From the NCBI GenBank assembly GCA_963798845.1, contig CAWCUS010000001.1:640001-704000 (forward strand): DNA of 64,000 bases, read 5' to 3'. The stretch is from an uncultured Gemmatimonadales bacterium. GTDB lineage: Bacteria > Gemmatimonadota > Gemmatimonadetes > Longimicrobiales > RSA9. Shown here piece after piece: positions 1 through 64,000 of the stretch; position 1 is the first letter of the stretch, and each line of letters begins with the position of its first letter. The notes under the pieces were generated by a model, which saw nothing but the letters and a program-made list of their open reading frames with translations, made no database searches and had not been told where the DNA came from. The position numbers were made by a program, and so were the translations under genes.

Positions 1-543
1 GAACGCGTCCCGGAAACGGCCGAGCCGGGGATCGTCCGGCATCACCCGAAGCACGCCGGGGACCGCCAGCAGCCCGAGCGCGGCGTTGAGCCGGGGCACC
101 ACCAGCCCGGCGAACGGGTGGAAGATGCTGACGTGGTCCTTGAGCAGTGCCTGGAACGGCGTCCCCACCAGATCCTCGGGGAGGACCTGCACGGGGAACT
201 TGTCCGTGCTCCGGAAGATGAACTCACGGCCGTCCGCCGACTCGAGGTGGAGCGTCCGGCTCTGGTTGCCTCCCTGCTCGACGGGCACCAGTCCGCCGGC
301 GAAGGTGTCCAGCGCCAGGACCGGTACGCTCACCGAGCGCGTCCACTCCGCCCGCCGGTTGTCCCCGTTGAAGAAGCGACGGAACGGCCCGGCCGCGTAG
401 CCCGGTTCCGGTGCCACCACTACCGTGTCCCGCTGCGGGGAGGAGCGCGGGTCGGGCTCGAGCGCTTGCGCGCCGGCGGCAGCGGCGGCCCCGAGCGCCG
501 CGGCCCCCGCAGCGACGGGGACGAACGGGTTCCAGCCCGTCAC
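1..543 (-). CDS. N-terminal part (runs off the window) of a secreted protein resembling the metallophosphoesterase/BamA-TamA-associated family that often neighbours DUF4956
   Basis: Not in the ORF track. GTG at 543 overlaps the upstream TGA (GTGA). Translation MTGWNPFVPVAAGAAALG...GYAAGPFRRFFNGDNRRAEW...GGLVPVEQGGNQSRTLHLESADGREFIFRSTDK is open to the window edge. Confidence 0.6.
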   Translation of the reverse strand, partial: MTGWNPFVPVAAGAAALGAAAAAGAQALEPDPRSSPQRDTVVVAPEPGYAAGPFRRFFNGDNRRAEWTRSVSVPVLALDTFAGGLVPVEQGGNQSRTLHLESADGREFIFRSTDKFPVQVLPEDLVGTPFQALLKDHVSIFHPFAGLVVPRLNAALGLLAVPGVLRVMPDDPRLGRFRDAF

Positions 544-1619
544 TCGTCGTCCTCCGCGGGGTGGTACGGCACGTACTCGGCCGCGGCGACGGTGGGCGAC
601 CACCGGTCCTCCAGCTCCCCGAGAATGTCCACCGGCGTCTTCTTCTTTCGCAACCGCACCGCCGCCTCGAGCGTGTAGACGCCGTTCCGCCCGCGCGGCG
701 GCTCGCGGAAGAGCCACTCCTTGCCGATCTCGCTCAGCACCACCTCTGCGACCTGGCGGGCGGAGCGGGGCTCCGTGGTGTGGATCAGCAGGATACCGTC
801 CGTCTTCATCTGCTCCGCGAGCTCCTCCAACCGATGCCGCACTCGCTCCTGCCCCTGCCGCGTCTGGGCGATCATCATGCTCGTGTCGCCCACGGACAGC
901 AGCTCCGCGTCCTCGTCCACGTACAGCTCCAGGTCGTACTTCCAGAAGACCAGCACCATCACGGCGAAAGTGAGCGAGAGCACGAACGCGATGTCCGCCG
1001 CCTGCACTCCGCACGACAGTCCGATCGCCATCACCAGAAACACGTGCACCGCGTCCTTCGGGTCCTTCACGGTGGTCCGGAAGCGGACGGCCGCGACGAT
1101 CCCGGCAAGCCCGAACGCCAGCGCCACGCTGTTCTTCACGATCATCACCGTGCCCGTCACGACCGGCGGCAGCATGATGAGCGTGTGCACGAGCGAGCGG
1201 TCGTAGCGGAGACGACGGGCGAACGTGTAGACCCACGCGATCGGCAGCACCAGGAGCAGCGTGGCCACGATGGCCAGCGCAGTGGTGAGCACCCGCGCCG
1301 ACTCCGTCGTGGCCGGGGTCACCAGCAGGCTTCTCGGACTCACCGCCCCCGCGTCCGCCACGTTCCCGCCCAGCGGAGAAACCAGCGCTTTCTGCACGCC
1401 GGGCACGAAGTAGACGCCCAGGAGCCCGATCCCCACCAGGACGGCGTAGTAGAACAGCAGCCGGAAGATCGGGATCCTGCGGGAATGCTCGGCGTAGCGA
1501 CGACGATCCTTGTGCCGCCCCCCGCGCCGGCTCCCGGGCGGCGCCACCCCGGCGCCCTCGCCGCCGTTGCGTCGATTCTCCTCCCGCTCCGCCACGCGTT
1601 CCGCTCCTGTCCGGGCCAT
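540..1619 (-). CDS. DUF4956 family membrane protein
   Basis: Motif VKNSVALAFGLAGIVAAVRFRTTVKDPKD; several TM segments; ATG at 1619 with GAGGT upstream. Confidence 0.8.
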   Translation of the reverse strand: MARTGAERVAEREENRRNGGEGAGVAPPGSRRGGRHKDRRRYAEHSRRIPIFRLLFYYAVLVGIGLLGVYFVPGVQKALVSPLGGNVADAGAVSPRSLLVTPATTESARVLTTALAIVATLLLVLPIAWVYTFARRLRYDRSLVHTLIMLPPVVTGTVMIVKNSVALAFGLAGIVAAVRFRTTVKDPKDAVHVFLVMAIGLSCGVQAADIAFVLSLTFAVMVLVFWKYDLELYVDEDAELLSVGDTSMMIAQTRQGQERVRHRLEELAEQMKTDGILLIHTTEPRSARQVAEVVLSEIGKEWLFREPPRGRNGVYTLEAAVRLRKKKTPVDILGELEDRWSPTVAAAEYVPYHPAEDDE

Positions 1620-1665
1620 TTTCGCACCTCGAAGGGGCAAGAACCGCGCCTCTCGCGGATGCGGA

Positions 1666-1699
1666 ACGGCCCCGCCCCGCGAGCGCGGGACGGGGCCGT
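1666..1699 (-). terminator. GC-rich stem-loop downstream of susD (terminator or mRNA-stabilising hairpin)
   Basis: 15-bp stem with a 4-nt loop; the single mismatch is a G-U pair on the minus-strand RNA; no strong U tract. Confidence 0.55.
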
Positions 1700-1745
1700 C
1701 CGTGCGTCCGTCCGCGGCGGGTGCCGCGGAGCGGAACGGTTGGGG

Positions 1746-3107
1746 TCAGCTCTCGTAGCCGGGGTTCTGCGTCAGGTTCGGCGCCACGTCCAGCTCCGAC
1801 ACCGGGATCGGCCAGAGCCCCTTGTAGGGCGCCCACCGGCTCCCGAACGCCGCAGCACCCTCGCCCAGCCGGACCAGGTCGAACCACCGGTCCCCTTCGA
1901 ACGCCAGCTCCAGCCGGCGCTCCAGGTAGATGGCGTCCAGCACATCCTGCTGGCTGTTGTTCAGGTCCGCGGCCAGGTCGTACGTCGACACGCCCGCCCG
2001 CTCGCGGATCATGTTCAGGTACTCCACCGCCGTGTCCAGGTCGTTCTGCTGCGCGGCCGCTTCGGCCACGATCAGCAGGATCTCACCATAGCGGATCACG
2101 TTGAAGTCCTCGGTCCCCGTGGTGGTCGGGAACTTCACCACCTGGATGCCGTCGGGCCGCGTGCCGCTGAAGTCAGCCGCGAAGCGCTGGTCGTTGGCCT
2201 GGTCGAAGAGGTTGTAGATCTCCTCCGTCGCCCCGATCTCGAACCGGCCCGCGTACTGGTAGTAGAAGCCGTAGTTGTTGTAGTCGACCGCCGTGAAGAC
2301 GATCTTGAAGATGTCCTCGGGCGAGCCCTGGTCGGCCCAGATCGAGCCGTAGTCCGACGCCAGTCCGTAGTCACCCGAGTTCACCACGCTCATGGCGGCG
2401 GCCTGCGCCTGCGACCACTTCTGCTCGTACAGGTACGTCTTCGCGAGCAGCGCATCCGTGAAGCCCGGGGTCATGAAGGTCCGGTCGGAGTTGTCGATCC
2501 CGGCCGACATCATGAGCGATTTGGCCTGCGTCAGGTCGGACTCGACCTGGGCGTACACCTCGGCCGCCGTGGCGCGCGTCACCTGCGACGCCTCCTCCAG
2601 TGACGCGGGCGGCGTCAGCACCAGCGGCACCCCGCCGTACGCCCGCACCAGCGAGAAGTAGTTGAGCGCACGGAGCGCGTACGCCTGGCCCAGCAGCCAG
2701 TCCTGGTCGGACTGACCGATGTTGTCCAGCTCCGGCACTTTCTGAATGAGCTGGTTCACCCGGTCGATCCCGCGGTAGGCCGCGTTCCAGACCCCCTCGA
2801 TGGAGTAGTTGGCCGCCGTCGTGTTCAGCAGGTCGGCCTCGCCGAAGTTGCCGAACGTGCCGGTGTGCTCGGCGTTGTCCGACATGTTCTCCGACCACAG
2901 GACGTAGTCGCCGCCGTAGTAGTCGCCGCTCTGGAGCGCGCTGTACCCGCCCATGAGCGCCGCCGTGGCGGACTCCATGTCCTTGATCGCCACTTCGGAC
3001 GCGATGGCGTCCTGGGGCAGCACGTCCAGTGGCCCCTGGTCACACGCCGCGACGCCTGCCAGGATCAGCAGCGCGGGCGCCATTCGGAATAGTCTCTTCA
3101 TGGTCAT
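1746..3107 (-). CDS. susD: RagB/SusD family nutrient-binding outer membrane lipoprotein
   Basis: Lipobox GVAAC-D; RALNYFSLVRAYGGVPL, IRYGEILLIVAEA, ERRLELAFEGDRWFDLVR, QNPGY. Confidence 0.93.
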   Translation of the reverse strand: MTMKRLFRMAPALLILAGVAACDQGPLDVLPQDAIASEVAIKDMESATAALMGGYSALQSGDYYGGDYVLWSENMSDNAEHTGTFGNFGEADLLNTTAANYSIEGVWNAAYRGIDRVNQLIQKVPELDNIGQSDQDWLLGQAYALRALNYFSLVRAYGGVPLVLTPPASLEEASQVTRATAAEVYAQVESDLTQAKSLMMSAGIDNSDRTFMTPGFTDALLAKTYLYEQKWSQAQAAAMSVVNSGDYGLASDYGSIWADQGSPEDIFKIVFTAVDYNNYGFYYQYAGRFEIGATEEIYNLFDQANDQRFAADFSGTRPDGIQVVKFPTTTGTEDFNVIRYGEILLIVAEAAAQQNDLDTAVEYLNMIRERAGVSTYDLAADLNNSQQDVLDAIYLERRLELAFEGDRWFDLVRLGEGAAAFGSRWAPYKGLWPIPVSELDVAPNLTQNPGYES

Positions 3108-3119
3108 TTCCTTTCCGCG

Positions 3120-6100
3120 CTACCAGTTCCCCTGGAACCCGATCGTGAACGTCCGGGCCAGCGGGTAGGCGTAGAAGTCCGTGCCCAGCGCGCCGGCGCC
3201 GGCGCCCGAGCCTGCGAAGTTGTTTTCCGGAGCGTAGCCCGAGTAGTCGGTCCACGTCTTCAGGTTCTTGCCCGAGACGTAGAACCGGCCGTTGCTCGCC
3301 CGGATCAGGTTGTTGATGGCGTCGGGCACCTTCAAACCCACCGTGACCTCGCCCAGGCGCACGTACGACGCGTCCTCGAGATACCGGCTGGACTCCACCC
3401 ACGCGCCCGTGGAGCCGAACCAGCTCGGGCTCGGCGCCGTGCCGTTCGGGTTGTCCGGCGTCCAGTAGTTCTCCACGTGGACCTTGAACTTGTTGTCCAG
3501 GAAGTAGCCGCCGTCGTCGGAGTACTCGCGCATGGCGTTGAAGATCTTGGCGCCCTGGCTGAAGTCGACGAACGCCATGAGATCGAACGCGCCGAACGAG
3601 AACGTGTTCCGGATCCCGCCGTAGTAGTCCGGGTGCGGGCTGCCCACGATCATGCGGTCGTCGGAGCCCGGGAACGTGGTCCAGACGATGTCGCCGTTCG
3701 AGTCGTACTGGATGTTCCCGTCGGCGTCCAGGTCCACGTACTTCGCCACGCCCGTGGCCGCGTCGACGCCGATGTACTTGGGCGTGAAGAACACGCCCAG
3801 GGGCTGCCCCTCTTCCACCCAGTTGACGAACCCGCCCGGCGCGTAGAACGGCTCGTGGTCGTACAGCGCCTTCACCTTGTTCCGGTTGCGCGTGATGTTG
3901 AACTCGGTGGTCCACTCGAACCCGTTGGCGTGGGACCGGCGGATGTTCACCGTGTTCACGCTCAGCTCCACGCCCTTGTTCTGGATGCCGCCCACGTTGG
4001 CCAGCACGGAAGTGAAGCCGCTGGTGGCGGTCACCGGCCGGTTGAGGAGCAGATCGTTCGTGTCCTTCTGGTAGAGCTCCACGACGAAGCCGAGGCGGTC
4101 ACTGAAGAGGCTCAGATCCAGGCCGAGGTTCTTCTCGGTCGTGGTCTCCCACTTCAGGTCCGGGTTGGCCAGGTTGGTCGGCGCCGTGCCGGGGATCGAG
4201 CCGTAGTTGGCCGAACCGTAGAGGCCGAGGTACTGGAAGTTGCCGATGGCCTCGTTCCCGGTCTCGCCCCAGCTGGCACGCAGCTTCATGTCGCTGATGA
4301 AGCCCAGGCCCTGCATGAAGGGCTCGCTGCTCACCACCCACGCCGCCGACGCGGCGCGGAACACGCCGAACTTGTTGTTCTCGCCGAACCGCGACGAGCC
4401 GTCCGCGCGGATGCTGGCGTTGAGCACGTAACGGTCGTTGAACACGTAGTTCGCGCGCCCGAAGAACGACATCAGGTTGTGCGACCAGCCCGTGCCATCG
4501 TAGCCGGCCACGTCCGCACCGTTCCCGGGCCAGTTCAGGTCGGGGCTGGTGAAGCCCTCCGTCCGGACGAAGCTCTCCTCGCGCTTGTCCCGCTCCGTGG
4601 AGGCGCCCGCCGTCACCGACAGCTCGTTCACGCCGAAGTACTTGCTGCCCGTCAGGTAGCCCTCGAGCAGGTACTTGTTGCCCGACGAGTTCGCCACGCG
4701 CGACACGCCGCCCACGCCCGCCCCGTACGTCAGCGGGGTCAGCGGCGAGTTCCAGCGGTGCTCGCGCAGGTTCAGGATGTCGAACCCGGCCCGCCCCGTG
4801 GCGGTCAGCCACGGCAAGAAGGCGTAGTTGGCCGTGATGTTCCCGAAGGTCCGGTTCGTCAGGGCGTTGGTGAAGTCCTCCGTGCCCACGGCCACCGGGT
4901 TGGCGTACGACGCCGCGTCCGACCACGATCCGTCCGGGTTCTTCACCGGCACCCACGGCTCGTTGGCGATGGCGTTGGTCACCGGGCTGTCGATCGAGTT
5001 GTCCGACTCGATCCGGTCGTTGCTCTCGCGGGAAAGCGACAGCGACGTGCTGAAGCTGAGCTTGTCCGACGCCTGGAAGTCCAGGTTCGCCCGACCGGAT
5101 GCGCGGTTGTACCCCGATCCGATGATGATCCCCGTCTGGTCGAAGTACGTTCCGGAGATGTAGTACTTGAACGCCTCGGTCCCGCCGCTCACCGCCAGCT
5201 GCGTGTTGCTGATGGGGGCGGTCCGCATCACGGCGTCCTGCCAGTCCGTGTTGATGCTCGGGTCCACCCCGAACGAGTCCAGCTCATCCTGGACGTCCTG
5301 CTCGGTGTAGCCGTCGTAGCGCATCCCGTCCGAGAAGTACTGGATCCACTCTGCCGTGTTGAGCATCGGGATCTTCTTCTGCGCCTTCTGCCAGCCACCC
5401 GACAGGTTCACCGTCACCTGGGGACGGCCCGCCGTCTGGACGCCCCGCTTGGTCGTGATCATGATCACGCCGTTCGAGCCGCGGGAGCCGTAGATCGCTG
5501 CCGCGGCCGCGTCCTTCAGGATGTCGATGGAATCGATGTCATCCGGGTTCAGCCCCGTGATGGACGACAGGTCCTGGCCGCCCAGCCCCAGCTGGCCGAA
5601 GTCCTCGCGGAAGATCGGCACCCCGTCCACCACGTACAGCGGCTGGTTGCCCGCCGAGATCGAAGAGCTGCCCCGCACGCGCACCGTGATGCCGTTGCCG
5701 GGATTGCCGGCGTTCTGGATCACCTGCACGCCCGCGGCCTTCCCCTGCAGCGCCGCGTCCAGGCTCGCCACCACCCGGTTCTGGACGTCCTGCGTCTGGA
5801 CCGTGCTGATGGCGCTGCTCACCTCCCGGCGCGTCTGCTGTGCGTAGCCGGTGGCGACCAGCTCCTCCAGCTCGATCGCGGTCACCCCCAGCTGGAAGTC
5901 CTCGGTGGCCGTCCCGCCCGCGGGAACGGTGATCGTGCGCGCCTGGGCGGAGTACCCGATGTACTCCACGCGCACTTCCGCCCGCCCGCTCGGCACCCTC
6001 GTCAGAAGGTACCGTCCGTCGTTGTTCGTGATCGTCCCGATTCCTGTGCCTCGGATCATCACCTGCGCGCCGGAGATCGCCTCTCCGGTCTGCGCATCGG

Positions 6101-6215
6101 TGACGATGCCACGGATCGACCCGGGCTCCTGCGCCGCAAGGCTCCGTGGAGCGCCGAACGCGGTCAGCAGAAATGCTGCCGCCAGCGACGCGAAGGCTGC
6201 GCACGATGTTTTCAT
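3120..6215 (-). CDS. susC: SusC/RagA family TonB-dependent outer membrane transporter
   Basis: N-terminal CarboxypepD_reg-like domain; plug PLYVVDGVP...ILKDAAAAAIYGSRGSNGVIMITTKRG; NPDLKWETT; C-terminal aromatic residue. ATG 6215 has a CAGGAGG SD. Confidence 0.95.
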   Translation of the reverse strand: MKTSCAAFASLAAAFLLTAFGAPRSLAAQEPGSIRGIVTDAQTGEAISGAQVMIRGTGIGTITNNDGRYLLTRVPSGRAEVRVEYIGYSAQARTITVPAGGTATEDFQLGVTAIELEELVATGYAQQTRREVSSAISTVQTQDVQNRVVASLDAALQGKAAGVQVIQNAGNPGNGITVRVRGSSSISAGNQPLYVVDGVPIFREDFGQLGLGGQDLSSITGLNPDDIDSIDILKDAAAAAIYGSRGSNGVIMITTKRGVQTAGRPQVTVNLSGGWQKAQKKIPMLNTAEWIQYFSDGMRYDGYTEQDVQDELDSFGVDPSINTDWQDAVMRTAPISNTQLAVSGGTEAFKYYISGTYFDQTGIIIGSGYNRASGRANLDFQASDKLSFSTSLSLSRESNDRIESDNSIDSPVTNAIANEPWVPVKNPDGSWSDAASYANPVAVGTEDFTNALTNRTFGNITANYAFLPWLTATGRAGFDILNLREHRWNSPLTPLTYGAGVGGVSRVANSSGNKYLLEGYLTGSKYFGVNELSVTAGASTERDKREESFVRTEGFTSPDLNWPGNGADVAGYDGTGWSHNLMSFFGRANYVFNDRYVLNASIRADGSSRFGENNKFGVFRAASAAWVVSSEPFMQGLGFISDMKLRASWGETGNEAIGNFQYLGLYGSANYGSIPGTAPTNLANPDLKWETTTEKNLGLDLSLFSDRLGFVVELYQKDTNDLLLNRPVTATSGFTSVLANVGGIQNKGVELSVNTVNIRRSHANGFEWTTEFNITRNRNKVKALYDHEPFYAPGGFVNWVEEGQPLGVFFTPKYIGVDAATGVAKYVDLDADGNIQYDSNGDIVWTTFPGSDDRMIVGSPHPDYYGGIRNTFSFGAFDLMAFVDFSQGAKIFNAMREYSDDGGYFLDNKFKVHVENYWTPDNPNGTAPSPSWFGSTGAWVESSRYLEDASYVRLGEVTVGLKVPDAINNLIRASNGRFYVSGKNLKTWTDYSGYAPENNFAGSGAGAGALGTDFYAYPLARTFTIGFQGNW

Positions 6216-6278
6216 GCGGAGTGCCTCCTGGGTGGTTTTGTGGAAGATAGGGTGCGATGCGGATAGGGCATCGTCCGC

Positions 6279-6308
6279 AAGGTACTTGTACATGAGGAAC
6301 GCTGTCAA
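6279..6308 (-). promoter_or_regulatory. Putative sigma70-type promoter of susC locus 1
   Basis: Minus strand TTGACA (6308-6303), 18 nt, TACCTT (6284-6279) in an AT-richer intergenic patch. Confidence 0.6.
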
Positions 6309-6453
6309 ATACCGACTTGTGACGCTTCCGCGCGCCACCGCGACAGGGCTGCCGGCCGGAGCCCGTCACACGATCCGCGCCGACCGCCTTGCCCCGCGGG
6401 CTCCGGCCGCCCAGCTTCCTCCCCTCCTGCGACCCTGACTCCGGTACCCCTCG

Positions 6454-7608
6454 TTGACGGTGCTCCTCTTCCTCCTCGGCCTCGTCCTCCTCGTGGCCGG
6501 CGCCGAGCTGCTGGTCCGCGGCGCTTCCGGCCTCGCCGCCGTGGCCGGCGTCGCCCCGCTCGTGGTGGGGCTCACCGTCGTCGCCTTCGGCACGAGCGCA
6601 CCCGAGCTCGCCGTCACCCTCGCCGCCACCTTCCGCGGCGAGCCGGACCTCGCCCTCGGGAACGTGGTCGGGAGCAACATCGCCAACATCCTGCTGATCC
6701 TGGGGCTGTCCGCGCTGGTGGCCCCGCTGGTGGTTCAGCGCAGCCTGGTGCGGGTGGAGGTTCCGCTCATGGTCGGCGTGTCGCTGGCCACCTTCCTCAT
6801 GGGTGCGAACGGCCACGTCGGCCGCATCGAAGGGCTGCTGCTCCTGCTCGCGGGCGTGACGTACACGACCGTCCTCATCCGGCAGGCCGTGGGCGCGGCG
6901 GAGCGGCCCTCGGCGAGCCGGAGCCCGGCCCGGGTAGTGGCGGGGAGTGCCATCCCCGGGTCCGGATCGGCACCCGTGGCGTCTCGCGACCCCGGCCATC
7001 CGCGCGGCATCGGACGCGGAGGGAGGCCGCCCGTCCGCCGTATGATGGCCGCGAACGTGGCCCTGGTGGTGGGCGGTCTCGGACTGCTGGTCCTCGGCTC
7101 GCACTGGCTGGTGGACAGCGCGCGCGCGTTCGCGGCGGCGCTCGGGGTCTCGGAGCTCGTCATCGGGCTCACCATCGTCGCCGTGGGCACGTCGCTCCCC
7201 GAGCTGGCGACCTCGCTGGTGGCCGCCCTCCGCGGCGCCCGCGACATCGCGGTCGGCAACATCGTGGGCAGCAACCTCTTCAACCTCCTCTTCATCCTGG
7301 GAGCGGCGGCGGCGCTGTCGCCAGCGGGGGTGCCCGTGCCGCGGGCGGCGCGCGGGTTCGACCTGCCCGTGATGGTCGTGGTGGCGCTGGCCTGCCTCCC
7401 CATCTTCTTCACGGGCCACCGGATCGGGCGACGGGAAGGGGCGCTCTTCCTCGGCTATTTCGTGGCGTACGTGGCTTACGTGCTGCTGGCCGCGCGCAGC
7501 CATGAAGCGCTGGCGCCGCTGCGCATGGCCATGATCTTCTTCGCGCTCCCGCTGACCGCGGTCACGCTCGCGCTGGTGGTGCTGCGGGAGCTGCGGTTCA
7601 GGGACTGA
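6454..7608 (+). CDS. Calcium/sodium antiporter (YrbG-like, CaCA family)
   Basis: Two alpha repeats: GTSAPE...GNVVGSNIANI and GTSLPE...GNIVGSNLFN. Confidence 0.92.
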   Translation: MTVLLFLLGLVLLVAGAELLVRGASGLAAVAGVAPLVVGLTVVAFGTSAPELAVTLAATFRGEPDLALGNVVGSNIANILLILGLSALVAPLVVQRSLVRVEVPLMVGVSLATFLMGANGHVGRIEGLLLLLAGVTYTTVLIRQAVGAAERPSASRSPARVVAGSAIPGSGSAPVASRDPGHPRGIGRGGRPPVRRMMAANVALVVGGLGLLVLGSHWLVDSARAFAAALGVSELVIGLTIVAVGTSLPELATSLVAALRGARDIAVGNIVGSNLFNLLFILGAAAALSPAGVPVPRAARGFDLPVMVVVALACLPIFFTGHRIGRREGALFLGYFVAYVAYVLLAARSHEALAPLRMAMIFFALPLTAVTLALVVLRELRFRD

Positions 7609-7612
7609 TGCG

Positions 7613-7948
7613 TTATTCGGGGACCACGCGGATATGGCGGGCGAGCTCCCGGTCCAGCGCCAGCTCCGTCCGCCCGAGCCGCACCACGTAGGCGGGAAAC
7701 CTCTGCACCAGGTGCAGCCGGACGCCGGGAAGGATGCCCAGCCCGGCCAGCTTCCCCGCGGCCGACGTCCACGGCTCCTCGAGGCAGCTCACGGCGCCCA
7801 CGGCCCCGGGGCGCAGCGTGTCGAGGCGCACCGAGTGGCAGTCCACTCCGTGGCACCCCCCGGTCTCCGGCACCGGAGCGCCGGCGCGGCAGGCGTCCTT
7901 CCAGGGGGTGCCGCCCAGCAGCGACGTCAGGCGCTCCACGAATGTCAT
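7613..7948 (-). CDS. feoA: FeoA family protein with an N-terminal Cys/His-containing extension
   Basis: KLAGLGILPGVRLHLVQRFPAYVVRLGRTELALDRELARHIRV; ATG 7948 overlaps the upstream stop (ATGA). Confidence 0.85.
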   Translation of the reverse strand: MTFVERLTSLLGGTPWKDACRAGAPVPETGGCHGVDCHSVRLDTLRPGAVGAVSCLEEPWTSAAGKLAGLGILPGVRLHLVQRFPAYVVRLGRTELALDRELARHIRVVPE

Positions 7949-8160
7949 CGATCCATCCACTTCCTGAGGGCCGCGATCCACTTCGGAGGCCGCGGGTTCT
8001 CGTATCCGCACGCCGGGCACCGCATCAGCCCGCACGCCTGCTTGATCGGGCACGCCTGGCACGTGGCCTGGCTCGGATCTTCCACGAACTCGTGGCCGCA
8101 GAAGCCGCACTTCACCACGACCGGCTCGTGCTCCTTCACGCCCGACGCCGGCGCTACCAT
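7945..8160 (-). CDS. Small Cys-rich (7 Cys) metal-binding protein in the feo operon
   Basis: CGFC...CQACPIKQACGLMRCPACGY; overlaps both the feoB stop and the feoA start. Confidence 0.75.
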   Translation of the reverse strand: MVAPASGVKEHEPVVVKCGFCGHEFVEDPSQATCQACPIKQACGLMRCPACGYENPRPPKWIAALRKWMDR

Positions 8161-10244
8161 CCCAGCCCCCGCAGCACCACGTTCAGCGCCGCCCCGACGC
8201 CGAACGCGAATGGGACGGTGAACGCCAGGATCGCCAGCGCCGTCTTCACTCCGCGCTCCTTCAGCATCATGAGGAACTGCGCCACGCAGGGCACGAACAG
8301 TGTCAGCGTCACGGCCGACACCGTGAGCTGGACGGGCGAGAGCAGACCTTCCTGGTTCAGGTCGAACAGCCCCGCCGCTCCGTAGTCACGCCGGAAGAAG
8401 CCGAACAGGAACGCCTGCGCGGCCTCGTCCGGCAGCCCCAGCCACCCCATGACCGGCCGGAGCCCGTGGACCGCCGCCTGGAGACCCCCCGTCAGGTCCC
8501 CCACCCACAGGATCACGCTGGCGAAGAGGAAGAGCGGCAGCACCTCCATGAAGTACCACTGCATCCGGGACGCCGTCTTCGTCAGCACGTTCGAAACGGT
8601 GGGCATGCGTAGAGGGGGCAGCTCCATGTGAAACGTGGGCTGCTCCCCCGGCAGCACCTTCGACGCCAGCCAGCCCACCAGCAGGAACACGCCTCCGAGC
8701 ACCAGGATCAGCACCGCGAGCGATGCGCCGTTGCCTGCGAGAATCGCGATCAGCACGCCGAGCTGCGCGGAGCACGGGATGGCCACCGCCAGGAGGAGCG
8801 TCGCCAGCAGGCGCTCGCGGCGGGTCTCCAGCGTGCGCGTGACCATGGTCGCCATGGTGTCGCATGCGAACCCCAGCACCATCGGGATCACCGCGCGGCC
8901 GCTCAGCCCGATCTTCTTGAACAGCCGGTCCACCAGCAGCGCCAGACGCGGAAAATACCCGCTGTCCTCCAGCACGCTGAAAAAGAGGAAGAACGTGCCC
9001 ACGATCGGCAGGATGATCGCGACCGCGTAGCGCACGCCGAGGGTGAGGACGCCGTAGTCGCCGACGAACAGGTGGCGCAGCCACAGCCACGGGACCAGCA
9101 CCGCGAACACCCGCTCGAGCACCGGGTTCAGACCGTGCTCGAACACCGTGGTCTCCAGCCAGTCCACGACGGTTCCCGCCCCGAACACGCCCACGAACTC
9201 GTACAGGCCGAAGTACAGCACCAGGAAGAGCACGGGCACGCCCACCAGCGGCCGGGTCAGTGCCGATCCGAGCCACTTCCGAACGCCGCCCCGGCCATCC
9301 CCGTCCGCAGGGCCGCGCACCACCCCTTCCAGAACCCGCTCCGCCGCACGGTGACGCTCGTACGCCAGCCGGTAGACCGCCGTGTCGGCGAAGTCCGCGG
9401 TCGCCTCCTCCAGCTCCGCCACCGCCGCCTCGCCCCCATCCGGCTCCAGCGCGGCAACCCGCTCCGCCGCCTCCGCGTCCCCCTGGATCAACAGAGCCGC
9501 GAACGCCGCCGCGTCCACCGGATACACGTCGCTCAGTCGGCCCCGCACCCGCTCCAGAGCCGCGCCAACCCCGTTCTCGTACGACGGACGACCCGGGCAC
9601 GGCGACGCCGGAGCCCGCAGCACCGCCGCCTCCAGGTCCTTCATCCCCCGACCCTTCACCGCCGCGATCGGCACCACCTCCACCCCCAGCCGCGCCGCCA
9701 GCAACCGGTGGTCGACTGTGAGCCCCAGCGAGTCCGCCTCGTCCATCATGTTCACGGCCAGCACCAGCGGTCGCTCCAGCTCCAGCAGCTGCAGCGTCAG
9801 CGGCAGTGCACGCTCCAGCGTCTTCGCGTCCGCCACGTGCACCAGCACGTCCGCTTCCCCGTCCAGCACCACCCAGCGCGCCACTCGCTCCTCTTCCGTC
9901 GTCGGCATGAGCGAGTACAGACCGGGCGTGTCCACCACCTCCACCACCCGACCGCCGAACCGGCCGTGCCCCCGGTCCACCCCCACCGATGTACCGGGGT
10001 AGTTCGAAACCGTCACGTACGCGCCCGTCAGCCGGTTGAACAGCGAGCTCTTCCCGACGTTCGGCGCTCCCACCAGCGCGACCTTCAGCTCCGCTTCCCC
10101 GGCTTCCCCCCGCGAGCCGCCACCGTGGCAGCCACACCCCTCGCCGCCCGGCACCACGCCGGAGGCCGCGCCGGTGGCCGCGCCGCCCGCACCACCGGCT
10201 CGCCCGCCCCGCTTCCGATCCGTCGTGTCCGTCGGCATCAACAT
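8154..10244 (-). CDS. feoB: Ferrous iron transport protein B
   Basis: G1 GAPNVGKS, G2 NYPGTS, G3 DTPG, G4 NMMD; membrane part LEDSGY, IPCSAQLG, FVPCVA. Start uncertain (10238-10250). Confidence 0.95.
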   Translation of the reverse strand: MLMPTDTTDRKRGGRAGGAGGAATGAASGVVPGGEGCGCHGGGSRGEAGEAELKVALVGAPNVGKSSLFNRLTGAYVTVSNYPGTSVGVDRGHGRFGGRVVEVVDTPGLYSLMPTTEEERVARWVVLDGEADVLVHVADAKTLERALPLTLQLLELERPLVLAVNMMDEADSLGLTVDHRLLAARLGVEVVPIAAVKGRGMKDLEAAVLRAPASPCPGRPSYENGVGAALERVRGRLSDVYPVDAAAFAALLIQGDAEAAERVAALEPDGGEAAVAELEEATADFADTAVYRLAYERHRAAERVLEGVVRGPADGDGRGGVRKWLGSALTRPLVGVPVLFLVLYFGLYEFVGVFGAGTVVDWLETTVFEHGLNPVLERVFAVLVPWLWLRHLFVGDYGVLTLGVRYAVAIILPIVGTFFLFFSVLEDSGYFPRLALLVDRLFKKIGLSGRAVIPMVLGFACDTMATMVTRTLETRRERLLATLLLAVAIPCSAQLGVLIAILAGNGASLAVLILVLGGVFLLVGWLASKVLPGEQPTFHMELPPLRMPTVSNVLTKTASRMQWYFMEVLPLFLFASVILWVGDLTGGLQAAVHGLRPVMGWLGLPDEAAQAFLFGFFRRDYGAAGLFDLNQEGLLSPVQLTVSAVTLTLFVPCVAQFLMMLKERGVKTALAILAFTVPFAFGVGAALNVVLRGLGW

Positions 10245-10269
10245 CCGCACCCCGTGGCCGCACCGCTCA

Positions 10270-10288
10270 TTTGAGAATCGTTCTCAAA
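10270..10288. promoter_or_regulatory. Fur-box-like operator upstream of feoB
   Basis: Perfect inverted repeat TTTGAGAA-TCG-TTCTCAAA about 25 nt upstream of feoB; resembles the Fur 7-1-7 consensus TGATAATnATTATCA. Confidence 0.8.
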
Positions 10289-10475
10289 GTGCGTCCGCGG
10301 CGACCGAGCCACAATCGGGAAAGGCTTGGGCCGGGTTGTGGGGGAAAGCCCGACAGCGGACGCGACGGCCCCCCCGGCGCAGGGCCCGCGGGCGGACTGG
10401 ACCCCCCGCCCGGGGCGCACGCCTGCGTCGTGCGGGGCATGCCGTTGCGCGGCGCGAGCGGGCTCGCCCGCCGTT

Positions 10476-12050
10476 TCACCACCTGTACTCCTGGAAGGAA
10501 CGCATCGGCTGCTCACACTGCGGCCATGTCATCGTCTCGCCGGTGCGGGGGTTGGCGGGCATGAGGGTGCGCCGCTCCCGTCGGATGAAGTCGGGGTCGT
10601 CGGCAGCCATGTAGGCGAGCATGGCGACGAGGATCGCGTTGTCGCGGACATGGTCGAAGGAGAGCTTGTCGAGCGTGTCCAGGTTCGTGTGCCAGGTGTA
10701 GCGGAAGTAGTCCCAGGAGTCGGAGCCGAGGCCGAAGCTGGGTGCGCCGGAGCAGGTGAAGGCGGCGTAGTCGCTCCCGCCGCCGCCGGGGGTGCCCGGG
10801 AAGTCGATGCGGAGGTCGGCGCGGAGCTCGCGCGGCAGGGGCGTGATCCAGCGGACGAAGTGGGGCCCCGCATCGGTGAGCCCCTGCATGCTGACGCGGG
10901 TGATGCGGCCCGTGCCGTTGTCCTGGTTGAATGCGGCCTGGAGCCCGGCCACGATGTCGGGGTGGTCGGCGGCGAAGGCGCGGGAGCCGTTGAGCCCCTG
11001 CTCCTCGCTGGCCCAGTGGCCGACGATGATGGTGCGCCTCGGGCTCGGGTACGCCTTCTTCAGGAGGCGCATGGCCTCGGCCATGATGATGGTCCCGGTG
11101 CCGTTGTCGGTGGCGCCCTGTCCGCCGTCCCAGGAGTCGAGGTGGGCGGAAAGGAGCACGTACTGGTCCGGGTGCTCGGTCCCGGGGATCGTCGCGACGG
11201 TGTTGAAGACCGGGACGGTCCCCAGGTCCTTGGAGCGGGCGTCCACGCGCACGCGCGGTCGCTGCCCGTTCTCCGCCAGCCGGTAGAGCAGGCCGTAGTC
11301 CTCGCAGCCGAGGGAGATGACGGGCATGGCACCGTCGGTGTCACCGAAGATGCGACGGGCGCCGTATCCCTCGGACCAGAGCGACGCGAACGCCCCCGCG
11401 GCCCCGGCGTCCTTCAGCCAGGCGCCGATATGGCGTTCGTTGATCCCCAGCGCCTCCATCCTCGCCCGCCACTGCGAGCGGGCCGTGTCCCTCGCCGCGA
11501 CGAACGCGTCGTAGCCGTCCGGGTCGGCGAAGCCCTGCCACTCGCCCAGCGGCCGGCAGGTGGGCTCCGGCAGCGACGCCAGCACCCACTTCCCCTTCGC
11601 CTGCTTCTTCCACGCCGCCACTGCCGCCGGGTCAGCCGACGCCGGCAGCGCGATCACGTCCCCCTCCACCGGCTTCGCCGTCCCGCGGCTCCACGCCAGC
11701 ATGGTGGCGTCGAGCGTGCGGACCCACGGCGCGACGAGGTCCACGTGCGTGATCCCCCGCTCCCACCCCTTCCACGTCCCGTACTGCTCGTTTTCGGCCT
11801 GGATCCCCCACTGTCGGTAGAGACCCACCAGCCAGTCGTTCGCCGCCGCGAGCTGCGGCGACCCGGTGAGGCGAGGGCCGATGGAGTCGAGGAGCGCCTG
11901 CGCGAGCGGGTAGACCTGCGAATGCTCCCGTCCCTCCTGCCAGATGGCCCGGAGCACGGGATCCTCGTTCGGGAGATCCTGCGCCCGCACGGGTGCGGCG
12001 ATCAGGGGCAGCGCCAGCAGCGCCGGCGCACAACGCTTCAGCAGCGACAC
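10476..12050 (-). CDS. Secreted M28 family metallopeptidase (carboxypeptidase Q-like)
   Basis: Signal peptide ending VRA-Q; SAHLDSWD, GATDNGTG, SEEQGL, NQD, WHTNLD. GTG 12050 has a CAGGAG SD. Confidence 0.88.
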   Translation of the reverse strand: MSLLKRCAPALLALPLIAAPVRAQDLPNEDPVLRAIWQEGREHSQVYPLAQALLDSIGPRLTGSPQLAAANDWLVGLYRQWGIQAENEQYGTWKGWERGITHVDLVAPWVRTLDATMLAWSRGTAKPVEGDVIALPASADPAAVAAWKKQAKGKWVLASLPEPTCRPLGEWQGFADPDGYDAFVAARDTARSQWRARMEALGINERHIGAWLKDAGAAGAFASLWSEGYGARRIFGDTDGAMPVISLGCEDYGLLYRLAENGQRPRVRVDARSKDLGTVPVFNTVATIPGTEHPDQYVLLSAHLDSWDGGQGATDNGTGTIIMAEAMRLLKKAYPSPRRTIIVGHWASEEQGLNGSRAFAADHPDIVAGLQAAFNQDNGTGRITRVSMQGLTDAGPHFVRWITPLPRELRADLRIDFPGTPGGGGSDYAAFTCSGAPSFGLGSDSWDYFRYTWHTNLDTLDKLSFDHVRDNAILVAMLAYMAADDPDFIRRERRTLMPANPRTGETMTWPQCEQPMRSFQEYRW

Positions 12051-12222
12051 GTGAGTCTCCTGTTGGGGTCGGTCGGAGGTCTTATCGTGCGACGGAACAT
12101 CGCCGCGGTGCAATCGGGGAAGCCTCGCATCGCGGGAGGGGAAAACTCCGACCGATCGACGCGGGCCGGCGCGCCGCTGGACGCCGGGGGGCTGACGCCC
12201 GGCGCGTGCCCGAACGCCGCGC

Positions 12223-13020
12223 CTACCGGCCGCCGCTCACCCGCACCACCTCGCCTGTGATCCAGCCAGCGAAGTCGGATGCCAGAAACAGCACGGCGTT
12301 CGCGACATCCGCGGGGGTGCCGAGGCGGCGCAGCGGGATTCCCTCGACGAGGCGGCGCTGCCCCTCGTCGCCGTAGGACTCCCATTGCCTCTCGGTGGTG
12401 GGGTTGGATCGCACGAAGCCCGGAGCGACGTTGTTCACCGTGATGCCGAAGGGGCCGAGCTCGTGGGCGAGCTGGCGCGTGAGTCCGATCTGCGCGGCCT
12501 TTGCGGCCGCGTAGCCCTGGATCCCTGTCAGGCTGACGCCGAGCCCCGCGCCGCTCGAGATGTTGACGATGCGGCCGGCGCCCGCGCGCTTCATCCCCGG
12601 GACCACCGCCTGCGAGCAGAGGAACGCGCCGGTGACGTTGACGGCGAAGAGCGCCTGCCAGTCCTCGAGCGGGACCTCCTCGATCGGGAGCCCCACCTGG
12701 CCCAGCACCCCGCCCGCGTTGTTGACCAGGATGTCGACGTGCCCGCCCATTTCCGCATCCACGTCGCCGGCGGTACCGGCCGCTCCGGCCGCTTCCGCCT
12801 CGCCGACGAAGCGCCGCACCTGGTCGGCGCGGCTCACGTCCACCACGCGCACCCGCGCGGTGCCGCCGCACAGCCGGCGCGTCTCCTCGAGCTCGTCGAC
12901 CAGGACGTCGCACGCCCAGACTGCGGCCCCGAGCTCGGCGAAGCGGCGGGCGATCTCGCGGCCGAAGCCGTGGGCCGCCCCCGTCACCATGACGGTCTTG
13001 CCGTCGAAGCGGATGTTCAC
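12223..13020 (-). CDS. SDR family NAD(P)-dependent oxidoreductase
   Basis: TGAAHGFG, NNAG, YAAAK, VNNVAPG; start overlaps the upstream stop. Confidence 0.92.
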   Translation of the reverse strand: MNIRFDGKTVMVTGAAHGFGREIARRFAELGAAVWACDVLVDELEETRRLCGGTARVRVVDVSRADQVRRFVGEAEAAGAAGTAGDVDAEMGGHVDILVNNAGGVLGQVGLPIEEVPLEDWQALFAVNVTGAFLCSQAVVPGMKRAGAGRIVNISSGAGLGVSLTGIQGYAAAKAAQIGLTRQLAHELGPFGITVNNVAPGFVRSNPTTERQWESYGDEGQRRLVEGIPLRRLGTPADVANAVLFLASDFAGWITGEVVRVSGGR

Positions 13021-14124
13021 GACGCCTCTTCTCCGGGAGGCCGGTGCGGACCCCCGGCGCTCGCGGCGCCCCCGGCGGAGGTCTGCTTCCCCGCCGCGCG
13101 CAGGGCCGCGAGGTTCTCCGGGGTGAGGTCGCGGCTTCCTTCTTCGATCTCGTGGATCATGGTGACCAGCGCCGCGTTCAGTGGGGTGGGGACGTCGTGG
13201 GCGCGACCGTGGCCGACCACGGCACCGAGCTGCGCGTCCACTTCGGTGCGCCGCTTCCGCACCGCCAGGTCGCGCCAGATGCCGCTGTGCTTCTTGGCCG
13301 AGCGGCGGTTGTGCGCGACGAGGCCGTCCAGCGATCGCGTCGCCTGCTCCGGCCCGGCGTCGGGCCCGAACGCCGACGGGTCGAAGCCGTCAAACGGCTC
13401 CGGCCGCACGTTGGCCGCGCGCGCCACCGCCATGACCTCGCGCGCGAGGTCGGCGTAGACGTCCCGGTGGGCGGGGCGGGCGAGGGCGTCGGCGATGGGG
13501 TCCCCCGTGGCGGCCGTGGCGAAGAGCATGGCCGCGTACGCCAGCTTCGCCCACAGGTAGCCCCACACGTTGCCGCTCAGGATCGCCTGGTCGTCGAAGT
13601 CCCGGAACATGCCGTGGACGCGCTCGATCCTCGCCGTGCGGCGCCCGTCCAGCTCCCCCACCACCACTGAGCCGCGGCCGCCGTAGTGGACCACGCCCGG
13701 CTCCATGTAGTCGGCGCCGAAGTTGACGAAGCAGCCAATGGTGCGCTCGGGCCCCACGAACCTCCGCGATCGCTTCTTCGTTCAGCCCGTTCTGCACCGA
13801 GACGATGGCGCCGTCCGGCGCGAGCAGCGGCGCGATCTGGCGCAGCGCGTCCGCCGTGTGGTGCGCCTTCACGCACAGGAGGACGGTGACGAGGGGACCG
13901 CGTGCTTTCGCCACTGCGGCCGCCTCGTCCGGCGTGGCCGCGTCCACGGCCACCCGCAGCGGCGAAACGGGGCCGGTGATCTCCAGCCCGGCCGACCGCA
14001 TGGCCGCCACGTGATCCTCCGCGGCGTCCACCAGCAGCACCTCGTGCCCCGCCCACACCAGGTGCGCGCCGATCGTCCCGCCTATGGCGCCGGCGCCCCA
14101 GATGACCACCGTCGGTTCACTCAT
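13017..14124 (-). pseudogene. Ketopantoate reductase (PanE/ApbA) family gene interrupted by a 1-nt frameshift (pseudogene or sequence error)
   Basis: N half (GAGAIGG, LCVKAH, SVQNGLNE) and C half (LWAKL, SGIWRDL, RTEVD) lie in different frames; they join if one base is removed at GAG GTT C GTG (about 13758-13760). Confidence 0.85.
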
Positions 14125-14180
14125 CCCAGGGTCATGGGCAACAGGTGCAGAAGCGCCTCCATTCCGCGCAATGCCGGGGC

Positions 14181-14882
14181 TCACTCCCACGGCCCTTCCA
14201 GCACGGCCCGCGTCTCGGCCACCGCCACTTCCCACAGCGCCAGCATCTCCGCGTCCGGCCGTTCATAGCGCCCGGCGAAGTTGCCGTCGCCCAGGTACTG
14301 CCGGACCTCGGACGGCGTCATGAGCGACATCCGGGCGTGGTCGATCGGCTCCTTGCCGCCCCCGGGCATGGCCACGCCGTCCAGGCGCGTCCACGGGAAG
14401 TTCTCCATCCACGACGCGTGCGACGCCACCGGGTCGATCTCCCGGACCTTCGCCCATGTCTCCGGCGCGTTCCACCAGTTGTGGACTTTCACGCGCACGC
14501 CCGGGTGCGCCGCCATCCATTCCACCGCCCGGCTCGCCGCCGGCGCGTTCCCCCCGTGCCCGTTCACCACCAGGATGCGACGGAACCCGGCGCCCGCCAG
14601 GCTGTCCAGGATGTCGGTGACCACGGCCAGGTACGTCTCCACCCGCAGCGCGACCGTGCCCGGATAGCCGAGGAAGTAGGGCGAGATGCCGTAGGGCAGC
14701 GCGGGGAACACCGGCACCCCCAGCGGCTCCGCCGCCTCCGCCGCCACCCGCTCGGGGAGGATGGAGTCCACCATGAGGCTGAGATAGCCGTGCTGCTCGG
14801 TGCTCCCGAGCGGCACCACGCACCGGTCGTCGTGCTCCAGGTACGCCTCGACCTGCATCCAGCCGCTATCCCGGATCCGCAT
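14181..14882 (-). CDS. Creatininase family amidohydrolase
   Basis: PLGSTEQHGYLS..D, VNGHGGN, SHASWME; ATG 14882 with GGGGGTG upstream. Confidence 0.9.
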   Translation of the reverse strand: MRIRDSGWMQVEAYLEHDDRCVVPLGSTEQHGYLSLMVDSILPERVAAEAAEPLGVPVFPALPYGISPYFLGYPGTVALRVETYLAVVTDILDSLAGAGFRRILVVNGHGGNAPAASRAVEWMAAHPGVRVKVHNWWNAPETWAKVREIDPVASHASWMENFPWTRLDGVAMPGGGKEPIDHARMSLMTPSEVRQYLGDGNFAGRYERPDAEMLALWEVAVAETRAVLEGPWE

Positions 14883-14905
14883 GTCACCCCCGCGCAGATT
14901 GCCGT

Positions 14906-16387
14906 TCACCCCGATCGCCCGGGCGCCCGTGTGGGCCCGCTGGGCGTGCTCCCCTGTTGAAACGCGTCGTCGGCCAGCTCCCGGTAAAGCCGCACTACGG
15001 TCTCCGCGCCCAGCGCCAGGTGCGCCTCCGGGAACCACTCGTTCGGCGCGTGCATGTTCGCACCCGGTAGCGCGAAGCCCATGATGCATACCGGCGCGTC
15101 CAGCGCGGTGCGAAGGACCGGGGCGATGGGGAGCGTGCCGCCGTGATTGACCAGCACGGGCGGAGTTCCGAACGCCCCCTCCAGGGCCCGGGCGGCCGAC
15201 CGGTAGAGGGGAGCCTCGGGGTCGTCCCGCCACGGCGGGCTGCCCTGCACCGCCCTGACCTCGAAGCGAACGCCCCGGGGGGCCTCGCGCCGTACGTGCG
15301 CACGCAGCAGCTCGCCCACGCGGTTTGGGTCCTGGTCGGGGACCAGGCGCGCGCTCAACTTCGCCAGCGCCCGCGACGGCAGCACCGTCTTCTTCCCCGG
15401 ACCCGTGTAACCGCTCACCAGACCATTCACGTCCAGCGTCGGGCGGATCCACAGCCGCTCGATGGTGGTGTACCCCGGCTCTCCGGCCAGCGCCGCACTG
15501 CCTGCTCCGGCACGGAACGCTTCCTCGTCGAAGCGGAGCCTCGCCCAACCCTCGCGCAGGTCGGCCGGAGCTTCTGCCACATCGTCGTAGAACCCCTCGA
15601 TGGCGATGCGGCCGTTCGAGTGCATCGACGCGATCACCGCAGCCAGCGCGTTCGCCGGGTTCGGCACCGCTCCGCCGTACTGGCCGGAGTGGAGGTCGGT
15701 GGAGCCGATGGTCGCCTCGACCTCGAAGTACGCGATCCCCCGCGTCCCGAAGATCAGCGACGGCCACCCGGGCGCGAACATCATGGAGTCGGCGATGACG
15801 ACGTGGTCCGTCGAGAGCTCCGCCGCGCGCTCGAGGACGAAGCGCACCAGCCCCGGCGACCCGATCTCTTCCTCGCCTTCGAACAACAGCACCAGGTTGA
15901 CCGGCAGCTCGCCCGTGGCCAGCGCCGCTTCCGCCGCGATCACCTGGAGAAGAACCTGCGACTTGTCGTCGGCTGCGCCCCTTGCCCAGATGCGGCCGCC
16001 CCTCACTTCCGGCTCGAATGGCGCCGACGTCCAGGCCGCCAGCGGATCCGGGGGCTGCACGTCGTAGTGGCCGTAGACCAGGAGCGTCGGCGCGTCGTCG
16101 CCCGCGTGGTGGCGCCCCACCACCACCGGGTGCCCGGCGACATCGTTCCCGCCTCCATCGCCGCCGCCGCCGCCCGAGCGCACCGCCGGACTGCGGACGG
16201 TCTCCTCCACAGTCGCTGCAAGCCCGGCCCGGCGCACGCGGTCCGCCAGCCACCCTGCTGCGCGCCGCACATCTCCATCGTGCTCCCGCGCGGTGCTGAC
16301 GCTGGGGATGCGGAGAAAATCGAAGAGCTCCGAGCGGAAACGGTCCTGCTCGCGCCGGATGTATGCGATCGTGGTGTCGATGCTCAT
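14906..16387 (-). CDS. M20 family dipeptidase
   Basis: YGHYDVQP, RGAADDK, EGEEE, DLHSG, HAPNE. Confidence 0.92.
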   Translation of the reverse strand: MSIDTTIAYIRREQDRFRSELFDFLRIPSVSTAREHDGDVRRAAGWLADRVRRAGLAATVEETVRSPAVRSGGGGGDGGGNDVAGHPVVVGRHHAGDDAPTLLVYGHYDVQPPDPLAAWTSAPFEPEVRGGRIWARGAADDKSQVLLQVIAAEAALATGELPVNLVLLFEGEEEIGSPGLVRFVLERAAELSTDHVVIADSMMFAPGWPSLIFGTRGIAYFEVEATIGSTDLHSGQYGGAVPNPANALAAVIASMHSNGRIAIEGFYDDVAEAPADLREGWARLRFDEEAFRAGAGSAALAGEPGYTTIERLWIRPTLDVNGLVSGYTGPGKKTVLPSRALAKLSARLVPDQDPNRVGELLRAHVRREAPRGVRFEVRAVQGSPPWRDDPEAPLYRSAARALEGAFGTPPVLVNHGGTLPIAPVLRTALDAPVCIMGFALPGANMHAPNEWFPEAHLALGAETVVRLYRELADDAFQQGSTPSGPTRAPGRSG

Positions 16388-16498
16388 GCGGCTCCCGGAT
16401 GTACTTCCAAAGCGCGCTGACACGACGCGGTCAGGAAGCGCTCCGAGGGCGCAAGGTCGGAATGCGCGCGGTCGCCGGCAAGCGGTTACCTTTTGAGC

Positions 16499-17107
16499 AT
16501 GCTTCCCGCCCGAGCCCCCCTGACCACACCGCCGGCGCCGTCGGCCGCGCGCCTGACGTCGGGGCTCGCGCTCGCCGCCCTTCTGCTATCGGCCGCGCCT
16601 GGCTCCCTCGCTGCCCAGGATGAGGGGCTCGCTCCAGGCGACGTCCCCGGCGCGGCCGTGGTCCAGACCCTGGATGGCGACGCCGTGCCACTGTCCTCTC
16701 TCACGGACGGGCGTCCCGCGCTCGTGGAGTTCTGGGCGACGTGGTGCCCCATCTGTCGCGCGCTCCAGCCGCGCATGGACGCCGCGCACGCCAGGTTCGG
16801 CGACCGTGTCGCCTTCGTGGTGGTGGCCGTCGGCGTCGCCCAGACGCGCGACCAGGTCCGCGCGTTCGTCCAGCGGCGACCGCTGCCCGGCACCGTGGTG
16901 TGGGATGGCGCCGGCGAGGCAGTCCGGGCGTTCGAGGCGCCCGGGACCGGCTACATCGCCATCCTCGCGCTGGACGGCCGCGTCGCCTACGCCGGCACCG
17001 GCGCGGACCAGGACCTGAGCGCGGCCCTGGATGCTGCGCTGGCCGAGCGTGCTCCCGGGTCGGCACCGTCGGCGGGCGGAGCCGTGTCCGCCGCAACCTG
17101 CCGCTGA
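16499..17107 (+). CDS. TlpA-like exported thioredoxin/disulfide reductase
   Basis: Signal peptide; VEFWATWCPIC motif. Confidence 0.85.
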   Translation: MLPARAPLTTPPAPSAARLTSGLALAALLLSAAPGSLAAQDEGLAPGDVPGAAVVQTLDGDAVPLSSLTDGRPALVEFWATWCPICRALQPRMDAAHARFGDRVAFVVVAVGVAQTRDQVRAFVQRRPLPGTVVWDGAGEAVRAFEAPGTGYIAILALDGRVAYAGTGADQDLSAALDAALAERAPGSAPSAGGAVSAATCR

Positions 17108-17111
17108 CCGC

Positions 17112-17705
17112 CTACTGCGGCGGCGCGGCGATCCGGTCGACCGCCTCTCCCAGCGCGGTGTACGCCGCCGGATCGATCTCCCGGAACGGCGCCGACACGT
17201 AGGCGATCTTCCCGTCCGGACCGATCACGAACACGTCGCGTGCGCTTACGTGTGTCCCGGGGCGGTCGAAGACGGCCCCGAACTCGGCCGCGGCGACGAG
17301 GCCCGTGTCGCTGGCCATGAGGAACGGGAACTCGTCGTCCCGGGCCCATGCCGCCAGCGTGTCGACGGGGTCGACGCTGATGGCCATGAGGACCACGTTC
17401 CGGCCACCGTTGAAGAGCTGCGCGTACTGATCACGGTACGCGTGCATTTGCACAGTTCAGCCCTTGCTCCTGGCCCTGAAGAAGAAGGCCAGGACCACCG
17501 TCTTGCCGGCGTAGTCGCTCAGCGACACGGGCTCGGCCAGGACGCCATAGCGGCTCGCGCCGGGAAGGCTGAAGTCGGGGGCGGCGTCGCCTGCTTCGAG
17601 CGGCGTGGTGCCCTGGGCGGCGGCCGGGGTCGGTGTCGTGGCCGCGGTGATGCCCAGCGCCGCTGCGAAGGCGAAACCGAAGGCGCTGGCGTGGGGTCGT
17701 CGCAT
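17112..17705 (-). CDS. Exported peroxiredoxin-like (AhpC/TSA, BCP-like) selenoprotein with Sec at TGA 17459-17457
   Basis: Track ORFs 17457..17936 and 17112..17453 are in the same frame, separated only by TGA-ACT. Read-through gives APDFSL...VVLAFFFRARSKG-U-TVQMHAYRD...AISVD...RDVFVIGPDGKI. ATG 17705 has an AGGAG SD. Confidence 0.85.
17421..17442 (-). promoter_or_regulatory. Bacterial SECIS-like hairpin
   Basis: CGCGUAC-CGUGAUCA-GUACGCG: 7-bp stem starting 14 nt after the UGA, with GU in the loop. Confidence 0.65.
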
Positions 17706-17799
17706 GAGGTGTCTCCTGTGGCGGTACGGAGACAACGTACGGGGCACGCCGCGGCTGCGCACGACGGCGGCGACCGACGGCGGCGACCGACGCCTGCCG

Positions 17800-18432
17800 C
17801 TAGCCATCCCCCGTCGCCGGGCGCTCCACGAGGGCCCGGCCGGCGGTGGCCTCGGCCACGGCACGCGCGAACGCGTCGATGCTGTCTGCCGGGACCGCGA
17901 CATCCAGGCGCACGTCCACGCCGAACTCCTCGGCATCCACCTCGCCGTCCATCTCCTCGATGACGCGTCGGACCGCGTCGAGGCCGCCGTACTCGACCAC
18001 CACGACGAGCGGCGTGCGCGCCACCCTTTCCATCCGGGCCAGGCCCTCCAGGGCGAGCTGGACCCCCCCGGAGTACGCCCGCTGGAGCCCGCCCGTCCCC
18101 AGCTTCACCCCGCCGTAGTAGCGGGTGACCACGGCCACGATCTCGCCCACGCCGGAGTGCAGCAGCGCTTCCAGCATCGGGCGACCCGCGGTGCCGTGCG
18201 GCTCCCCGGCGTCGCTCATGCCGATGTCCGCCGTGGTGCCCGGCGGCCCGGCGACCCACGCCCAGCAGTTGTGGGTGGCATCGGCGAACTCGGCGCGCAT
18301 CGCGCCGATGAACGCGCGGGCGGCGTCGCCATCCTCCGCGCGCGACACGGTGGTGATGAACCGGCTGCGCCGGATGGTCTGCTCCACCCGGTGCCGACCG
18401 GCGGGCACGGGATAGCGCGTCGCTTCGCTCAC
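17800..18432 (-). CDS. yigZ: YigZ/IMPACT family protein
   Basis: RSRFI, ATHNCWAW, SDAGEPHGTAG, VTRYYGGVKLGTGGL..AY. Confidence 0.92.
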   Translation of the reverse strand: MSEATRYPVPAGRHRVEQTIRRSRFITTVSRAEDGDAARAFIGAMRAEFADATHNCWAWVAGPPGTTADIGMSDAGEPHGTAGRPMLEALLHSGVGEIVAVVTRYYGGVKLGTGGLQRAYSGGVQLALEGLARMERVARTPLVVVVEYGGLDAVRRVIEEMDGEVDAEEFGVDVRLDVAVPADSIDAFARAVAEATAGRALVERPATGDG

Positions 18433-18493
18433 GTCCTCGTGGTCCTGGCCGTGCTCTCCGGCGCGCCCGTCGGCCGCCGGAGCGCCGCGTCCG

Positions 18494-19468
18494 CTATTCG
18501 ATCCCCTCCGGCGTCGCGCCGCCGATCTCGATCCGGTCCTCGGTGAGCTCGTCGATGTCCGCGAGCTCGTCCTCCGTCAGCTGGAGGTCGCCGGCGTAGG
18601 CGGTGCCCTCGATCTGCTCCGGCGTGCGCGCCCCGACGATGGCCACGTCCACGGCGGGGTGGGCGAGGACCCAGGCGATGGCCATCTGGGCGACAGTGAT
18701 CTCGCGCTCGTCCGCGTACTCCTTCAGCCGCTCCACGATGCCCAGGTTGTGTGCGAACACCTCGCCCGTGAACGCCGAGCTTTCGCTCCGCCAGTCGTCG
18801 TCGGGGAAGGTCGTGTCCTCGTCGTATTTCCCTCCCAGGAGACCATGGGCGAGGGGGCCGTAGACGAGCGTGCCGACACCGTGCGCCTCGCAGTAGGGGA
18901 GGATGTGCTTCTCGATGTCGCGGCGGAACAGGTGGTATGGCGGCTGGAGCGTGTCCAGGTCGTGGAAGCGCTCGAACGCAAGCATCTGCTTGGCGCTGAA
19001 GTTGGACACGCCCACGTACCTCGCCTTCCCCTCGGCGACGAGCTCCGCCAGCGCGTCCGCGGTCTCCTCCGGCGCCGTGTCCTCGTCCGGCCAGTGGACC
19101 TGGTAGAGGTCGACGTATTCCGTCCCCAGGTGGCGCAGGCTCTCCTCGATCCCCTGCCGCAGCCAGTCCCGCCCCGCATCTCGCACCACGCCGGGGCCCG
19201 GTCGCAGCCCGCCCTTCGTCGCGATCACCACCTCCTCGCGACGGTTCCGGATCTCCGGCCGGAGCGCGTCCGCCAGCACCGACTCCGACTTCCCGAAGCC
19301 GTACGCCTGCGCCGTGTCGAAGAAGTTGATCCCCAGGTCGAGCGCCCGCCGGACCGCCGCCTTCGCGTCGTCCATGTCCAGGGCGCCCCACTCGCCGCCC
19401 AGCTGCCACGTGCCGAAGCAGATCCGCGACACCTCCAGCTCCGTCTCACCCAGCCGGGTGTATTCCAT
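18494..19468 (-). CDS. Aldo/keto reductase
   Basis: GINFFDTAQAYG, IATKGG, DLYQVHWPD, GVSNF; ATG 19468 has a GGAGG SD. Confidence 0.93.
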   Translation of the reverse strand: MEYTRLGETELEVSRICFGTWQLGGEWGALDMDDAKAAVRRALDLGINFFDTAQAYGFGKSESVLADALRPEIRNRREEVVIATKGGLRPGPGVVRDAGRDWLRQGIEESLRHLGTEYVDLYQVHWPDEDTAPEETADALAELVAEGKARYVGVSNFSAKQMLAFERFHDLDTLQPPYHLFRRDIEKHILPYCEAHGVGTLVYGPLAHGLLGGKYDEDTTFPDDDWRSESSAFTGEVFAHNLGIVERLKEYADEREITVAQMAIAWVLAHPAVDVAIVGARTPEQIEGTAYAGDLQLTEDELADIDELTEDRIEIGGATPEGIE

Positions 19469-19786
19469 CACATCCTCCCTTTCCGTTTCCGGGACCCGGA
19501 ATCCGGTGAACCATCGAGCCGTCAAGCCGCTGCGCCGTGACCGCCTTCCCGCCTTCCCGCCTCTCTCGCCTCCCCGCCTCCGCGCCGCCGGCCCACGCAC
19601 GCGCTGGACTGCGCCGGAGAGTGGGCTGGCGGGTCGGGCCGGGCGTTCACGGTGCGCCGCCATGATCCTGCGTCGCGCGGGGGCTTTCCACAACCGGCAC
19701 CGCAGCGGACCTGCGCCCCGTGCGCTGGCGGCGGGCGCGGCCGTAGATTCCGCCCCGACCTGACCCTGCACCCCAGGAGCGCCCCG

Positions 19787-21055
19787 ATGCGCGCACGACG
19801 CCGCCTCGCCGACCGGACCCGGCTCGCCTTGACCTGCCCCGTCGCACTCACCTTGGCCCTCGCCGTGGCCGCCGGAGCGAAGACCGCGGCCGCGCAGGCG
19901 CCCTACACTCCGCCGCCGGGCCAGTGGGAGCACCGGGCGCCCGCGGACGTGGGGCTGGACCCGGCGCTGCTCGACTCCGCGGTCGCCTTCGCGCAGTCGC
20001 ACGGGACGAGCGCGCCGGCCGACCTGCTGGAAGCCCACTACCGCACGTTCGCCCGGGAGCCTTTCGGGGAGGCCGTGGGGCCGTTCCGCGAGCGCGGGCC
20101 GCAGACGGGGCTGGTGATCCGTCACGGCTACATCGTCGCCGAGTGGGGCGATCCCCAGCGTGTCGACATGACGTTCAGCGTGAGCAAGAGCTTCCTGTCG
20201 ACCACGGTGGGGCTGGCCGTGGCCGATGGCGTCATCCGCGACGTGGAAGACCTTGTCGCGCCGTACCTCCCGCCGATCCTCCTGCCGCCCGGCGACGGCG
20301 AGCCGGGCGAGGAGGCCGGGAGCGGCTTCGGCGCGCGTCGCCCGGTGCTGCTGTTCACCTCTCCGCACAACCGGCAGATCACGTGGAGCCACCTGCTGCG
20401 CCAGACCAGTGACTGGGAGGGGACGCTGTGGGGCAAGCCCGACTGGTCGGACCGCCCGGCGAGGGACCCGGAGGAGTGGCACCGGCGGGACCGGCCGTCG
20501 CCCGGGACGCGCTGGGAGTACAACGACACGCGCGTGAACCTGCTCGCGCTGGCGCTCACGGAAGTGCTCCGCGAACCGCCGCAGGTGCTGCTGCGGGAGC
20601 GGATCATGGACCCGATCGGCGCGTCCTCCACCTGGCGCTGGCACGGCTACGACAACTCGTGGGTGCTCGTGGACGGCCTGAACGTCCAGGTCCCCAGCGG
20701 CGGCGGCCACTGGGGCGGCGGCATGTTCATCAGCGCGTTCGACCAGGCCCGCTTCGGCCTCCTCACCCTGCGCCACTACCGCTGGGGCGACCGCCAGCTC
20801 CTGCCCGAGTCCTGGTGGAAACAGGCGACGACGCCCACGGCCTCCCAGCCGGACTACGGCTTCATGAACTTCTTCCTCAACACCGGCCGCGAGCGCTTCC
20901 CGAGCGCGCCCGGGACCGCGTGGGCGCACCTGGGAAACGGTACCAACATGATCTACTGCGACCCCGAGAACGACCTGGTCGTCGTGGCCCGGTGGATCGA
21001 CAACGGCTCGCTGGACGGATTCATCGGGCGGGTGCTGCAGGCGGTGCGGAAGTAG
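19787..21055 (+). CDS. Secreted serine hydrolase (beta-lactamase class C/NylB-like)
   Basis: Signal peptide; FSVSKS (SxxK), WEYND, AHLG; ATG 19787 has a CAGGAG SD. Confidence 0.85.
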   Translation: MRARRRLADRTRLALTCPVALTLALAVAAGAKTAAAQAPYTPPPGQWEHRAPADVGLDPALLDSAVAFAQSHGTSAPADLLEAHYRTFAREPFGEAVGPFRERGPQTGLVIRHGYIVAEWGDPQRVDMTFSVSKSFLSTTVGLAVADGVIRDVEDLVAPYLPPILLPPGDGEPGEEAGSGFGARRPVLLFTSPHNRQITWSHLLRQTSDWEGTLWGKPDWSDRPARDPEEWHRRDRPSPGTRWEYNDTRVNLLALALTEVLREPPQVLLRERIMDPIGASSTWRWHGYDNSWVLVDGLNVQVPSGGGHWGGGMFISAFDQARFGLLTLRHYRWGDRQLLPESWWKQATTPTASQPDYGFMNFFLNTGRERFPSAPGTAWAHLGNGTNMIYCDPENDLVVVARWIDNGSLDGFIGRVLQAVRK

Positions 21056-21113
21056 GGGCGGGCGACCGTCGCCCGCGCCCAGACGCCTCGCCAGGATCAC
21101 CCGCGGGCCTCCT

Positions 21114-22436
21114 TCACCGCCTCCCGCCGGCGCGCAGGTCCGCGCCCAGGTAGCTCACGCCCGCTATCCGCCCCCCCAGGAACGCCGTGAACGCGGCCGT
21201 CACGCCCACCCAGCCGACGCCCCAGCCGAGAATCACGAACAGCATGGCCACGCCGGCCACCTCGATCGCCGTGGCGAGCGTGATCGGGCGAGTGCGTCGC
21301 TCCTGCACCAGCAGCGCGCGCTGGAAGGCGAGCAGGACCGTGAGCGCCGGCAGAGGCACGAGGACCCGCGTGGGGACCAGGGCGAACGTCGCCAGCTCGC
21401 GGGTGAGCCCGGATACGGTGACGAACCACACCTGGGCGAGGGGCGTGAACGCGACGATCGCCATCCCGCCGGTGGCTGCGATGCCGAGGACCGTGGCGAA
21501 GCGCGCCAGCTCCGGCAAGTGCTCGTTCCGCCGCCCCAGTAGCGCGATCGCGGCTTCCTGGAAGCTGAGCCCGAGAGCCCGGAACAGGAACGACAGGGAG
21601 TAAACCACCGGGAACACCGCCAGCGACTCGATGGGCGAGGGTGCGCGGCCCATGAAGAACGTGAGCATCGGCTGGACGGTCAGCCCGATGAGGGAAGTGA
21701 GCGCCAGAGGGTAGTAAAAGCGCGCGATGTCGCCGTAAGCGAGCTCCGGCGCCGCAGGGTCCAGCCGCTCGGGGCCCGCCAGCAGCTCGACGACGGTCTT
21801 CCGGGCATAGAGGAACGCCGCCGCCGCCTCGCACGTCACCCCCGCCGAGAGCGCGCCGGCGCCCACCCAGGCACCCGGGAAATCCGTGAGGAGCGCCAGG
21901 ACCACGGCCGTGCTCGCCATGGCGACGACCCGGACCACCGTCCCGTACGCCACCAGCCGCGTCCGCCCCGCCCGGATCAGCAGCCCGTGCCGGAAGCGAC
22001 GCAAGCCGATGGCCGCCGGCCACGGGAGGAGAAGCCAGAGCGCGCCGTACGTGAGGGTGCTGATCTCCGGCGGCAGCCCCAGGAGCGTGCTCATGAGGGT
22101 GTCGTAAACGGGCCGGATCAGCACGAGCACGAGCAGCGCCGTCGAGCCCACGTTCAGCGCGTTGGCGAAGTTGCGCAGCCGGAAGTAGCTGTGCCGGTCC
22201 TCCACCAGCGCCGTGGACGCGCTCATCAGCATGATGATCGGCGACTCCGTCAGCATCGCGAACGCGAACGCCACGCCGTACGCCGCCAGGTTGAACTTCG
22301 CCTCCGCGTGACGCGCGATCACGGCGGCGAGGAACGGCCCCTCCACGCCCATCATGAGCCACGTGGCGGCCAGGGGCAGCCAGAAGAGGAGGATCGAGCG
22401 ACCGGAGCGCCGCCGGACGTCCGGCGGCGTCAACAA
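21114..22436 (-). CDS. MATE/MOP-superfamily-like multi-pass membrane transporter
   Basis: About 12 TM segments in two related halves (FWLPLAATWLMM...LAAYGV and FYYPLALTSLI...LAVFPV). Confidence 0.65.
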   Translation of the reverse strand: MLTPPDVRRRSGRSILLFWLPLAATWLMMGVEGPFLAAVIARHAEAKFNLAAYGVAFAFAMLTESPIIMLMSASTALVEDRHSYFRLRNFANALNVGSTALLVLVLIRPVYDTLMSTLLGLPPEISTLTYGALWLLLPWPAAIGLRRFRHGLLIRAGRTRLVAYGTVVRVVAMASTAVVLALLTDFPGAWVGAGALSAGVTCEAAAAFLYARKTVVELLAGPERLDPAAPELAYGDIARFYYPLALTSLIGLTVQPMLTFFMGRAPSPIESLAVFPVVYSLSFLFRALGLSFQEAAIALLGRRNEHLPELARFATVLGIAATGGMAIVAFTPLAQVWFVTVSGLTRELATFALVPTRVLVPLPALTVLLAFQRALLVQERRTRPITLATAIEVAGVAMLFVILGWGVGWVGVTAAFTAFLGGRIAGVSYLGADLRAGGRR

Positions 22437-22688
22437 TTTTGCGGACCTGGTACCAGAATCAACATTTCGTCCGAATCCGCTATCTTACGCCCTCCGACGC
22501 ACCGGCGACGCACGCAGCGCAGCTCGCTTTCGGGCGCGGGACTCACGTCCAGCCCCGCGTTCGTCGGGCCCGATATGGTGGGGTCACGGCGGAGCGTCGT
22601 GAAGATAGCAGCGTGGTCCGACGACGCACGTCTGCAGCGCGAAATGTGGAACGTGGATCCAGGTCCGGAAGCGGCCGGAAGAGGTGAT

Positions 22689-23465
22689 ATGGCCAACGCG
22701 GAGCTCTTGCCTCGCGAGCACGGTGCTTACGCGCAGCTCGCTTTCCCCCTCCTCACCGGGCTCGCGCTCGCCCGCTTCCATCCGGGCGCGATCGCATTCG
22801 CCGTCGGCGCCACGTCCGTCTTCCTGGCGCACGAGCCGGTGACGATCCTGGCGGGCGGGCGCGGCCCACGGCTGCGCGACAAGCTCGCCGGGGCGGCGCG
22901 GCGCAGGCTCCTGTTTCTCGGCGGGGCCGGACTTCTCGCCCTGGTGGCGGCGGTCGGCCTGGCGCCGGCGCGCGCCTGGCTCTTCGCGCTCGTGCCGGCG
23001 GCCATCGGCGCGCCGCTGGCGCCGTTCTTCGGCCGCCGCGAGATCAAGTCCGTGGCGGGGGAGGCCCTGGTGGCGTCGGCGCTGTCGGCGCTCGTCCTCC
23101 CCCTCGCCCTCACCGCCCCCGTCACCGTGGCGCGCGCGGTCGTCGCCGCGCTGGTGTGGCTCGCCGCCTACTTCCCGGCGGTGCTGGCCGTTCACGCGGT
23201 GAAGGCGAAGCACCTGCGGCGCGCCGAGCGTCGCTGGACGCTCCTGGCGACGCCGGTCTCGGCCGCCCTCGTGGTCGTGGCCGCCGTCGTCGCCGCGGCC
23301 TCCCTACCGGGCCCGGCCACCCTTTCCGCGCTCGCCGTCCTGCCGCCCGCCCTGGCCGTCCTCGTCCTCGGCCTCTTCCCGCCCCACCCCCGGCACCTCA
23401 AGCGGATCGGCTGGGCCATGGTCACCGTCGACGCCCTGGCCCTCGTCCTTCTCCTCCTCCTCTGA
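22689..23465 (+). CDS. YwiC-like membrane protein
   Basis: N-terminal LPREHGAY, C-terminal KRIGW; ATG 22689 has a GAGGTG SD. Confidence 0.8.
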   Translation: MANAELLPREHGAYAQLAFPLLTGLALARFHPGAIAFAVGATSVFLAHEPVTILAGGRGPRLRDKLAGAARRRLLFLGGAGLLALVAAVGLAPARAWLFALVPAAIGAPLAPFFGRREIKSVAGEALVASALSALVLPLALTAPVTVARAVVAALVWLAAYFPAVLAVHAVKAKHLRRAERRWTLLATPVSAALVVVAAVVAAASLPGPATLSALAVLPPALAVLVLGLFPPHPRHLKRIGWAMVTVDALALVLLLLL

Positions 23466-23506
23466 TCCTGCCGTTTCGGCTATTCGGCCGTTCGGCTGGT
23501 CAGCTG

Positions 23507-24277
23507 TCAGTGCAGACCCAGCGCGTAGATCCCGGTTTCGAAGTTGTAGTAGCTGGACACCTCCACGCGATAGCAGCCGGGATCGAGCGTGGCGGTGATC
23601 TCGGCATCGGTGGTGTTGGTCGTCGCGTCGTCATTCGAGGCCAGGAGGTTGCCGGCTTCGTCATAGAGCGCGAGGTAGGCGTCGAACTGGGACGAGGCGA
23701 GCGTCAGGTCGATGGCCTGGGACCCGGTCAGGGTGAAGTGGTAGGGGTCGAAGAAGCCGTACCCGAGCCACTCGTCGGAGGAGGTGAGTGTGCCGTTCAC
23801 GTCGCTCCCGACCTGGATTTCCGGCAGGTCGGCGCACGTGTACCGCTCGTCGCCCGCGCCGGCCGGGCAGATCTCGAGCTGAGTGAGATCCGCATCCGTG
23901 CGGGTGAGGCTGACGGTGCTGCCGCTCTCTCCTATGGTCAGCTGGTCGCCGCTGGCCGTGAGCGTCACGACGAACGTGTCCGCAGCCGTCCCATCCTGGG
24001 AGCGGAGGGTGTACGTGTCCCCGTTCTGATGGACGATGTCGTAGGCGAACCGGCCGAAGCAATACGCGGAGTCACCCTGGTACGTGACGACGGCGTCTTC
24101 CGAGATGTCGAAGTAGAGCGTGAGTCCGGCGCTCGAGCCGACCCAGGTCCCTACGATCGAGTCGCCGTCGGTGGAGGGGGACGTGCCATTGTCGCAAGCC
24201 CCCAGAGCGAGCGCGGGGAGGAGAAGGGCAGTCAGCAACAACAGGTGTCGGGGGGGCGCGGCGATCGAGGTTCTCAC
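23507..24277 (-). CDS. Lipoprotein with a C-terminal pre-peptidase C-terminal (PPC)-like domain
   Basis: Lipobox LGAC-D; FDAYLALYD..G..LASNDD...DAEI...L.PG.Y; GTG 24277 has a GGAGG SD. Confidence 0.7.
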   Translation of the reverse strand: MRTSIAAPPRHLLLLTALLLPALALGACDNGTSPSTDGDSIVGTWVGSSAGLTLYFDISEDAVVTYQGDSAYCFGRFAYDIVHQNGDTYTLRSQDGTAADTFVVTLTASGDQLTIGESGSTVSLTRTDADLTQLEICPAGAGDERYTCADLPEIQVGSDVNGTLTSSDEWLGYGFFDPYHFTLTGSQAIDLTLASSQFDAYLALYDEAGNLLASNDDATTNTTDAEITATLDPGCYRVEVSSYYNFETGIYALGLH

Positions 24278-24463
24278 GGGTCCTCCGGTGGCAGGGAGTA
24301 GAGCTCGGCTGTGGCCGGGCGGACGCAAGGTCCGGTCCCCGGCCTGAAGGCACTCGGCCGTCCTGTCAACGGTTGATGCGCCGGCCCCGTGACGCCACCT
24401 TCATGCGGAACCGCCGCACTCCGGTGGTTCCATGCCGCAGAAATCGAAGCACGAGAAGCAGAT

Positions 24464-26773
24464 ATGAAGCAGCCCATCTCCGCCCGCGTGGCGTCCGAGC
24501 TCGGTCTTTCCGCCGCGCAGGTCACGGCCACCCTCCGCCTCTTCGACGAAGGGAGCACGCTCCCCTTCATCGCCCGTTACCGCAAAGAGGCCACGGGCGG
24601 TCTCGACGAGGTGCAGCTGCGCGACGTGCGCGACCGGGCGGCGTACCTGGCGGAGCTGGAAGACCGTCGCGAGGCGATCCTCGCCTCCATCGACGAGCAG
24701 GGGAAGCTGGACGACGCGCTGCGCTCGCGCATCGATGCGGCGGAGACCAAGCAGGAGCTCGAGGACCTCTACCTGCCGTACAGGCCGAAACGCCGCACGC
24801 GCGCCACGATCGCGAGGGAGAAGGGGCTCGAGCCGCTGGCGGACGCGCTCTGGAACGGCGAGCTGGACGACGACGCTGCCGAAGCCGCCGCCGCGGGATA
24901 CGTCGACCCGGAGAAGGGCGTCGAGACCGTGGCCGACGCGCTCCAGGGGGCCCGTGACATCCTGGCCGAGCGGGTGGCGGAGGACGCGGACGTGCGCGGC
25001 TGGCTGCGGGACGAGACGCGGGCGAGGGGTGTCGTCGCCAGCAAGGTGATTCCGGGACGGGAATCCAGCACCGAGGCGGCGCGCTTCCGCGACTACTTCG
25101 ACTTCAGCCAGAAGGCGACGGACATCCCGAGCCATCGCATGCTGGCGATCCGGCGAGGCGAGGCGGAGGAGGTGCTGACGTGGTCGATCGAGGCGCCCGT
25201 GGAGGAGCTGCTGGCGGGCATCGTCGGCCGGGTGGTGCGTGACCGCCCGGCGCGCGCCCAGATGGCGCAGGTGGCGGCGGACGCGTTCAGGCGCCTGCTG
25301 ACGACGTCGATCCAGACGGAGCTCCGCCTGGAGCTCAAGGACCGGGCGGACGTCGGCGCCATCGACATCTTCGGCCGCAACCTCGAGCAGCTCCTGCTCG
25401 CGCCGCCCGCGGGCGAGCGTGCCGTCATCGGCCTCGACCCGGGCTTCCGCACCGGCGTGAAGGTGGCCGTGGTCTCCCGCACGGGCGCGCTCCTGGACAC
25501 GGACACGCTGTACCTGCACCAGTCCGACCGCTTCGCCGCCGGGCTGAGGGCGCTCGTGGACAAGCACCGCCCGGATCTCATCGCCATCGGCAACGGCACG
25601 GCTTCCCGGGAGACCGACCAGGCGGTGAGAGGAGCGCTCGACGCCGTGGAACCGCGCCCGGGAATCGTGGTCGTGAACGAGTCCGGCGCCAGCGTCTATT
25701 CCGCCTCCGACATCGCCCGCGACGAGCTCCCGGACCTGGACGTCTCGCTGCGCGGCGCCGTCTCCATCGCGCGCCGCCTCCAGGACCCGCTCGCGGAGCT
25801 GGTGAAGATCGATCCGAAGTCCATTGGCGTGGGCCAGTACCAGCACGACGTGGACCAGCCGCACCTCAGGCGTCGCCTGGACGAGGTGGTCCAGGTCTGC
25901 GTGAACCGCGTGGGCGTCGAGGTCAACACGGCGTCCCCCTCGCTGCTTTCCTACATCGCCGGCCTCGGCCCCACGCTCGCCCGCAACATCGTCGGGTTCC
26001 GCGACGCGAAGGGGGGCCTTGCCTCCCGCGAGGAGCTGCTCCAGGTCACGCGTCTCGGGCCCAAGGCGTTCGAGCAGGCCGCCGGCTTCCTCCGCGTCCG
26101 CGGCGCCGCGAACCCCCTCGACCGCACCGCCGTCCATCCCGAGCGCTACGACCTGGTCCAGCGCATGGCCGCGGATGTCGGCGTCGCGCTTGAAGAGCTG
26201 GTGGAAAACGAGGAGGCGGTGTCGCGCATCCGGCTCGACGACTACGTCTCCGACGACGTGGGACGCCCCACCCTCGAGGACATCCTCGACGAGCTCCGTC
26301 GTCCCGGCCGCGACCCGCGCGCGACCTTTGAAGCGCCCTCCTTCCGCGAGGACGTGAAGGAGGTGAAGCACCTGCAGAAGGGGATGAAGCTCGAAGGCGT
26401 GGTCACCAACGTGGTCGCGTTCGGCGCGTTCGTGGACGTCGGCGTACACCAGGACGGCCTCGTCCACGTCTCACAGCTCGCCGACCGCTTCATCAACGAC
26501 CCCGCCGACGTCGTCCAGGTGGGCGACCGCGTCAGGGTCGCCGTCATTTCCGTCGACCTGGAGCGGAACCGGATCGGGCTCTCCATGAAGTCCGATCCTT
26601 TCGCCGAGCCGGGCCAGCGGAAACCCCCGCGCAGCGGCCGCGGCGGGCGCAGCGGCAGCAGCGGCAGCAGCGGCGGCTCCGGCCGTGGCAGCAGCGGCGC
26701 CAGGAGCCGCGATGGAAAACCTCCCATCCCGAAACCGGGCACGGTGGCGCCGAACGGAATCCGCTTCACCTGA
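24464..26773 (+). CDS. tex: Tex family RNA-binding transcriptional accessory protein
   Basis: PFIARYRKEATGGLDE, GLDPGFRTG, RRLQDPLAELVKIDPKSIGVGQYQHDV, C-terminal S1 domain, Gly/Ser tail. Confidence 0.95.
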   Translation: MKQPISARVASELGLSAAQVTATLRLFDEGSTLPFIARYRKEATGGLDEVQLRDVRDRAAYLAELEDRREAILASIDEQGKLDDALRSRIDAAETKQELEDLYLPYRPKRRTRATIAREKGLEPLADALWNGELDDDAAEAAAAGYVDPEKGVETVADALQGARDILAERVAEDADVRGWLRDETRARGVVASKVIPGRESSTEAARFRDYFDFSQKATDIPSHRMLAIRRGEAEEVLTWSIEAPVEELLAGIVGRVVRDRPARAQMAQVAADAFRRLLTTSIQTELRLELKDRADVGAIDIFGRNLEQLLLAPPAGERAVIGLDPGFRTGVKVAVVSRTGALLDTDTLYLHQSDRFAAGLRALVDKHRPDLIAIGNGTASRETDQAVRGALDAVEPRPGIVVVNESGASVYSASDIARDELPDLDVSLRGAVSIARRLQDPLAELVKIDPKSIGVGQYQHDVDQPHLRRRLDEVVQVCVNRVGVEVNTASPSLLSYIAGLGPTLARNIVGFRDAKGGLASREELLQVTRLGPKAFEQAAGFLRVRGAANPLDRTAVHPERYDLVQRMAADVGVALEELVENEEAVSRIRLDDYVSDDVGRPTLEDILDELRRPGRDPRATFEAPSFREDVKEVKHLQKGMKLEGVVTNVVAFGAFVDVGVHQDGLVHVSQLADRFINDPADVVQVGDRVRVAVISVDLERNRIGLSMKSDPFAEPGQRKPPRSGRGGRSGSSGSSGGSGRGSSGARSRDGKPPIPKPGTVAPNGIRFT

Positions 26774-26870
26774 GACCATCCTCCCTCCGACCGGAGGACG
26801 CGGGATTGACCGGGTGCGCGGCCGCGCGTAGCGTGAGGGAGGCGTCCGCTCCCTCGATCCGGCTGCAACC

Positions 26871-27284
26871 ATGAACGTGCTCCGACTCACCCGCCGCCTC
26901 GGGTCTGTGGGCGTGGCCATCGCCGCGCTCCTCCTTCCCGCATGCAATCCGCTGGACCTGGGTCACGATACCGTCACCCTCGAAGTCGACAGCGAGGACG
27001 GCTCGGCCGTCCGCCTCATCACTTCGTACGACTTCACAGTCTACTTCGAGCAGGCCGGGCAGGAGCAGTTTCTCCTGCACGAGGCGGATACCACCTGGGT
27101 CGACACGCCGTTCACCGGCGACTACGACCTCTCGGACACCGGCCGCTTCTACGCCCGCGCCATCGAGGCCGAGAACCCGGAGACGAGCGTGTCGATGCGC
27201 GCGCTCGTGGACGGAGATGAGGTCTTCTTCCGGGACGTGGTGCTCACGGGTGACGGCACTCAGTTCTACTACCGGCAGCGCTGA
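26871..27284 (+). CDS. Hypothetical lipoprotein
   Basis: Lipobox LLPAC-N; coding-like codon use; upstream TTGACC-N17-TAGCGT candidate promoter. Confidence 0.7.
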   Translation: MNVLRLTRRLGSVGVAIAALLLPACNPLDLGHDTVTLEVDSEDGSAVRLITSYDFTVYFEQAGQEQFLLHEADTTWVDTPFTGDYDLSDTGRFYARAIEAENPETSVSMRALVDGDEVFFRDVVLTGDGTQFYYRQR

Positions 27285-27321
27285 CCGTACGCCCCATCGG
27301 ACCGGGGGCGCGCCGCCTTGC

Positions 27322-27351
27322 TTGACACCCTCTCCGTGTCACTCCTATCTT
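27322..27351 (+). promoter_or_regulatory. Putative sigma70-type promoter of susC locus 2 with an overlapping inverted repeat
   Basis: TTGACA (27322-27327), 18 nt, TATCTT (27346-27351); TGACAC-N7-GTGTCA at 27323-27341. Confidence 0.65.
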
Positions 27352-27488
27352 GGCGTTAGCCTGCCGAAATCGATAACAAAAGGGCCGGTTCACCTTCCCC
27401 GCCGACGGGCGCGAGCCAGCGGCGTGGGTGGCCCGCCCTCTTAACAGTCTCACATAGGCGCGTTCCGTTCCCTGCCAAGGAGGTCACA

Positions 27489-27515
27489 ATGCGTGGCGTA
27501 CTCGTCCCGCCGTAG
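27489..27515 (+). other. Candidate leader peptide (uORF) MRGVLVPP*
   Basis: AAGGAGGT SD at 27477-27484, then ATG CGT GGC GTA CTC GTC CCG CCG TAG within the long susC leader. Confidence 0.5.
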
Positions 27516-27600
27516 CCGGTGTGCATCGTCACCAGACACGGATGTCCCCTGCCCGGCCCCTAGGCAGGTCCGGTACATCATCCCCCGATTGGAGGCGTTT

Positions 27601-30600
27601 ATGATCAGGAGATTTGGTTCGGTTGTGCTCCTGCTTGCGGCGCTGTTCCTGCCAGCAGGGCTTGCCGCGCAGGGTGCAGTCATCACCGGCACGGTCCACA
27701 ACCAGTCGCTGGAGCCCGTGCGCGGCGCGGTGGTTTCCGTGCAGGGCATGCGCCTGTCGACGGTGAGCAATGAGCAGGGCTTCTACCGCCTGCAGCTTCC
27801 GGAGGGCGCCCGCGGGCAGATCACGCTGGGCGTGGAAATCATCGGATACCGCCCGGCCACCGTGGAAGTCACGGTCACGGGTGGCACGATGCGCCAGGAC
27901 ATCTCCCTCGTGGAGCAGGCCATCGCCCTCAATGAGATCGTGGTCACCGGGACGGCGGGAACGCAGTCCCGGCGAGCCCAGGCAGCCGTGGTCTCCACGG
28001 TGGACGCGGCCCAGGTTACGGAAGTGGCGCCCGTCTCGTCGATCACCCAGCTGCTTCAGTCCCGCGTCCCGGGCATGGACGTGCAGGTCTCGGGCGGGAA
28101 TCTGGGCAGCACGCAGGTGATCCGCATGCGCGGCCAGGCTTCGCTCACGCTGTCCAACGAGCCGCTGATCTTCATCGACGGCGTGCGCGCGGACCAGCGG
28201 AACGACGCCCTCTACTACGCGGTCGGGGGTCAGCAGACCAGCCGTCTGAACGACCTCCGTCCCGAGGACATCGCGGACATCGAAGTGATCAAGGGCCCCG
28301 CGGCAGCCGCGCTCTACGGTGCGGACGCGTCGGCGGGCGTGATCCAGATCATCACCAAGCAGGGTCAGCAGAATTCGACGTTCACACAGACGCTCTCGGC
28401 GGAATACCAGGCGCTCGACTGGGGTTACTGGACTCCGCCGGACAACTGGGCCGCCTGCACCTCGTCCGCGGTGGCGAACGCGGACAACCCGCTGTGCTAC
28501 GGCAACGCGGTGGGCACCCTGGTTCACGACAACCCGCTGCTGCGGACGGACGCGATCCAGCAGGGGTACCGGCAGTCCCTGAACTGGTCCGGCACGGGCG
28601 GTGGCTCGAATTACGGCTACTACGTCTCGCTGGGCGGGGACAAGGGCGAGGGCGCGTTCGTGAACAACAAGCAGAACAACGTCTCGGCCCGAGGCAACTT
28701 CAACTTCCAGCCCACACCGAAGCTGCGCATCGAGATGGGGATGGGCCTGGTGCGGGCGGAGACGCAGCTGCCGCGCAACGACAACGACATCTACGGCTGG
28801 CTCGGTGGCGCCATGCTCGGCAGCCCGACCAGCCTGGGCACGACGCGCGACGGCTGGTACGCCCCGAACCGGCAGAACGCCGCCATCGCGGCGTACGAGA
28901 ACATCAACACGAACATGCGGACCACTCCGCGGCTTCAGGTCAACTACAGCCCGTTCCAGTGGATGACCAACCGGCTGACAATGGGCGGAGACCTGAGCCG
29001 CATGGAAGCGCACTACTTCTACCCCAAGAACGACAACGGGTGGTACTCGGGCGTCTACAACACCGGACAGATCGCCCAGGCGCGTCAGAACTATGACCGC
29101 TACACGGTCGACTACCTGGGCAACATCGCGAACGCGCTCACGAGCACGGTGAGCTCGGACCTGTCGCTCGGCACGCAGATCCTGTACACCCGCTACGACC
29201 GGACGAGCGCCACGGGGATCGGGCTGACCACGAACGCGGCCAACGCGATCGACCAGGCGGCGCAGACCACGGGCGGCCAGACCTTCAACGAGGAAGCGCA
29301 GGTGGGCTTCTTCGGGCAGTGGCAGGTCGGCTTCTCGGAGCGGCTGTACCTCCAAATGGCCGGGCGGCTGGACCAGCACTCGGCGTTCGGCGTGAACGCG
29401 GACTGGTTCTTCAGCCCGAAGATCGGCGCCTCGTGGGTGGTGTCCGACGAGCCGTTCTGGCAGGGGCACATGCCCGCGATGATCAGCACGCTGCGCGTCC
29501 GCGCCGCGTACGGGACCACGGGCCGCTCGCCCACGCAGGGCGCGCTGGCCACGTACACCGCCTCCCCGTTCGCCTTCGTCGACCGGACCGTGGGTTCGGG
29601 CGTACAGGCAGAGGATCTGGGCAACCCCGATCTCAAGCCGGAGCGCGGGACGGAGATCGAGGCGGGATTCGAGGCCGGTCTCTTCGATGAGCGCCTGGGC
29701 CTCGAGCTGACCTACTTCAACAAGGTCGGCACGGACGTGATCCTGCGGCGGCCGCTGCCGCCCTCGGCAGGGTTCACGCAGAACCAGCTGGTCAACATCG
29801 GCGAGGTTCTGAACAGCGGCTTCGAGATCTCGGCCAATGCCCGCATGCTCACCGCGAGCAACCTGTCCTGGGATGTCCGCGTGGGAATGAACACCCTCCA
29901 CAGCGAGATCAAGGACCTGGGCGGAGTCGAGCCGTACTGGACGGGCTGGGCGCAGCAGAACAAGGAAGGGTACGAGGCGCACGCGTTCTTCACCCGCCAG
30001 GTGGAGCACTTCGTCCTCGACTCGAGCGATCCGCAGGCTTCCATCTGCGGCACGGACGCCGACGGGCAGTTCGCGCAGTGCGCGATCGTGACCTCGGAGG
30101 AGACGTACAAGGGGCACTACATGCCCACGTTCGAGGGCAACCTGTCGTCCACCCTCACGTTCCTGCGCAACTTCCGCGTCTACGCGCTGCTGGACTGGAA
30201 GAACAACTTCATGATCTACAACAACACGGACCAGTTCCGTGAGCGGCAGTTCGGGCAGGGCGAGCGCTGGGTCCGTCGCAACGACCCGACGTTCAACCAG
30301 AGCGACGAGGAACGCCTCCGTCGCTTCGGGCCGTTCTACTACATGGACGAGAACGGCGCGTACCAGCCCCTGTCGGCGGGCAACGTGGACGACGCGTACG
30401 TGGAGCCGGGTGACTTCACCCGTCTGCGCGAGGTCTCGCTCCACTACAGCATTCCGGACCAGATCGCGGCCCTGGCCCACGTCTCAGGCGCCACCCTGTC
30501 GGTGGGCGGACGCAACCTGGCGCTGTGGACCAAGTACTCGGGCCCGGACCCGGAGGTGTCGCTGTATCTCACCAGCGACGAGCGCTCCGACTTCCTGACG

Positions 30601-30648
30601 CTGCCGTCAGCGCGGAGCGGGTTCGTCAAGCTCACCTTCCGGTTCTGA
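27601..30648 (+). CDS. susC: SusC/RagA family TonB-dependent transporter
   Basis: PLIFIDGVR, IEVIKGPAAAALYGADASAGVIQIITK, NPDLKPE, terminal F; ATG 27601 has a GGAGG SD. Confidence 0.93.
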   Translation: MIRRFGSVVLLLAALFLPAGLAAQGAVITGTVHNQSLEPVRGAVVSVQGMRLSTVSNEQGFYRLQLPEGARGQITLGVEIIGYRPATVEVTVTGGTMRQDISLVEQAIALNEIVVTGTAGTQSRRAQAAVVSTVDAAQVTEVAPVSSITQLLQSRVPGMDVQVSGGNLGSTQVIRMRGQASLTLSNEPLIFIDGVRADQRNDALYYAVGGQQTSRLNDLRPEDIADIEVIKGPAAAALYGADASAGVIQIITKQGQQNSTFTQTLSAEYQALDWGYWTPPDNWAACTSSAVANADNPLCYGNAVGTLVHDNPLLRTDAIQQGYRQSLNWSGTGGGSNYGYYVSLGGDKGEGAFVNNKQNNVSARGNFNFQPTPKLRIEMGMGLVRAETQLPRNDNDIYGWLGGAMLGSPTSLGTTRDGWYAPNRQNAAIAAYENINTNMRTTPRLQVNYSPFQWMTNRLTMGGDLSRMEAHYFYPKNDNGWYSGVYNTGQIAQARQNYDRYTVDYLGNIANALTSTVSSDLSLGTQILYTRYDRTSATGIGLTTNAANAIDQAAQTTGGQTFNEEAQVGFFGQWQVGFSERLYLQMAGRLDQHSAFGVNADWFFSPKIGASWVVSDEPFWQGHMPAMISTLRVRAAYGTTGRSPTQGALATYTASPFAFVDRTVGSGVQAEDLGNPDLKPERGTEIEAGFEAGLFDERLGLELTYFNKVGTDVILRRPLPPSAGFTQNQLVNIGEVLNSGFEISANARMLTASNLSWDVRVGMNTLHSEIKDLGGVEPYWTGWAQQNKEGYEAHAFFTRQVEHFVLDSSDPQASICGTDADGQFAQCAIVTSEETYKGHYMPTFEGNLSSTLTFLRNFRVYALLDWKNNFMIYNNTDQFRERQFGQGERWVRRNDPTFNQSDEERLRRFGPFYYMDENGAYQPLSAGNVDDAYVEPGDFTRLREVSLHYSIPDQIAALAHVSGATLSVGGRNLALWTKYSGPDPEVSLYLTSDERSDFLTLPSARSGFVKLTFRF

Positions 30649-30657
30649 GGAGGAGCC

Positions 30658-32004
30658 ATGAACACGACGATCCGTAGCGGTTTCGCCGTCGCGCTCCTCG
30701 CCGCCGCCAGTCTGGCGGCCACGGCGTGCGACAACTTCCTGGATGTGAAGACGCCGTACACGATTGCGGCGAACAGCGTCGATCCGGTCAACGACGCGGT
30801 GGCGTTCTCCAACTCCTCCTGGCAGAACTACGTGGAGGCGCTGGGCGATTTCGCGGTCTACGAGGCGTGGTTCACCAACTCGCTGCGCGTCGGGGACACG
30901 TTCCCCACGCGGAACGAGTTCGGCCGACGGTTCCTCGACGACCGGACCAACGGCACGCTCAACACAGAGCTGTGGACCCCCATCTCCAGGGCGGTGGCAT
31001 CGGCCGAGGACGGCCTCGTGCTGCTCGCGGAGCTGGATGACAGCGACATCAACCGGACCCGCCTGTATCTGACAACGGGCTTCGCGTCGCTGACCATGGC
31101 CGAGTCGTTCTGCACGGGCGTGATCCGCGAGGGGCCGGACGCGCCATCGCCGGAGCTGACGAGGGCGCAGATGCTGGAGCACGCCATCGAGCGGTTCCAG
31201 CAGACCATCTCCTCCGGCACGGCCAACGGCACGGCCAACGGCGTCGCAATGGCCAATGCGGCGCGCGTGGGCCTGGCCCGGGCGCACCTGTTCCACGGTG
31301 ACCTGGCGTCGGTGGCGGGCAATGTGAGCGGGCTGCCCGCCGGCTTCGAGTTCAATGCCGTGTACGTGGATGACGCGGGCAACCGCGGCCGTCTGGGCAA
31401 CACGGTGTTCGCGTTCTCCGGCCGCACCGCCAACCGCGAGAGCGGGGTGGTGGGACCGGAGTGGCGGGCGCTCGGTCAGGGAGTGGACGTTTCCCCCACG
31501 CAGCCGTTCGCCGGCGAGGTCGACGGCGATGCGCGCGTGAGCTGGCGTTTCGAGGGTCGCACGGCGCAGGACGGCGTGCACGCCTTCGTGTTCCAGACCA
31601 CGCATGACGGCTGGGATGCCCCGCTCGTGGTGGCCAGCGAGCTCGAGGCGAAGTACCTCGTGCAGCAGGCCAGTGGCACGGACGCGACCCGGATCGATTT
31701 CATCAACGAGCGCCGGACGGCCAATGGCCTCGCCGCGCTTTCGGCCGGTGACTTCGCCGGTCCGGACGCCATCCTGGAGGAGCTGCTCTTCCAGAAGAGC
31801 CTCGACTTCTGGCTCACGGCCCGCCGCATGGCGGACTGGCGCTGGTACACGGGTGATGGCGCCACGGCGCGCAGCACGCACTTCCGCTACGTCCTCGAGC
31901 CCACCGACGAGTACTACAAGCCGGAAGTGGGCGGGATGGGCAACCAGGTGTGCTGGCCGCTGCCCTACAACGAGTACTCGCGGAACACGGACATCAACCG
32001 GTAG
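30658..32004 (+). CDS. susD: SusD-like outer membrane lipoprotein
   Basis: Lipobox ATAC-D; directly follows susC; ARVGLARAHL, DFWLTARRMADWR, CWPLP.NE. Confidence 0.8.
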   Translation: MNTTIRSGFAVALLAAASLAATACDNFLDVKTPYTIAANSVDPVNDAVAFSNSSWQNYVEALGDFAVYEAWFTNSLRVGDTFPTRNEFGRRFLDDRTNGTLNTELWTPISRAVASAEDGLVLLAELDDSDINRTRLYLTTGFASLTMAESFCTGVIREGPDAPSPELTRAQMLEHAIERFQQTISSGTANGTANGVAMANAARVGLARAHLFHGDLASVAGNVSGLPAGFEFNAVYVDDAGNRGRLGNTVFAFSGRTANRESGVVGPEWRALGQGVDVSPTQPFAGEVDGDARVSWRFEGRTAQDGVHAFVFQTTHDGWDAPLVVASELEAKYLVQQASGTDATRIDFINERRTANGLAALSAGDFAGPDAILEELLFQKSLDFWLTARRMADWRWYTGDGATARSTHFRYVLEPTDEYYKPEVGGMGNQVCWPLPYNEYSRNTDINR

Positions 32005-32016
32005 TCACGACGACCA

Positions 32017-32042
32017 GGCGGGGCGGCGCACGCCGCCCCGCC
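32017..32042 (+). terminator. GC-rich stem-loop downstream of susD
   Basis: Perfect 11-bp stem GGCGGGGCGGC-GCAC-GCCGCCCCGCC; no U tract. Confidence 0.55.
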
Positions 32043-32179
32043 GCTGCCCGTGTGCCCGGCGCGAGCATCGGCTTGTGCCGGGCACGCTGTCTTTCCAGGG
32101 CGGTTTGCGGCTGGTATCTCGTCTCACGGCCGCCGGCCGTCCAACCCGAGCTCACGTCTGCAGCGTCATGGAGGCGCCC

Positions 32180-34228
32180 ATGCACCGCGCTCCGTTGTTC
32201 GCCCTGGCCGCCGCGCTGGCGGCCACCGCCTTTCCCCGCCCCGCTGCCGCGCAGCAGCAAGACGGGCGGCTCCAGCTGGCATCCTTTCTCGAGTGGGAGA
32301 CCGTTTCGGGCCCCCGGCTCTCGCCCGATGGCCGGCAGGTCCTCTTCACCCGCCGGCACGTGGACAAGATGAACGATCGTTGGACCGGAGCGCTCTGGCT
32401 CATCAACACGGACGGTTCGAAGCTCCGGTTCCTCACCAATGGCGGCGACGCCGAGTGGTCGCCGGACGGCACGCGCACGGCATACACCGCCAGCGGGGCA
32501 CCGGACGGGACCCAGGTCTTCGTACGCTGGATGGACGCGGAGGGGGCGACCACGCAGGTGACCCACGTCACCGAGGCTCCCTCCAACCTCGCCTGGAGCC
32601 CGGACGGGACGTGGATCGCCTTCTCGATGCTGGTGCCGAAGGCGGACAGCTGGAAGATCGCAATGCCGGCGAAGCCCGAGGGGGCGAAGTGGACGGAGAC
32701 GCCCCGCATCGTCCAGAGCGTGGACTACCGCCAGGACCGCCGCGGCTTCAATGAGGAAGGGCACAGGCATATCTTCGTGGTCCCCGCCACGGGCGGGACA
32801 CCGAGGCAGATCACGAGTGGCGACTGGGACCATACGAGCCCGGAATGGACGCCCGACGGCCGCGCCATCCTCTTCTCCACCCTTCGCACCGAGGACTCCG
32901 AATACGCCTGGCGCGAGTCGGAGGTCTACCGCGTGGACGTGGAGACAGGTGAAATCTCGCAGCTCACGCACCGCCGCGGGCCCGACTACGCTCCGCGCGT
33001 CTCCCCGGACGGCCGTCGCATCGCCTACGTGGGCTACGACTGGAGCAATGACACGTTCCAGGAGTCCATGCTTTACGTCATGGACGCCGACGGCTCCAAC
33101 CCGCGGGCGCTGACCGCTTCGCTGGACCGCTCGCCGAGCGGCCACATGTGGGCGCCGGACGGGAGCGGCGTCTATTTCAACGTGAGCCGGGAAGGCGTGC
33201 GCGATCTCTACTTCGTCTCACTGGACGGGAGCGTCCGCCGGGTCACGGAGGGGAGCCACGTGCTGGACGTGGCGGACATACGAGGGCGGACAGCGGTGGG
33301 CGTGCGGGCGGAACCGCAGGCGCCGGGCGACATCGTCGCCTTCGACCTCCGTCGCCCGGCGGAGATGCGCCAGCTGACCGCAGTCAACGCCAATGTGCTA
33401 CACGGCGTGGAGCTGGGCGAAGTGGAGGAGATCTGGTACCCGTCGCTGGACGGGTTCCGGATCCAGGGCTGGGTCATCAAGCCCCCGGATTTCGACCCGA
33501 CGCGCAAGTACCCGCTCATGCTCACCATCCACGGCGGTCCGCACGCCATGTACGACGCGGGCTTCAACTTCGCCTGGCAGGAACACGCGGCCCACGGGTA
33601 CGTGGTGCTCTACCTCAACCCTCGGGGCAGCTCCGGCTATGGCAGCGCGTTCGGGAACGCCATCAAGAACGACTACCCGAACAAGGACTACAACGACCTG
33701 ATGACCGGCGTGGACACGGTCATCAACCGCGGCTACATCGACAGCGACAACATGTTCGTGTACGGGTGCAGCGGCGGCGGCGTGCTCACGGCCTGGACGG
33801 TGGGTCATACCGACCGCTTCCGCGCGGCGTCGGCCAACTGCGCGGTCATCGACTGGATCAGCTTCGTGGGGAATACGGACTCGCCCAACTGGTACCGCAA
33901 CTTCGCGCACTATCCCTGGGAGGACCCGAGCGAGCATCTGCGCCGCTCGCCGCTGATGTACGCGGGCAACGTGAAGACGCCCACCATGCTCATGACGGGC
34001 GTCCTGGACCTGCGCACGCCCATCCCCCAGACCGAGGAGTTCTACGAGGCGCTCAAGGTGCTGAAGGTCCCCACGGCCATGGTCCGTTTCAACAACGAGT
34101 GGCACGGGACCAGCTCCACACCGTCGAACTTCCTGCGCACGCAGCTCTACCTGCGCTACTGGTTCGAGAAATGGGGCACGCACGACGAGCACGCGTCCGG
34201 CCCGGTGGCCGGTCATGCCAACCATTGA
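32180..34228 (+). CDS. Secreted S9 family peptidase (dipeptidyl aminopeptidase/acylaminoacyl peptidase)
   Basis: Signal peptide; WSPDG beta-propeller repeats; IHGGPH, GCSGGG, DLRTP, EWHG; ATG 32180 has a GGAGG SD. Confidence 0.93.
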   Translation: MHRAPLFALAAALAATAFPRPAAAQQQDGRLQLASFLEWETVSGPRLSPDGRQVLFTRRHVDKMNDRWTGALWLINTDGSKLRFLTNGGDAEWSPDGTRTAYTASGAPDGTQVFVRWMDAEGATTQVTHVTEAPSNLAWSPDGTWIAFSMLVPKADSWKIAMPAKPEGAKWTETPRIVQSVDYRQDRRGFNEEGHRHIFVVPATGGTPRQITSGDWDHTSPEWTPDGRAILFSTLRTEDSEYAWRESEVYRVDVETGEISQLTHRRGPDYAPRVSPDGRRIAYVGYDWSNDTFQESMLYVMDADGSNPRALTASLDRSPSGHMWAPDGSGVYFNVSREGVRDLYFVSLDGSVRRVTEGSHVLDVADIRGRTAVGVRAEPQAPGDIVAFDLRRPAEMRQLTAVNANVLHGVELGEVEEIWYPSLDGFRIQGWVIKPPDFDPTRKYPLMLTIHGGPHAMYDAGFNFAWQEHAAHGYVVLYLNPRGSSGYGSAFGNAIKNDYPNKDYNDLMTGVDTVINRGYIDSDNMFVYGCSGGGVLTAWTVGHTDRFRAASANCAVIDWISFVGNTDSPNWYRNFAHYPWEDPSEHLRRSPLMYAGNVKTPTMLMTGVLDLRTPIPQTEEFYEALKVLKVPTAMVRFNNEWHGTSSTPSNFLRTQLYLRYWFEKWGTHDEHASGPVAGHANH

Positions 34229-34265
34229 GCCCGGCGCCGCACACCGGATTCCACGAGGAGGTTCG

Positions 34266-34670
34266 ATGAAGAAGATGATGCTGGGGCTGGCCCTCGCGCT
34301 CGCGTTCACCGGCGCCTGCGCCACGGCCGGCACCTCCGGCGGACCGGCCGGGTCCTCGCGCGACACGCTGGAGCGCGACGAGATCGCGGCGGAAGGCGGG
34401 CAGATCCGCACGGCCTACGACGCAGTGGAGCAGCTCCGGCCGCAGTTCCTCCGCAACCGCCCGAACGCGACGGTGGGCGTCGGCGCGGCCACGGTGGAGC
34501 CCGTGGTGGTCTATGTGGACGGGATCCAGCGGGGCGGCGTGGCCGAGCTCAGGAACATCCCGATCGAGCGCGTGCTGCGGATCCACTACGTGCGCCCGAC
34601 GGACGCCCAGACCCGCTACGGGATCGGCCACGGCAGCGGGGTCATCGAGGTGACAACCATCACCGGCTGA
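34266..34670 (+). CDS. Small lipoprotein consisting of a stand-alone TonB-receptor plug-like domain
   Basis: Lipobox FTGAC-A; PVVVYVDG...LRNIP...I.Y....AQTRYG....GVIEVTT parallels the plug motif; GAGGAGG SD. Confidence 0.75.
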   Translation: MKKMMLGLALALAFTGACATAGTSGGPAGSSRDTLERDEIAAEGGQIRTAYDAVEQLRPQFLRNRPNATVGVGAATVEPVVVYVDGIQRGGVAELRNIPIERVLRIHYVRPTDAQTRYGIGHGSGVIEVTTITG

Positions 34671-34674
34671 CCCA

Positions 34675-36291
34675 TCACGGGCCACCGCCCCGCTTCGAGT
34701 CGAGGTAGGGGCCGCGGCCACGGCTCCAGATCACGAGCGCGCCGTTCAGCGCGGCGCGCTCGCCCCACCGGAACGCGCTCATCGGCGGCAGGAACTCGAT
34801 GCTCTCGATCTGCCACACCCCCATCGTGTTCAACATCTCGGCCCCGCGCACCGTGGCCACGCCGTCGATCACGATCGCGAGCATCTCGCACCAGGGGAGC
34901 GTGGTCTCCTGCTCGGGCACGACGAACCGCTGGAGGGCACGGCTGCTCTGCACGCAGACGCCATACTCCACTCCGTCCGAAGTCTCGAACCGCCCCTCCT
35001 GCACGCGCAAGCTCGGGATCTGGCTCAGCAGCTCCGTGACCGACGCCGCCCTCAGGTCGGCGAGGCGCATGTCCGCACCCGCGACCACGTGCGGCGCCTG
35101 CGTGGCGGCGCGCGCGGACCGGGTCTCGGCTGTCGTCGCCCGCACCACGAGGGCGTCGAGGGTGATGGCGCGTGGCGCCGTCCGGAGCTCCACCACCACG
35201 CTGGCCCCGGCCGGCACGCCCACCGGTTGCGACGCGCGGTCGTAGCCCAGCCGCTCCACCTGGAACACGTACGACCCTTTCTGAAGGTCGTCGAAGCGGA
35301 AATTCCCCGCGTCGTCGGTCAGCGTTTCCCGCCCCCGCACCCGCACCACGGCGCCCGGGACCGGTGCGTCCGTGTCGGCGTCCAGGAGCCGCCCCAGCAC
35401 CGTGGAGAGCGAATCGGGTCGCATCAGCGGCGAGGACTCCACCACCCGGACCGACGACGGCCTTCCCACCTCCAGCCCGAGGTCCATGCGCGCCAGCGCG
35501 CCGGGATGCACGCGCACGTCCGATTGCCGCGGCCCGATCCGGCCGAGCGCCGTCAGCCATACCGTCAGCGGGACATCCGCGGCAACATCGCACAGCACGA
35601 ACCGGCCTGCCGCGTCGGTCCTCGCCTCCGCCTGTGTGCGCCGCCCCCCCGCCACCTCCCACTCCGCCACCACCGTGGCCGCCGGAAGACGCACCGACGT
35701 GGCCGGGTCGAACGCCACGCCCGCCAGCACTCCGCGCGACCCTGCCGCCGCGCTCCCCGGATCCTGCGTCGGCGAACCGTCCGCCCGCGGCAGCGCGCAC
35801 GCGCGTGCGCGGTCGTACAGCTCCGACGGGATGGTCAGGATGAGCGGATCCGGGGGAGCATCGGCCCCGATCACGATCGGCCCCGCCACTGAGCTGCTCG
35901 CCCCTCCGAGCCTCGCCTGCACGTGGTAGCGACCCGGCTTCAGCTGCGAAAAGGCGAAGCCCCCGTCCTCGCCCAATGCCGTCGCACCCACGACCGCCAT
36001 TGCCTCGCTGAGCAGCTCGACGCTCGCCCCCGCCACCGGCTCCTGCCATCCCGCCATGACCACCCGCCCGTGCACTGCCACCTGCCCGGCGCACCGGGAA
36101 GCGGCGACCGGGAGTGGCCCGAACAGCGCCACCAGAGCCAGCACCGTGGCCGCGGCTCCGGGGCCAGTCCGCCCTGGCCTGCCGCAGGCAATGCCGTGCC
36201 GCCAGCGAACCCGCGGAGGAAGTGGCGCACTCCAGGCGTGCGTCACACGTGGGGCGTCCGGGACGTGGGGCGGAATGGCGGGATCGGACAT
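34675..36291 (-). CDS. Protein with three carboxypeptidase-regulatory-like domains and a C-terminal plug-like domain, no beta-barrel
   Basis: Three G.V.D......GA.V...TD..G.F repeats; ends IVIDG...IESIEFL.....RWG....GALVIWSR; ATG 36291 has a GGAGG SD. Confidence 0.7.
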   Translation of the reverse strand: MSDPAIPPHVPDAPRVTHAWSAPLPPRVRWRHGIACGRPGRTGPGAAATVLALVALFGPLPVAASRCAGQVAVHGRVVMAGWQEPVAGASVELLSEAMAVVGATALGEDGGFAFSQLKPGRYHVQARLGGASSSVAGPIVIGADAPPDPLILTIPSELYDRARACALPRADGSPTQDPGSAAAGSRGVLAGVAFDPATSVRLPAATVVAEWEVAGGRRTQAEARTDAAGRFVLCDVAADVPLTVWLTALGRIGPRQSDVRVHPGALARMDLGLEVGRPSSVRVVESSPLMRPDSLSTVLGRLLDADTDAPVPGAVVRVRGRETLTDDAGNFRFDDLQKGSYVFQVERLGYDRASQPVGVPAGASVVVELRTAPRAITLDALVVRATTAETRSARAATQAPHVVAGADMRLADLRAASVTELLSQIPSLRVQEGRFETSDGVEYGVCVQSSRALQRFVVPEQETTLPWCEMLAIVIDGVATVRGAEMLNTMGVWQIESIEFLPPMSAFRWGERAALNGALVIWSRGRGPYLDSKRGGGP

Positions 36292-36407
36292 GGTACCTCC
36301 GCGGGGCGTGCCGTGGCCCCGGCACGAGTCTCCTGCCAATGTACATCCGGAAGCCGCCGTGCGGCAAGGACCTCGGCGTCACGGCTTCAACGTTTTCCCC
36401 GCCGGGA

Positions 36408-39011
36408 TCAGGACGGCGGGGGGGAGCCGGCCCGCTCGGGCACCGGAACGGAGTCCTGGAACGGCGTCGAGTCCGGCACCGAATCCGGGCCCACTGCCGA
36501 ATCCGGCACCGGGGTCGAATCCGGCCCCGGGGTCGGGGCCGGCATGAGCCGGGAGTCCGGCAGTCGCACGGAATCCGGGAGAGGCAGCGAGTCGGGAGCC
36601 GGGATCGAATCCGTGACCAGCACGGTGTCGGGCTCCGGCAGCGAATCCGGGAAGGGGAAGGAGTCCACGGGGATGCCCAGCGGTGCGGTGTCGGGCGGGC
36701 TCACCCCCTGTCCCTCGCGCGGGAGACGCGGCCGTCCGAGGTAGCGCTCCTGCTGCCGCTCCCGTTCCTCCTCGCCCTGGCCGAAGAGCCCTGCGACGAA
36801 GTGCCCCAGGCGGGCGAACGCGTGACGGATCCCCTGGATGAGGCGCCCGAAGAAGCCGCGCTCGGCCTCGCCGGCGGGACAAATGGTGGCCGGCACATCG
36901 GACTTGAGGAAGAGTTCGGTGCGCGCCTTCCCCTTCTCGGGGCGACACCCGTCCGCCAGGACGAGACCGCTGCCGGGGTCGATCCGCCGTTCCACCACGG
37001 ACGAGGGCCGTTCCCAGGCGTCGGGTCTGTCCCGCCTCCGGTAGGCGGCGCGGACGATCCGCCCCCAGACCGGCGCGGCCAGCTCGCCCCCGGTCGCGCC
37101 GGCGGCGATCGGCTGCGGCCTGTCGAGGCCGATCCACACGCCCCCCGCCAGGTCCGGCGTGTACCCCACGAACCACGCGTCGAAGCCCTCGTTGGTGGTC
37201 CCCGTCTTCCCCGCGGCCGGTGCGCGCACGCCGGCCTCCCGGACGGCGTGACCGGTGCCCCGGTCCACGACGTCGCGCAGCAGGCTCGTCACCAGGTAGG
37301 CGACGCCGGGCGAGAACGCCCGGTGCCGCTTCGGCCGTGCCCGCCAGACCACCTTTCCGGTGGTGTCCTCCACGCTCGTCACCAGGCGCGGCCGCACGGC
37401 CCGGCCCTCCGCGGAGAACGCGGTGTAGGCCGCGGTCAGATCAATGAGCGGAATGCCAATGGCGCCCAGGGCCAGCGACGGCAGGATCACCATCTGCTCC
37501 TGGACCCCGGCGTCCTTCGCCGCCCGCACCACGTCGTCCAGACCCACCGCGAGGGCGAGCCGAGCGGTAGCGATGTTGACGGAGTGGACTGCCGCTTCCC
37601 GCATGGTCACGTCCCCGCCGGAGCGGCCGCTGAAGTTCTGCGGCTCCCACACCTCGCCACCCGGGAGCTTCACCACCAGCGGCTCGTCACTCAGCCGCTG
37701 GCTGGGCGCGTAGCCGTTGCGCAGCGCGGCGGCGAAGACGAACGGCTTGAACGCGCTGCCCACCTGACGCCTCGCCTGGGTGGCGCGGTCGTACGGGGAG
37801 TCGTCGAAGTCGCGGCCACCCACCAGCGCCAGCACATCCCCGCTGTCCGACCGCATGACCACGGCCGCCCCCTGCAGGTAGCGCGTCCCGGCCGAGTCCA
37901 CCGCGTCCGCTTCCCCGTAGCGCTTCTCCCCGCGATAGCGGCCGTACGCCCCTCTCTCGATCGACGCCAGCTGCCGCCTGACCTCCCGCTCGGCCGCGCG
38001 CTGGAGCGCCGGGTCCAGCGTGGTGTGGATGCGGAGCGGGCCGGCGTACAGCCCGTCGCCCAGCTGCCGCTCCAGCAGGCGGCGCACCGCCCGAATGAAG
38101 TAGGGAGCCGGCCCTGGCTTCTCGTCCGGCAGCGGTCGCTCACGGACGACGCGGAGCCGCGTCGATTTCGCCTCGTCCGCCGAGTCCCCCGACACCCGCC
38201 CCTGTGCCGCCATGAGCGAAAGCACCAGGTCACGCCGCTCCTTCGCGCGATCGGGATGCTCGCGCGGATCGTAGCTGTTGGGCGCTTTCGGCATGGCCGC
38301 CAGCGTGGCCGCCTGCGCCAGCGTCAGCTCCTCGGCCGGGCGGCCGAAGTAGGCCCTCGCTGCCCTCTCGATGCCGTAGACCGCCCCGCCGAAGTAGATG
38401 TGGTTGAGATACAGCTCCAGGATGTCGTGCTTGCTGAAGCGGTCCTCGATCTCCCCGGCCACGCGCATCTCCAGCAGCTTTCGCGTCAGCGTCTGCTCCT
38501 GCCCCGGCAGCCGGCCCGGAAAGACGTTCCTCGCCAGCTGCATCGTGATCGTGCTGCCGCCCTGTGCCGCGCCGCCCGCGCGCACGTCCGCCAGAAACGA
38601 TCCCGCCATGCGACGCCAGTCCACCCCGCCGTGCTCGTAATATCGGCGGTCCTCCACCGCCACGAACGCTGCCGGGACGTAGCCCGGGAGCGAGTCCAGC
38701 GCCACCAGCGCGCGAGACACGGGGGCCAGTCGCGCCACCTCGTCTCCGTTGCGGTCCAGGACCACGGGCGCTCCGCCGGGCTGCAGCGCCGCCAGCCGCT
38801 CCACTGCCGGGCAGCCGCGCAGCCCGCACGTCTGCCACGTCAGCCAGGCGAACAGCACTGACACGCCCGCGGCCACCAGCACCCAGCGCAGCGGTGGCGG
38901 CCAGTGCAGACCGCCGCCGCGCCAAATGGTAGGGTCGCGCCGCCACAGCGCGCCCAGCATCCGACGCAGCCGCCCGGGAATGGTTCGTGCACTCGTTTGC
39001 ATTCGACTCAT
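36408..39011 (-). CDS. Class A penicillin-binding protein (PBP1A family) with a C-terminal Pro-Asp-Ser repeat tail
   Basis: GT51 motifs AVEDRRY, GGSTITMQLARN, LELYLN; transpeptidase SAFK, SVN, KTGT. Start uncertain. Confidence 0.93.
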   Translation of the reverse strand: MSRMQTSARTIPGRLRRMLGALWRRDPTIWRGGGLHWPPPLRWVLVAAGVSVLFAWLTWQTCGLRGCPAVERLAALQPGGAPVVLDRNGDEVARLAPVSRALVALDSLPGYVPAAFVAVEDRRYYEHGGVDWRRMAGSFLADVRAGGAAQGGSTITMQLARNVFPGRLPGQEQTLTRKLLEMRVAGEIEDRFSKHDILELYLNHIYFGGAVYGIERAARAYFGRPAEELTLAQAATLAAMPKAPNSYDPREHPDRAKERRDLVLSLMAAQGRVSGDSADEAKSTRLRVVRERPLPDEKPGPAPYFIRAVRRLLERQLGDGLYAGPLRIHTTLDPALQRAAEREVRRQLASIERGAYGRYRGEKRYGEADAVDSAGTRYLQGAAVVMRSDSGDVLALVGGRDFDDSPYDRATQARRQVGSAFKPFVFAAALRNGYAPSQRLSDEPLVVKLPGGEVWEPQNFSGRSGGDVTMREAAVHSVNIATARLALAVGLDDVVRAAKDAGVQEQMVILPSLALGAIGIPLIDLTAAYTAFSAEGRAVRPRLVTSVEDTTGKVVWRARPKRHRAFSPGVAYLVTSLLRDVVDRGTGHAVREAGVRAPAAGKTGTTNEGFDAWFVGYTPDLAGGVWIGLDRPQPIAAGATGGELAAPVWGRIVRAAYRRRDRPDAWERPSSVVERRIDPGSGLVLADGCRPEKGKARTELFLKSDVPATICPAGEAERGFFGRLIQGIRHAFARLGHFVAGLFGQGEEERERQQERYLGRPRLPREGQGVSPPDTAPLGIPVDSFPFPDSLPEPDTVLVTDSIPAPDSLPLPDSVRLPDSRLMPAPTPGPDSTPVPDSAVGPDSVPDSTPFQDSVPVPERAGSPPPS

Positions 39012-39032
39012 GCCAAACAGGGAGTCGGAAAT

Positions 39033-39404
39033 ATGCACAAACTATGCAGCGTTCGCGCCGGCACGCTCGTCGCCCTCCTCGCCGCCGTCGCCCTGAGCGC
39101 CTGCGGCATGTTCGGCGGCAGCAATCAGCCCGAGCCCGCCTTCGCCACCGTCACGATCAACAACGACAGTCCCACGACCGTCACCGCCTATGCCGTCCGC
39201 TCCAGCGGCGTGCGGTATCGCCTCGGCACCGTGCCGGGCCTGACGGAAAAGGACTTCGACCTGCGCTCCGACATGGTCGGCCCCACGGGCGAGATGCAGC
39301 TGGTTGTGGACGTTCTCGGAACTTCCCGCATCTACTCGTCCGATCAGGTCTTCATCGAGCAGGGCGACAGCGTCGAGTTCACGGTCAGCCACATGGTGCG
39401 GTAG
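39033..39404 (+). CDS. Hypothetical lipoprotein
   Basis: Lipobox LSAC-G; YRLGTV motif; ATG 39033 with GGGAG upstream. Confidence 0.7.
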   Translation: MHKLCSVRAGTLVALLAAVALSACGMFGGSNQPEPAFATVTINNDSPTTVTAYAVRSSGVRYRLGTVPGLTEKDFDLRSDMVGPTGEMQLVVDVLGTSRIYSSDQVFIEQGDSVEFTVSHMVR

Positions 39405-39765
39405 AGCCGGCCTGCCTGTCCGGCTTCCCGGCCTGCCGCTTCCATCGCTTTATTACCCCCCGTAACATATCTTCAGCGAACCGGGGGCATCCGTCTCCCG
39501 GCTCGGCCGCGGGACGCGGCAGGAGAGGCATCGTGGCTACGCAGGGAGGCCGTTTCACGCGGTCGCTTCCTGGCAAGCGGTCGCCGTGCGGCGTTGCACA
39601 CCACGAGCCGGGGCATGCCCCGACCTACGGGGCGCCCCAGTTCCCTGCCCTATCCCACAGACGCGGCCGACGCGCGTTCCCAGTCCTTCGAGACCGACCT
39701 GATCCGTCTCCGGCTCGCAACCGGGGAACGCGCGCGTACCCATTCCATCCCGGGGAGAGATCGTA

Positions 39766-40383
39766 ATGCCGACGCAGACAAAGGAGCGGGATTCCACGCT
39801 GATGAAGATCCCACAGGACCTCATCGAGCGGGGCCGCGGACTCGCGGGCATGGGGCACGACGTATGGCTTGCCGGCCTCGGCGCCTTCGCGGCGGTCGAG
39901 GAGGAGGGAAGCGCGCTGTACGACAGACTGGTGAAGCGGGGTCGGACCGTGGAGAAGAGCGGGCGCAAGCGCGTCGAGGAGATGCGCGAGGAGATGGAGG
40001 ACCGGCAGCAGAAGGTGACGCACGGGCTCGAGGAGAGGGTGTACGACCCGATCATGAACGCGCTCCGCTCGTTCGGTGTGCCGACCCGTCGCGAGATCCG
40101 GGAGCTGACGGGGAAGGTGGACGCGTTGACCCGTCAGGTGCAGGTGCTGGTCAGCCAGATGCCGGGCGCCGCGCCGGGAGAGTACGAAACGTACTACGTC
40201 ATGGCGCGCGAGGACACGTGGATCGTGGGGCGGGAGGGCGCCGACGAGCCGCTGTTCGTCGAGCCGACCAAGGAGCTGGCGCTGGAGCGGGCCAGGCAGG
40301 TGGTGCACAGCCAGGCGCCGAGCCGCCTGCACGTGTACCGCCGTGACGGCAGCATCCAGGACACGTTCACGTACGAAGAGTGA
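39766..40383 (+). CDS. Phasin (PhaI/PhaF-type granule-associated) domain fused to a DUF2188-like domain
   Basis: VWLAGLGAF....EEG...YD.LVKRG and GVPTRREI..L..KVDAL; C-terminal W.V.REG....TKE.A...AR...L.V..RDG.IQ...Y. Confidence 0.85.
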   Translation: MPTQTKERDSTLMKIPQDLIERGRGLAGMGHDVWLAGLGAFAAVEEEGSALYDRLVKRGRTVEKSGRKRVEEMREEMEDRQQKVTHGLEERVYDPIMNALRSFGVPTRREIRELTGKVDALTRQVQVLVSQMPGAAPGEYETYYVMAREDTWIVGREGADEPLFVEPTKELALERARQVVHSQAPSRLHVYRRDGSIQDTFTYEE

Positions 40384-40386
40384 CCC

Positions 40387-41634
40387 GTGGCCGCCAGCCG
40401 CGTCGGCTTGGCGTGCGCGGGCGGCGTCGTCGAGGGGGCGTTCTACGAGATCGGGGTCCTGTGCGCCCTCGATGAGGCCGTCGAGGGGCTCGATCTGACC
40501 GCGCTCGACGTCTACGTGGGCGTCAGCGCGGGCGCCATCCTCACGGCGTGCCTGGCCAACGGGATCCCACCCCGGGACGTGGCCCGGGCGATGCTCTCGG
40601 TGGAGGCATCCCCGGACGCCCTCGCTCCCGAGGCGGTGTTCCGCCCGGCGCTGGCCACCTACGCCGCCCGCGCGGCGGGAGTGCCCGTGCGCGTCCTGGG
40701 CGCCATCGCCCGCTACGCTGCGGACCCCCGCGACATCTCGCTCTTCGGCTCGCTCCTGGAGCTGGCCACGGCGCTGCCGGTGGGGCTGTTCGACAACCGG
40801 CCGCTGGAGCAGCACCTCGCACGCGTGTTCTCCGCCGAGGGCCGCACCAACGACTTCCGGGAGCTCCCCGCCACGCTGCGCATCGTGGCGGTCAATCTGG
40901 ACACGGCGGAGCTGGTGGCCTTCGGCGACGACGCCACCGCCCACGTCCCCATCTCCCGGGCTGTCCAGGCCAGCTCCGCGCTCCCGCTGATGTATCTCCC
41001 CGTTGAAATCGACGGGGAGTATTACATCGACGGAGTGGCGAGGCGGACGCTGAACGCGAGCCAGGCGCTCCAGGCGGGCGTGGACCTGCTTCTGTGCGTG
41101 AACCCCATCGTCCCTCTGGACCTGCGCATTCCGGGCGACGACGGCGTGCGCCATCCCAGCCTCGTCCACAGCGGGCTCCCTGCCGTGCTCTCGCAGACGT
41201 TTCGGACCATGATCCATTCGCGGATGGTGACGGGGTTCCGGAACTACGCGTTTCTGTACCCCGACGCCGACGTCGTGCTGCTGGAGCCCGAGGCCGGCGA
41301 CCGGACGATGTTCTTCACGAACATCTTCAGCTTCTCCCACCGCCACGAGGTGATGCACCACGGCTACGCGACGGCGCGCGGCTGGCTGCTGCGCAACGCC
41401 GGCCGTCTGGAGCCCGTGTTCCGCCGCCACGGCATGCGCCTGCGGGAGAGCGTGCTGACGGAGGACCGGCGCCTGGCGGTGGAGCGGCGACCGCTGCCCG
41501 GCGCGCGCGAGCTCGTGGGCCGCGCCAGCGCTGCGCTGGACGAGCTCTCGAGTGCCCTCGATCGGCTCCGCGCGAGGGGGGGCGGCACGAGCCGGAGGGG
41601 CGGTGCGGTCGGCTCCCCGCGGCGGCGCGGGTGA
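40387..41634 (+). CDS. Patatin-like phospholipase/lipase
   Basis: AGGVVEG oxyanion-like region, GVSAG nucleophile motif, ASSALP, YIDGV. Confidence 0.88.
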   Translation: MAASRVGLACAGGVVEGAFYEIGVLCALDEAVEGLDLTALDVYVGVSAGAILTACLANGIPPRDVARAMLSVEASPDALAPEAVFRPALATYAARAAGVPVRVLGAIARYAADPRDISLFGSLLELATALPVGLFDNRPLEQHLARVFSAEGRTNDFRELPATLRIVAVNLDTAELVAFGDDATAHVPISRAVQASSALPLMYLPVEIDGEYYIDGVARRTLNASQALQAGVDLLLCVNPIVPLDLRIPGDDGVRHPSLVHSGLPAVLSQTFRTMIHSRMVTGFRNYAFLYPDADVVLLEPEAGDRTMFFTNIFSFSHRHEVMHHGYATARGWLLRNAGRLEPVFRRHGMRLRESVLTEDRRLAVERRPLPGARELVGRASAALDELSSALDRLRARGGGTSRRGGAVGSPRRRG

Positions 41635-41645
41635 GGAGGCGAGGC

Positions 41646-42842
41646 ATGGCATCGCGCACGCGGATCCTCCTGTTCACCGGCAAGGGCGGTGTGGGAAAGA
41701 CCACGTGCGCGGCGGCCACGGCCGTTCGCGCCGCGGAGCTGGGGCACCGGACGCTGGTGCTTTCGTCGGACCCGGCGCACTCGCTGGCGGACGCGCTGGA
41801 CCTGCCGCTCGGCCCGGAGCCCACGGAAGTGTTCCCGGGTCTGCACGCGCAGGAGCTCGACCTCTACTACTCCATGAACAAGCACTGGGGCAACATCCGG
41901 GAGCTGCTGCTGGTGATGTTCAAGTGGCAGGGCGTCGAGCGGGTGGCGGCCGAGGAGATGGCGGCGCTGCCCGGGATGAGCGAGGGGGCCGCGCTCCTCT
42001 GGATCGACCAGCTGCACGGCTCGGGCGACTATGACCTCATCGTCGTGGACAGCGCGCCGACGGGCGAGACGCTCACCCTCCTCACCCTGCCCCAGGTCAC
42101 GGAGTGGTGGGTGAAGCGGGCGCTCCCATTCCAGCGCTTCGCCGTGAAGACGGCCGGCTTCGCCATGCGAAAGGCGGCGGGGATCCCGCTGGACCGTGCG
42201 TACGCGGAGCTGGAGTCGCTGGTGACCCACCTGGAAGCGGTACGGGACCTCCTGACGGACCCCGACACATCGTCGATCCGGCTGGTGCTCAACCCGGAAC
42301 GGATGGTGATCCAGGAAGGGCGGCGCGCCTTCGCATACCTCCAGCTGTACGGCTACAACATCGACGCCGCGCTGGTGAATCGGATCCTGCCGGAGGAGGG
42401 AGTCGGCGACGCGCTCCAGGGCTACCTGGACGCCCAGCGCGGCTACCTGACCGAGATCCAGGAGGCGTTCGCGCCACTCCCGATCCTGCACGCCCCGCAC
42501 CGCGGCCGGGAGGTGTTCGGGGTGGACATGCTCCGCCGCCTGGGGACGGAGCTCTACGGTGACCGCGATCCGACGTACGTCTTCTACCGCGGCGAGCCGT
42601 ACCGTCTGGTGAGCGAGGACGGCGGCTACCGGCTCGACCTTCGGCTCCCCGAGAGCGCGGCCGGGCAGGTCACGGCCCGGCACGCGGGCGACGAAGTGGT
42701 CCTCCAGCTCGGAAACCAGCGCCGCAACTATTCGCTCCCCCGATTCCTCGCCTACTACACCCTGACCGGCACCCGCTTCGAGCAGGGATGGTTCCGCATC
42801 CGGTTCGAGCCCGTGGCGGGCCGCGCGAAGGAGGCAGAATGA
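41646..42842 (+). CDS. GET3/ArsA family ATPase with a C-terminal HSP20-like domain
   Basis: GKGGVGKTT, SSDPAHSL, DSAPTGET, NPE.M; beta-rich C-terminus LQLGNQRRNYSLP; ATG 41646 with GAGG SD. Confidence 0.9.
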   Translation: MASRTRILLFTGKGGVGKTTCAAATAVRAAELGHRTLVLSSDPAHSLADALDLPLGPEPTEVFPGLHAQELDLYYSMNKHWGNIRELLLVMFKWQGVERVAAEEMAALPGMSEGAALLWIDQLHGSGDYDLIVVDSAPTGETLTLLTLPQVTEWWVKRALPFQRFAVKTAGFAMRKAAGIPLDRAYAELESLVTHLEAVRDLLTDPDTSSIRLVLNPERMVIQEGRRAFAYLQLYGYNIDAALVNRILPEEGVGDALQGYLDAQRGYLTEIQEAFAPLPILHAPHRGREVFGVDMLRRLGTELYGDRDPTYVFYRGEPYRLVSEDGGYRLDLRLPESAAGQVTARHAGDEVVLQLGNQRRNYSLPRFLAYYTLTGTRFEQGWFRIRFEPVAGRAKEAE

Positions 42843-44134
42843 CCGCGCCCACGACCACCGCCCAATCCCCAGGGACGACGCCGTCCGCCGCCGCAGCGCT
42901 GGACTCGCCGACGAGATCCCGTGCGGTGCGCCGTCCGGCCCAGGTCCCGCTGCCCCCGCCGTCGCGGCCCACGCGCATCCCGCGCGAGAACGACGACTAC
43001 GGCCCCAATGCCATCGCCCGGAGGCGTGCCTTCATCGAAGCGTCGAGCGGGGTGAGGCTCGAGCACGTCTCCGCCTGCTCCTTCGACCCGCGGCTGGCGG
43101 CGGGCAACTGCGAACACTTCACCGGCGTGGCCCAGGTGCCGCTCGGGTTCGCCGGACCGCTCCTGGTGCGCGGGGAGCACGCGGACGGCGAGTACCTGAT
43201 CCCGCTCGCCACGTCGGAAGGGACGCTCGTCGCCTCGTACAACCGCGGCATCCATACCCTCAACGCCGCCGGCGGCGTGCGGACCACGATCCTCGACGAC
43301 GGCATGCAGCGCGCGCCTGCGTTCGTCCTGGCCGACGCCCGGGAAGGGCGCGACTTCGCTGCCTGGGTGGCCGACAACATCCCCGGCATCCGCACGGCCG
43401 CGGAAGCCACCTCGCGGGTGGCCAGGCTGCTTCACGTGGAGCCGTTCCTGGCCAGCCGGTTCGTGTTTCTTCGATTCAGCTTCGAGACGGGCGACGCGGC
43501 GGGGCAGAACATGGTCACGCGGGCTACAGCGGCCGCGTGCCAGTGGATCGTCCAGCAGTGCGGCGGGGTGGAGCGCTTCTTCCTGGAATCGAACCTCGCC
43601 TCCGACAAGAAGACGTCGCACGTGAACATGCTGCGTGGACGGGGGAAGCGGGTGACGGCCGAGGCGGTGGTGCCGCGGACGGTGCTGGAGGAGCGGATGC
43701 GGGCGTCGCCCGACACGCTGGTCGCGCACTACCACGCCAGCTCGGTGGGCGCATTCCTGGCCGGTCCCAGCAACAACGGCCTTCACACGGCCAACGCGCT
43801 CGCGGCCATGTTCATCGCGACAGGCCAGGACGCAGCCAGCGTGGGCGAGTGCTCCGCGGGGATCATCCACGTGGAGCTCGCCGGTCCCGACCGCGAGGAC
43901 CTGTATGTGTCCATCACGCTCCCCTCCCTCATCGTGGCCACCCATGGGGGCGGGACGGGGCTGCCCACCCAGCGCGAGTGCCTGGAGGTCATGGGGTGCT
44001 ATGGCCGGGGGAAGGTTCGGATGCTGGCGGAGATCGTGGCCGCCGTGGTGCTGGCGGGCGAGCTGTCGCTGGCCTGCGCGATCGCCTCCAACGAGTGGGT
44101 GGAAGCCCACGAACGCATGGGGAGGAACCGATGA
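42839..44134 (+). CDS. Class I HMG-CoA reductase-like enzyme (divergent)
   Basis: PLATSEGTLVAS, DGMQRAP, TGDAAGQNMV, cis-loop SNLASDKK, GRGK, ATGQD, GGGTGL, LAGELSL, C-terminal His; ATGA overlap with the ATPase gene. Confidence 0.9.
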   Translation: MTAPTTTAQSPGTTPSAAAALDSPTRSRAVRRPAQVPLPPPSRPTRIPRENDDYGPNAIARRRAFIEASSGVRLEHVSACSFDPRLAAGNCEHFTGVAQVPLGFAGPLLVRGEHADGEYLIPLATSEGTLVASYNRGIHTLNAAGGVRTTILDDGMQRAPAFVLADAREGRDFAAWVADNIPGIRTAAEATSRVARLLHVEPFLASRFVFLRFSFETGDAAGQNMVTRATAAACQWIVQQCGGVERFFLESNLASDKKTSHVNMLRGRGKRVTAEAVVPRTVLEERMRASPDTLVAHYHASSVGAFLAGPSNNGLHTANALAAMFIATGQDAASVGECSAGIIHVELAGPDREDLYVSITLPSLIVATHGGGTGLPTQRECLEVMGCYGRGKVRMLAEIVAAVVLAGELSLACAIASNEWVEAHERMGRNR

Positions 44135-45501
44135 CGTGGACCTCGCCGCCGCCGGGCGGCCGCCGGTTCTCCGGCGCGGACAGCTCCTGGTGGCACATGG
44201 AGGAGCCCACCAATCAGATGGCCATCACCGTGGTCCTGACGTTCGATGGCCCGATCGACGAGGACCGTCTCCACGCCGTGCTCCGCGATCGGCTCCTGCG
44301 CCACGACCGCTTCCGGCAAATGGTGGTGGAGTCTCCGCTCGGGTTCGGCCGCCCTCAATGGGTGGAGGACCCGGGGTTCTCCCTGGAGCGGCACCTGAGC
44401 CGGATCCGCCTGCACGACGGCGGCGGGAAGGCGGAGCTCCAGCGGGTCGCAGGGCTGGAGATGAGCCGCCCTCTCCACCCGGACCGCCCCCTGTGGCGCA
44501 TGGTCTACGTCGACGGCTTCGAAGGCGGCTCCGCCCTCGTGATCCGCATCCACCACTGCATCGCCGATGGCCTCGCCCTCGTACGGGTCCTCATGACCCT
44601 CGGCGATCCTACGGACGGTGCGTGCGGCGAGCGGGCGAGCCCGGCCGTCCTCGACCCCGCCACGTACGCCTCGCCTTCGGTCACGATGACGGCGGGAGAG
44701 GCGGCGGAGCGCGACTTCGTCCGAGCCCTGGCGCTGGGCACCCGCGCTGCGGGGTCGCTCGGCCGCCTCGTGGGGCTGCGCCCGGACCCGCGGACCGCGC
44801 TGCGCGGGCCGCTGTGCCGGGAGAAGCGCGCGGCGTGGTCGCGTCCAATGTCGCTGCGGCGGCTCCGGGCCGCCTCTCGCGCCGCCGGCGCCACGCTCAA
44901 CGACGTGGTGGTCGCCGCCGTGGCGGGCGGACTGGGGCGCTTCCTGGCGGAGAAGGGAGAGCAGCTCACGCGTGAAGTCCGCGCGGTGGTCCCCGTGAAC
45001 CTGCGCCGCAACGGCGACGAAGAAGCGCTGGGCAACCGCTTCGGGCTGATCTTCGCTCCGTTGCCGCTGGGCATCCCGAATCCTCTCGAGCGTCTCGGCG
45101 CGGTGCACGCTACCCTGAGCCGGCTCAAGCGCTCGCCCCAGCCGATGGTGATCTACGGCCTGCTGGAGCTCCTCGGCCGTACGCCGCGCGCCGCCCTCGA
45201 CCTGGCCGTCTGGCTCCTCGGCAGCAAGGGCTCGCTGGTTCTCACGAACGTGCCGGGTCCCCGTCGCAGGATTCGCATCTGCGACCGTGAGCTCCTGTCT
45301 GTCGTCGGCTGGGTTCCCCAGTCCGGCCGATTGGGGCTCGGTGTCAGCATCCTCAGCTACGCGGACGAGATCCGGCTGGGCGTCGCCACGGATGCCGCGA
45401 TCCTCCCGTGCCCGGACCACCTGGTGGGCGCCATCCAGGATGCTGCCGACCAGATCCTCGACACCGTTCGCCCGCCCCGGGTGGCGGAGGTGGTGGCATG
45501 A
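44131..45501 (+). CDS. Wax ester synthase/diacylglycerol acyltransferase (WS/DGAT)
   Basis: HHCIADG catalytic motif, ATLNDV, PVNLR, LGNRFG, TNVPGP, ILSY; ATGA overlap. Confidence 0.93.
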   Translation: MTWTSPPPGGRRFSGADSSWWHMEEPTNQMAITVVLTFDGPIDEDRLHAVLRDRLLRHDRFRQMVVESPLGFGRPQWVEDPGFSLERHLSRIRLHDGGGKAELQRVAGLEMSRPLHPDRPLWRMVYVDGFEGGSALVIRIHHCIADGLALVRVLMTLGDPTDGACGERASPAVLDPATYASPSVTMTAGEAAERDFVRALALGTRAAGSLGRLVGLRPDPRTALRGPLCREKRAAWSRPMSLRRLRAASRAAGATLNDVVVAAVAGGLGRFLAEKGEQLTREVRAVVPVNLRRNGDEEALGNRFGLIFAPLPLGIPNPLERLGAVHATLSRLKRSPQPMVIYGLLELLGRTPRAALDLAVWLLGSKGSLVLTNVPGPRRRIRICDRELLSVVGWVPQSGRLGLGVSILSYADEIRLGVATDAAILPCPDHLVGAIQDAADQILDTVRPPRVAEVVA

Positions 45502-47402
45502 GCACCGCAGCTCGGGATCCGGACGCCCGTCCGCTCGCCCTGGTCCGCGGCGAAACGGGCAGCGACGCGCCCCCGGCACCCCCCGCGCCTCCGGCGGAGG
45601 AAGCGGCGCTGGAGGGGGCGCCAGCGGAGTCGGCGCTGGCCGGGCTCGTCCCGCGCACCGCGCCGCACCTCCACGCCACCTATCGGAGCGTCATCGGTCG
45701 CTTCTTCGGCGTGCACCGGCACGTCCTGGGTCTGCTGGTGGGGGCGAGGGTCGCGAGGGCGGACGGGCTGCCGCCGGACCAGCGCCGCCGCTTCCGGTCG
45801 CTTCCACTGCGCGCGTCCGCCGCGGTGCTGCGCCCGCTCCTGCTCCGAGAGCTGCGCCACGCTCCCTTCCCGGAGCAGCTGCGCCGTCGCCTGGAGCTGC
45901 TCGGTCCCACGTACGTGAAGCTCGGCCAGATCATGGCCATCCGTGAGGACCTGCTCCCCGCCCCCGTCTGCCGGGCGCTCCAGGTGCTCTTCGACCACGT
46001 GCCGCCGGTGCCGTTCGAGACCGTGCGCCTGACCCTCGAGCGGGAGCTGGGCCGCCCGATACACCAGGCGTTCCGCTGGGTAGACGAGGAACCGCTCGGC
46101 TCGGCGTCCATCGCGCAGGTGCACCAGGCCGAGACCGTCACCGGCGACGCCGTGGTCGTGAAGGTCATGAAGCCCGGAATCCGCCGCTCGATCGAGACCG
46201 ACCTGCGCCTGCTCCGCTGGCTCGGCGCGCTTCTCCAGCACGTGCTGCCGCGCTACCAGCCGCGCCGGATCATCGACGAGTTCGGCACCTACACGCTTCG
46301 AGAGCTCGACTTCACCGCCGAGGCGGACAACGCCGAGACGTTCGCCGCCAACTTCCACGACACCCCGGAAGTGTGCTTCCCGCGCATCTACCGCGAGCTC
46401 ACCACGCCCTCGCTCCTCACCATGGAGCTGCTGCGGGGGTTCAAGCCATCCGATCCCCGGGCACGCGCCCTCTCCGCCGACGACCGCGAGCGCCTCACCG
46501 ACCTCGGCGCCGGCGCCATCATCCGCATGCTGTACCGCGACGGCTTCTTCCACGCCGATCTCCATCCGGCCAACCTCCTCATCCTCGGCCGTGAGACGGT
46601 TCGCGCCGCGGGGGCTGGAGTCGGCGGGGGGGGCGCGTGGGGCGCCGCGGGCAGCGCGGCGGCAGCCTCGAAGGCCGCCCATGCAGCCGACCACAGCGAT
46701 CGCGACACGCTCCGTGTGGGCTTCGTGGACCTCGGGATGGTGGGACGCTTCGAGGACCGGATGCGCCGTCGCATGCTCTACTACTACCACGCGCTGGTCA
46801 CCCGCGACGTGGAAGGGGCGGCCAAGTTCCTCGGCCAGATGGCCGAGCTCGGCCGTGGCGCCGACCCCGTCGCCTTCCGGCGCGCCGTCGTGGACCTCTC
46901 GCGTCGCTTCGTCACCCGCGCCGAGCGCGGCGAGTTCAGCATCGCCCAGCTCATCCTCGAGTCCATCGGCCTCGGCGCCCGCTACCGCGTCTACTTCCCC
47001 GTGGAGATGACGCTCATGGTCAAGGCGCTGGTCACGTTCGAGGGCGTCGGTCGCATGCTCGACCCCCACCTCGACGTCACGGCGATCTCACGCCGTCACG
47101 TCAGCCGCATCCTCCAGCGACAGTTCACGCTCGAGCGGGTCAGCCGCGAGGTGCTGCGCGAAGCCCCCGAGCTGATCGAGCTCGCCGTCGGTCTCCCCCA
47201 GCTGCTGGTCAGCGGCAGCCGCTTCCTCGAGGAGAGCTTCGACCGACGCCCTCCCCGCGACCCCGCCACGGGCCTCCGCTCCGCGGTGCTCGCCGGCGCA
47301 TGCCTCATCGGCGGCGTTCTCACCCTCACCGCGGCCGGACCGCCCGCGCTCTGGATCCCCCTCTTCGGCCTCGCCGCCGTCATGGCGGTGTGGCGGGGCT
47401 AG
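45498..47402 (+). CDS. ABC1/UbiB (AarF) family atypical kinase
   Basis: LGPTYVKLGQ, GSASIAQVH, VVKV, ELDF..EA, FFHADLHPANL, DLGMVG, two C-terminal TM helices; ATGA overlap. Confidence 0.93.
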   Translation: MSTAARDPDARPLALVRGETGSDAPPAPPAPPAEEAALEGAPAESALAGLVPRTAPHLHATYRSVIGRFFGVHRHVLGLLVGARVARADGLPPDQRRRFRSLPLRASAAVLRPLLLRELRHAPFPEQLRRRLELLGPTYVKLGQIMAIREDLLPAPVCRALQVLFDHVPPVPFETVRLTLERELGRPIHQAFRWVDEEPLGSASIAQVHQAETVTGDAVVVKVMKPGIRRSIETDLRLLRWLGALLQHVLPRYQPRRIIDEFGTYTLRELDFTAEADNAETFAANFHDTPEVCFPRIYRELTTPSLLTMELLRGFKPSDPRARALSADDRERLTDLGAGAIIRMLYRDGFFHADLHPANLLILGRETVRAAGAGVGGGGAWGAAGSAAAASKAAHAADHSDRDTLRVGFVDLGMVGRFEDRMRRRMLYYYHALVTRDVEGAAKFLGQMAELGRGADPVAFRRAVVDLSRRFVTRAERGEFSIAQLILESIGLGARYRVYFPVEMTLMVKALVTFEGVGRMLDPHLDVTAISRRHVSRILQRQFTLERVSREVLREAPELIELAVGLPQLLVSGSRFLEESFDRRPPRDPATGLRSAVLAGACLIGGVLTLTAAGPPALWIPLFGLAAVMAVWRG

Positions 47403-47487
47403 CGACGCCCTTGCCCTGGTTGCCGGACGCGACGGGACGGCCGACACTACGGGTAGACGCCTGCACCCTACCACCCCGACACCCGCG

Positions 47488-48039
47488 ATGATGAGTGAAA
47501 TCGAGAACGACGCCTCGACCCCGCCCACGACGCCCGCCGGGCCGCCGGCGCCGCCTCCGCCCCTGGACCTTCGCGTGGCGGAGGTGACGGAAGCGGACGA
47601 GCATCCGAACGCGGACCGGCTGCTGATCCTCCGGGTCGACCTGGGAGACGAGCGCCGCCAGCTGGTAGCGGGGCTGGCGGGGATCTACGACCCGGCGGAG
47701 CTGGTGGGGAAGCGGATCGTCGTCGTGGCGAACCTGAAGCCGGCACGTCTGCGCGGGGAGGCGAGCCAGGGAATGCTGCTCGCCGCCCACGGCGACGGGA
47801 AGGTCGGCGTGCTCCTCGCTCCGGACGCGGTGCCGGGCACGCCGCTCGAGACCGGGGCCCGCGCGGACACCGGAACCTCGCAAGCAGCCCCGCCCGCCGA
47901 AACGCCGCCGCAGATCACGATCGACGACTTCGGCCGCCACACGATCATCGCCTCGGCCGAAGGTGTGAGCCTGGACGGAACGCGGGTCGAGCGGCCCCGG
48001 CTGGTGGTCGACCGAGAAGCCTGGGGTCCGGTGAAGTAG
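47488..48039 (+). CDS. tRNA-binding domain protein (CsaA/MetRS C-terminal-like)
   Basis: LDLRVAEV..A..HPNADRL...VDLG.E.RQLVAG...VANLKPARLRGE.SQGMLL. Confidence 0.85.
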   Translation: MMSEIENDASTPPTTPAGPPAPPPPLDLRVAEVTEADEHPNADRLLILRVDLGDERRQLVAGLAGIYDPAELVGKRIVVVANLKPARLRGEASQGMLLAAHGDGKVGVLLAPDAVPGTPLETGARADTGTSQAAPPAETPPQITIDDFGRHTIIASAEGVSLDGTRVERPRLVVDREAWGPVK

Positions 48040-48170
48040 GTGGGCGGGAAGGGGGCTGGCGTACCCCCCGGGCGAGCCCACCGCGCGACCCTTGCCGGCG
48101 GCGCCGTTCGTCGCCATTGAAGAGGAGCGGCGTACACACGCACGACGGGCGGCGCGCCCGGGAGGTCGGC

Positions 48171-48485
48171 ATGGCAGCAGCGACAATGGACCGGATGATC
48201 GCCTTCTGCGGGTCGGACTGCGACGCCTGCCCGATCTATCTGGCCACGCCCGATACGGGGGACACCGGCTCGGTCGCGCGGGCGATCACGGACTGCGACG
48301 GCTGCCGCGCGGGCGCTCGTCTGTTCGCGGAGTGCGAGGAGTGCGAGATCCGGAAGTGCGCCCTGGCACGGGGGCTCGAAGGCTGCGCCCGCTGCGACGA
48401 CTTCCCGTGCGACGTCCTCCGCCCCCACCTCGCCTACGATCCCTGCGCGAGAACGCAGCTGGAGTCGCTGCGCGCGCGGTCGTAG
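48171..48485 (+). CDS. DUF3795-like Cys-rich protein
   Basis: CGSDCDACP, CDGC, C..C.IR.C, CARCDDFPC; ATG 48171 has a GGAGGT SD. Confidence 0.8.
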   Translation: MAAATMDRMIAFCGSDCDACPIYLATPDTGDTGSVARAITDCDGCRAGARLFAECEECEIRKCALARGLEGCARCDDFPCDVLRPHLAYDPCARTQLESLRARS

Positions 48486-48498
48486 GCCAGGCGGCGGA

Positions 48499-48897
48499 TC
48501 AGGGGCCGAAGAGCGCGACCAGGGCGAAGCAGGCGGCGAGGACCAGCGTCGCCGGCGACATGACGAGCCGCTCGACCCGCGATTTCGACGCCAGGTTCCC
48601 GAAGAAGTTGACAGCGAAGAACGCCGCCGACACCCACGTGGCCGCGTGCACCGAGGCCGGCTCCGGTCCGGGCGGCGCCAGCCCCGCGCGCGCCAGCACC
48701 ACCCACCCCGCCACGGCGAGGATGAGCGCGGCCAGTGCGCTGCCGAGCCGGAGCCGGGGCGGTAGCACCGGGTAGGCGCCTCCCCACGCGGCTCGCCCGA
48801 GCGGCAACCCTGCGGCGAGCAGGAGCTGGAGGACGGCCACGGCGGCGAGCACCGACGCGGCCACGAGGGCGGCGATCCGGGAGAGCGTCATCGGCAT
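48499..48897 (-). CDS. Small four-TM hypothetical membrane protein
   Basis: 3' part of ORF 48499..50028: QLLLAAGLPLGRAAWGG...GNLASKS..ER; hydrophobic. Confidence 0.7.
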   Translation of the reverse strand: MPMTLSRIAALVAASVLAAVAVLQLLLAAGLPLGRAAWGGAYPVLPPRLRLGSALAALILAVAGWVVLARAGLAPPGPEPASVHAATWVSAAFFAVNFFGNLASKSRVERLVMSPATLVLAACFALVALFGP

Positions 48898-49276
48898 CTG
48901 GGTTCCGGCCGGAACATAGGCTGCTCGCGGCTCCGCTGCACCCGGGCGAGCGGACGCCGCTGACCGGAGTGTACCAGGAGCGCCGACACCAAGCCGCTCC
49001 ATTCGCCGGCCCGGCCGATTCGCTTGCCTTCGCCGGCTCCCCGGGGCATTTTGTGATGGACGTGGCGGCTCTCGCCCTGCCGAACCCCCTCTGCGATTCG
49101 CCGTTCGCGTAACGGGTGCCCCCACCCGGACACAGTGACCTCCCAACACAGCACGGACCCGACGTCGGGACGGGCCACCGCGCGCGCCGCCTGACCATGG
49201 CGTCGGGCGTCGCCGTTGGTGCGATGGCGGGTCGGTCGTGAGGAACGGGCCCAGGTCCAGGCTGAATCCTGAGGGG

Positions 49277-49924
49277 ATGAGCATGAAGGATGGCACCGGC
49301 CGACGGAGGTACCCCGGGGTCCCGGGACGGCGCCCCCGCGCGCTCCCCATCGCCCACGCGCTGGCGTCACAGGCGGTCGGCACCGAGCGGCTGAGGGTCC
49401 GCGTCCCGTGGAGCGTTCCCGAGCTCGTCCGGTCGACGCTGGCCCTCGCCTGGCACGGTGGCGCCCCGCGCCCCGCCGCCATCGTCAGTCTCCTCTTGGT
49501 GGTATGCGCTGCGGCGGTCGCAGCGATGGTCCAGTGGGCGCGCGGAGGCTGGGACGCGGTGGATGCGCTGGCACTCGCCGTCATCGTGGTGCCGCCGCTC
49601 CTGGTGGTCTTCCTCGGCATGCCCGCGTCCGCGTTCTGGCACACGTGGCCCGTCCTGCGCCACGCCTCGGTCGCCGGCCACTGGGAAGTTCGCCTCGGCG
49701 ACGGCGGATTCGCCCTCCTCGCCGCCGCCAGCGCCGCCGGGACACCCTGGCAGCGAGTGGAGCGCGTGGTGGAGACGGATGGGTTCTTCCTCTTCTTCGT
49801 GGATCGCGCCGCGCTGGCGCTCCCCCGTCCCGCGCTCACGCCGGGGGATACGCGCGTCCTCCGGGCGTTGCTGTGGGCGAAGCTCGGCGAACGGTTCATC
49901 CTTCGACACGGCCAGGCGGCCTGA
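49277..49924 (+). CDS. YcxB-like membrane protein
   Basis: Two TM segments then PW..V..VVET..FF.F......LP..A; start uncertain. Confidence 0.5.
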   Translation: MSMKDGTGRRRYPGVPGRRPRALPIAHALASQAVGTERLRVRVPWSVPELVRSTLALAWHGGAPRPAAIVSLLLVVCAAAVAAMVQWARGGWDAVDALALAVIVVPPLLVVFLGMPASAFWHTWPVLRHASVAGHWEVRLGDGGFALLAAASAAGTPWQRVERVVETDGFFLFFVDRAALALPRPALTPGDTRVLRALLWAKLGERFILRHGQAA

Positions 49925-50073
49925 GGATCCTGGACGACACGCCGGCGGTGGATCCGGCCCGGCACGTTCCTTCCTCCCGGGGCCCGACCGTTCGGCAGGG
50001 CACCCCGGGCAGCGCCGGCAGGCAGCACGAGCGCGCCTTAGATTCGGCAGCGGACCCGATTCACGGAGCGGTG

Positions 50074-52263
50074 ATGTTCATGCACGCAACGTCTCCCCTT
50101 TTTCCCTGGCTGCTCGCGGCCACGGCGTTCGCCGCGGCGTCTGGAGGGTGCTCGGACGCCTCCGTGACGGCCCCGCCCGACAATGGGGGCGAGCCGCTTC
50201 CCTCGCAGGATGGGCATCGCTTCACCTACTCGCCGCCACCGCAGGCGCCTCCGATCGCCGACATCAGCGTCCGGGGGAGCTTCAACGGGTGGGAAGAGAA
50301 GCCGATGGCGAAGGGCACGAGTGGGGTCTGGCAGGTCGTCGTCGACCTCCCGGACGGGACGCATCAGTACAAGTTCTACGTGAACGGTGCGTGGGTGAAC
50401 GACATGTGCTACGACCCCACGTGGGGCGATCCGGACAACGGGTATGTCGTGGACCCGGCAGCGACCGGATGCGTGTCGGACGGAAACAGCGGCGCGAACG
50501 CGGTGCTGGCGCTGGGCGCGCTGCAGCTGGACTTCCGCCACCAGCCCGGCGGGGCCGCGTACGTGTCGGAGGCCGGGGGTCGCCTGTCGGTGCGGTTCAG
50601 GGCGCGCGCCGGGGTGGTGACGACGGCCGCCGTGGCCGCCGGGGACTCGACCTTCCCGATGCACCTGCAGCTGGTGGACGGGATCACGGAGGTGTGGCGA
50701 GCGTCGTTGCCGGACGCGACGACCGGCTACGCGATTGACGTCGCCACGGTGGACAGCACGGCGCACTTCGGGCCGTACCAGGTGCCGGCGAGCCTGTTCC
50801 GCTCGATTCGGTGGGTGGAGGACGCCGTCGGCTACCAGATCTTTCCGGAGCGCTTCTGGAACGGAGACCGTGGCAACGACCACTGGACAATGGACACGGA
50901 CGAGATCCACTTCCGGGACCCGTCGCTCCCGCCGTGGGACACGGTGTTCACCGACGACTGGAGCGGTCCGGCCACCGGATGGCTCCCCTCGCACCAGTAC
51001 TTCGGCGGGGACCTCCAGGGCATCATCGACCGTCTGGGACACCTGGATTCCCTCGGGGTGAGCGCGGTCTACCTCAACCCGGTCTTCCTGGCCGGCTCCG
51101 CACACGGGTACGACACGTACGACTACCTGAAGGTGGCGCCGAACCTCGGGGACAGCACGCTGCTCCGATCGTTCCTCGACGCCGCGCACGCGCGGGGAAT
51201 CCGCGTGATCTGGGATTTCGTTCCGAACCACGTGGGTATCGGCCACTGGGCGTTCCAGGATGCCCTGGCGAAGGGAGAGGCGAGCGAGTACTGGGACTGG
51301 TTCACCTTCAAGGTGCCCGCGGACTCCGTCCAGGCCGGGGACGACGATGACTACGAGAGCTGGGGAGGTAGCGGTTCGCTTCCGGAGCTCCGGACGGACA
51401 ACCCGGAGGTGATGGACCACCTCCTGGACGTCACCCGCCACTGGACGACCTTCGGCTTTGACGGCATCCGCGTGGACGTCCCGTTCGACATCGGCAACCG
51501 CAGCACGTTCTTCCCGGCGTTCCGCGCCGCGGCGAAGGCGATCGACCCCGAGGCGTATCTCGTGGGCGAGATCTGGAACCAGGTGCCAAGCTGGCTGCGG
51601 GGGGGCGAGTTCGACGCACTCATGAACTACGCCCTCGGCCAGCGCATGGTGGAAGCGTTCGCCGACGGCGACATCAGCGGTGTAGCGGCGGCCCGACGGA
51701 TGGCGTCCATGTACACCGAGTACCCGGAGGCGGCCGTGGCCATGATGTTCAACGTCATCGCGTCCCACGATACCGACCGGCTGCTCACCATGCTCGGCGG
51801 TGGCCACTACGGGGCGACCCCCGGCCCCGAACCGCTCGCCCGACAGCGGCTCGCCTCCGCGCTGCTCTATGCGCTCCCCGGCATGCCCGTCACGTTTCAG
51901 GGCGACGAGTGCGCCCAGCTCGGCGCCAAGTCGAGGAGCGACATGGAGCGTTACCCGGTGCAATGGAGCCAGTGCGACCGGGAGATGGTGGGGCACTACG
52001 TCCGGCTGGCCGGGCTGAAGCACGGGCTGGCGGCCCTCGGGTCTCCCGTGGTTCGGGCGGGTGAGGCTTCGCCGACCCTGCTCTCGTTCCACCGGGGCGA
52101 GCCGGGCCCGGGTGAGGTGCTGGCCGTGTTCAACAACGGCTCCGGTGAGGCAACGCTCGCGCTCCCGCCCGGCATCTGGAGCGACGCGGAGACCGGCGAG
52201 GCGGTGAATGGGAGCGTGGCCATGGAGGGACTCGGCTGGCGCTACCTGGTCCGGGGCGACTGA
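50074..52263 (+). CDS. GH13 alpha-amylase/neopullulanase-like lipoprotein with an N-terminal glycogen-binding (CBM48/AMPK-like) module
   Basis: Signal ending SGGC-S; VRGSFNGW...YKFYVNG; YQIFPERF, GGDLQGI, HGYD, DFVPNH, DGIRVD, GEIW, SHD. Confidence 0.9.
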   Translation: MFMHATSPLFPWLLAATAFAAASGGCSDASVTAPPDNGGEPLPSQDGHRFTYSPPPQAPPIADISVRGSFNGWEEKPMAKGTSGVWQVVVDLPDGTHQYKFYVNGAWVNDMCYDPTWGDPDNGYVVDPAATGCVSDGNSGANAVLALGALQLDFRHQPGGAAYVSEAGGRLSVRFRARAGVVTTAAVAAGDSTFPMHLQLVDGITEVWRASLPDATTGYAIDVATVDSTAHFGPYQVPASLFRSIRWVEDAVGYQIFPERFWNGDRGNDHWTMDTDEIHFRDPSLPPWDTVFTDDWSGPATGWLPSHQYFGGDLQGIIDRLGHLDSLGVSAVYLNPVFLAGSAHGYDTYDYLKVAPNLGDSTLLRSFLDAAHARGIRVIWDFVPNHVGIGHWAFQDALAKGEASEYWDWFTFKVPADSVQAGDDDDYESWGGSGSLPELRTDNPEVMDHLLDVTRHWTTFGFDGIRVDVPFDIGNRSTFFPAFRAAAKAIDPEAYLVGEIWNQVPSWLRGGEFDALMNYALGQRMVEAFADGDISGVAAARRMASMYTEYPEAAVAMMFNVIASHDTDRLLTMLGGGHYGATPGPEPLARQRLASALLYALPGMPVTFQGDECAQLGAKSRSDMERYPVQWSQCDREMVGHYVRLAGLKHGLAALGSPVVRAGEASPTLLSFHRGEPGPGEVLAVFNNGSGEATLALPPGIWSDAETGEAVNGSVAMEGLGWRYLVRGD

Positions 52264-52343
52264 GCCGTGGCGCGCCAGCCCATGCGCCGATCGGGCGGAG
52301 TCCGGATGCGGGCGGCGTCGGCGGCGGCCGCCGGGGCGGTCGC

Positions 52344-52775
52344 GTGGTGATCCGGTTCGTCGTCTACGGTCTGCTCGGCTGGGCGGTGGAGATCGTGTTC
52401 ACCGCGGCCAAGCGGCTGCGGGACCCCGGCCGATGGCGGCTCGAGGGGAGAACCTACGTCTGGATGTTCTTCATCTATGGCCTCATCGCCCCGCTGTACG
52501 AGCCGCTCCACGACGCCATCCGTGTCTGGCCGCTGCCGGCCCGCGCGCTGCTGTACGGCGCCGGGTTCCTGCTGGTGGAGTACCTCTCCGGTTGGGTGCT
52601 GCGGCGGCTCACGGGCGCGTGCCCATGGGACTACACGAAGCGGGCGCGCTGGCACCTGCACGGGCTCATCCGCTGGGACTACGCCCCGCTGTGGATGCTG
52701 CTCGGTCTGGCACTCGAGCCGGTTCACGATTTCCTGGTGAGGCTCACGCCCGCCATCCGCGACGCCCTCGGGTAG
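52344..52775 (+). CDS. Putative ABC-transporter type IV (CmpB-like) membrane protein
   Basis: F.VYG.LGW..E, WMF.IYG, EY.SG, CPWDY, GLIR.DY.P.W. Confidence 0.7.
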   Translation: MVIRFVVYGLLGWAVEIVFTAAKRLRDPGRWRLEGRTYVWMFFIYGLIAPLYEPLHDAIRVWPLPARALLYGAGFLLVEYLSGWVLRRLTGACPWDYTKRARWHLHGLIRWDYAPLWMLLGLALEPVHDFLVRLTPAIRDALG

Positions 52776-52907
52776 GCCGTCCCGCCGTCCCCGCGCGCAT
52801 CGCGCACCCGCCTTGCGCGACGGGGGACGCTCGGCTTGCTCGCCGCACCGCCGAACCGCTAGCGTGCTGGGCTCACCCACGACCACAGGGGGACGGCGGG
52901 AGATGTA

Positions 52908-53525
52908 GTGGACGCGCTCACCGTACGCGGATTGACCCGGAGCTTCGGCCCGCTCCGGGTGCTGGATGCCATCGATTTCACGGTCCCGCGCGGCCGGGTG
53001 GCCGTGCTGCTGGGGCCGAACGGCGCGGGCAAGACGACGCTGCTGCGCTGCGTGGTGGGCGCGGAGCGCCCGGACGCGGGGGAGGTGGTGCTCGAGGGGC
53101 ACCGCATGGACGAAACCGACCCGTGGGTCCGGGCGGCGGTCGCGGCAGTCCTGGATGACATGGATTTCTTCCCGGACCTCTCGGTCCTCGAGCACCTCCA
53201 GCTGCTCGCGCTGGCACACGGCGGGGACCCGGCAAACGTCCCGGAGGTGGTGACGGAGCTGGGGCTCGATCCCGCCCGCGACCAGCTACCGGCGACGCTT
53301 TCGAGTGGCCAGCGACGCCGGCTGGCGCTGGCTTCCTGCTTCGTCCGTCCGCGTCGTCTGCTCGTGCTGGACGAGCCCGAGCAGCGGCTGGACGTGCGAG
53401 GCCGCGCGTGGCTCGCCCGGCGGCTGAAGCGTGAGAAGGCGGACGGCACCACCGTGCTCATGGCGTCCCACGATTCCGAGCTGGTCGACGCCGTGGCCGA
53501 CCTCCGGATCGAGCTGGGCGCGTGA
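52908..53525 (+). CDS. ABC transporter ATP-binding protein
   Basis: GPNGAGKT, LSSGQ, LVLDEP, ASHD. Confidence 0.93.
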   Translation: MDALTVRGLTRSFGPLRVLDAIDFTVPRGRVAVLLGPNGAGKTTLLRCVVGAERPDAGEVVLEGHRMDETDPWVRAAVAAVLDDMDFFPDLSVLEHLQLLALAHGGDPANVPEVVTELGLDPARDQLPATLSSGQRRRLALASCFVRPRRLLVLDEPEQRLDVRGRAWLARRLKREKADGTTVLMASHDSELVDAVADLRIELGA

Positions 53526-53613
53526 GCCGACGCGCCACACCCGCCACCACCCCGTGCTGCGGCGACGCCCACCGGGTCGGGCGGGCGCACGCGGAAGGCG
53601 GGGGCGGGGCCAC

Positions 53614-55053
53614 GTGAGTGCGACGCTCGCTGCCGCGCCCCACCGCATCCCGCGCCCGTCGACGTGGCGGGGCGCGCTGAAGCGCGCGCGCCGCAGACAC
53701 CACGCGCGCTCCACGGGCGATGTCCTCACCGACCTGTACATGCTGCTCTGGGTGCTGGTGGTATACGGCGGCGCACTGGTGTCCACGGTACGGGAGCACC
53801 TGCGCACGCCGCCGGGAGTGGCGGGCCTGGCGGCGGAGCGGGTTTGGATCGCCGCCGCCGTCATCCTGGCGGGGTCGGGGCTGCTGTGGCAGGGGGTCCG
53901 GGCCGTGGGCCCCCTCGTGGCGTCGCCCGCGGAGCAGTCGTGGGGCGTCTCCTCGCCCATGGACCGGCGACGCTGGCTCCTCCCCCGCTTCGTCGCCCTC
54001 CTCCTCGCCGGACTCGTGGGCGGGGCGGCGTCCGCCGGCATGGTGGTGATCCTCGGCCTCCGGGGGCATGGCTTCGGCGCGGCGCTGGCGGCGGGCGGGG
54101 TGTGGGGCCTTGGCGCCATGGCCGCCGCGGTGGCAGCCCAGGGCGCGCGCACGCGGCGCGGGCGGATCACCCTCCTTCCGGCCCGCATCGCCGGGCCAGC
54201 GCTCACGGCCGCCGGGACGCTCGCCGCCGCGGCGGTCGTGGCCGCCCACTATGGCGGCCGAGGCCTCCCCCTCCCCGACGCCCCGGTTGCGAAGTGGCTG
54301 GTGGCCGGCGGCGGCGCGCTGGCGCTCGGGGCCTGCGTCCTCGCGACGCGCGCGCTGCGCCAGGTGGACCGGGCAGCGCTGGGTGCCGGAGCGGAGATCG
54401 CTGCGGCCGCGCTGAGCGCGACCGTGTGGACGGATCCCTCGCTCCTGTCCCGCGTCCTGGAAGTGCGCCGCTGGCGACGCGTCGGCCGGGTTCGGAGCCG
54501 ACACTTCTTCGGCGCGGTGCCGGGCGTGTCGCCCCGGGCGTGGTCGCTCCTGCAGGGAGAGGTGCGGCGGGTGGCGCGTCGCCCGATGTCCCTGGTGGTC
54601 TGGGCTGCGCTCGGTCTGGCGCAGTACGCCATAGCCGTCGTGGCGCCCTCGGTGGCCGGCGTGGCCCACGTCATCGGCGCGTACATGGCGGCAGGGCGCC
54701 TCACGGGCGGGCTGCGCGCGATCGCCGGATCGGCGGGGCTGAGGCGCGCGGTGGGCGGCGGGGAGCTGGAGCTGCGCCTCATCCACGTCGTGGTCCCCGC
54801 CGTCGGGACCGCGCTCTGGTGGGTCCTGACGGCGCCGGCCGGGGGGCCACCGCTGGGCTCGGGCGAGGTGTTCCTGGTGCTGGGCGTGGTGGCGGCGGCG
54901 TACCGCTCCGCCACCCGCCCACCCATGACCTACGGCGGCTCCGCCATGGACAGTCCGGTCGGCCTATTCCCTACGGACCTCCTGCTCCAGCTGGCGCGCG
55001 GCCCGGACCTGCTGGGCGTGGTGCTGATCGTTCGCCTGATCCTGGGCCACTGA
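53614..55053 (+). CDS. DUF6297-like multi-pass membrane protein (probable ABC permease)
   Basis: Many TM helices, GP...SPA...W..SSP.DRR..L.P motif; follows the ABC ATPase. Confidence 0.6.
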   Translation: MSATLAAAPHRIPRPSTWRGALKRARRRHHARSTGDVLTDLYMLLWVLVVYGGALVSTVREHLRTPPGVAGLAAERVWIAAAVILAGSGLLWQGVRAVGPLVASPAEQSWGVSSPMDRRRWLLPRFVALLLAGLVGGAASAGMVVILGLRGHGFGAALAAGGVWGLGAMAAAVAAQGARTRRGRITLLPARIAGPALTAAGTLAAAAVVAAHYGGRGLPLPDAPVAKWLVAGGGALALGACVLATRALRQVDRAALGAGAEIAAAALSATVWTDPSLLSRVLEVRRWRRVGRVRSRHFFGAVPGVSPRAWSLLQGEVRRVARRPMSLVVWAALGLAQYAIAVVAPSVAGVAHVIGAYMAAGRLTGGLRAIAGSAGLRRAVGGGELELRLIHVVVPAVGTALWWVLTAPAGGPPLGSGEVFLVLGVVAAAYRSATRPPMTYGGSAMDSPVGLFPTDLLLQLARGPDLLGVVLIVRLILGH

Positions 55054-55071
55054 GGCGGTGCGGCGACGTCT

Positions 55072-55848
55072 TCAGCCGCCTCCCAGCGCCTCCAGCCGCT
55101 CCTTCGCCCGCCGGTTCTCCGGGTCCCGCTGCAGCACGGTCCGGTACGACGCGATGGCGTCCGAGGTCCGCCCCATCCGCTCGTACACCTGCCCCAGCTC
55201 GAACGGGATGGAGGCCGACTCCGGGTGGTACTCCCCGTTCAGCTTCAGGAAGGCGACGGCCGCGTCGGTCCGCCCTTCCCCCGCCAGCCCCATCGCCGCA
55301 TCCGTGAGGGCCCCCTCCCGGAAGTCGTAGGCCCCCGCCTCCATCATCGTCGTGCGCAGCTCCCGGTAGCGCGCGAGGGCAGCGTCGAGCCCGTCCTTCT
55401 CGAGAACGCGGTGCAACTCCTGGTCGAGGAGGTACGGCTTCTCCAGACCGCGGTGGCACGTCTTGCAGCGAACGGGGAGCGTCGGGCCTTCCTGGTGCGG
55501 GAGGTCGGGAAGGATCTCCGTGTTGAGCCGGTGGACCATGTGCATCATGAAGCGCGCCCGGTCCTTGGTCGGCTTGTCGTCCAGGTCGAAGCGGGCTCCG
55601 CGGAACGAGTCGTCCGGGCCCATCACGTGGCAGAACTCGCAATGGACGCCGAGGGCGTTGGCGAACCCGCGCATGGCGGCGAGAAGCTGATCGTGCGGGA
55701 TGTCCGGGGGGAACACCTCGAGGTTGGTGAACGAATCCGGCACCTGCGCCGAGGCCGGTCGAGCACCAGCCGTCGCGGCGAGGATGGCGGAAACGACCAG
55801 AGCGGTCAGGACCGTGGGGGCGGTGCTGCGGATCACTCGCGTTCTCAT
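55072..55848 (-). CDS. Exported dihaem c-type cytochrome (reaction-centre cytochrome c-like domain) with C-terminal TPR
   Basis: Signal peptide; NLEV, M.G...ALGVHCEFCH, AR.M..MV..LN, CKTCHRG; TPR-like C-terminus. Confidence 0.8.
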   Translation of the reverse strand: MRTRVIRSTAPTVLTALVVSAILAATAGARPASAQVPDSFTNLEVFPPDIPHDQLLAAMRGFANALGVHCEFCHVMGPDDSFRGARFDLDDKPTKDRARFMMHMVHRLNTEILPDLPHQEGPTLPVRCKTCHRGLEKPYLLDQELHRVLEKDGLDAALARYRELRTTMMEAGAYDFREGALTDAAMGLAGEGRTDAAVAFLKLNGEYHPESASIPFELGQVYERMGRTSDAIASYRTVLQRDPENRRAKERLEALGGG

Positions 55849-56054
55849 GGGGGCGAACCAGGTCCGGAGGGAACGGGCAGGCTTCGACATGCGGTACTAT
55901 GAGGCGCTCGCGCTCACGCCGCCACCCGGAAACCCGGCGCTCGCCGTGCCGCCGGTCCAACCATTGCGACGCCACGACCTCTCCGCCACTCTACCGGTGT
56001 CCGCAGGGATATGCGGGCACCGACCGTTCCCAGCGAATCCCACGGAGGCCGGAG

Positions 56055-56966
56055 ATGAAGCGGTGGCTGCCGGCGGTTCTCGCGGGCGGCGTGGCTCTGG
56101 CTGCCGCGTGCGACGACACGGCCGCCCCGGGCAGCAACGAGCTGCTGGGGGAGTACACCGCCGTGGAAGCGGATGGCGGCTCGCTCCCGATCGATTGGGC
56201 GCCAGCCGTCCAGCTCACGGGCGCGCTCCTCGCCCTGGGCGCCTCGCCCGAGCAGCGCTTCACCCTCACCTACCTGCTCGCCGTCCGCGACACCACACCC
56301 CCGCCACCCGACAGCACCGGCACGCCACCCGACAGCACCGGCACGCCACCGGACAGCACCGGCACGCCACCGGACAGCACCGGCACTCCACCCGACAGCA
56401 CCGGCACGCCGCCGGACAGCACCGGCACGCCGCCCGACACCACCAGCTCGGGCGGGCTGCGCGCGGCCGCGGCGGACAGCGTGAGCGCCGACACCTGCGA
56501 GGTGCTCGGGGATTGGGCCATGAGCGGGGACTCGCTCGTGGCTGTGGACAGCACCATCACGGTCTCCGGCAGCGGATGCGGCGCCGAGGTCGGCCTCGGC
56601 ATCGCGGCAGGGGGGACGGCGATCCTGGTTCAGGCGGACGCGGCGGACGCGGAAGAAGGTCCCTTCCACGCCCTCCGGTTCGAGCGGCGGATCGTGGACC
56701 GCCTCGCCGCCGAGCCGGACACTCTCCTCATCGCCGGGCTGGGGCAGGAGCGTTCGCTGCACGTGGTCCTGGCCGACCAGGCGGGCGTCGCGTACGACGT
56801 CCGCACCGATCTCCGGATCGGGCTCCAGGGCGCGTCGGTGGTGGAGCTGGTGGAGAGCGCCGCGCCGGACTCGCTGGTCCTGCGCTCCGTCCTCGCGGGA
56901 CAGGCGCAGCTGATTCTCCTGGCGGGGTCGCGCGCGGACACGGTGAGGATCACGGTGACCCGGTAG
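56055..56966 (+). CDS. Lipoprotein with (PPDSTGT)n repeat
   Basis: Lipobox LAAAC-D; ATG 56055 with GGAGG upstream. Confidence 0.75.
   Translation: MKRWLPAVLAGGVALAAACDDTAAPGSNELLGEYTAVEADGGSLPIDWAPAVQLTGALLALGASPEQRFTLTYLLAVRDTTPPPPDSTGTPPDSTGTPPDSTGTPPDSTGTPPDSTGTPPDSTGTPPDTTSSGGLRAAAADSVSADTCEVLGDWAMSGDSLVAVDSTITVSGSGCGAEVGLGIAAGGTAILVQADAADAEEGPFHALRFERRIVDRLAAEPDTLLIAGLGQERSLHVVLADQAGVAYDVRTDLRIGLQGASVVELVESAAPDSLVLRSVLAGQAQLILLAGSRADTVRITVTR
56304..56441 (+). repeat. 21-bp coding tandem repeat, 6 full copies plus a partial copy
   Basis: Unit CCACCCGACAGCACCGGCACG with synonymous variants, encoding PPDSTGT. Confidence 0.95.
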
Positions 56967-57096
56967 GCACAGAGCGCAGGAAGGCGCGCCCCTCGCCCTC
57001 CTCCCATGGCGGCCTGGACGCCCCTTCCCTCCCACACCGGCCCCCCCCATGTTCCCCACGTTTCAACTCCAACCCGGATCGGGACGCACAGACACG

Positions 57097-58014
57097 ATGA
57101 AGCACATACGGACGGTGGGCGTGGCGCTGGCCTTCACCATGACGGCGGCAGGGACGGCGGCCGCGGCGATGTGGGGAGCGACGGGTCACGAGATCGTGGG
57201 CGAGGTGGCGGCGGCGTCGCTGCCAACGGACATGCCCGCGTTCTTCCGGGACGCCGCGCCGCAGCTGCGCTGGCTCGACCCCGAGCCCGACCGCTGGCGG
57301 GACAGGGACGCACCGGCCATGGACGAGGCGTTCAAGTACGACCACTACATCGACCTGGAGAACGTGCCGGCAGGGGCGCTGGACGCCCGGGACCGCTTCA
57401 CGTACCTGGAAGCCCTTTTCGCGGCGGGGCTGAAGAAGCCGCAGCAGACCGCAGGCTTCCTCCCGTACCGGATCCTCGAGATGCAGGAGCGGGTGACCAA
57501 CGGCTTCGCCCGGTGGCGGCGGGCGGAGGGAGAGCAGGAGCGGCGCTGGATCGAGGCGAGGATCATCAACGACGCCGGCATCCTCGGGCACTACGTCGCC
57601 GATGGCTCGAACCCGCACCACACCACGATCCACTTCAACGGCTGGGCCAAGGGGGCGGCGAACCCACGCGGCTTTGCCACGGCGCACGATATCCACTGGC
57701 GCTTCGAGAGCCTGTTCGTCGACGCGCACGTGACCGTTTCCGATGTGGCCGCCGCCGTCCCCCCCGGCACCGAGGCGATCCCGGATGTGCGCCAGGGGAT
57801 CATGGCCTATCTCCAGGCCACGCACGCACAGGTGGTCCCGCTCTACCAGATCGAGCAGAAGGTCGGCTTCCCTGGCGACTCGGCCGCCGCCGCGCCCGCG
57901 GCCAAGGCTTTCGTCGTGGACCGCCTCGCCGCCGGCGCCGAGATGCTGCGGGCTCTCTGGTACACCGCCTGGGTGGACAGCGAAGCCGTGGCCCGGCGGA
58001 GCGAAAGACGATGA
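57097..58014 (+). CDS. Secreted S1/P1 nuclease (zinc phospholipase C/P1 fold)
   Basis: Signal peptide then WGATGH; PD, HYID, GHYVADGSNPHH, IHWRFES. Confidence 0.85.
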   Translation: MKHIRTVGVALAFTMTAAGTAAAAMWGATGHEIVGEVAAASLPTDMPAFFRDAAPQLRWLDPEPDRWRDRDAPAMDEAFKYDHYIDLENVPAGALDARDRFTYLEALFAAGLKKPQQTAGFLPYRILEMQERVTNGFARWRRAEGEQERRWIEARIINDAGILGHYVADGSNPHHTTIHFNGWAKGAANPRGFATAHDIHWRFESLFVDAHVTVSDVAAAVPPGTEAIPDVRQGIMAYLQATHAQVVPLYQIEQKVGFPGDSAAAAPAAKAFVVDRLAAGAEMLRALWYTAWVDSEAVARRSERR

Positions 58015-59264
58015 TCGACAGGATACGGGCGCAGTTTCCGGCGCTGGACCGGGAGGTGAACGGGGAGCGCGTCGCCTACTTCGACGGGCCGGGCGGGACG
58101 CAGGTGCCGGCCGCGGTGGCAGACGCAGTCCGAGCGTACCTCCTGGAGCACAACGCGAACGAGGGGTGGAACTACCCGACCAGCCACGAGACGGACGCAC
58201 TGCTCGCAGCGGGGCGCGCCGCGATCGCGGACCTCTTCGGCGCCCGGTCGGACGAGATCGCGTTCGGTCAGAACATGACCACGCTCACGCTCCGTCTGTC
58301 GCGCGCTCTCGGGCGCGAGATCGAGCCGGGGGACCGGGTGGTGGTGACGGAGCTGGACCACCATGCCAACGTGGACCCGTGGAAGGCGCTGGCGGATGAA
58401 CGCGGGGCGGAGATCCGGGTCGTGCGGATGGAGCCGTCGTCGGGAACGCTCGACCTGGACGATCTCCACGACGCGCTGAGCGGCCCCACCCGCATCCTCG
58501 CCATCGGCGCAGCCTCCAACGCCCTGGGGACCATTTCCGACGTGGCGGATGCCGCGGCGCGAGCCCGTGCGGCGGGGGCCACGGTGTTCGTGGACGCGGT
58601 GCACTACGCGCCCCACGAGCTGGTGGACGTGCGCGCGCTGGGCGCCGACTTCGTGGCCGCGTCCCCGTACAAGTTCTACGGGCCGCACCTGGGCGTGCTG
58701 TGGGGACCGTCCGACGCGATGGAAGCACTGCGGCTTCCGCGCGTGGCCTCGGCCCCGAACCACGCCCCGGAGCGGTTCGAGACCGGGACGATCAGCTTCG
58801 AAGCGGTGGCAGGGGCCACGGCCGCGGTGGACTTCATGGCGTCGCTGGGCGGGGAGGGCGCTGGCGACGAGGGCGACGGGCGACGGGCTCGGCTACGCGC
58901 GGCCTACGGGTGGCTGCACGGTCGGGGCGAGGCGCTCTTCCTTGCGCTGTGGGAAGGCATGAACGCCATCCCCGGGGTCCGCACCTTCGGACCGGCTCCG
59001 GGCGCGCCACGGACCCCGACTCTCGGCTTCGCGATCGCCGGCGTCGATCCGCGCGAGGCCGTGGCCGCCTACGCCGAGAGTGCGCTGTTCGTGACCCACG
59101 GCGACTTCTACGCCACGAGCGTCATCGAGCGGCTGGGGTATCGCGGGCGGGGAATCCTGCGGGCGGGGTGCGTGGCCTACACGTCGGAGGAGGAGGTCCG
59201 CCGGCTCGTGGACGCCACCGCGCGCGTCGCTGCCCGCTCCGGTGCCCGCGCGACGGCGGGCTGA
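58011..59264 (+). CDS. Cysteine desulfurase-like PLP enzyme (class V aminotransferase, VC1184-like)
   Basis: YFDGPGGTQVP, LDHHANVDPW, DAVHYAPH, SPYKFYGPH, FETGT; ATGA overlap. Confidence 0.88.
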   Translation: MIDRIRAQFPALDREVNGERVAYFDGPGGTQVPAAVADAVRAYLLEHNANEGWNYPTSHETDALLAAGRAAIADLFGARSDEIAFGQNMTTLTLRLSRALGREIEPGDRVVVTELDHHANVDPWKALADERGAEIRVVRMEPSSGTLDLDDLHDALSGPTRILAIGAASNALGTISDVADAAARARAAGATVFVDAVHYAPHELVDVRALGADFVAASPYKFYGPHLGVLWGPSDAMEALRLPRVASAPNHAPERFETGTISFEAVAGATAAVDFMASLGGEGAGDEGDGRRARLRAAYGWLHGRGEALFLALWEGMNAIPGVRTFGPAPGAPRTPTLGFAIAGVDPREAVAAYAESALFVTHGDFYATSVIERLGYRGRGILRAGCVAYTSEEEVRRLVDATARVAARSGARATAG

Positions 59265-59304
59265 CCGTTCATCGGCGTCGGGGGCAGTCGGACCGTCGTC
59301 CACG

Positions 59305-60396
59305 CTACCCGGCACGCTTCGCCCGTGCGGGCCGCCCGGAACGCAGCCACGCCTCGAGCTGCTCGGCTCGCCGCTCCTTCGTGTGCTCGGCCAGCACGCG
59401 CTCCCGCGCGGCGAGGCCGATGGCGCGCCGGTCGTCCGGGTGCATGTCGAGCGCCGACAGCACGTCATCCGGGCCATCGGGAAGCAGGATCTCGCGCCCG
59501 GGGGCGAACAGCTCGTCGAGCCCCTCCCACCGGTCGGAGAGCATGGGCGCGCCGCACGCCGCGGCTTCAAACAGCCGTACGGAGGGCGACCACCCGGCCC
59601 GCTTCATATCGGCCCGCGTCAGATTGAGCTGCCACAGAGAGCTGGCGTAGAACGACGCGTGGCGCCCGGGCGGGACGTGGTCGATGTGTCGGACGTTCTC
59701 GGGCCAGCTCCCGGCCGCAGGATACTGCGGCCCGGCCACGAGGAACCGCCCGCCTCCTCGCCGCCGAGCCGGCTCCAGCAGCAGCCGCTCCATTCCCGGG
59801 GCCCGGTCCTGGCTGTACGTCCCCATGTACGCCAGGTCCGCGGCCAGCTTCGGGTCCGGCGCCACCGGCCGGTAGCGCTCGGTGTCGACGGAGCAGAAGA
59901 GCGGCTTCGCGTCAGCCGCTCGCAGCTCGCCTTCCAGGACCTCGGAGAGGAACGGCCCACCGGTGAAGGAGAAGTAGCGAGTGAAGAGCGGCACCTGGTC
60001 CGGCCGCAGCGACACCGGCTCGCCTCCCCGCAGCTGCCCCACGGTGACCGGCGTGTCGATGTCGTAGAAGAAGAGCGGCTCGACGCCCGCGCCGGCCAGG
60101 TCGTCGATGACCCGCGGCCCCTCGTGCACGTACGACCCGACCAGAGCCGCGTCCGCCTCGCGCGCTTCGGCGATCACCCGCCCGCGGACGGCGTCCCACG
60201 AGGGATAGAGATCCAGGCGGCAGAAGTCGGGGTCCGGGAGGTCGCGGTGCTCTCCCCGGTACCAGGGCGCATCCCACTCGTGAAAGGTGACATCGTGGCC
60301 CCGGGCCGCGAACGCGCGCAGAAGCGCACGGTAGGTGGTCGCGTGGCCGTTCCCCCAGCTGGAGCTCAGCGACAGCCCCACCACCACGAGCTTCAA
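59305..60396 (-). CDS. CgeB family glycosyltransferase
   Basis: LSLSSSWGNGHATTYR, FYDIDTPVT, YMGTYS.DR, SPSVRLFEAAACG; TTG start overlaps the upstream TGA. Confidence 0.85.
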   Translation of the reverse strand: MKLVVVGLSLSSSWGNGHATTYRALLRAFAARGHDVTFHEWDAPWYRGEHRDLPDPDFCRLDLYPSWDAVRGRVIAEAREADAALVGSYVHEGPRVIDDLAGAGVEPLFFYDIDTPVTVGQLRGGEPVSLRPDQVPLFTRYFSFTGGPFLSEVLEGELRAADAKPLFCSVDTERYRPVAPDPKLAADLAYMGTYSQDRAPGMERLLLEPARRRGGGRFLVAGPQYPAAGSWPENVRHIDHVPPGRHASFYASSLWQLNLTRADMKRAGWSPSVRLFEAAACGAPMLSDRWEGLDELFAPGREILLPDGPDDVLSALDMHPDDRRAIGLAARERVLAEHTKERRAEQLEAWLRSGRPARAKRAG

Positions 60397-61553
60397 GCCG
60401 CGGCTCCACGGAGGACGGCGTCCACCTCTTCGGCGCGGCTGGCGTACGTGTGATCGCGGAGCGCACGGCGCCGCGCGGCCTGCCCGATCTCCCTCGCCCG
60501 CTCCGGCTGGACCTCGCGCACCAGCTCCGCCAGCGCGTCCGGATCGCGAGCCACCAGGATCTCGCGATCGGGCGCGAAGAACTCCTCGATCCCCGTCCAT
60601 GCGTCGCTCACCTGGCACGCCGCGGCGCCCGCGGCCTCGAACATCCGGGTGGCGGGCGAGTAGCCGTTCTCCACCATCGACTCCCGGTGGATGTTGAGCA
60701 CCAGCCGGGCCGCCCCGTTCAGCTCGTTGTGCCTCGCCGTGGGAACGTGGCCGAGGTGCTCCACGTTGGGCGGCATGGCGCGGTCGTCCCAGCCGTTGCC
60801 ACCCAGCGCGAACGCGTGGTCCGGGCACGCCGCGGCCACATCGAAGAAGAACGCGTCCACCCGGGCCTCCCGGTCCGGCAGCCGGTTGCCCATGAAGAAC
60901 GCGTCCCAGCGCGGCGGCCCGCCGCTCCGCTCCGGGTAGTGCTCCGCCGGGTCGAGTCCGTTGTAGATGGGCGTGCAGCCACGCGCCCCGAGCCGCTCGT
61001 ACGCTTCCACCACGGGAGGACCGCCGCCGTACGTGAAGACGTGGTCGAAGCGGGCGAGGTCCCGGTGGAACGGGTCCCCCGGGTCGCAGCGAAGCCGGGT
61101 CAGCGTGGCGGGCGCATCCACGTCCCAGAACGCCGTCCTGGCGACGCCGGGCGCCGTCTCAGCGCCCCGCCCCGGCCGGCCCGGGCTCCCCGGCACCGCG
61201 GAGCCGCCAGCGGCCACGCCGGCCCGCGCGGCTGCCCGTCCGCCCGCGGAGATGGCGCGCTCCAGCTCGCGGTCCCACACGCCCACGCCGCTGCACTTGA
61301 TGACCCAGTCGCTCTCGCGCAGCGCCGCCCCGACGAGCCGGTCCCGCTGCTCGGCGCTGTCGTACACGACCACGCGGGCATACTCGGGATCCTCTTCCAG
61401 GTCCCGGTTCGCCTGCCGGTCGAACGCGTCCGGCTCGCAGAACGTGATGTCGAAGCCGCGCTCCGCCAGGGCGCGGAGCAGCCCCCGGTAGTAGGTCGCT
61501 GCGCCGTTCCAGTAGGCCGACACGAGCGACGACCCGAAGAATGTGAGCTTCAT
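60393..61553 (-). CDS. CgeB family glycosyltransferase
   Basis: GSSLVSAYWNGAATYYRG, FWDVDAPATL, GNRLPDRE, SPATRMFEAAGA. Confidence 0.88.
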   Translation of the reverse strand: MKLTFFGSSLVSAYWNGAATYYRGLLRALAERGFDITFCEPDAFDRQANRDLEEDPEYARVVVYDSAEQRDRLVGAALRESDWVIKCSGVGVWDRELERAISAGGRAAARAGVAAGGSAVPGSPGRPGRGAETAPGVARTAFWDVDAPATLTRLRCDPGDPFHRDLARFDHVFTYGGGPPVVEAYERLGARGCTPIYNGLDPAEHYPERSGGPPRWDAFFMGNRLPDREARVDAFFFDVAAACPDHAFALGGNGWDDRAMPPNVEHLGHVPTARHNELNGAARLVLNIHRESMVENGYSPATRMFEAAGAAACQVSDAWTGIEEFFAPDREILVARDPDALAELVREVQPERAREIGQAARRRALRDHTYASRAEEVDAVLRGAAA

Positions 61554-61566
61554 CGCCTGCTCCGCT

Positions 61567-62691
61567 CTAGGATGCCGCGTTCAGGGTGGCCGCCCGGGGG
61601 CGATGACGGCCGCCATGGTCCGTGATCTCCCGGTAGAGCGCCTCGTAGCGGTCCACCATGCGAGCGGCGGTGTAGTCGCTGCGCGCCCGGATCCGGGCCT
61701 GCCACGCCTGCTCGTTCAGCTGCTGCGGGTCCTCGAGCAGGTTCCGCAGCCGGACGGCCAGGTCGGCCGCGCTGCCCGGCTCGAAGAACGAGGCCGCGTC
61801 CGTCCACAGCTCCCGGAAGGAGCCAATGCCGCTCAGCAGCAGGGCACACCCGTGCGCCGCCGCCTCGAGCGGAGTGAGCCCGAACGGCTCGTAGAGCGAC
61901 GCTCCAATGTAGACGCGGGTGTTCTGATAGAACCGGTCCATGGCGCTGCCGGGCACCTCCCCGTGTGCCACCAGACGGTGGACCCGGGCAATCTCCCCCG
62001 CCGGCCCTTCCAGCGGGCCGACGAGGTGGATGGACGGAGCATCCTCGCCCATGTGCTCCAGCGCCTCCTCGACCACCGACACGCCCTTCGCTTCATCCCA
62101 GGCGCGGCCTGCCAGGAGCACCAGCGGACGTTGCGCCGCCCGGACCTCCTCCGGGGGGACGGGCGGCGGCTCGATGCCGTTGTGGATCACCCGCGCCGCC
62201 GTCCGGCCGTAGTGCTGCGCCAGCCGGCCCGACTGGTACGCCGTAGGCGCCACCACGGCCGCCGCCGCGTGCAGCCCGGCGCGCACGATGTCACTGTAGG
62301 CGTCCCACCCGGCGGGCGGCTCCACGCCGCGCACGTCCGCGTACCAGGAGCGCACGTCGCTGTGCGCGACCACCAGCACGGGAGCAGCGTACCGCCCGCG
62401 CGCGTAGGCGAACTGGTTGAGGTGGATGACGTCCGGACCCCACGCCACGGCAAGGCGCTCGAGCCATTCGGTGCCCCGCTCGAGGTCCTGGGCCGCGCCC
62501 GGCATCCACTCCAGCGCCAGGTCACGGGTCGCCACACCCACTTCCGGCGGAAGCGAACTCGCGCGCTCATCCGAGAGCGATCCGAAGACGGCGAGCATGA
62601 TCTCGTGCCCGCGCTCCACCAGCTCTCTCAGCAGCGTTTGGCTGTACTGCCAGACGCCGCCGACCGTGTCCGTCGTGAGCAGGATCCTCAT
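61567..62691 (-). CDS. Glycosyltransferase family 4
   Basis: MRILLTTDTVGGVWQY, GRAWDEAKG, YEPFGLTPLEAA; ATGA overlap. Confidence 0.9.
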   Translation of the reverse strand: MRILLTTDTVGGVWQYSQTLLRELVERGHEIMLAVFGSLSDERASSLPPEVGVATRDLALEWMPGAAQDLERGTEWLERLAVAWGPDVIHLNQFAYARGRYAAPVLVVAHSDVRSWYADVRGVEPPAGWDAYSDIVRAGLHAAAAVVAPTAYQSGRLAQHYGRTAARVIHNGIEPPPVPPEEVRAAQRPLVLLAGRAWDEAKGVSVVEEALEHMGEDAPSIHLVGPLEGPAGEIARVHRLVAHGEVPGSAMDRFYQNTRVYIGASLYEPFGLTPLEAAAHGCALLLSGIGSFRELWTDAASFFEPGSAADLAVRLRNLLEDPQQLNEQAWQARIRARSDYTAARMVDRYEALYREITDHGGRHRPRAATLNAAS

Positions 62692-63845
62692 CGTCCGTAT
62701 ATGCGGTCCAACACCTCCGCGACGGTGACCAGCTCCTCCGCCGCGTCGTCGAACGATACATCTTCCCACATCCGGCGCGCCCACGCCAGCGCGGCCCGGC
62801 CGCCCCACGCGTCCGGCGGCTCGATCAGCGTCTCCGCAACTGTTCCATGGTACAGCTCGGCACGGAAATCGTAAAACGAGCCGTCAACATTGAGCACCGC
62901 CGCGCCGCCTTCCGTTCCGTGGAAGCGCGCTTCGATGACCGCGTCCCGCCCGGCGTGCAGGTTCCATGAGCAGGTGAGTCGAGCGGTGCGCCCGCCTTCC
63001 AGGTCGAGCCGGATATCGGCGTAGTCCTCCACGGGTGGCGCCGCCCGGCCACCGGTGACCGCTCCGGCGCCGGCATCCGCCGCTCCGGCGCCGGCATCCG
63101 CCGCTCCGGCGCCGGCATCCGCCGCTCCGGCGCCGGCATCCGCCGCATCGCTGCCGGCATCCGCCGCGGCGTCCAGCCGCCGTCCGCCCGCGAAGAGCGC
63201 AGCCGCGACCCGCTCCACCGGGCCGCCCATCATCCACAGCGCCAGGTCCACCAGGTGGATGCCAAGGTCCATGACGCACCCGCCACCGGAGCGCGCCGGG
63301 TCGTAGAACCACTCCTTGTCCGGACCGTACGCGTTGTGGAACTTCAGCTCCGCAGCGTAAACGTCGCCGATGTCGCCGGCGCCGATCCGCTCTCTCAGGG
63401 CCAGCATGGCCGCCGTCTGGCGGTACGACATGTCCACGCCGAGCAGCCGGTCCGCCGCCCGCGCCGCGTCGACCACGCCCCGGACCTCGGCGGCGGTGCG
63501 GCCCAGCGGTTTCTGGCAGAACACCGGCAGCCCGCGGTCCAGCGCCGCGCGTGCCTGCTCCGCGTGGAGCGCGCTCGGCGACGCGATCACGACGCCGTCG
63601 AGGTCGGCAGCCAGCAGGTCGGGGAGCGTCGTTCCGAACGTGGCATCCGGATAACGGCTCCGCAGCGAGGCGAGCGCCTCTTCGGATGGGTCCGCCACGG
63701 CGGCGACCGTGGCCACGCCGCGCTCCACGAGCGCATCCAGACGGCTGCGGCCGATCCACCCCACGCCGACGAAGCCGAGGGCGGGCCGTCTGGAGGACGG
63801 CCGGGGCGGGCTGGACTCGGGGTGCCTGGATGTCGTGGTCGTCAT
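62688..63845 (-). CDS. Gfo/Idh/MocA family oxidoreductase
   Basis: GVGWIG, IASPSALH, FCQKPL, GGGCVMDLGIH. Confidence 0.9.
   Translation of the reverse strand: MTTTTSRHPESSPPRPSSRRPALGFVGVGWIGRSRLDALVERGVATVAAVADPSEEALASLRSRYPDATFGTTLPDLLAADLDGVVIASPSALHAEQARAALDRGLPVFCQKPLGRTAAEVRGVVDAARAADRLLGVDMSYRQTAAMLALRERIGAGDIGDVYAAELKFHNAYGPDKEWFYDPARSGGGCVMDLGIHLVDLALWMMGGPVERVAAALFAGGRRLDAAADAGSDAADAGAGAADAGAGAADAGAGAADAGAGAVTGGRAAPPVEDYADIRLDLEGGRTARLTCSWNLHAGRDAVIEARFHGTEGGAAVLNVDGSFYDFRAELYHGTVAETLIEPPDAWGGRAALAWARRMWEDVSFDDAAEELVTVAEVLDRIYGR
63061..63167. repeat. 21-bp coding tandem repeat, 4 identical copies plus 1 degenerate copy
   Basis: GCTCCGGCGCCGGCATCCGCC x4 (63061-63144), encoding AADAGAG on the minus strand. 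Confidence 0.95.
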
Positions 63846-64000
63846 GGGCGGACGATGGCCTTGAGGAACCCGTCCGGTCGGTCGCGCGTGGCGTTCAGCG
63901 CATCGCCCAGCCGCTCCAGCGGGAACGCGTGTGTGATGAGCGGCTCCGGGTCCAGCCGCCCGTCCACCGTGGCCTCCACCGCCTGGCGGACTCCGCCCAG
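63842..64000 (-). CDS. C-terminal end of a zinc-dependent (MDR) dehydrogenase
   Basis: Not in the ORF track. LGGVRQAVEATVDGRLDPEPLITHAFPLERLGDALNATRDRPDGFLKAIVRP*; ATGA overlap with the next gene. Confidence 0.75.
   Translation of the reverse strand: MGGVRQAVEATVDGRLDPEPLITHAFPLERLGDALNATRDRPDGFLKAIVRP

Follow-up and report, generated by a model that had tools for sequence, protein, structure and literature searches.

A six-gene operon around a predicted FcrA-type reductase in an uncultured Gemmatimonadales bacterium: a putative module for wax-ester bodies

Overview

A 64,000-nucleotide stretch from an uncultured Gemmatimonadales bacterium (GCA_963798845.1, CAWCUS010000001.1:640001-704000; hereafter, the window) carries six co-directional genes that are probably a compact form, particular to this lineage, of a gene neighbourhood that is widespread and serves to make and manage cytoplasmic wax-ester (neutral-lipid) bodies. 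The fourth gene product, a protein of class-I HMG-CoA reductase (HMGR) fold, matches the fatty acyl-CoA reductase FcrA in every sequence feature and is predicted to be an enzyme of this type. Its role would be the NADPH-dependent reduction of long-chain acyl-CoA to fatty alcohol, and the WS/DGAT encoded next to it would esterify the alcohol with a second acyl-CoA to yield a wax ester. A phasin-DUF2188 protein would coat the resulting hydrophobic body, a patatin-like hydrolase would mobilise the esters, and a Get3/ArsA-fold ATPase with an alpha-crystallin domain may be the chaperone of a hydrophobic cargo, which could be a protein tail or a lipid. Lastly, an ABC1 protein, held on the body or the membrane via a C-terminal hydrophobic hairpin, may be a kinase-like ATPase acting on, or a regulator of, alcohol and ester metabolism. 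The pairing of FcrA with WS/DGAT for wax esters is already known; our literature searches returned no description of the accessory set around FcrA, and an earlier, sequence-only reading likewise knew of no described system with this combination.

Organization of the operon

The cluster opens with the phasin-DUF2188 gene (gene 1, 39766-40383, + strand), followed after 3 nt by the GTG-initiated gene of a patatin-like serine lipase/esterase (gene 2, 40387-41634, +) and, after a further 11 nt, by the Get3/ArsA-fold ATPase-HSP20 gene (gene 3, 41646-42842, +). An ATGA overlap at each of the junctions 3/4, 4/5 and 5/6 then connects the short-form FcrA-type reductase (gene 4, 42839-44134, +), the WS/DGAT (gene 5, 44131-45501, +) and an ABC1/UbiB-family atypical kinase-like protein (gene 6, 45498-47402, +). 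Direct inspection of the sequence thus confirmed the six co-directional genes, two short gaps and three overlaps of the sequence-only reading, and Pfam upheld its domain calls for all six genes: Phasin (1.9e-23) and DUF2188 (3.4e-11), Patatin (2.8e-26), ArsA_ATPase (2.8e-79) and ArsA_HSP20 (7.8e-15), HMG-CoA_red (6e-124), WS_DGAT_cat (4.7e-35) and WS_DGAT_C (1.6e-35), and ABC1 (3.8e-61). GC3 is 0.89-0.93 in the called frames, no terminator-like sites were found on the + strand inside the cluster, and co-transcription is predicted.

On its 5' side, the cluster is bordered by a PBP1A gene that runs divergently and by a small ORF for a lipoprotein. Just 5' of the phasin start codon, at 39671..39749 (no strand assigned), lies a tentative candidate operator, in which a repeat search detected a 19-nt direct repeat with copies 60 nt apart and which also holds an imperfect palindrome at about 39723-39741. 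On the other side, a tRNA_bind gene lies 85 nt 3' of the cluster, and tblastn matched it in 0/80 related loci (the best 80 of 592). Pfam scans of selected ORFs of the 64-kb window identified no PhaC, PhaA/B, classical FAR or mevalonate-pathway genes, in agreement with the earlier claim that phaC, phaA and phaB are missing from the cluster. A single generic SDR is encoded in the window at 12223-13020, 27 kb from the cluster.

An FcrA-type reductase with the fold of class-I HMGR

As set out by Grossi et al. (ISME J 2025, PMC11948995), FcrA keeps the class-I catalytic residues and is defined by the replacements Ser684->Glu, Lys->small residue and Leu862->bulky residue (Trp); the lysine, the conserved HMG-carboxylate one, is printed there as Lys795 and corresponds to Lys735 by the 2q1l alignment mapping used here. 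The residues of gene 4 at human S684, K735 and L862 are E250, A300 and W420, respectively, and the protein retains the catalytic E127, K257, D331 and H424 (human Glu559, Lys691, Asp767 and His866). In an alignment of 101 FcrA-clade sequences, comprising the window protein, 20 short-form and 80 long-form relatives, the position of S684 is Glu and that of L862 is Trp in 101/101, the position of K735 is V, A, I or T in 101/101, and E127, R158, D256, K257, K258, N319, D331 and H424 are likewise invariant (101/101). Columns 298 and 300 are devoid of Lys and Arg, and column 299 has Arg in at least six sequences, as judged from a tally of the five commonest residues. Conversely, the solved class-I HMGRs (human, Arabidopsis, M. 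thermolithotrophicus) carry S-G-N and K-N-L at the signature sites, and all seven full canonical HMGR representatives have Leu at the L862 position. The motifs of gene 4 are ESN, a segment without Lys, and DAAGQNM, in contrast to the canonical S-G-N, K-N-L and DAMGMNM.

Against the NCBIfam HMGR equivalog TIGR00533, gene 4 scores 344 bits and the nine clade members tested score 332-361 bits, all below the cut-off of 441.8. With the FcrA signature present and the score below this cut-off, gene 4 was rejected as a mevalonate enzyme. The Chloroflexi FcrA of 'Ca. Promineifilum breve' reduces C14-C18 acyl-CoA and not HMG-CoA, according to PMC11948995, and insensitivity to statin is a further trait by which FcrA is recognised. 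A Promineifilaceae locus (L056) falls within the gene-4 clade and bears the FcrA signature. The statement of the sequence-only reading that the cluster holds no fatty acyl-CoA reductase was wrong, since gene 4 bears the full signature; its assignment to FcrA removes the isoprenoid flavour from the module and makes wax esters the likely product.

Gene 4 starts with a 58-residue Pro/Ala-rich N-terminus and has no Pfam match to PF25653 (HMG-CoA_red_N), that is, no N-terminal Lad domain. This domain is present in all 18 FcrA proteins of at least ~510 aa from annotated loci, a count that sets aside the 435-aa protein of locus L050 and an additional, incomplete copy in L001. The 21 short forms constitute one clade (SH-aLRT 99). 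The domain is described in PMC11948995 as specific to certain FcrA, and it is non-universal within the family. The characterised FcrA has the Lad domain that the window enzyme lacks, a difference that speaks against the wax-ester reading.

The remaining components of the module

Gene 5 exceeds the curated cut-off of TIGR02946 (363 versus 309.95 bits) and shows the active-site motif HHCIADG (HHxxxDG type) at residue 141; together, FcrA and the overlapping WS/DGAT would make up a wax-ester pathway. The closest known system is the FcrA and WS/DGAT pathway of PMC11948995, with which the window shares the Glu/small-residue/Trp replacements, the catalytic tetrad and the WS/DGAT neighbour, and for which fcrA-WS/DGAT adjacency is reported in two Halovenus genomes and one Holophagaceae contig. 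The window departs from it in the missing N-terminal Lad domain and in the six-gene operon with phasin, patatin, ArsA and kinase-like partners; the words "phasin", "kinase", "patatin", "ArsA" and "Gemmatimonad" are all absent from the main text of that paper.

Gene 1, the proposed droplet coat, is a Phasin domain (PF05597) fused to DUF2188, and this fusion is a conserved family of ~205 aa with 39 further clusters at 35-77% identity. Its AF2 model consists of long helices (residues 17-131) and a small alpha/beta domain (141-203), with a mean pLDDT of 72.8 and no PDB match at E <= 0.001 by Foldseek. To our knowledge, phasins are known from PHA granules and not from wax bodies. The protein scores 75.2 bits against NCBIfam PHA_granule_1 (TIGR01837), below the cut-off of 94.7; this score and the known occurrence of phasins on PHA granules count against the wax-ester reading, as does a possible phaC outside the 64 kb covered. 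The TAG/wax lipid droplets of actinobacteria (Rhodococcus, Mycobacterium) are neutral-lipid bodies made by WS/DGAT and equipped with dedicated surface proteins; the known ones, TadA and MLDS, belong to families other than those of the cluster, and our literature searches gave no operon composed like it. Gene 2 scores 93.3 bits against Pfam Patatin (cut-off 27.7) and is 41-52% identical to the patatins of related clusters; its GxSxG nucleophile motif is GVSAG (residue 45), and the Asp of the patatin catalytic dyad (DG[GAV]) is placed in DGV (residue 215).

Gene 3 has a Get3d-like architecture, with a Get3/ArsA-fold ATPase followed by a C-terminal HSP20/alpha-crystallin-like domain. It scores above the cut-off of TIGR00345 (232 versus 135 bits) and below that of the NosAFP/Get3d equivalog (131.5 versus 325 bits); its closest PDB match is the archaeal Get3 3zq6 (1.4e-50), and Nostoc All4481/Get3d (3igf) aligns over its full length, C-terminal domain included. 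The P-loop, a deviant Walker A motif, is GKGGVGKT, switch II is PTGET, Glu141 is invariant in 28/28 homologues, and the CxxC zinc motif of cytosolic Get3 is absent. In the account of PMC10248533, plant and cyanobacterial Get3d similarly joins a Get3 ATPase to a C-terminal alpha-crystallin-type domain and lacks CxxC; it forms a closed hydrophobic chamber and co-purified with lipid-sized molecules. Gene 3 differs from Get3d in its ATPase domain, which is closest to archaeal Get3 and has a conserved P-loop, switch I and Glu-type switch II, and in its distribution, as that account ties Get3d to phototrophs, whereas the gene-3 type stands next to fcrA in Gemmatimonadota and Rhodothermota.

Gene 6 scores 314.3 bits against the UbiB equivalog TIGR01982, below the cut-off of 487.55, and can be assigned only to the Pfam family ABC1. 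Its KLGQ, HADLHPxN and DxG motifs recur unchanged in 10/10 aligned homologues, and its C-terminal hydrophobic hairpin (residues 592-631) has a Pro-containing turn followed by a Trp that is nearly invariant among cluster-linked homologues. In 39/84 representatives scanned, an FcrA-like domain is joined to a kinase-fold domain (APH/EcKL/choline-kinase type); these fusions support a functional link of the reductase to a kinase, of the sort represented by fcrA and ABC1. PMC12223511 reports three ABC1 kinases and a DGAT-like enzyme on the lipid droplets of cyanobacteria, and the combination of ABC1-family kinases with a neutral-lipid acyltransferase likens the window to plastoglobules and cyanoglobules. 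However, the components of the latter are scattered in the genome, with a fibrillin coat and prenyl-lipid contents, whereas here one operon holds the components of a predicted droplet, with a phasin-like coat and wax ester as its predicted content.

Conservation of the neighbourhood

FcrA loci from species genomes were surveyed for the best 80 of 592 confirmed relatives, whose identity to gene 4 is at most 64%. Within these best 80 loci, which are phylogenetically non-independent, at least one partner family is present in 36 and at least three in 13. Specifically, ABC1 occurs in 22 (in 19 directly 3' of fcrA), WS/DGAT in 19, PhaR-like proteins in 18, phasin and patatin in 13 each, a PlsC-like acyltransferase in five and Get3-HSP20 in two, while a BagA/BagB-like ArsA pair occurs in six, or seven counting the Get3-HSP20 match of L036. 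Partner families lie near fcrA in Gemmatimonadota, Acidobacteriota, KSB1, Calditrichota and Rhodothermota; in the same survey of the best 80, at least one was found in 6/6 loci of Gemmatimonadota and 23/32 of Acidobacteriota, as opposed to 0/10 of Bacteroidota, 0/3 of Myxococcota and 1/15 of Chloroflexota, the sole partner in the last phylum being a patatin 6 kb away. The 44/80 loci in which no partner family was found include many with short flanks.

The linkage persists while the gene order varies between lineages, and two loci from Gemmatimonadota (L043, L051) fall inside the Acidobacteriota in the tree (SH-aLRT 99) and share their synteny. The recurrence of the same families around gene-4 homologues in other phyla indicates that the operon layout is more than chance. 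Other genomes, also of other phyla, carry all or most of the gene set together, so that the module for a non-PHA neutral-lipid inclusion proposed by the sequence-only reading withstands the refuting condition named there, a lack of joint conservation. That reading also held the module to be self-contained and to target proteins to the inclusion, a role putatively of the Get3-like ATPase; both features are putative.

Moreover, the arrangement of the window, with an FcrA that lacks the N-domain, phasin-DUF2188 and Get3-HSP20, appears to recur in metagenomes, where co-location of the proteins was inferred from longest contigs of identical size. HMGR/FcrA shares 18 such inferred contigs with Get3-HSP20 (~1.2 by chance) and six with phasin-DUF2188 (~0.3 by chance), phasin-DUF2188 shares ten with Get3-HSP20 (~0.45 by chance), and all three share four.

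Alternative functions

The fatty alcohol made by FcrA could instead go into ether lipids of the membrane, or into some other lipid derived from an alcohol, with the remaining genes serving membrane lipid remodelling. According to PMC11948995, WS/DGAT is often missing where fcrA occurs, and some FcrA enzymes may supply the synthesis of ether lipids; PlsC-like neighbours are noted there as well. Among the best 80 of 592 loci, five encode a PlsC-like acyltransferase (L001, L007, L014, L027, L044), the last three of which have no WS/DGAT within the stretch examined; furthermore, the frequent fusions of FcrA-like domains to small-molecule-type kinases suggest a phosphorylated alcohol intermediate. 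This fate of the alcohol is nonetheless unlikely for the window, where the WS/DGAT that overlaps fcrA passes its curated cut-off and has the HHxxxDG motif, AGPS and PlsC genes are absent from the cluster by Pfam, and a hydrophobic inclusion is suggested by the partners of phasin and PhaR-like type.

We also regard as improbable an operon for lipid stress or homeostasis that forms no discrete inclusion. Excess acyl-CoA and fatty acids would then be detoxified into esters at the membrane, where the phasin-like protein would serve under membrane stress, and the Get3-like protein would be a holdase chaperone. The ABC1 tail resembles a membrane anchor, and the related ArsA pairs resemble M. tuberculosis BagA/BagB, with NCBIfam scores (234 and 89 bits) that stay under the cut-offs; however, genes for synthesis, a coat, a PhaR-type regulator and a lipase compose the pattern of a storage-granule locus.

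Such a pattern brings to mind the PHA granule (carbonosome) loci with PhaP and PhaR, which have a phasin-family coat together with synthesis and hydrolysis genes, and which the relatives of the window also resemble in an adjacent PHB_acc_N regulator. Given these Pfam Phasin and PHB_acc_N matches, and since the window covers 64 kb of the genome, the cluster might be a general carbon-storage regulon in which the phasin, and PhaR-like proteins in relatives, serve a true PHA granule system with its synthase elsewhere. This is quite improbable, because PhaC was found neither in the scanned window ORFs nor in 19 annotated related flanks, the phasin and PhaR-like proteins score below the NCBIfam cut-offs, and the linkage to FcrA and WS/DGAT is tight. 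Unlike PHA loci, the window shows no PHA synthase and has FcrA and WS/DGAT as its synthesis genes, its hydrolase is patatin-like and not a PhaZ-type depolymerase, DUF2188 is fused to its phasin, and it yielded no PhaR gene.

A genuine HMG-CoA reductase in a plastoglobule-like module that stores or handles isoprenoid lipids would fit the full-length Pfam HMG-CoA_red match, the retained catalytic residues and the link of ABC1 proteins to prenyl-lipid metabolism drawn in PMC12223511. It is very unlikely in view of the three FcrA replacements, the score below the HMGR cut-off and the inability of the characterised FcrA to reduce HMG-CoA reported in PMC11948995. The 19 annotated related flanks contain no mevalonate-pathway genes. 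In addition, for related lineages, Table S1 of PMC13001223 gives as MEP-only 12/12 Hymenobacter species, Gemmatimonas, Gemmatirosa, Salinibacter ruber and all 10 Acidobacteriota rows consulted out of ~30, and the MEP pathway is encoded in 31/31 cultured Acidobacteria genomes (PMC5462960). Finally, a fortuitous adjacency of six functionally unrelated genes, for which no supporting point was found, is scarcely credible against the start/stop overlaps and a linkage that recurs with rearranged orders in several phyla.

Gene content and control region of the operon

The six genes lie on the + strand and code, in order, for a phasin with a DUF2188 domain (39766-40383), a patatin (40387-41634), a Get3-HSP20 protein (ArsA_ATPase and ArsA_HSP20, 41646-42842), the HMG-CoA_red protein of gene 4 (42839-44134), a WS/DGAT (WS_DGAT_cat and WS_DGAT_C, 44131-45501), and an ABC1 protein (45498-47402). 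The layout described in the sequence-only reading, with gaps of 3 nt and 11 nt between the first three genes and ATGA start/stop overlaps at the other three junctions, is confirmed, and Pfam upholds all of its domain assignments for the six genes. The G+C content of the window is ~71%, it encodes SusC/SusD-like pairs and TonB receptors, and gene 3 finds its nearest named relatives (79-83% identity) among proteins labelled ‘Gemmatimonadota bacterium’, so that Gemmatimonadota is the most likely source phylum.

Upstream, the cluster is delimited by a divergent PBP1A gene and, between this gene and the operon, by a small + strand ORF (~39033-39404; GC3 ~0.9) with a lipoprotein-like signal (…LSAC…) and no Pfam match, so that the true upstream intergenic region measures ~360 nt rather than 727 nt. 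In this region, 25-95 nt 5' of the phasin start, a 19-nt direct repeat with copies at 39671 and 39731 (within 39671-39749) and an imperfect GC-rich palindrome at ~39723-39741 together form a possible operator. A sigma-70 promoter scan found no promoter, a terminator scan performed no better than on shuffles, the window has no Rfam match, and no PhaR gene occurs among the window ORFs scanned. Downstream, the cluster ends at a tRNA_bind gene, for which tblastn gave matches in 0/80 related loci (the best 80 of 592).

Gene 4 as a predicted FcrA-type fatty acyl-CoA reductase

Gene 4 codes for a full-length protein of the class-I HMGR fold that is 40-45% identical to solved HMGRs and scores 344 bits against the NCBIfam HMGR equivalog, below the cut-off of 441.8, as do nine further clade members (332-361 bits). 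Gene 4 was aligned with 20 short-form and 80 long-form relatives, and in all 101 clade sequences the four catalytic residues (Glu, Lys, Asp, and His) are invariant, together with D256, K258, R158, and N319. Three positions, given in human numbering from the alignment (2q1l chain index + 434), are replaced in all 101 sequences: Ser684 by Glu, Lys735 by V, A, I or T, and Leu862 by Trp; Ser, Lys, and Leu are retained in the solved enzymes from human, plant, and archaeal sources, as well as in seven full canonical representatives. The family was characterised as FcrA by Grossi et al. 2025, who report that the enzyme of ‘Ca. Promineifilum breve’ converts long-chain acyl-CoA to alcohol with NADPH, without HMG-CoA reduction or inhibition by simvastatin, and who name the replacements of Ser684, of a lysine printed as Lys795, and of Leu862 as likely specificity determinants (PMC11948995). 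A Promineifilaceae locus (L056) falls inside the clade of gene 4. Since gene 4 has the FcrA signature residues, the earlier statement that a fatty acyl-CoA reductase is missing from the cluster is wrong. The WS/DGAT scores 363 bits against TIGR02946 (cut-off 309.95) and has an HHCIADG motif, and FcrA with the overlapping WS/DGAT is predicted to cover every step between acyl-CoA and wax ester.

Lad (Pfam HMG-CoA_red_N), carried by most relatives, is absent from the window FcrA, which forms with 20 metagenome relatives a distinct short-form clade (SH-aLRT 99). The long window branch of the first tree (1.34-1.42) was an artefact of sampling a single short form and shortened to 0.21 after 20 more were added. 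The Lad model (e.g., L043:8635-9009, from a Gemmatimonadota locus) is a beta-sandwich with a pLDDT of 91.5 that resembles most closely, among PDB entries, C-glycoside deglycosidase small subunits (DgpB/DfgB/CarB; TM 0.64-0.72); the PDB comparison gave no functional lead beyond the alkyl-carrier role proposed in the FcrA paper (PMC11948995).

Partner genes across related loci

A single scan, run with aligned FcrA relatives against species-representative genomes, yielded 592 confirmed relatives, the best 80 of which (57-64% identity) were taken as loci; partners were sought by tblastn with the window proteins and the proteins of annotated loci, with Pfam backing on 19 loci. Among these best 80 of 592, many with short flanks and phylogenetically non-independent, ABC1 occurs at 22 loci (44-52% identity to the window ABC1), in 19 of them directly downstream of fcrA, WS/DGAT at 19, a PhaR-like protein (PHB_acc_N) at 18, phasin and patatin at 13 each, a pair of BagB/BagA-like ArsA-fold ATPases at six (seven if the Get3-HSP20 of L036 is counted), a PlsC-like acyltransferase at five, and Get3-HSP20 directly upstream of fcrA at two, both from Salinibacteraceae. 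With kinship ignored, at least one partner family is present at 36/80 loci and at least three at 13/80. By lineage, again within the best 80 of 592, at least one partner is found in Gemmatimonadota (6/6), Acidobacteriota (23/32), two KSB1-type loci, Calditrichota (1/2), Rhodothermota (2/3), and Verrucomicrobiota (1/1), in one of 15 Chloroflexota loci (a patatin 6 kb from fcrA), and in none of the Bacteroidota (0/10), Myxococcota (0/3), and Pseudomonadota (0/3) loci.

A recurrent order places fcrA, ABC1, and WS/DGAT in succession and, on the opposite strand, patatin <- phasin <- PhaR-like <- ArsA <- ArsA. This two-strand arrangement is present in three Gemmatimonadota loci (L035, L043, L051) and two Holophagaceae loci (L050, L052), and in the Acidobacteriota locus L044, where WS/DGAT is replaced by a PlsC-like gene; the gene orders of L027, the KSB1 loci, and the window deviate from it. 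In these same six loci, the ArsA-fold pair (e.g., L043:15497-17499) replaces the single Get3-HSP20 and resembles M. tuberculosis BagB and BagA, with NCBIfam scores of 234 and 89 bits that lie under the cut-offs. Two Gemmatimonadota sequences are nested among Acidobacteriota in the FcrA tree, which suggests that fcrA and its partners move as a unit. In the KSB1-type loci (L001:8560-17942 and L007:8401-14825), PKS-like KS-AT genes follow fcrA; L007 also has an acyl-CoA dehydrogenase 3' of fcrA, and L001 carries a further, incomplete copy of fcrA (12026-13048).

The closest window-type relatives are known only as metagenome proteins, and the linkage of their families was deduced from the identical nucleotide size of each protein's longest contig. 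FcrA and Get3-HSP20 share contig sizes in 18 cases (~1.2 expected), FcrA and phasin-DUF2188 in six (~0.3 expected), and phasin-DUF2188 and Get3-HSP20 in 10 (~0.45 expected), while all three coincide at four sizes (4672, 7200, 42145, and 44670 nt). Equal-sized contigs are the sole basis on which the six-gene synteny would extend to these relatives, and the 4672-nt contig has room for little beyond phasin, patatin, Get3, and fcrA. The pairing of Get3-HSP20 with fcrA extends beyond the short-form clade, as 11/18 of the FcrAs linked to Get3 are of the long or an intermediate form.

Fusions of FcrA-like domains with kinases

A search of 1.84 billion representatives returned 3954 relatives, and 84 of the best 150 (P0290-P0439), including every protein of at least ~545 aa, were scanned with Pfam. 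Within these 84, 39 carry a C-terminal APH/EcKL/choline-kinase-type domain, 10 have AMP-binding and/or carrier domains N-terminal to the FcrA-like domain (two of them also with a kinase), 11 have PilZ, receiver or AfsA fusions, two a DUF3419 fusion, and one an acyl-CoA-binding (ACBP) fusion; a GHMP kinase domain is fused to one canonical-signature protein. In the kinase-fused FcrA-like domains, position 250 is Glu, Asp or Ala and position 420 is Phe. The fusions make reductase-kinase pairing a recurrent theme, of which the fcrA-ABC1 gene pair may be the two-gene form, and they suggest that the alcohol is phosphorylated in a step so far unrecognised. Kinases go unmentioned throughout the main text of the FcrA paper (PMC11948995).

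Accessory proteins

In the Get3-like protein, the deviant Walker A motif is intact, the ATPase domain resembles archaeal Get3 (3zq6, 1.4e-50), and a C-terminal HSP20-type domain aligns along Nostoc Get3d; the protein lacks a CxxC motif and has an invariant Glu in place of the usual His in switch II. For Get3d, a closed hydrophobic chamber, co-purified lipid-sized molecules, and tail-anchor binding are described (PMC10248533). The same report ties this architecture to phototrophs, whereas here Get3 with an alpha-crystallin-type C-terminal domain adjoins fcrA in Gemmatimonadota (window 41646-42842) and Salinibacteraceae (L036:1933-3168 and L072:3-1208).

ABC1 retains the KLGQ, HADLHPxN, and DxG motifs and ends in two short hydrophobic helices with a Pro-containing turn, kept in 10/10 aligned cluster-linked homologues; its identification as UbiB was rejected on NCBIfam score. 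In cyanobacteria, three ABC1 kinases and a DGAT-like enzyme are reported on lipid droplets (PMC12223511). A complex prediction of the Get3-HSP20 dimer with the ABC1 tail (residues 570-634) scored 0.00 against a mark of 0.32 and counts neither way. The patatin has GVSAG and DGV motifs. Lastly, the phasin-DUF2188 fusion (~205 aa) is a conserved family, represented in the ESM Atlas by a 74-member cluster with both domains and with Rhodothermota as the most common source; a Foldseek search of its model against the PDB gave no match at E <= 0.001.

Proposed function and alternative explanations

Although wax-ester and TAG bodies of bacteria are well known, the proteins that coat, regulate, and build them are, to our knowledge, poorly defined except in a few actinobacteria. 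Neither FcrA and WS/DGAT nor wax bodies are new, and the six-gene operon is less surprising than first held because its odd ‘HMGR’ is explained. No description was found in the literature of fcrA linked to phasin-DUF2188, or to phasin and PhaR, with patatin, ABC1, and a Get3-fold ATPase, nor did searching the main text of the FcrA paper for these terms reveal this accessory set (PMC11948995). Compact and open to testing, the operon is a candidate source of the surface and biogenesis proteins still missing for bacterial wax-ester bodies: one transcription-sized unit places six candidates beside two would-be lipid-making enzymes, and gene-by-gene testing in a laboratory host is feasible. The 2025 discovery of FcrA is also extended by a Lad-less lineage, by a conserved genomic context unmentioned in the paper's main text, and by a recurrent reductase-kinase coupling that may indicate an unrecognised step of fatty-alcohol metabolism.

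In the proposed mechanism, FcrA would reduce acyl-CoA to fatty alcohol, WS/DGAT would join the alcohol to a second acyl-CoA, and phasin-DUF2188 would coat the resulting ester phase, whose stores the patatin hydrolase would release; ABC1 and the Get3-fold ATPase would act on lipid or protein cargo at a droplet or membrane surface and, in relatives, the PhaR-like repressor may sense a hydrophobic surface. Sequence features and linkage are established here; the activities, the product, and the localisation are inferred. Unlikely alternatives are the supply of fatty alcohol to ether lipids, against which the WS/DGAT encoded by the overlapping gene speaks, and a membrane lipid-stress function. A true PHA system with its synthase encoded elsewhere would suit the phasin and the PhaR-like proteins of relatives; the absence of phaC/phaA/phaB from the cluster, already noted from the sequence, holds for the window ORFs scanned, which yielded no gene for PhaC, PhaA/B, a classical FAR or the mevalonate pathway. 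A genuine HMGR, orphan in MEP-pathway lineages, would fit the fold of gene 4 and was set aside as very unlikely on the strength of the signature residues and the FcrA characterisation (PMC11948995). Independent literature agrees that lineages with fcrA use the MEP pathway, which is reported for all 31 cultured Acidobacteria genomes (PMC5462960) and, in Table S1 of PMC13001223, for 12/12 Hymenobacter species, Gemmatimonas, Gemmatirosa, and Salinibacter ruber. In annotation, ‘HMG-CoA reductase’ is probably a misnomer for the proteins so labelled in Gemmatimonadota, Acidobacteriota, Hymenobacter, and other groups.

A bolder version of the wax-ester reading, which we regard as rather improbable, is a horizontally mobile organelle module, a ‘wax-ester body’ spread over at least five bacterial phyla, that combines FcrA-WS/DGAT with phasin/PhaR-type, ABC1, Get3-fold, and patatin proteins. 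Wax droplets would here co-opt coat and regulator proteins of the PHA type, ABC1 would be the kinase partner of the reductase, mirroring the FcrA-kinase fusions, and the Get3d-like ATPase would load the droplet with hydrophobic cargo. If ABC1 were such a partner, a step of fatty-alcohol phosphorylation or gating would be implied; were the whole module real, it would be to bacteria what the plastoglobule machinery is to plastids.

Other genes of the window

The gene at 49408-52263 (+), 2 kb downstream of the operon, codes for a protein of the alpha-amylase family that includes a glycogen-binding module (AMPK1_CBM), and may indicate a second carbon-storage function nearby. A defence-system reading of the window was set aside, as PADLOC gave only weak matches (<=30 bits). 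SusC-like TonB receptors that contain CarboxypepD_reg domains are encoded at two sites, one within 1746-6338 and paired with a SusD-like gene, the other within 27493-32004 and followed by a 448-aa ORF with no Pfam match. The window also carries FeoA/FeoB (7616-10250) and an ABC ATPase paired with a DUF6297 protein (52908-55053).

Follow-up and report, generated by a model that had tools for sequence, protein, structure and literature searches.

Does a gene that looks like HMG-CoA reductase (HMGR), and that overlaps the start of a wax ester synthase/acyltransferase (WS/DGAT) gene, make mevalonate, or does it reduce another acyl-CoA to an alcohol for esterification? The question is raised by an open reading frame at 42839..44134 of the window, the whole 64,000-nucleotide stretch of DNA analyzed here. 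We conclude that this gene very probably encodes a reductase of the FcrA type which supplies fatty alcohol to the coupled WS/DGAT for the synthesis of wax esters. FcrA is a family of fatty acyl-CoA reductases derived from class-I HMGRs (Grossi et al. 2025, ISME J 19:wraf035, PMC11948995), and with that reading in print since February 2025 the enzyme type is already known. The gene is the fourth of a coupled operon of six, ordered as follows:

39766..40383, + strand, phasin-like protein fused to DUF2188, the operon's first gene (PF05597, E 1.9e-23; PF09954, E 3.4e-11)
40387..41634, + strand, patatin-like lipase (PF01734, E 2.8e-26)
41646..42842, + strand, Get3/ArsA-type ATPase with a C-terminal HSP20-like domain (PF02374, E 8.4e-79; PF17886, E 1.3e-14; TIGR00345, 230 bits)
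42839..44134, + strand, fcrA, probable HMGR-derived fatty acyl-CoA reductase without an N-terminal Lad domain (431 aa; PF00368)
44131..45501, + strand, WS/DGAT wax ester synthase/acyltransferase, 456 aa (TIGR02946, 361 bits, cut-off 310)
45498..47402, + strand, ABC1/UbiB-type atypical kinase (PF03109, E 4.4e-61)

The protein at 42839..44134

The 431-aa protein matched PF00368 in Pfam with an E-value of 6.9e-124 (414 bits), and phmmer identified class-I HMGRs as its relatives, including 6hr7 (E 3.1e-80) and 1dq8 (E 8.3e-64). It is 45% identical to a canonical HMGR paralog encoded in its own genome and ~58% identical, over residues 63-448, to a homolog from Ca. Promineifilaceae (L076). The reading frame is open, with a third-position GC of 0.83, and its ATG is preceded by GGAGG and overlaps the stop codon of the upstream ArsA/Get3-like gene as ATGA. 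The TIGR00533 cut-off of 441.8 bits was tried as a discriminator for HMGR and dropped; it does not discriminate, because the canonical paralog (419.1 bits) falls below it along with the 431-aa protein (343.8 bits).

An AlphaFold2 monomer model reached a mean pLDDT of 70.3, with residues 267-284 of the cis-loop and the first ~60 residues below 50. The top Foldseek matches were all class-I HMGRs (E values ~1e-31, such as 1.8e-31), superposing at a TM of only ~0.5; because of this and its moderate quality, the model serves for confirmation of the fold family only. Taken together, the profile matches and the model indicate that the protein has the catalytic domain and predicted fold of a class-I HMGR. 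The N-terminus consists of ~60 low-complexity residues, and Pfam (E up to 0.001) found no PF25653 in the protein. This family, which we take to be the N-terminal Lad domain, is carried by 89 of the 120 best homologs and is missing from the ten closest. Lad is described in the main text of Grossi et al. (2025) as a long-chain alkyl carrier domain that occurs at the N-terminus of "certain FcrA" only, and it is therefore not obligatory; most members of the family have it.

Retained and substituted residues

Residue equivalences were taken from a HMMER alignment to the human HMGR chains 1dq8/2q1l, in which human numbering equals the chain index plus 421 and the catalytic Glu559, Lys691, and His866 fall correctly. 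The class-I catalytic machinery, which the original prediction had described as kept, is indeed complete: Glu559, Lys691, Asp767, and His866 correspond to E127, K257, D331, and H424, and also retained are Arg590 (R158), Asp690/Lys692 (D256/K258), and Asn755 (N319). The same alignment bore out the three substitutions named in the original prediction, with Ser684 replaced by E250 (codon GAA at 43586-43588), Lys735 replaced by A300 (codon 43736-43738), and DAMGMN changed to DAAGQN (A221, Q223); equivalents of Ser684 and Lys735, the proposed point of refutation, are thus not conserved in this protein. A further replacement, absent from that earlier list, changes Leu862 to W420 (codon 44096-44098).

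These substitutions are not drift, because they are conserved through a 122-row MAFFT alignment in which the 120 best homologs (119 sequences of 61-79% identity plus the listed self-match of the query) are joined by the query itself and by the paralog from its own genome. The Ser684 column held Glu in 120 rows and Asp in 1, the Lys735 column held V in 81, A in 20, I in 16, and T in 4, and both the A and the Q of DAAGQN were present in 121 of the 122 rows; the sole exception at each substituted column was the canonical paralog from the same genome. The Tyr687 column was F in 82 rows and L in 29, and the Trp at the Leu862 position was invariant in a separate alignment of 23 rows (A1). In a larger MAFFT alignment of 214 rows the Lys735 column was shifted by one in many canonical rows (the own paralog shows R there and truly has K), so Lys735 counts for canonical HMGRs from that alignment were not used.

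These results bear on whether the gene might be a decaying or catalytically dead paralog retained for a structural role. Nothing specific speaks for such a role beyond the low-complexity N-terminal residues modelled at low pLDDT, whereas the frame is open with a high third-position GC, no catalytic residue has been lost, homologs in different phyla share the substitutions, and tight coupling ties the gene to its neighbors; we regard a dead paralog as scarcely credible.

The window protein therefore shares its sequence family, predicted fold, and catalytic residues with canonical class-I HMGRs (human, 1dq8/1dqa; Methanothermococcus thermolithotrophicus, 6hr7) and, by homology, would share their four-electron thioester-to-alcohol chemistry. 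It differs from them in having neither of the HMG-carboxylate ligands Ser684 and Lys735, in the Trp at Leu862, in DAAGQN, and in the location of its gene, which does not adjoin mevalonate genes.

Relationship to the published FcrA family

According to the main text of Grossi et al. (2025), the FcrA signature consists of Glu in place of Ser684, a generally small residue in place of the HMG-binding Lys, and a bulky Trp in place of Leu862; the Lys is printed there as "Lys795", whereas our alignment gives Lys735. The family is further characterized by an elongated hydrophobic pocket for the acyl chain and by a monophyletic clade, sister to and apart from the canonical class-I HMGRs. All three substitutions were directly observed in the window protein, alongside the PF00368 core and the catalytic Glu, Lys, Asp, and His that it has in common with FcrA. 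Its membership of the signature clade was likewise seen directly in an unrooted FastTree phylogeny with some long branches, built from 214 rows of the class-I HMGR family after removal of the five signature columns. In that tree the protein lies inside a 61-row clade composed of signature-bearing rows only (SH-like support 98), which in turn sits within a 63-row split (support 100), and the paralog from its own genome groups with the canonical HMGRs. The tree contains neither of the characterized FcrA proteins, those from "Ca. Promineifilum breve" (Pb-FcrA, which was assayed) and from N. pharaonis (Grossi et al., 2025, main text); the Ca. Promineifilaceae homolog L076, a member of the signature clade, stands in as proxy for them.

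Substrate, cofactor, and products of the window enzyme are inferred by homology to Pb-FcrA. As reported in the main text of that study, purified Pb-FcrA oxidized NADPH with acyl-CoAs of C14 and longer, did not reduce HMG-CoA, was not inhibited by simvastatin, and gave wax esters in E. coli when combined with a WS/DGAT (Grossi et al., 2025). By analogy, the window protein would be a soluble enzyme of the class-I HMGR fold in which the conserved Glu, Lys, Asp, and His, with two NADPH, convert a long-chain (~C14 or longer) fatty acyl-CoA, through a thiohemiacetal and an aldehyde, to a fatty alcohol. The Glu and Ala at the Ser684 and Lys735 positions would remove the HMG-carboxylate contacts and lengthen the pocket, and the Trp at Leu862, on the closing C-terminal helix, would disfavor the branched HMG. 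The translationally coupled WS/DGAT, which presumably consumes this alcohol, would then join it to a second acyl-CoA to give a wax ester. The original proposal that an uncharged acyl-CoA is reduced to an alcohol for WS/DGAT is therefore supported by the signature substitutions, the signature clade, and the published Pb-FcrA assay, as far as the main text describes it; the substrate is likely a plain long-chain fatty acyl-CoA rather than the hydroxyacyl-CoA or diol precursor that it also suggested.

Mevalonate genes and other reductases in the genome

The remaining alternative to alcohol supply had been the provision of mevalonate, and it was addressed by an inventory read directly from the genome. 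The canonical HMGR paralog, which keeps DAMGMN, Ser684, and Lys735, is located on contig C4 in a cluster ordered SHC-HpnH-HpnA-IDI2-HMGR-MVK-MDD-squalene synthase. Matches to mevalonate kinase-like proteins and diphosphomevalonate decarboxylase were found on C4 only, and weak HMG-CoA synthase-like matches were on contigs C2 and C5. Since the window lies on C1, the claim that no other mevalonate gene is near fcrA holds; mevalonate supply, the suggested alternative, is covered by the separate canonical HMGR in the C4 mevalonate/hopanoid cluster. A canonical HMGR encoded apart from FcrA in the presence of a mevalonate pathway, and a link to WS/DGAT, are further features that this genome has in common with the family as described in the main text of Grossi et al. 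(2025).

Two other genomes carry the comparison further. In a Hymenobacter and a Thermoanaerobaculia genome the FcrA-type gene is the only PF00368 match, DXS is present, and no diphosphomevalonate decarboxylase match was found; the family therefore exists without a mevalonate pathway. Both inventories weigh on the idea that the window protein is a true HMGR with some other mode of binding the HMG carboxylate, whose mevalonate might go, for instance, into isoprenoid alcohols that WS/DGAT would esterify. Such an enzyme would be expected to keep Arg590, Asn755, and every catalytic residue, as this one does; the match to PF00368 at 414 bits and the mevalonate pathway that runs in the genome fit the idea as well. 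Against this stand the canonical HMGR already present in the mevalonate/hopanoid cluster, the two genomes in which the FcrA-type gene is the only family member, the failure of assayed Pb-FcrA to reduce HMG-CoA, and the Glu at the Ser684 position, which would face the substrate carboxylate (Grossi et al., 2025, main text). We consider a true HMGR at this locus highly improbable.

An AcrB-type reductase was not found in the genome, where the best PRK07201 score, 131 bits, fell short of the 549-bit cut-off. PF07993 gave 12 matches, of which the best coincides with HpnA and all but two lie in open frames of ~330-420 aa. The AcrB/FarA-type reductases have an SDR fold unrelated to that of the window protein, with which they would share, by homology and as far as the main text of Grossi et al. 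(2025) describes them, the net reaction and the supply of alcohol to WS/DGAT. The same text reports that AcrB/FarA-type reductases reduce the free aldehyde and that Pb-FcrA does not.

Operon and neighborhoods of fcrA homologs

Coupling of the reductase gene to WS/DGAT, as originally claimed, is directly visible in the DNA: the WS/DGAT ATG at 44131 overlaps the fcrA stop at 44132-44134 as ATGA, and the start of the ABC1 kinase gene overlaps the WS/DGAT stop in the same manner (45498-45501). The WS/DGAT has an intact active-site motif (HHCIADG, for HHxxxDG) and is the only WS/DGAT match genome-wide. The window protein differs from the published FcrA in being without Lad, in the six-gene coupled operon to which its gene belongs, and in its identity of only ~58% to the Promineifilaceae homolog.

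We compared the neighborhoods of fcrA homologs at 80 loci by phmmer, with the window operon proteins as queries and bit thresholds set by eye (phasin 45, patatin 200, ArsA 200, WS/DGAT 120, ABC1 400). De novo clustering of neighboring ORFs at these loci was abandoned, as shadow ORFs of GC-rich DNA swamped the signal. A WS/DGAT was present within the fetched flanks at 19 of the 80 loci, with none within them at the other 61, and in Caldilineaceae, Pyrinomonadaceae, and Hymenobacter the fcrA-type gene is found amid housekeeping genes. Both observations would fit an FcrA-type enzyme whose alcohol serves mainly ether lipids or other alcohol-derived lipids, or which acts on a different uncharged acyl-CoA (hydroxyacyl, or branched and leading to a diol). 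The main text of Grossi et al. (2025) also states that fcrA often occurs without WS/DGAT, in a looser co-occurrence than that of acrB, and proposes a role in ether-lipid synthesis; moreover, the pocket residues that vary in the family (V/A/I/T in the Lys735 column, F/L in the Tyr687 column) could tune the substrate. At this locus, however, the genome's single WS/DGAT gene is translationally coupled to fcrA, and the operon also contains genes of the lipid-body type, phasin and patatin; we judge such a diversion of the enzyme unlikely here. Supply of fatty alcohol for wax esters remains our preferred reading.

The six-gene operon is missing, between conserved flanks, from a genome of the same genus. 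One possible, if doubtful, reading is that the six genes together are an accessory "wax-ester body" cassette, self-contained and open to gain or loss as a unit, in which the reductase or the lipid body is the target of the ABC1 kinase and the Get3-like ATPase; these two proteins might, for example, target or load the reductase, standing in for the missing Lad. Literature searches found no paper that brought together at least four of ABC1, lipid droplets, patatin, phasin, and wax ester synthase and, for FcrA with both enzyme names, only Grossi et al. (2025), the main text of which mentions neither phasin, patatin, Get3/ArsA-type ATPase, nor ABC1 kinase. If true, the cassette reading would represent FcrA biology absent from that main text.

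The enzyme is of a class already described; the locus contributes an example of a Lad-less FcrA whose gene is packed tightly into one operon with genes of the lipid-body type. Wherever it is annotated, the locus bears the name "hydroxymethylglutaryl-CoA reductase (NADPH)", which, taken at face value, gives a false hint of a second mevalonate route. Wax-ester production might make use of the fcrA operon as a compact expression cassette, and the recurrent ABC1 kinase neighbor, together with the presence or absence of the operon between same-genus genomes, offers leads on the organization or regulation of neutral-lipid bodies. At 18 of the 80 loci from other genomes, an ABC1 kinase homolog lay no more than 700 bp from the fcrA homolog. 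As a minor observation, the ABC1 kinase is frequent among the neighbors of fcrA homologs, whereas the Get3-like ATPase is rare there.

Sequence and Assignment of the HMGR-Like Enzyme

The product of the HMG-CoA reductase (HMGR)-like gene in the window matched PF00368 with an E-value of 6.9e-124, and a phmmer search against all PDB chains returned only class I HMGRs, all eight matches being titled HMG-CoA reductase (6hr7, E 3.1e-80; human 1dq8 and 2q1l, ~1e-64). Residues were converted to human numbering as the chain index plus 421, counted in the phmmer alignment; this assigns the numbers 559, 691, and 866 to the catalytic Glu, Lys, and His, in agreement with the human HMGR numbers in the text of Grossi et al. 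(2025; PMC11948995). The class I catalytic machinery is retained as originally claimed, with Glu559, Lys691, Asp767, and His866 conserved together with Arg590, Asp690, Lys692, and Asn755. The claimed loss of the HMG-carboxylate ligands was also confirmed, since Ser684 is replaced by Glu, Lys735 by Ala, and DAMGMN by DAAGQN (Met655 to Ala, Met657 to Gln); Leu862 is replaced by Trp.

These substitutions are a family trait and are not private to this gene. In an alignment of 122 rows, comprising the query, its self-match, the 119 best further homologs listed (61-79% identity), and the second PF00368 gene of the genome, the Ala and Gln of DAAGQN occur in 121 rows, the Ser684 column holds Glu in 120 rows and Asp in one, and the Lys735 column holds V, A, I, or T in 121. 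Only the second HMGR of the genome itself deviates in every signature column.

The same residues characterize FcrA, a named clade of class I HMGR homologs (Grossi et al., 2025, ISME J 19:wraf035; PMC11948995). As described in the main text of that paper, FcrA proteins conserve Glu559, Lys691, Asp767, and His866, carry Glu for Ser684, a small residue for the HMG-binding Lys, and Trp for Leu862, and may have an N-terminal Lad domain or ACP fusion. The lysine printed there as human Lys795 corresponds to Lys735 by alignment to human HMGR. According to the same text, the purified enzyme of 'Ca. Promineifilum breve' (Pb-FcrA) oxidized NADPH, not NADH, with acyl-CoAs of at least 14 carbons, reduced neither HMG-CoA nor C16:1 aldehyde, was not inhibited by 10 uM simvastatin, and yielded wax esters in E. 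coli together with an Acinetobacter WS/DGAT. Every sequence feature of this definition except the optional Lad domain is present in the window protein, which is thus, judged by its sequence, a new Lad-less member of FcrA. The originally inferred role, a thioester reductase supplying alcohol to WS/DGAT, matches the family characterized in that report, and the enzyme type has therefore been known since February 2025. What is mildly interesting beyond the known enzyme is the possible ABC1 kinase partnership of its operon, the Get3-like ATPase, and a presence/absence polymorphism.

Operon and Wax-Ester Context

Gene boundaries in the window (GC ~71%) were resolved by a third-position GC screen together with Pfam and NCBIfam scans, which gave six consecutive + strand genes (39766-47402):

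Genes of the fcrA operon
39766-40383, +, phasin fused to DUF2188
40387-41634, +, patatin-like lipase
41646-42842, +, Get3/ArsA-type ATPase with a C-terminal HSP20-like domain
42839-44134, +, HMGR-like gene (fcrA)
44131-45501, +, WS/DGAT
45498-47402, +, ABC1/UbiB-type kinase

At the last three junctions (ArsA/fcrA, fcrA/WS-DGAT, and WS-DGAT/ABC1), stop and start codons overlap as ATGA, and a purine-rich Shine-Dalgarno-like stretch lies ahead of each overlap; position 42839 is therefore the likely fcrA start, as first proposed, and the genes are translationally coupled. This is an unusually complete lipid-body operon.

The predicted coupling to WS/DGAT holds, as fcrA shares an ATGA overlap with the only WS/DGAT gene of the assembly (TIGR02946, 361-363 bits), whose HHCIADG motif is intact. 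No AcrB-type reductase was found in the genome (PRK07201 cut-off 549 bits, best score 131.5 bits). Of 12 PF07993 matches, the best coincides with HpnA, and all but two lie in open frames of ~330-420 aa. On these searches, FcrA is the sole candidate alcohol supplier found for the genome's sole wax synthase.

Mevalonate Supply and Isoprenoid Routes

The original prediction had offered mevalonate supply as an alternative role for the window enzyme. Two PF00368 genes are present in the 4.26-Mb assembly, and the second, 45% identical to the window protein, reads DAMGMN, SGNYGVDKK, and YRKNLLGS, with Ser684 and Lys735 intact. This canonical HMGR lies on contig C4 in a mevalonate and hopanoid cluster (L017, 460853-472133) with squalene-hopene cyclase, HpnH, HpnA, type 2 IPP isomerase (IDI2), a squalene-synthase-like gene, a mevalonate kinase-like gene under its cut-off (100.7 bits), and a diphosphomevalonate decarboxylase over its cut-off (186 bits). 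Mevalonate supply is therefore accounted for away from the window, which argues against the alternative. The HMG-CoA synthase match, on contig C2, was weak (94.8 bits), and DXS exceeded its cut-off on contig C5; both isoprenoid routes may thus be encoded in this genome.

Phylogeny and Structure Prediction

The phylogeny suggested in the original prediction was computed as an unrooted FastTree of 214 catalytic-domain rows, with several long branches and with the two characterized FcrA proteins absent. The rows comprised 55 homologs drawn at random from two 120-row lists (35 from the window-protein list and 20 from a Promineifilaceae-seeded one), 145 of 150 representatives found with the canonical paralog as query (five were excluded by a coverage filter), 12 ORFs from fetched loci, and both proteins of the window's genome. 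When the five signature columns were left out of the alignment, the window protein was placed, separate from the canonical HMGRs, in a 61-row clade of signature-bearing proteins only (SH-like 98), which includes the Ca. Promineifilaceae homolog L076 and is nested in a 63-row split at 100. The canonical paralog grouped with the canonical HMGR of a same-genus genome. In the tree computed with those columns retained, the window protein likewise fell within the signature clade.

Sister to the FcrA signature clade (SH-like 99) stands a third PF00368 group, from same-order relatives (L109, L115, and L118, in G045, G017, and G026, and probably L110-L114). This group shares 41-46% identity with the window protein and has Ala or Gly at Met655, Gln at Met657, Glu at Ser684, Met at Lys735, and Phe, not Trp, at Leu862.

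An AlphaFold2 monomer model built from a 23-row alignment had a mean pLDDT of 70.3 and a pTM of 0.62, with values below 50 in the first 61 residues and in the cis-loop (267-284, 448-aa numbering). The top Foldseek PDB matches were exclusively class I HMGRs titled HMG-CoA reductase (6hr7_A, E 1.8e-31). The structural comparison with class I HMGRs thus succeeded for the fold family but not for details, as superposition gave a TM of about 0.48-0.57 and an rmsd of 13-15 Å; the predicted model confirms the former only.

Family Distribution and Gene Neighborhoods

Back-translated patterns (TGDAAGQN; [YF]LESN[FLV]A[TS]D) searched against contigs of one genome per species matched at least 598 stretches; tblastn supported 588 of them, and 80 loci were retained. 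These span Acidobacteriota, Gemmatimonadota, Chloroflexota, Bacteroidota (Hymenobacter and relatives of Salinibacter), Calditrichota, KSB1, and others. Five of their genomes (G001-G005) were searched for PF00368, the decarboxylase, and DXS. The FcrA-type gene was the only PF00368 match in G001 (Hymenobacter) and G004 (Thermoanaerobaculia), where DXS exceeded its cut-off and the profile search matched no decarboxylase; this fits the link drawn in the text of Grossi et al. (PMC11948995), in which bacteria with only an FcrA-type homolog lack the mevalonate pathway. G002 (Caldilineaceae) has two PF00368 genes and a decarboxylase, with no DXS over cut-off. G003 (Pyrinomonadaceae) has two PF00368 copies, both with the Ala/Gln, Glu, and Trp signature, with DXS over cut-off and the decarboxylase unmatched. 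G005 (Bryobacterales, about 8.3 Mb) has two PF00368-family copies with decarboxylase and DXS both under threshold, which could reflect incompleteness or an alternative route.

Short Lad-less second copies stand beside a Lad-bearing FcrA in G005 (L104) and G003 (L099). L104 has Ser at 684 (LSGGLDTDKK) despite its Ala/Gln motif and Trp862, and L099 reads LEGSFATDKK in this region; in the tree they form a group of their own beside the core FcrA clade.

One departure from FcrA as published is the missing Lad domain, which is optional in the family: PF25653 was matched neither in the window protein nor in its ten closest relatives listed, whereas 89 of the 120 best homologs carry it. Operon neighbors were surveyed by comparing the window's proteins with the fetched flanks of the 80 loci, only 36 of which have full 10-kb flanks. 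An ABC1 kinase homolog occurs in these flanks at 22 loci, WS/DGAT at 19, phasin at 14, patatin at 12, and the Get3/ArsA-type ATPase at one, with none of the five at 47; at least one is present in 17 of the 36 fully flanked loci. Adjacency to the fcrA homolog (within 700 bp) is commoner for the ABC1 kinase (18 of 80, in several phyla, including L034, L035, L043, L050, L059-L065, L072, and L073) than for WS/DGAT (4 of 80). This kinase is thus a recurrent neighbor in these loci, yet Grossi et al. do not mention it in their main text, where the words phasin, patatin, ABC1, UbiB, ArsA, and Gemmatimonad are all absent (PMC11948995). The Get3/ArsA-type ATPase lies directly upstream of fcrA in the window and in a Salinivenus MAG (L095, about 1-1270; 532 bits); none of the remaining 79 loci has a match to it at the applied threshold. 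In three annotated loci (Caldilineaceae, Pyrinomonadaceae, and Hymenobacter), unrelated housekeeping genes surround the fcrA homolog.

Presence and Absence Among Relatives

An FcrA-type ortholog was found in only one of 40 other same-order genomes, G026 (70% identity). This genome, of the same family, has pieces matching all six operon genes at 70-75% nucleotide identity, the Get3/ArsA-type ATPase included. The same-genus genome G006 has the canonical HMGR only. By DNA comparison, its collinearity with the window ends at 39404 and resumes at 47508 (flanks 71-78% identical), and the intervening stretch corresponds to a 139-bp gap (C3:709776-709915); the whole six-gene operon is therefore missing there. 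The operon looks like an accessory cassette, by gain here or loss in G006. A CarboxypepD_reg-repeat gene (34675-36339) and an alpha-amylase/CBM48 gene region (about 48924-52834) likewise have no syntenic counterpart in G006, and several indels are therefore present in the neighborhood of the operon.
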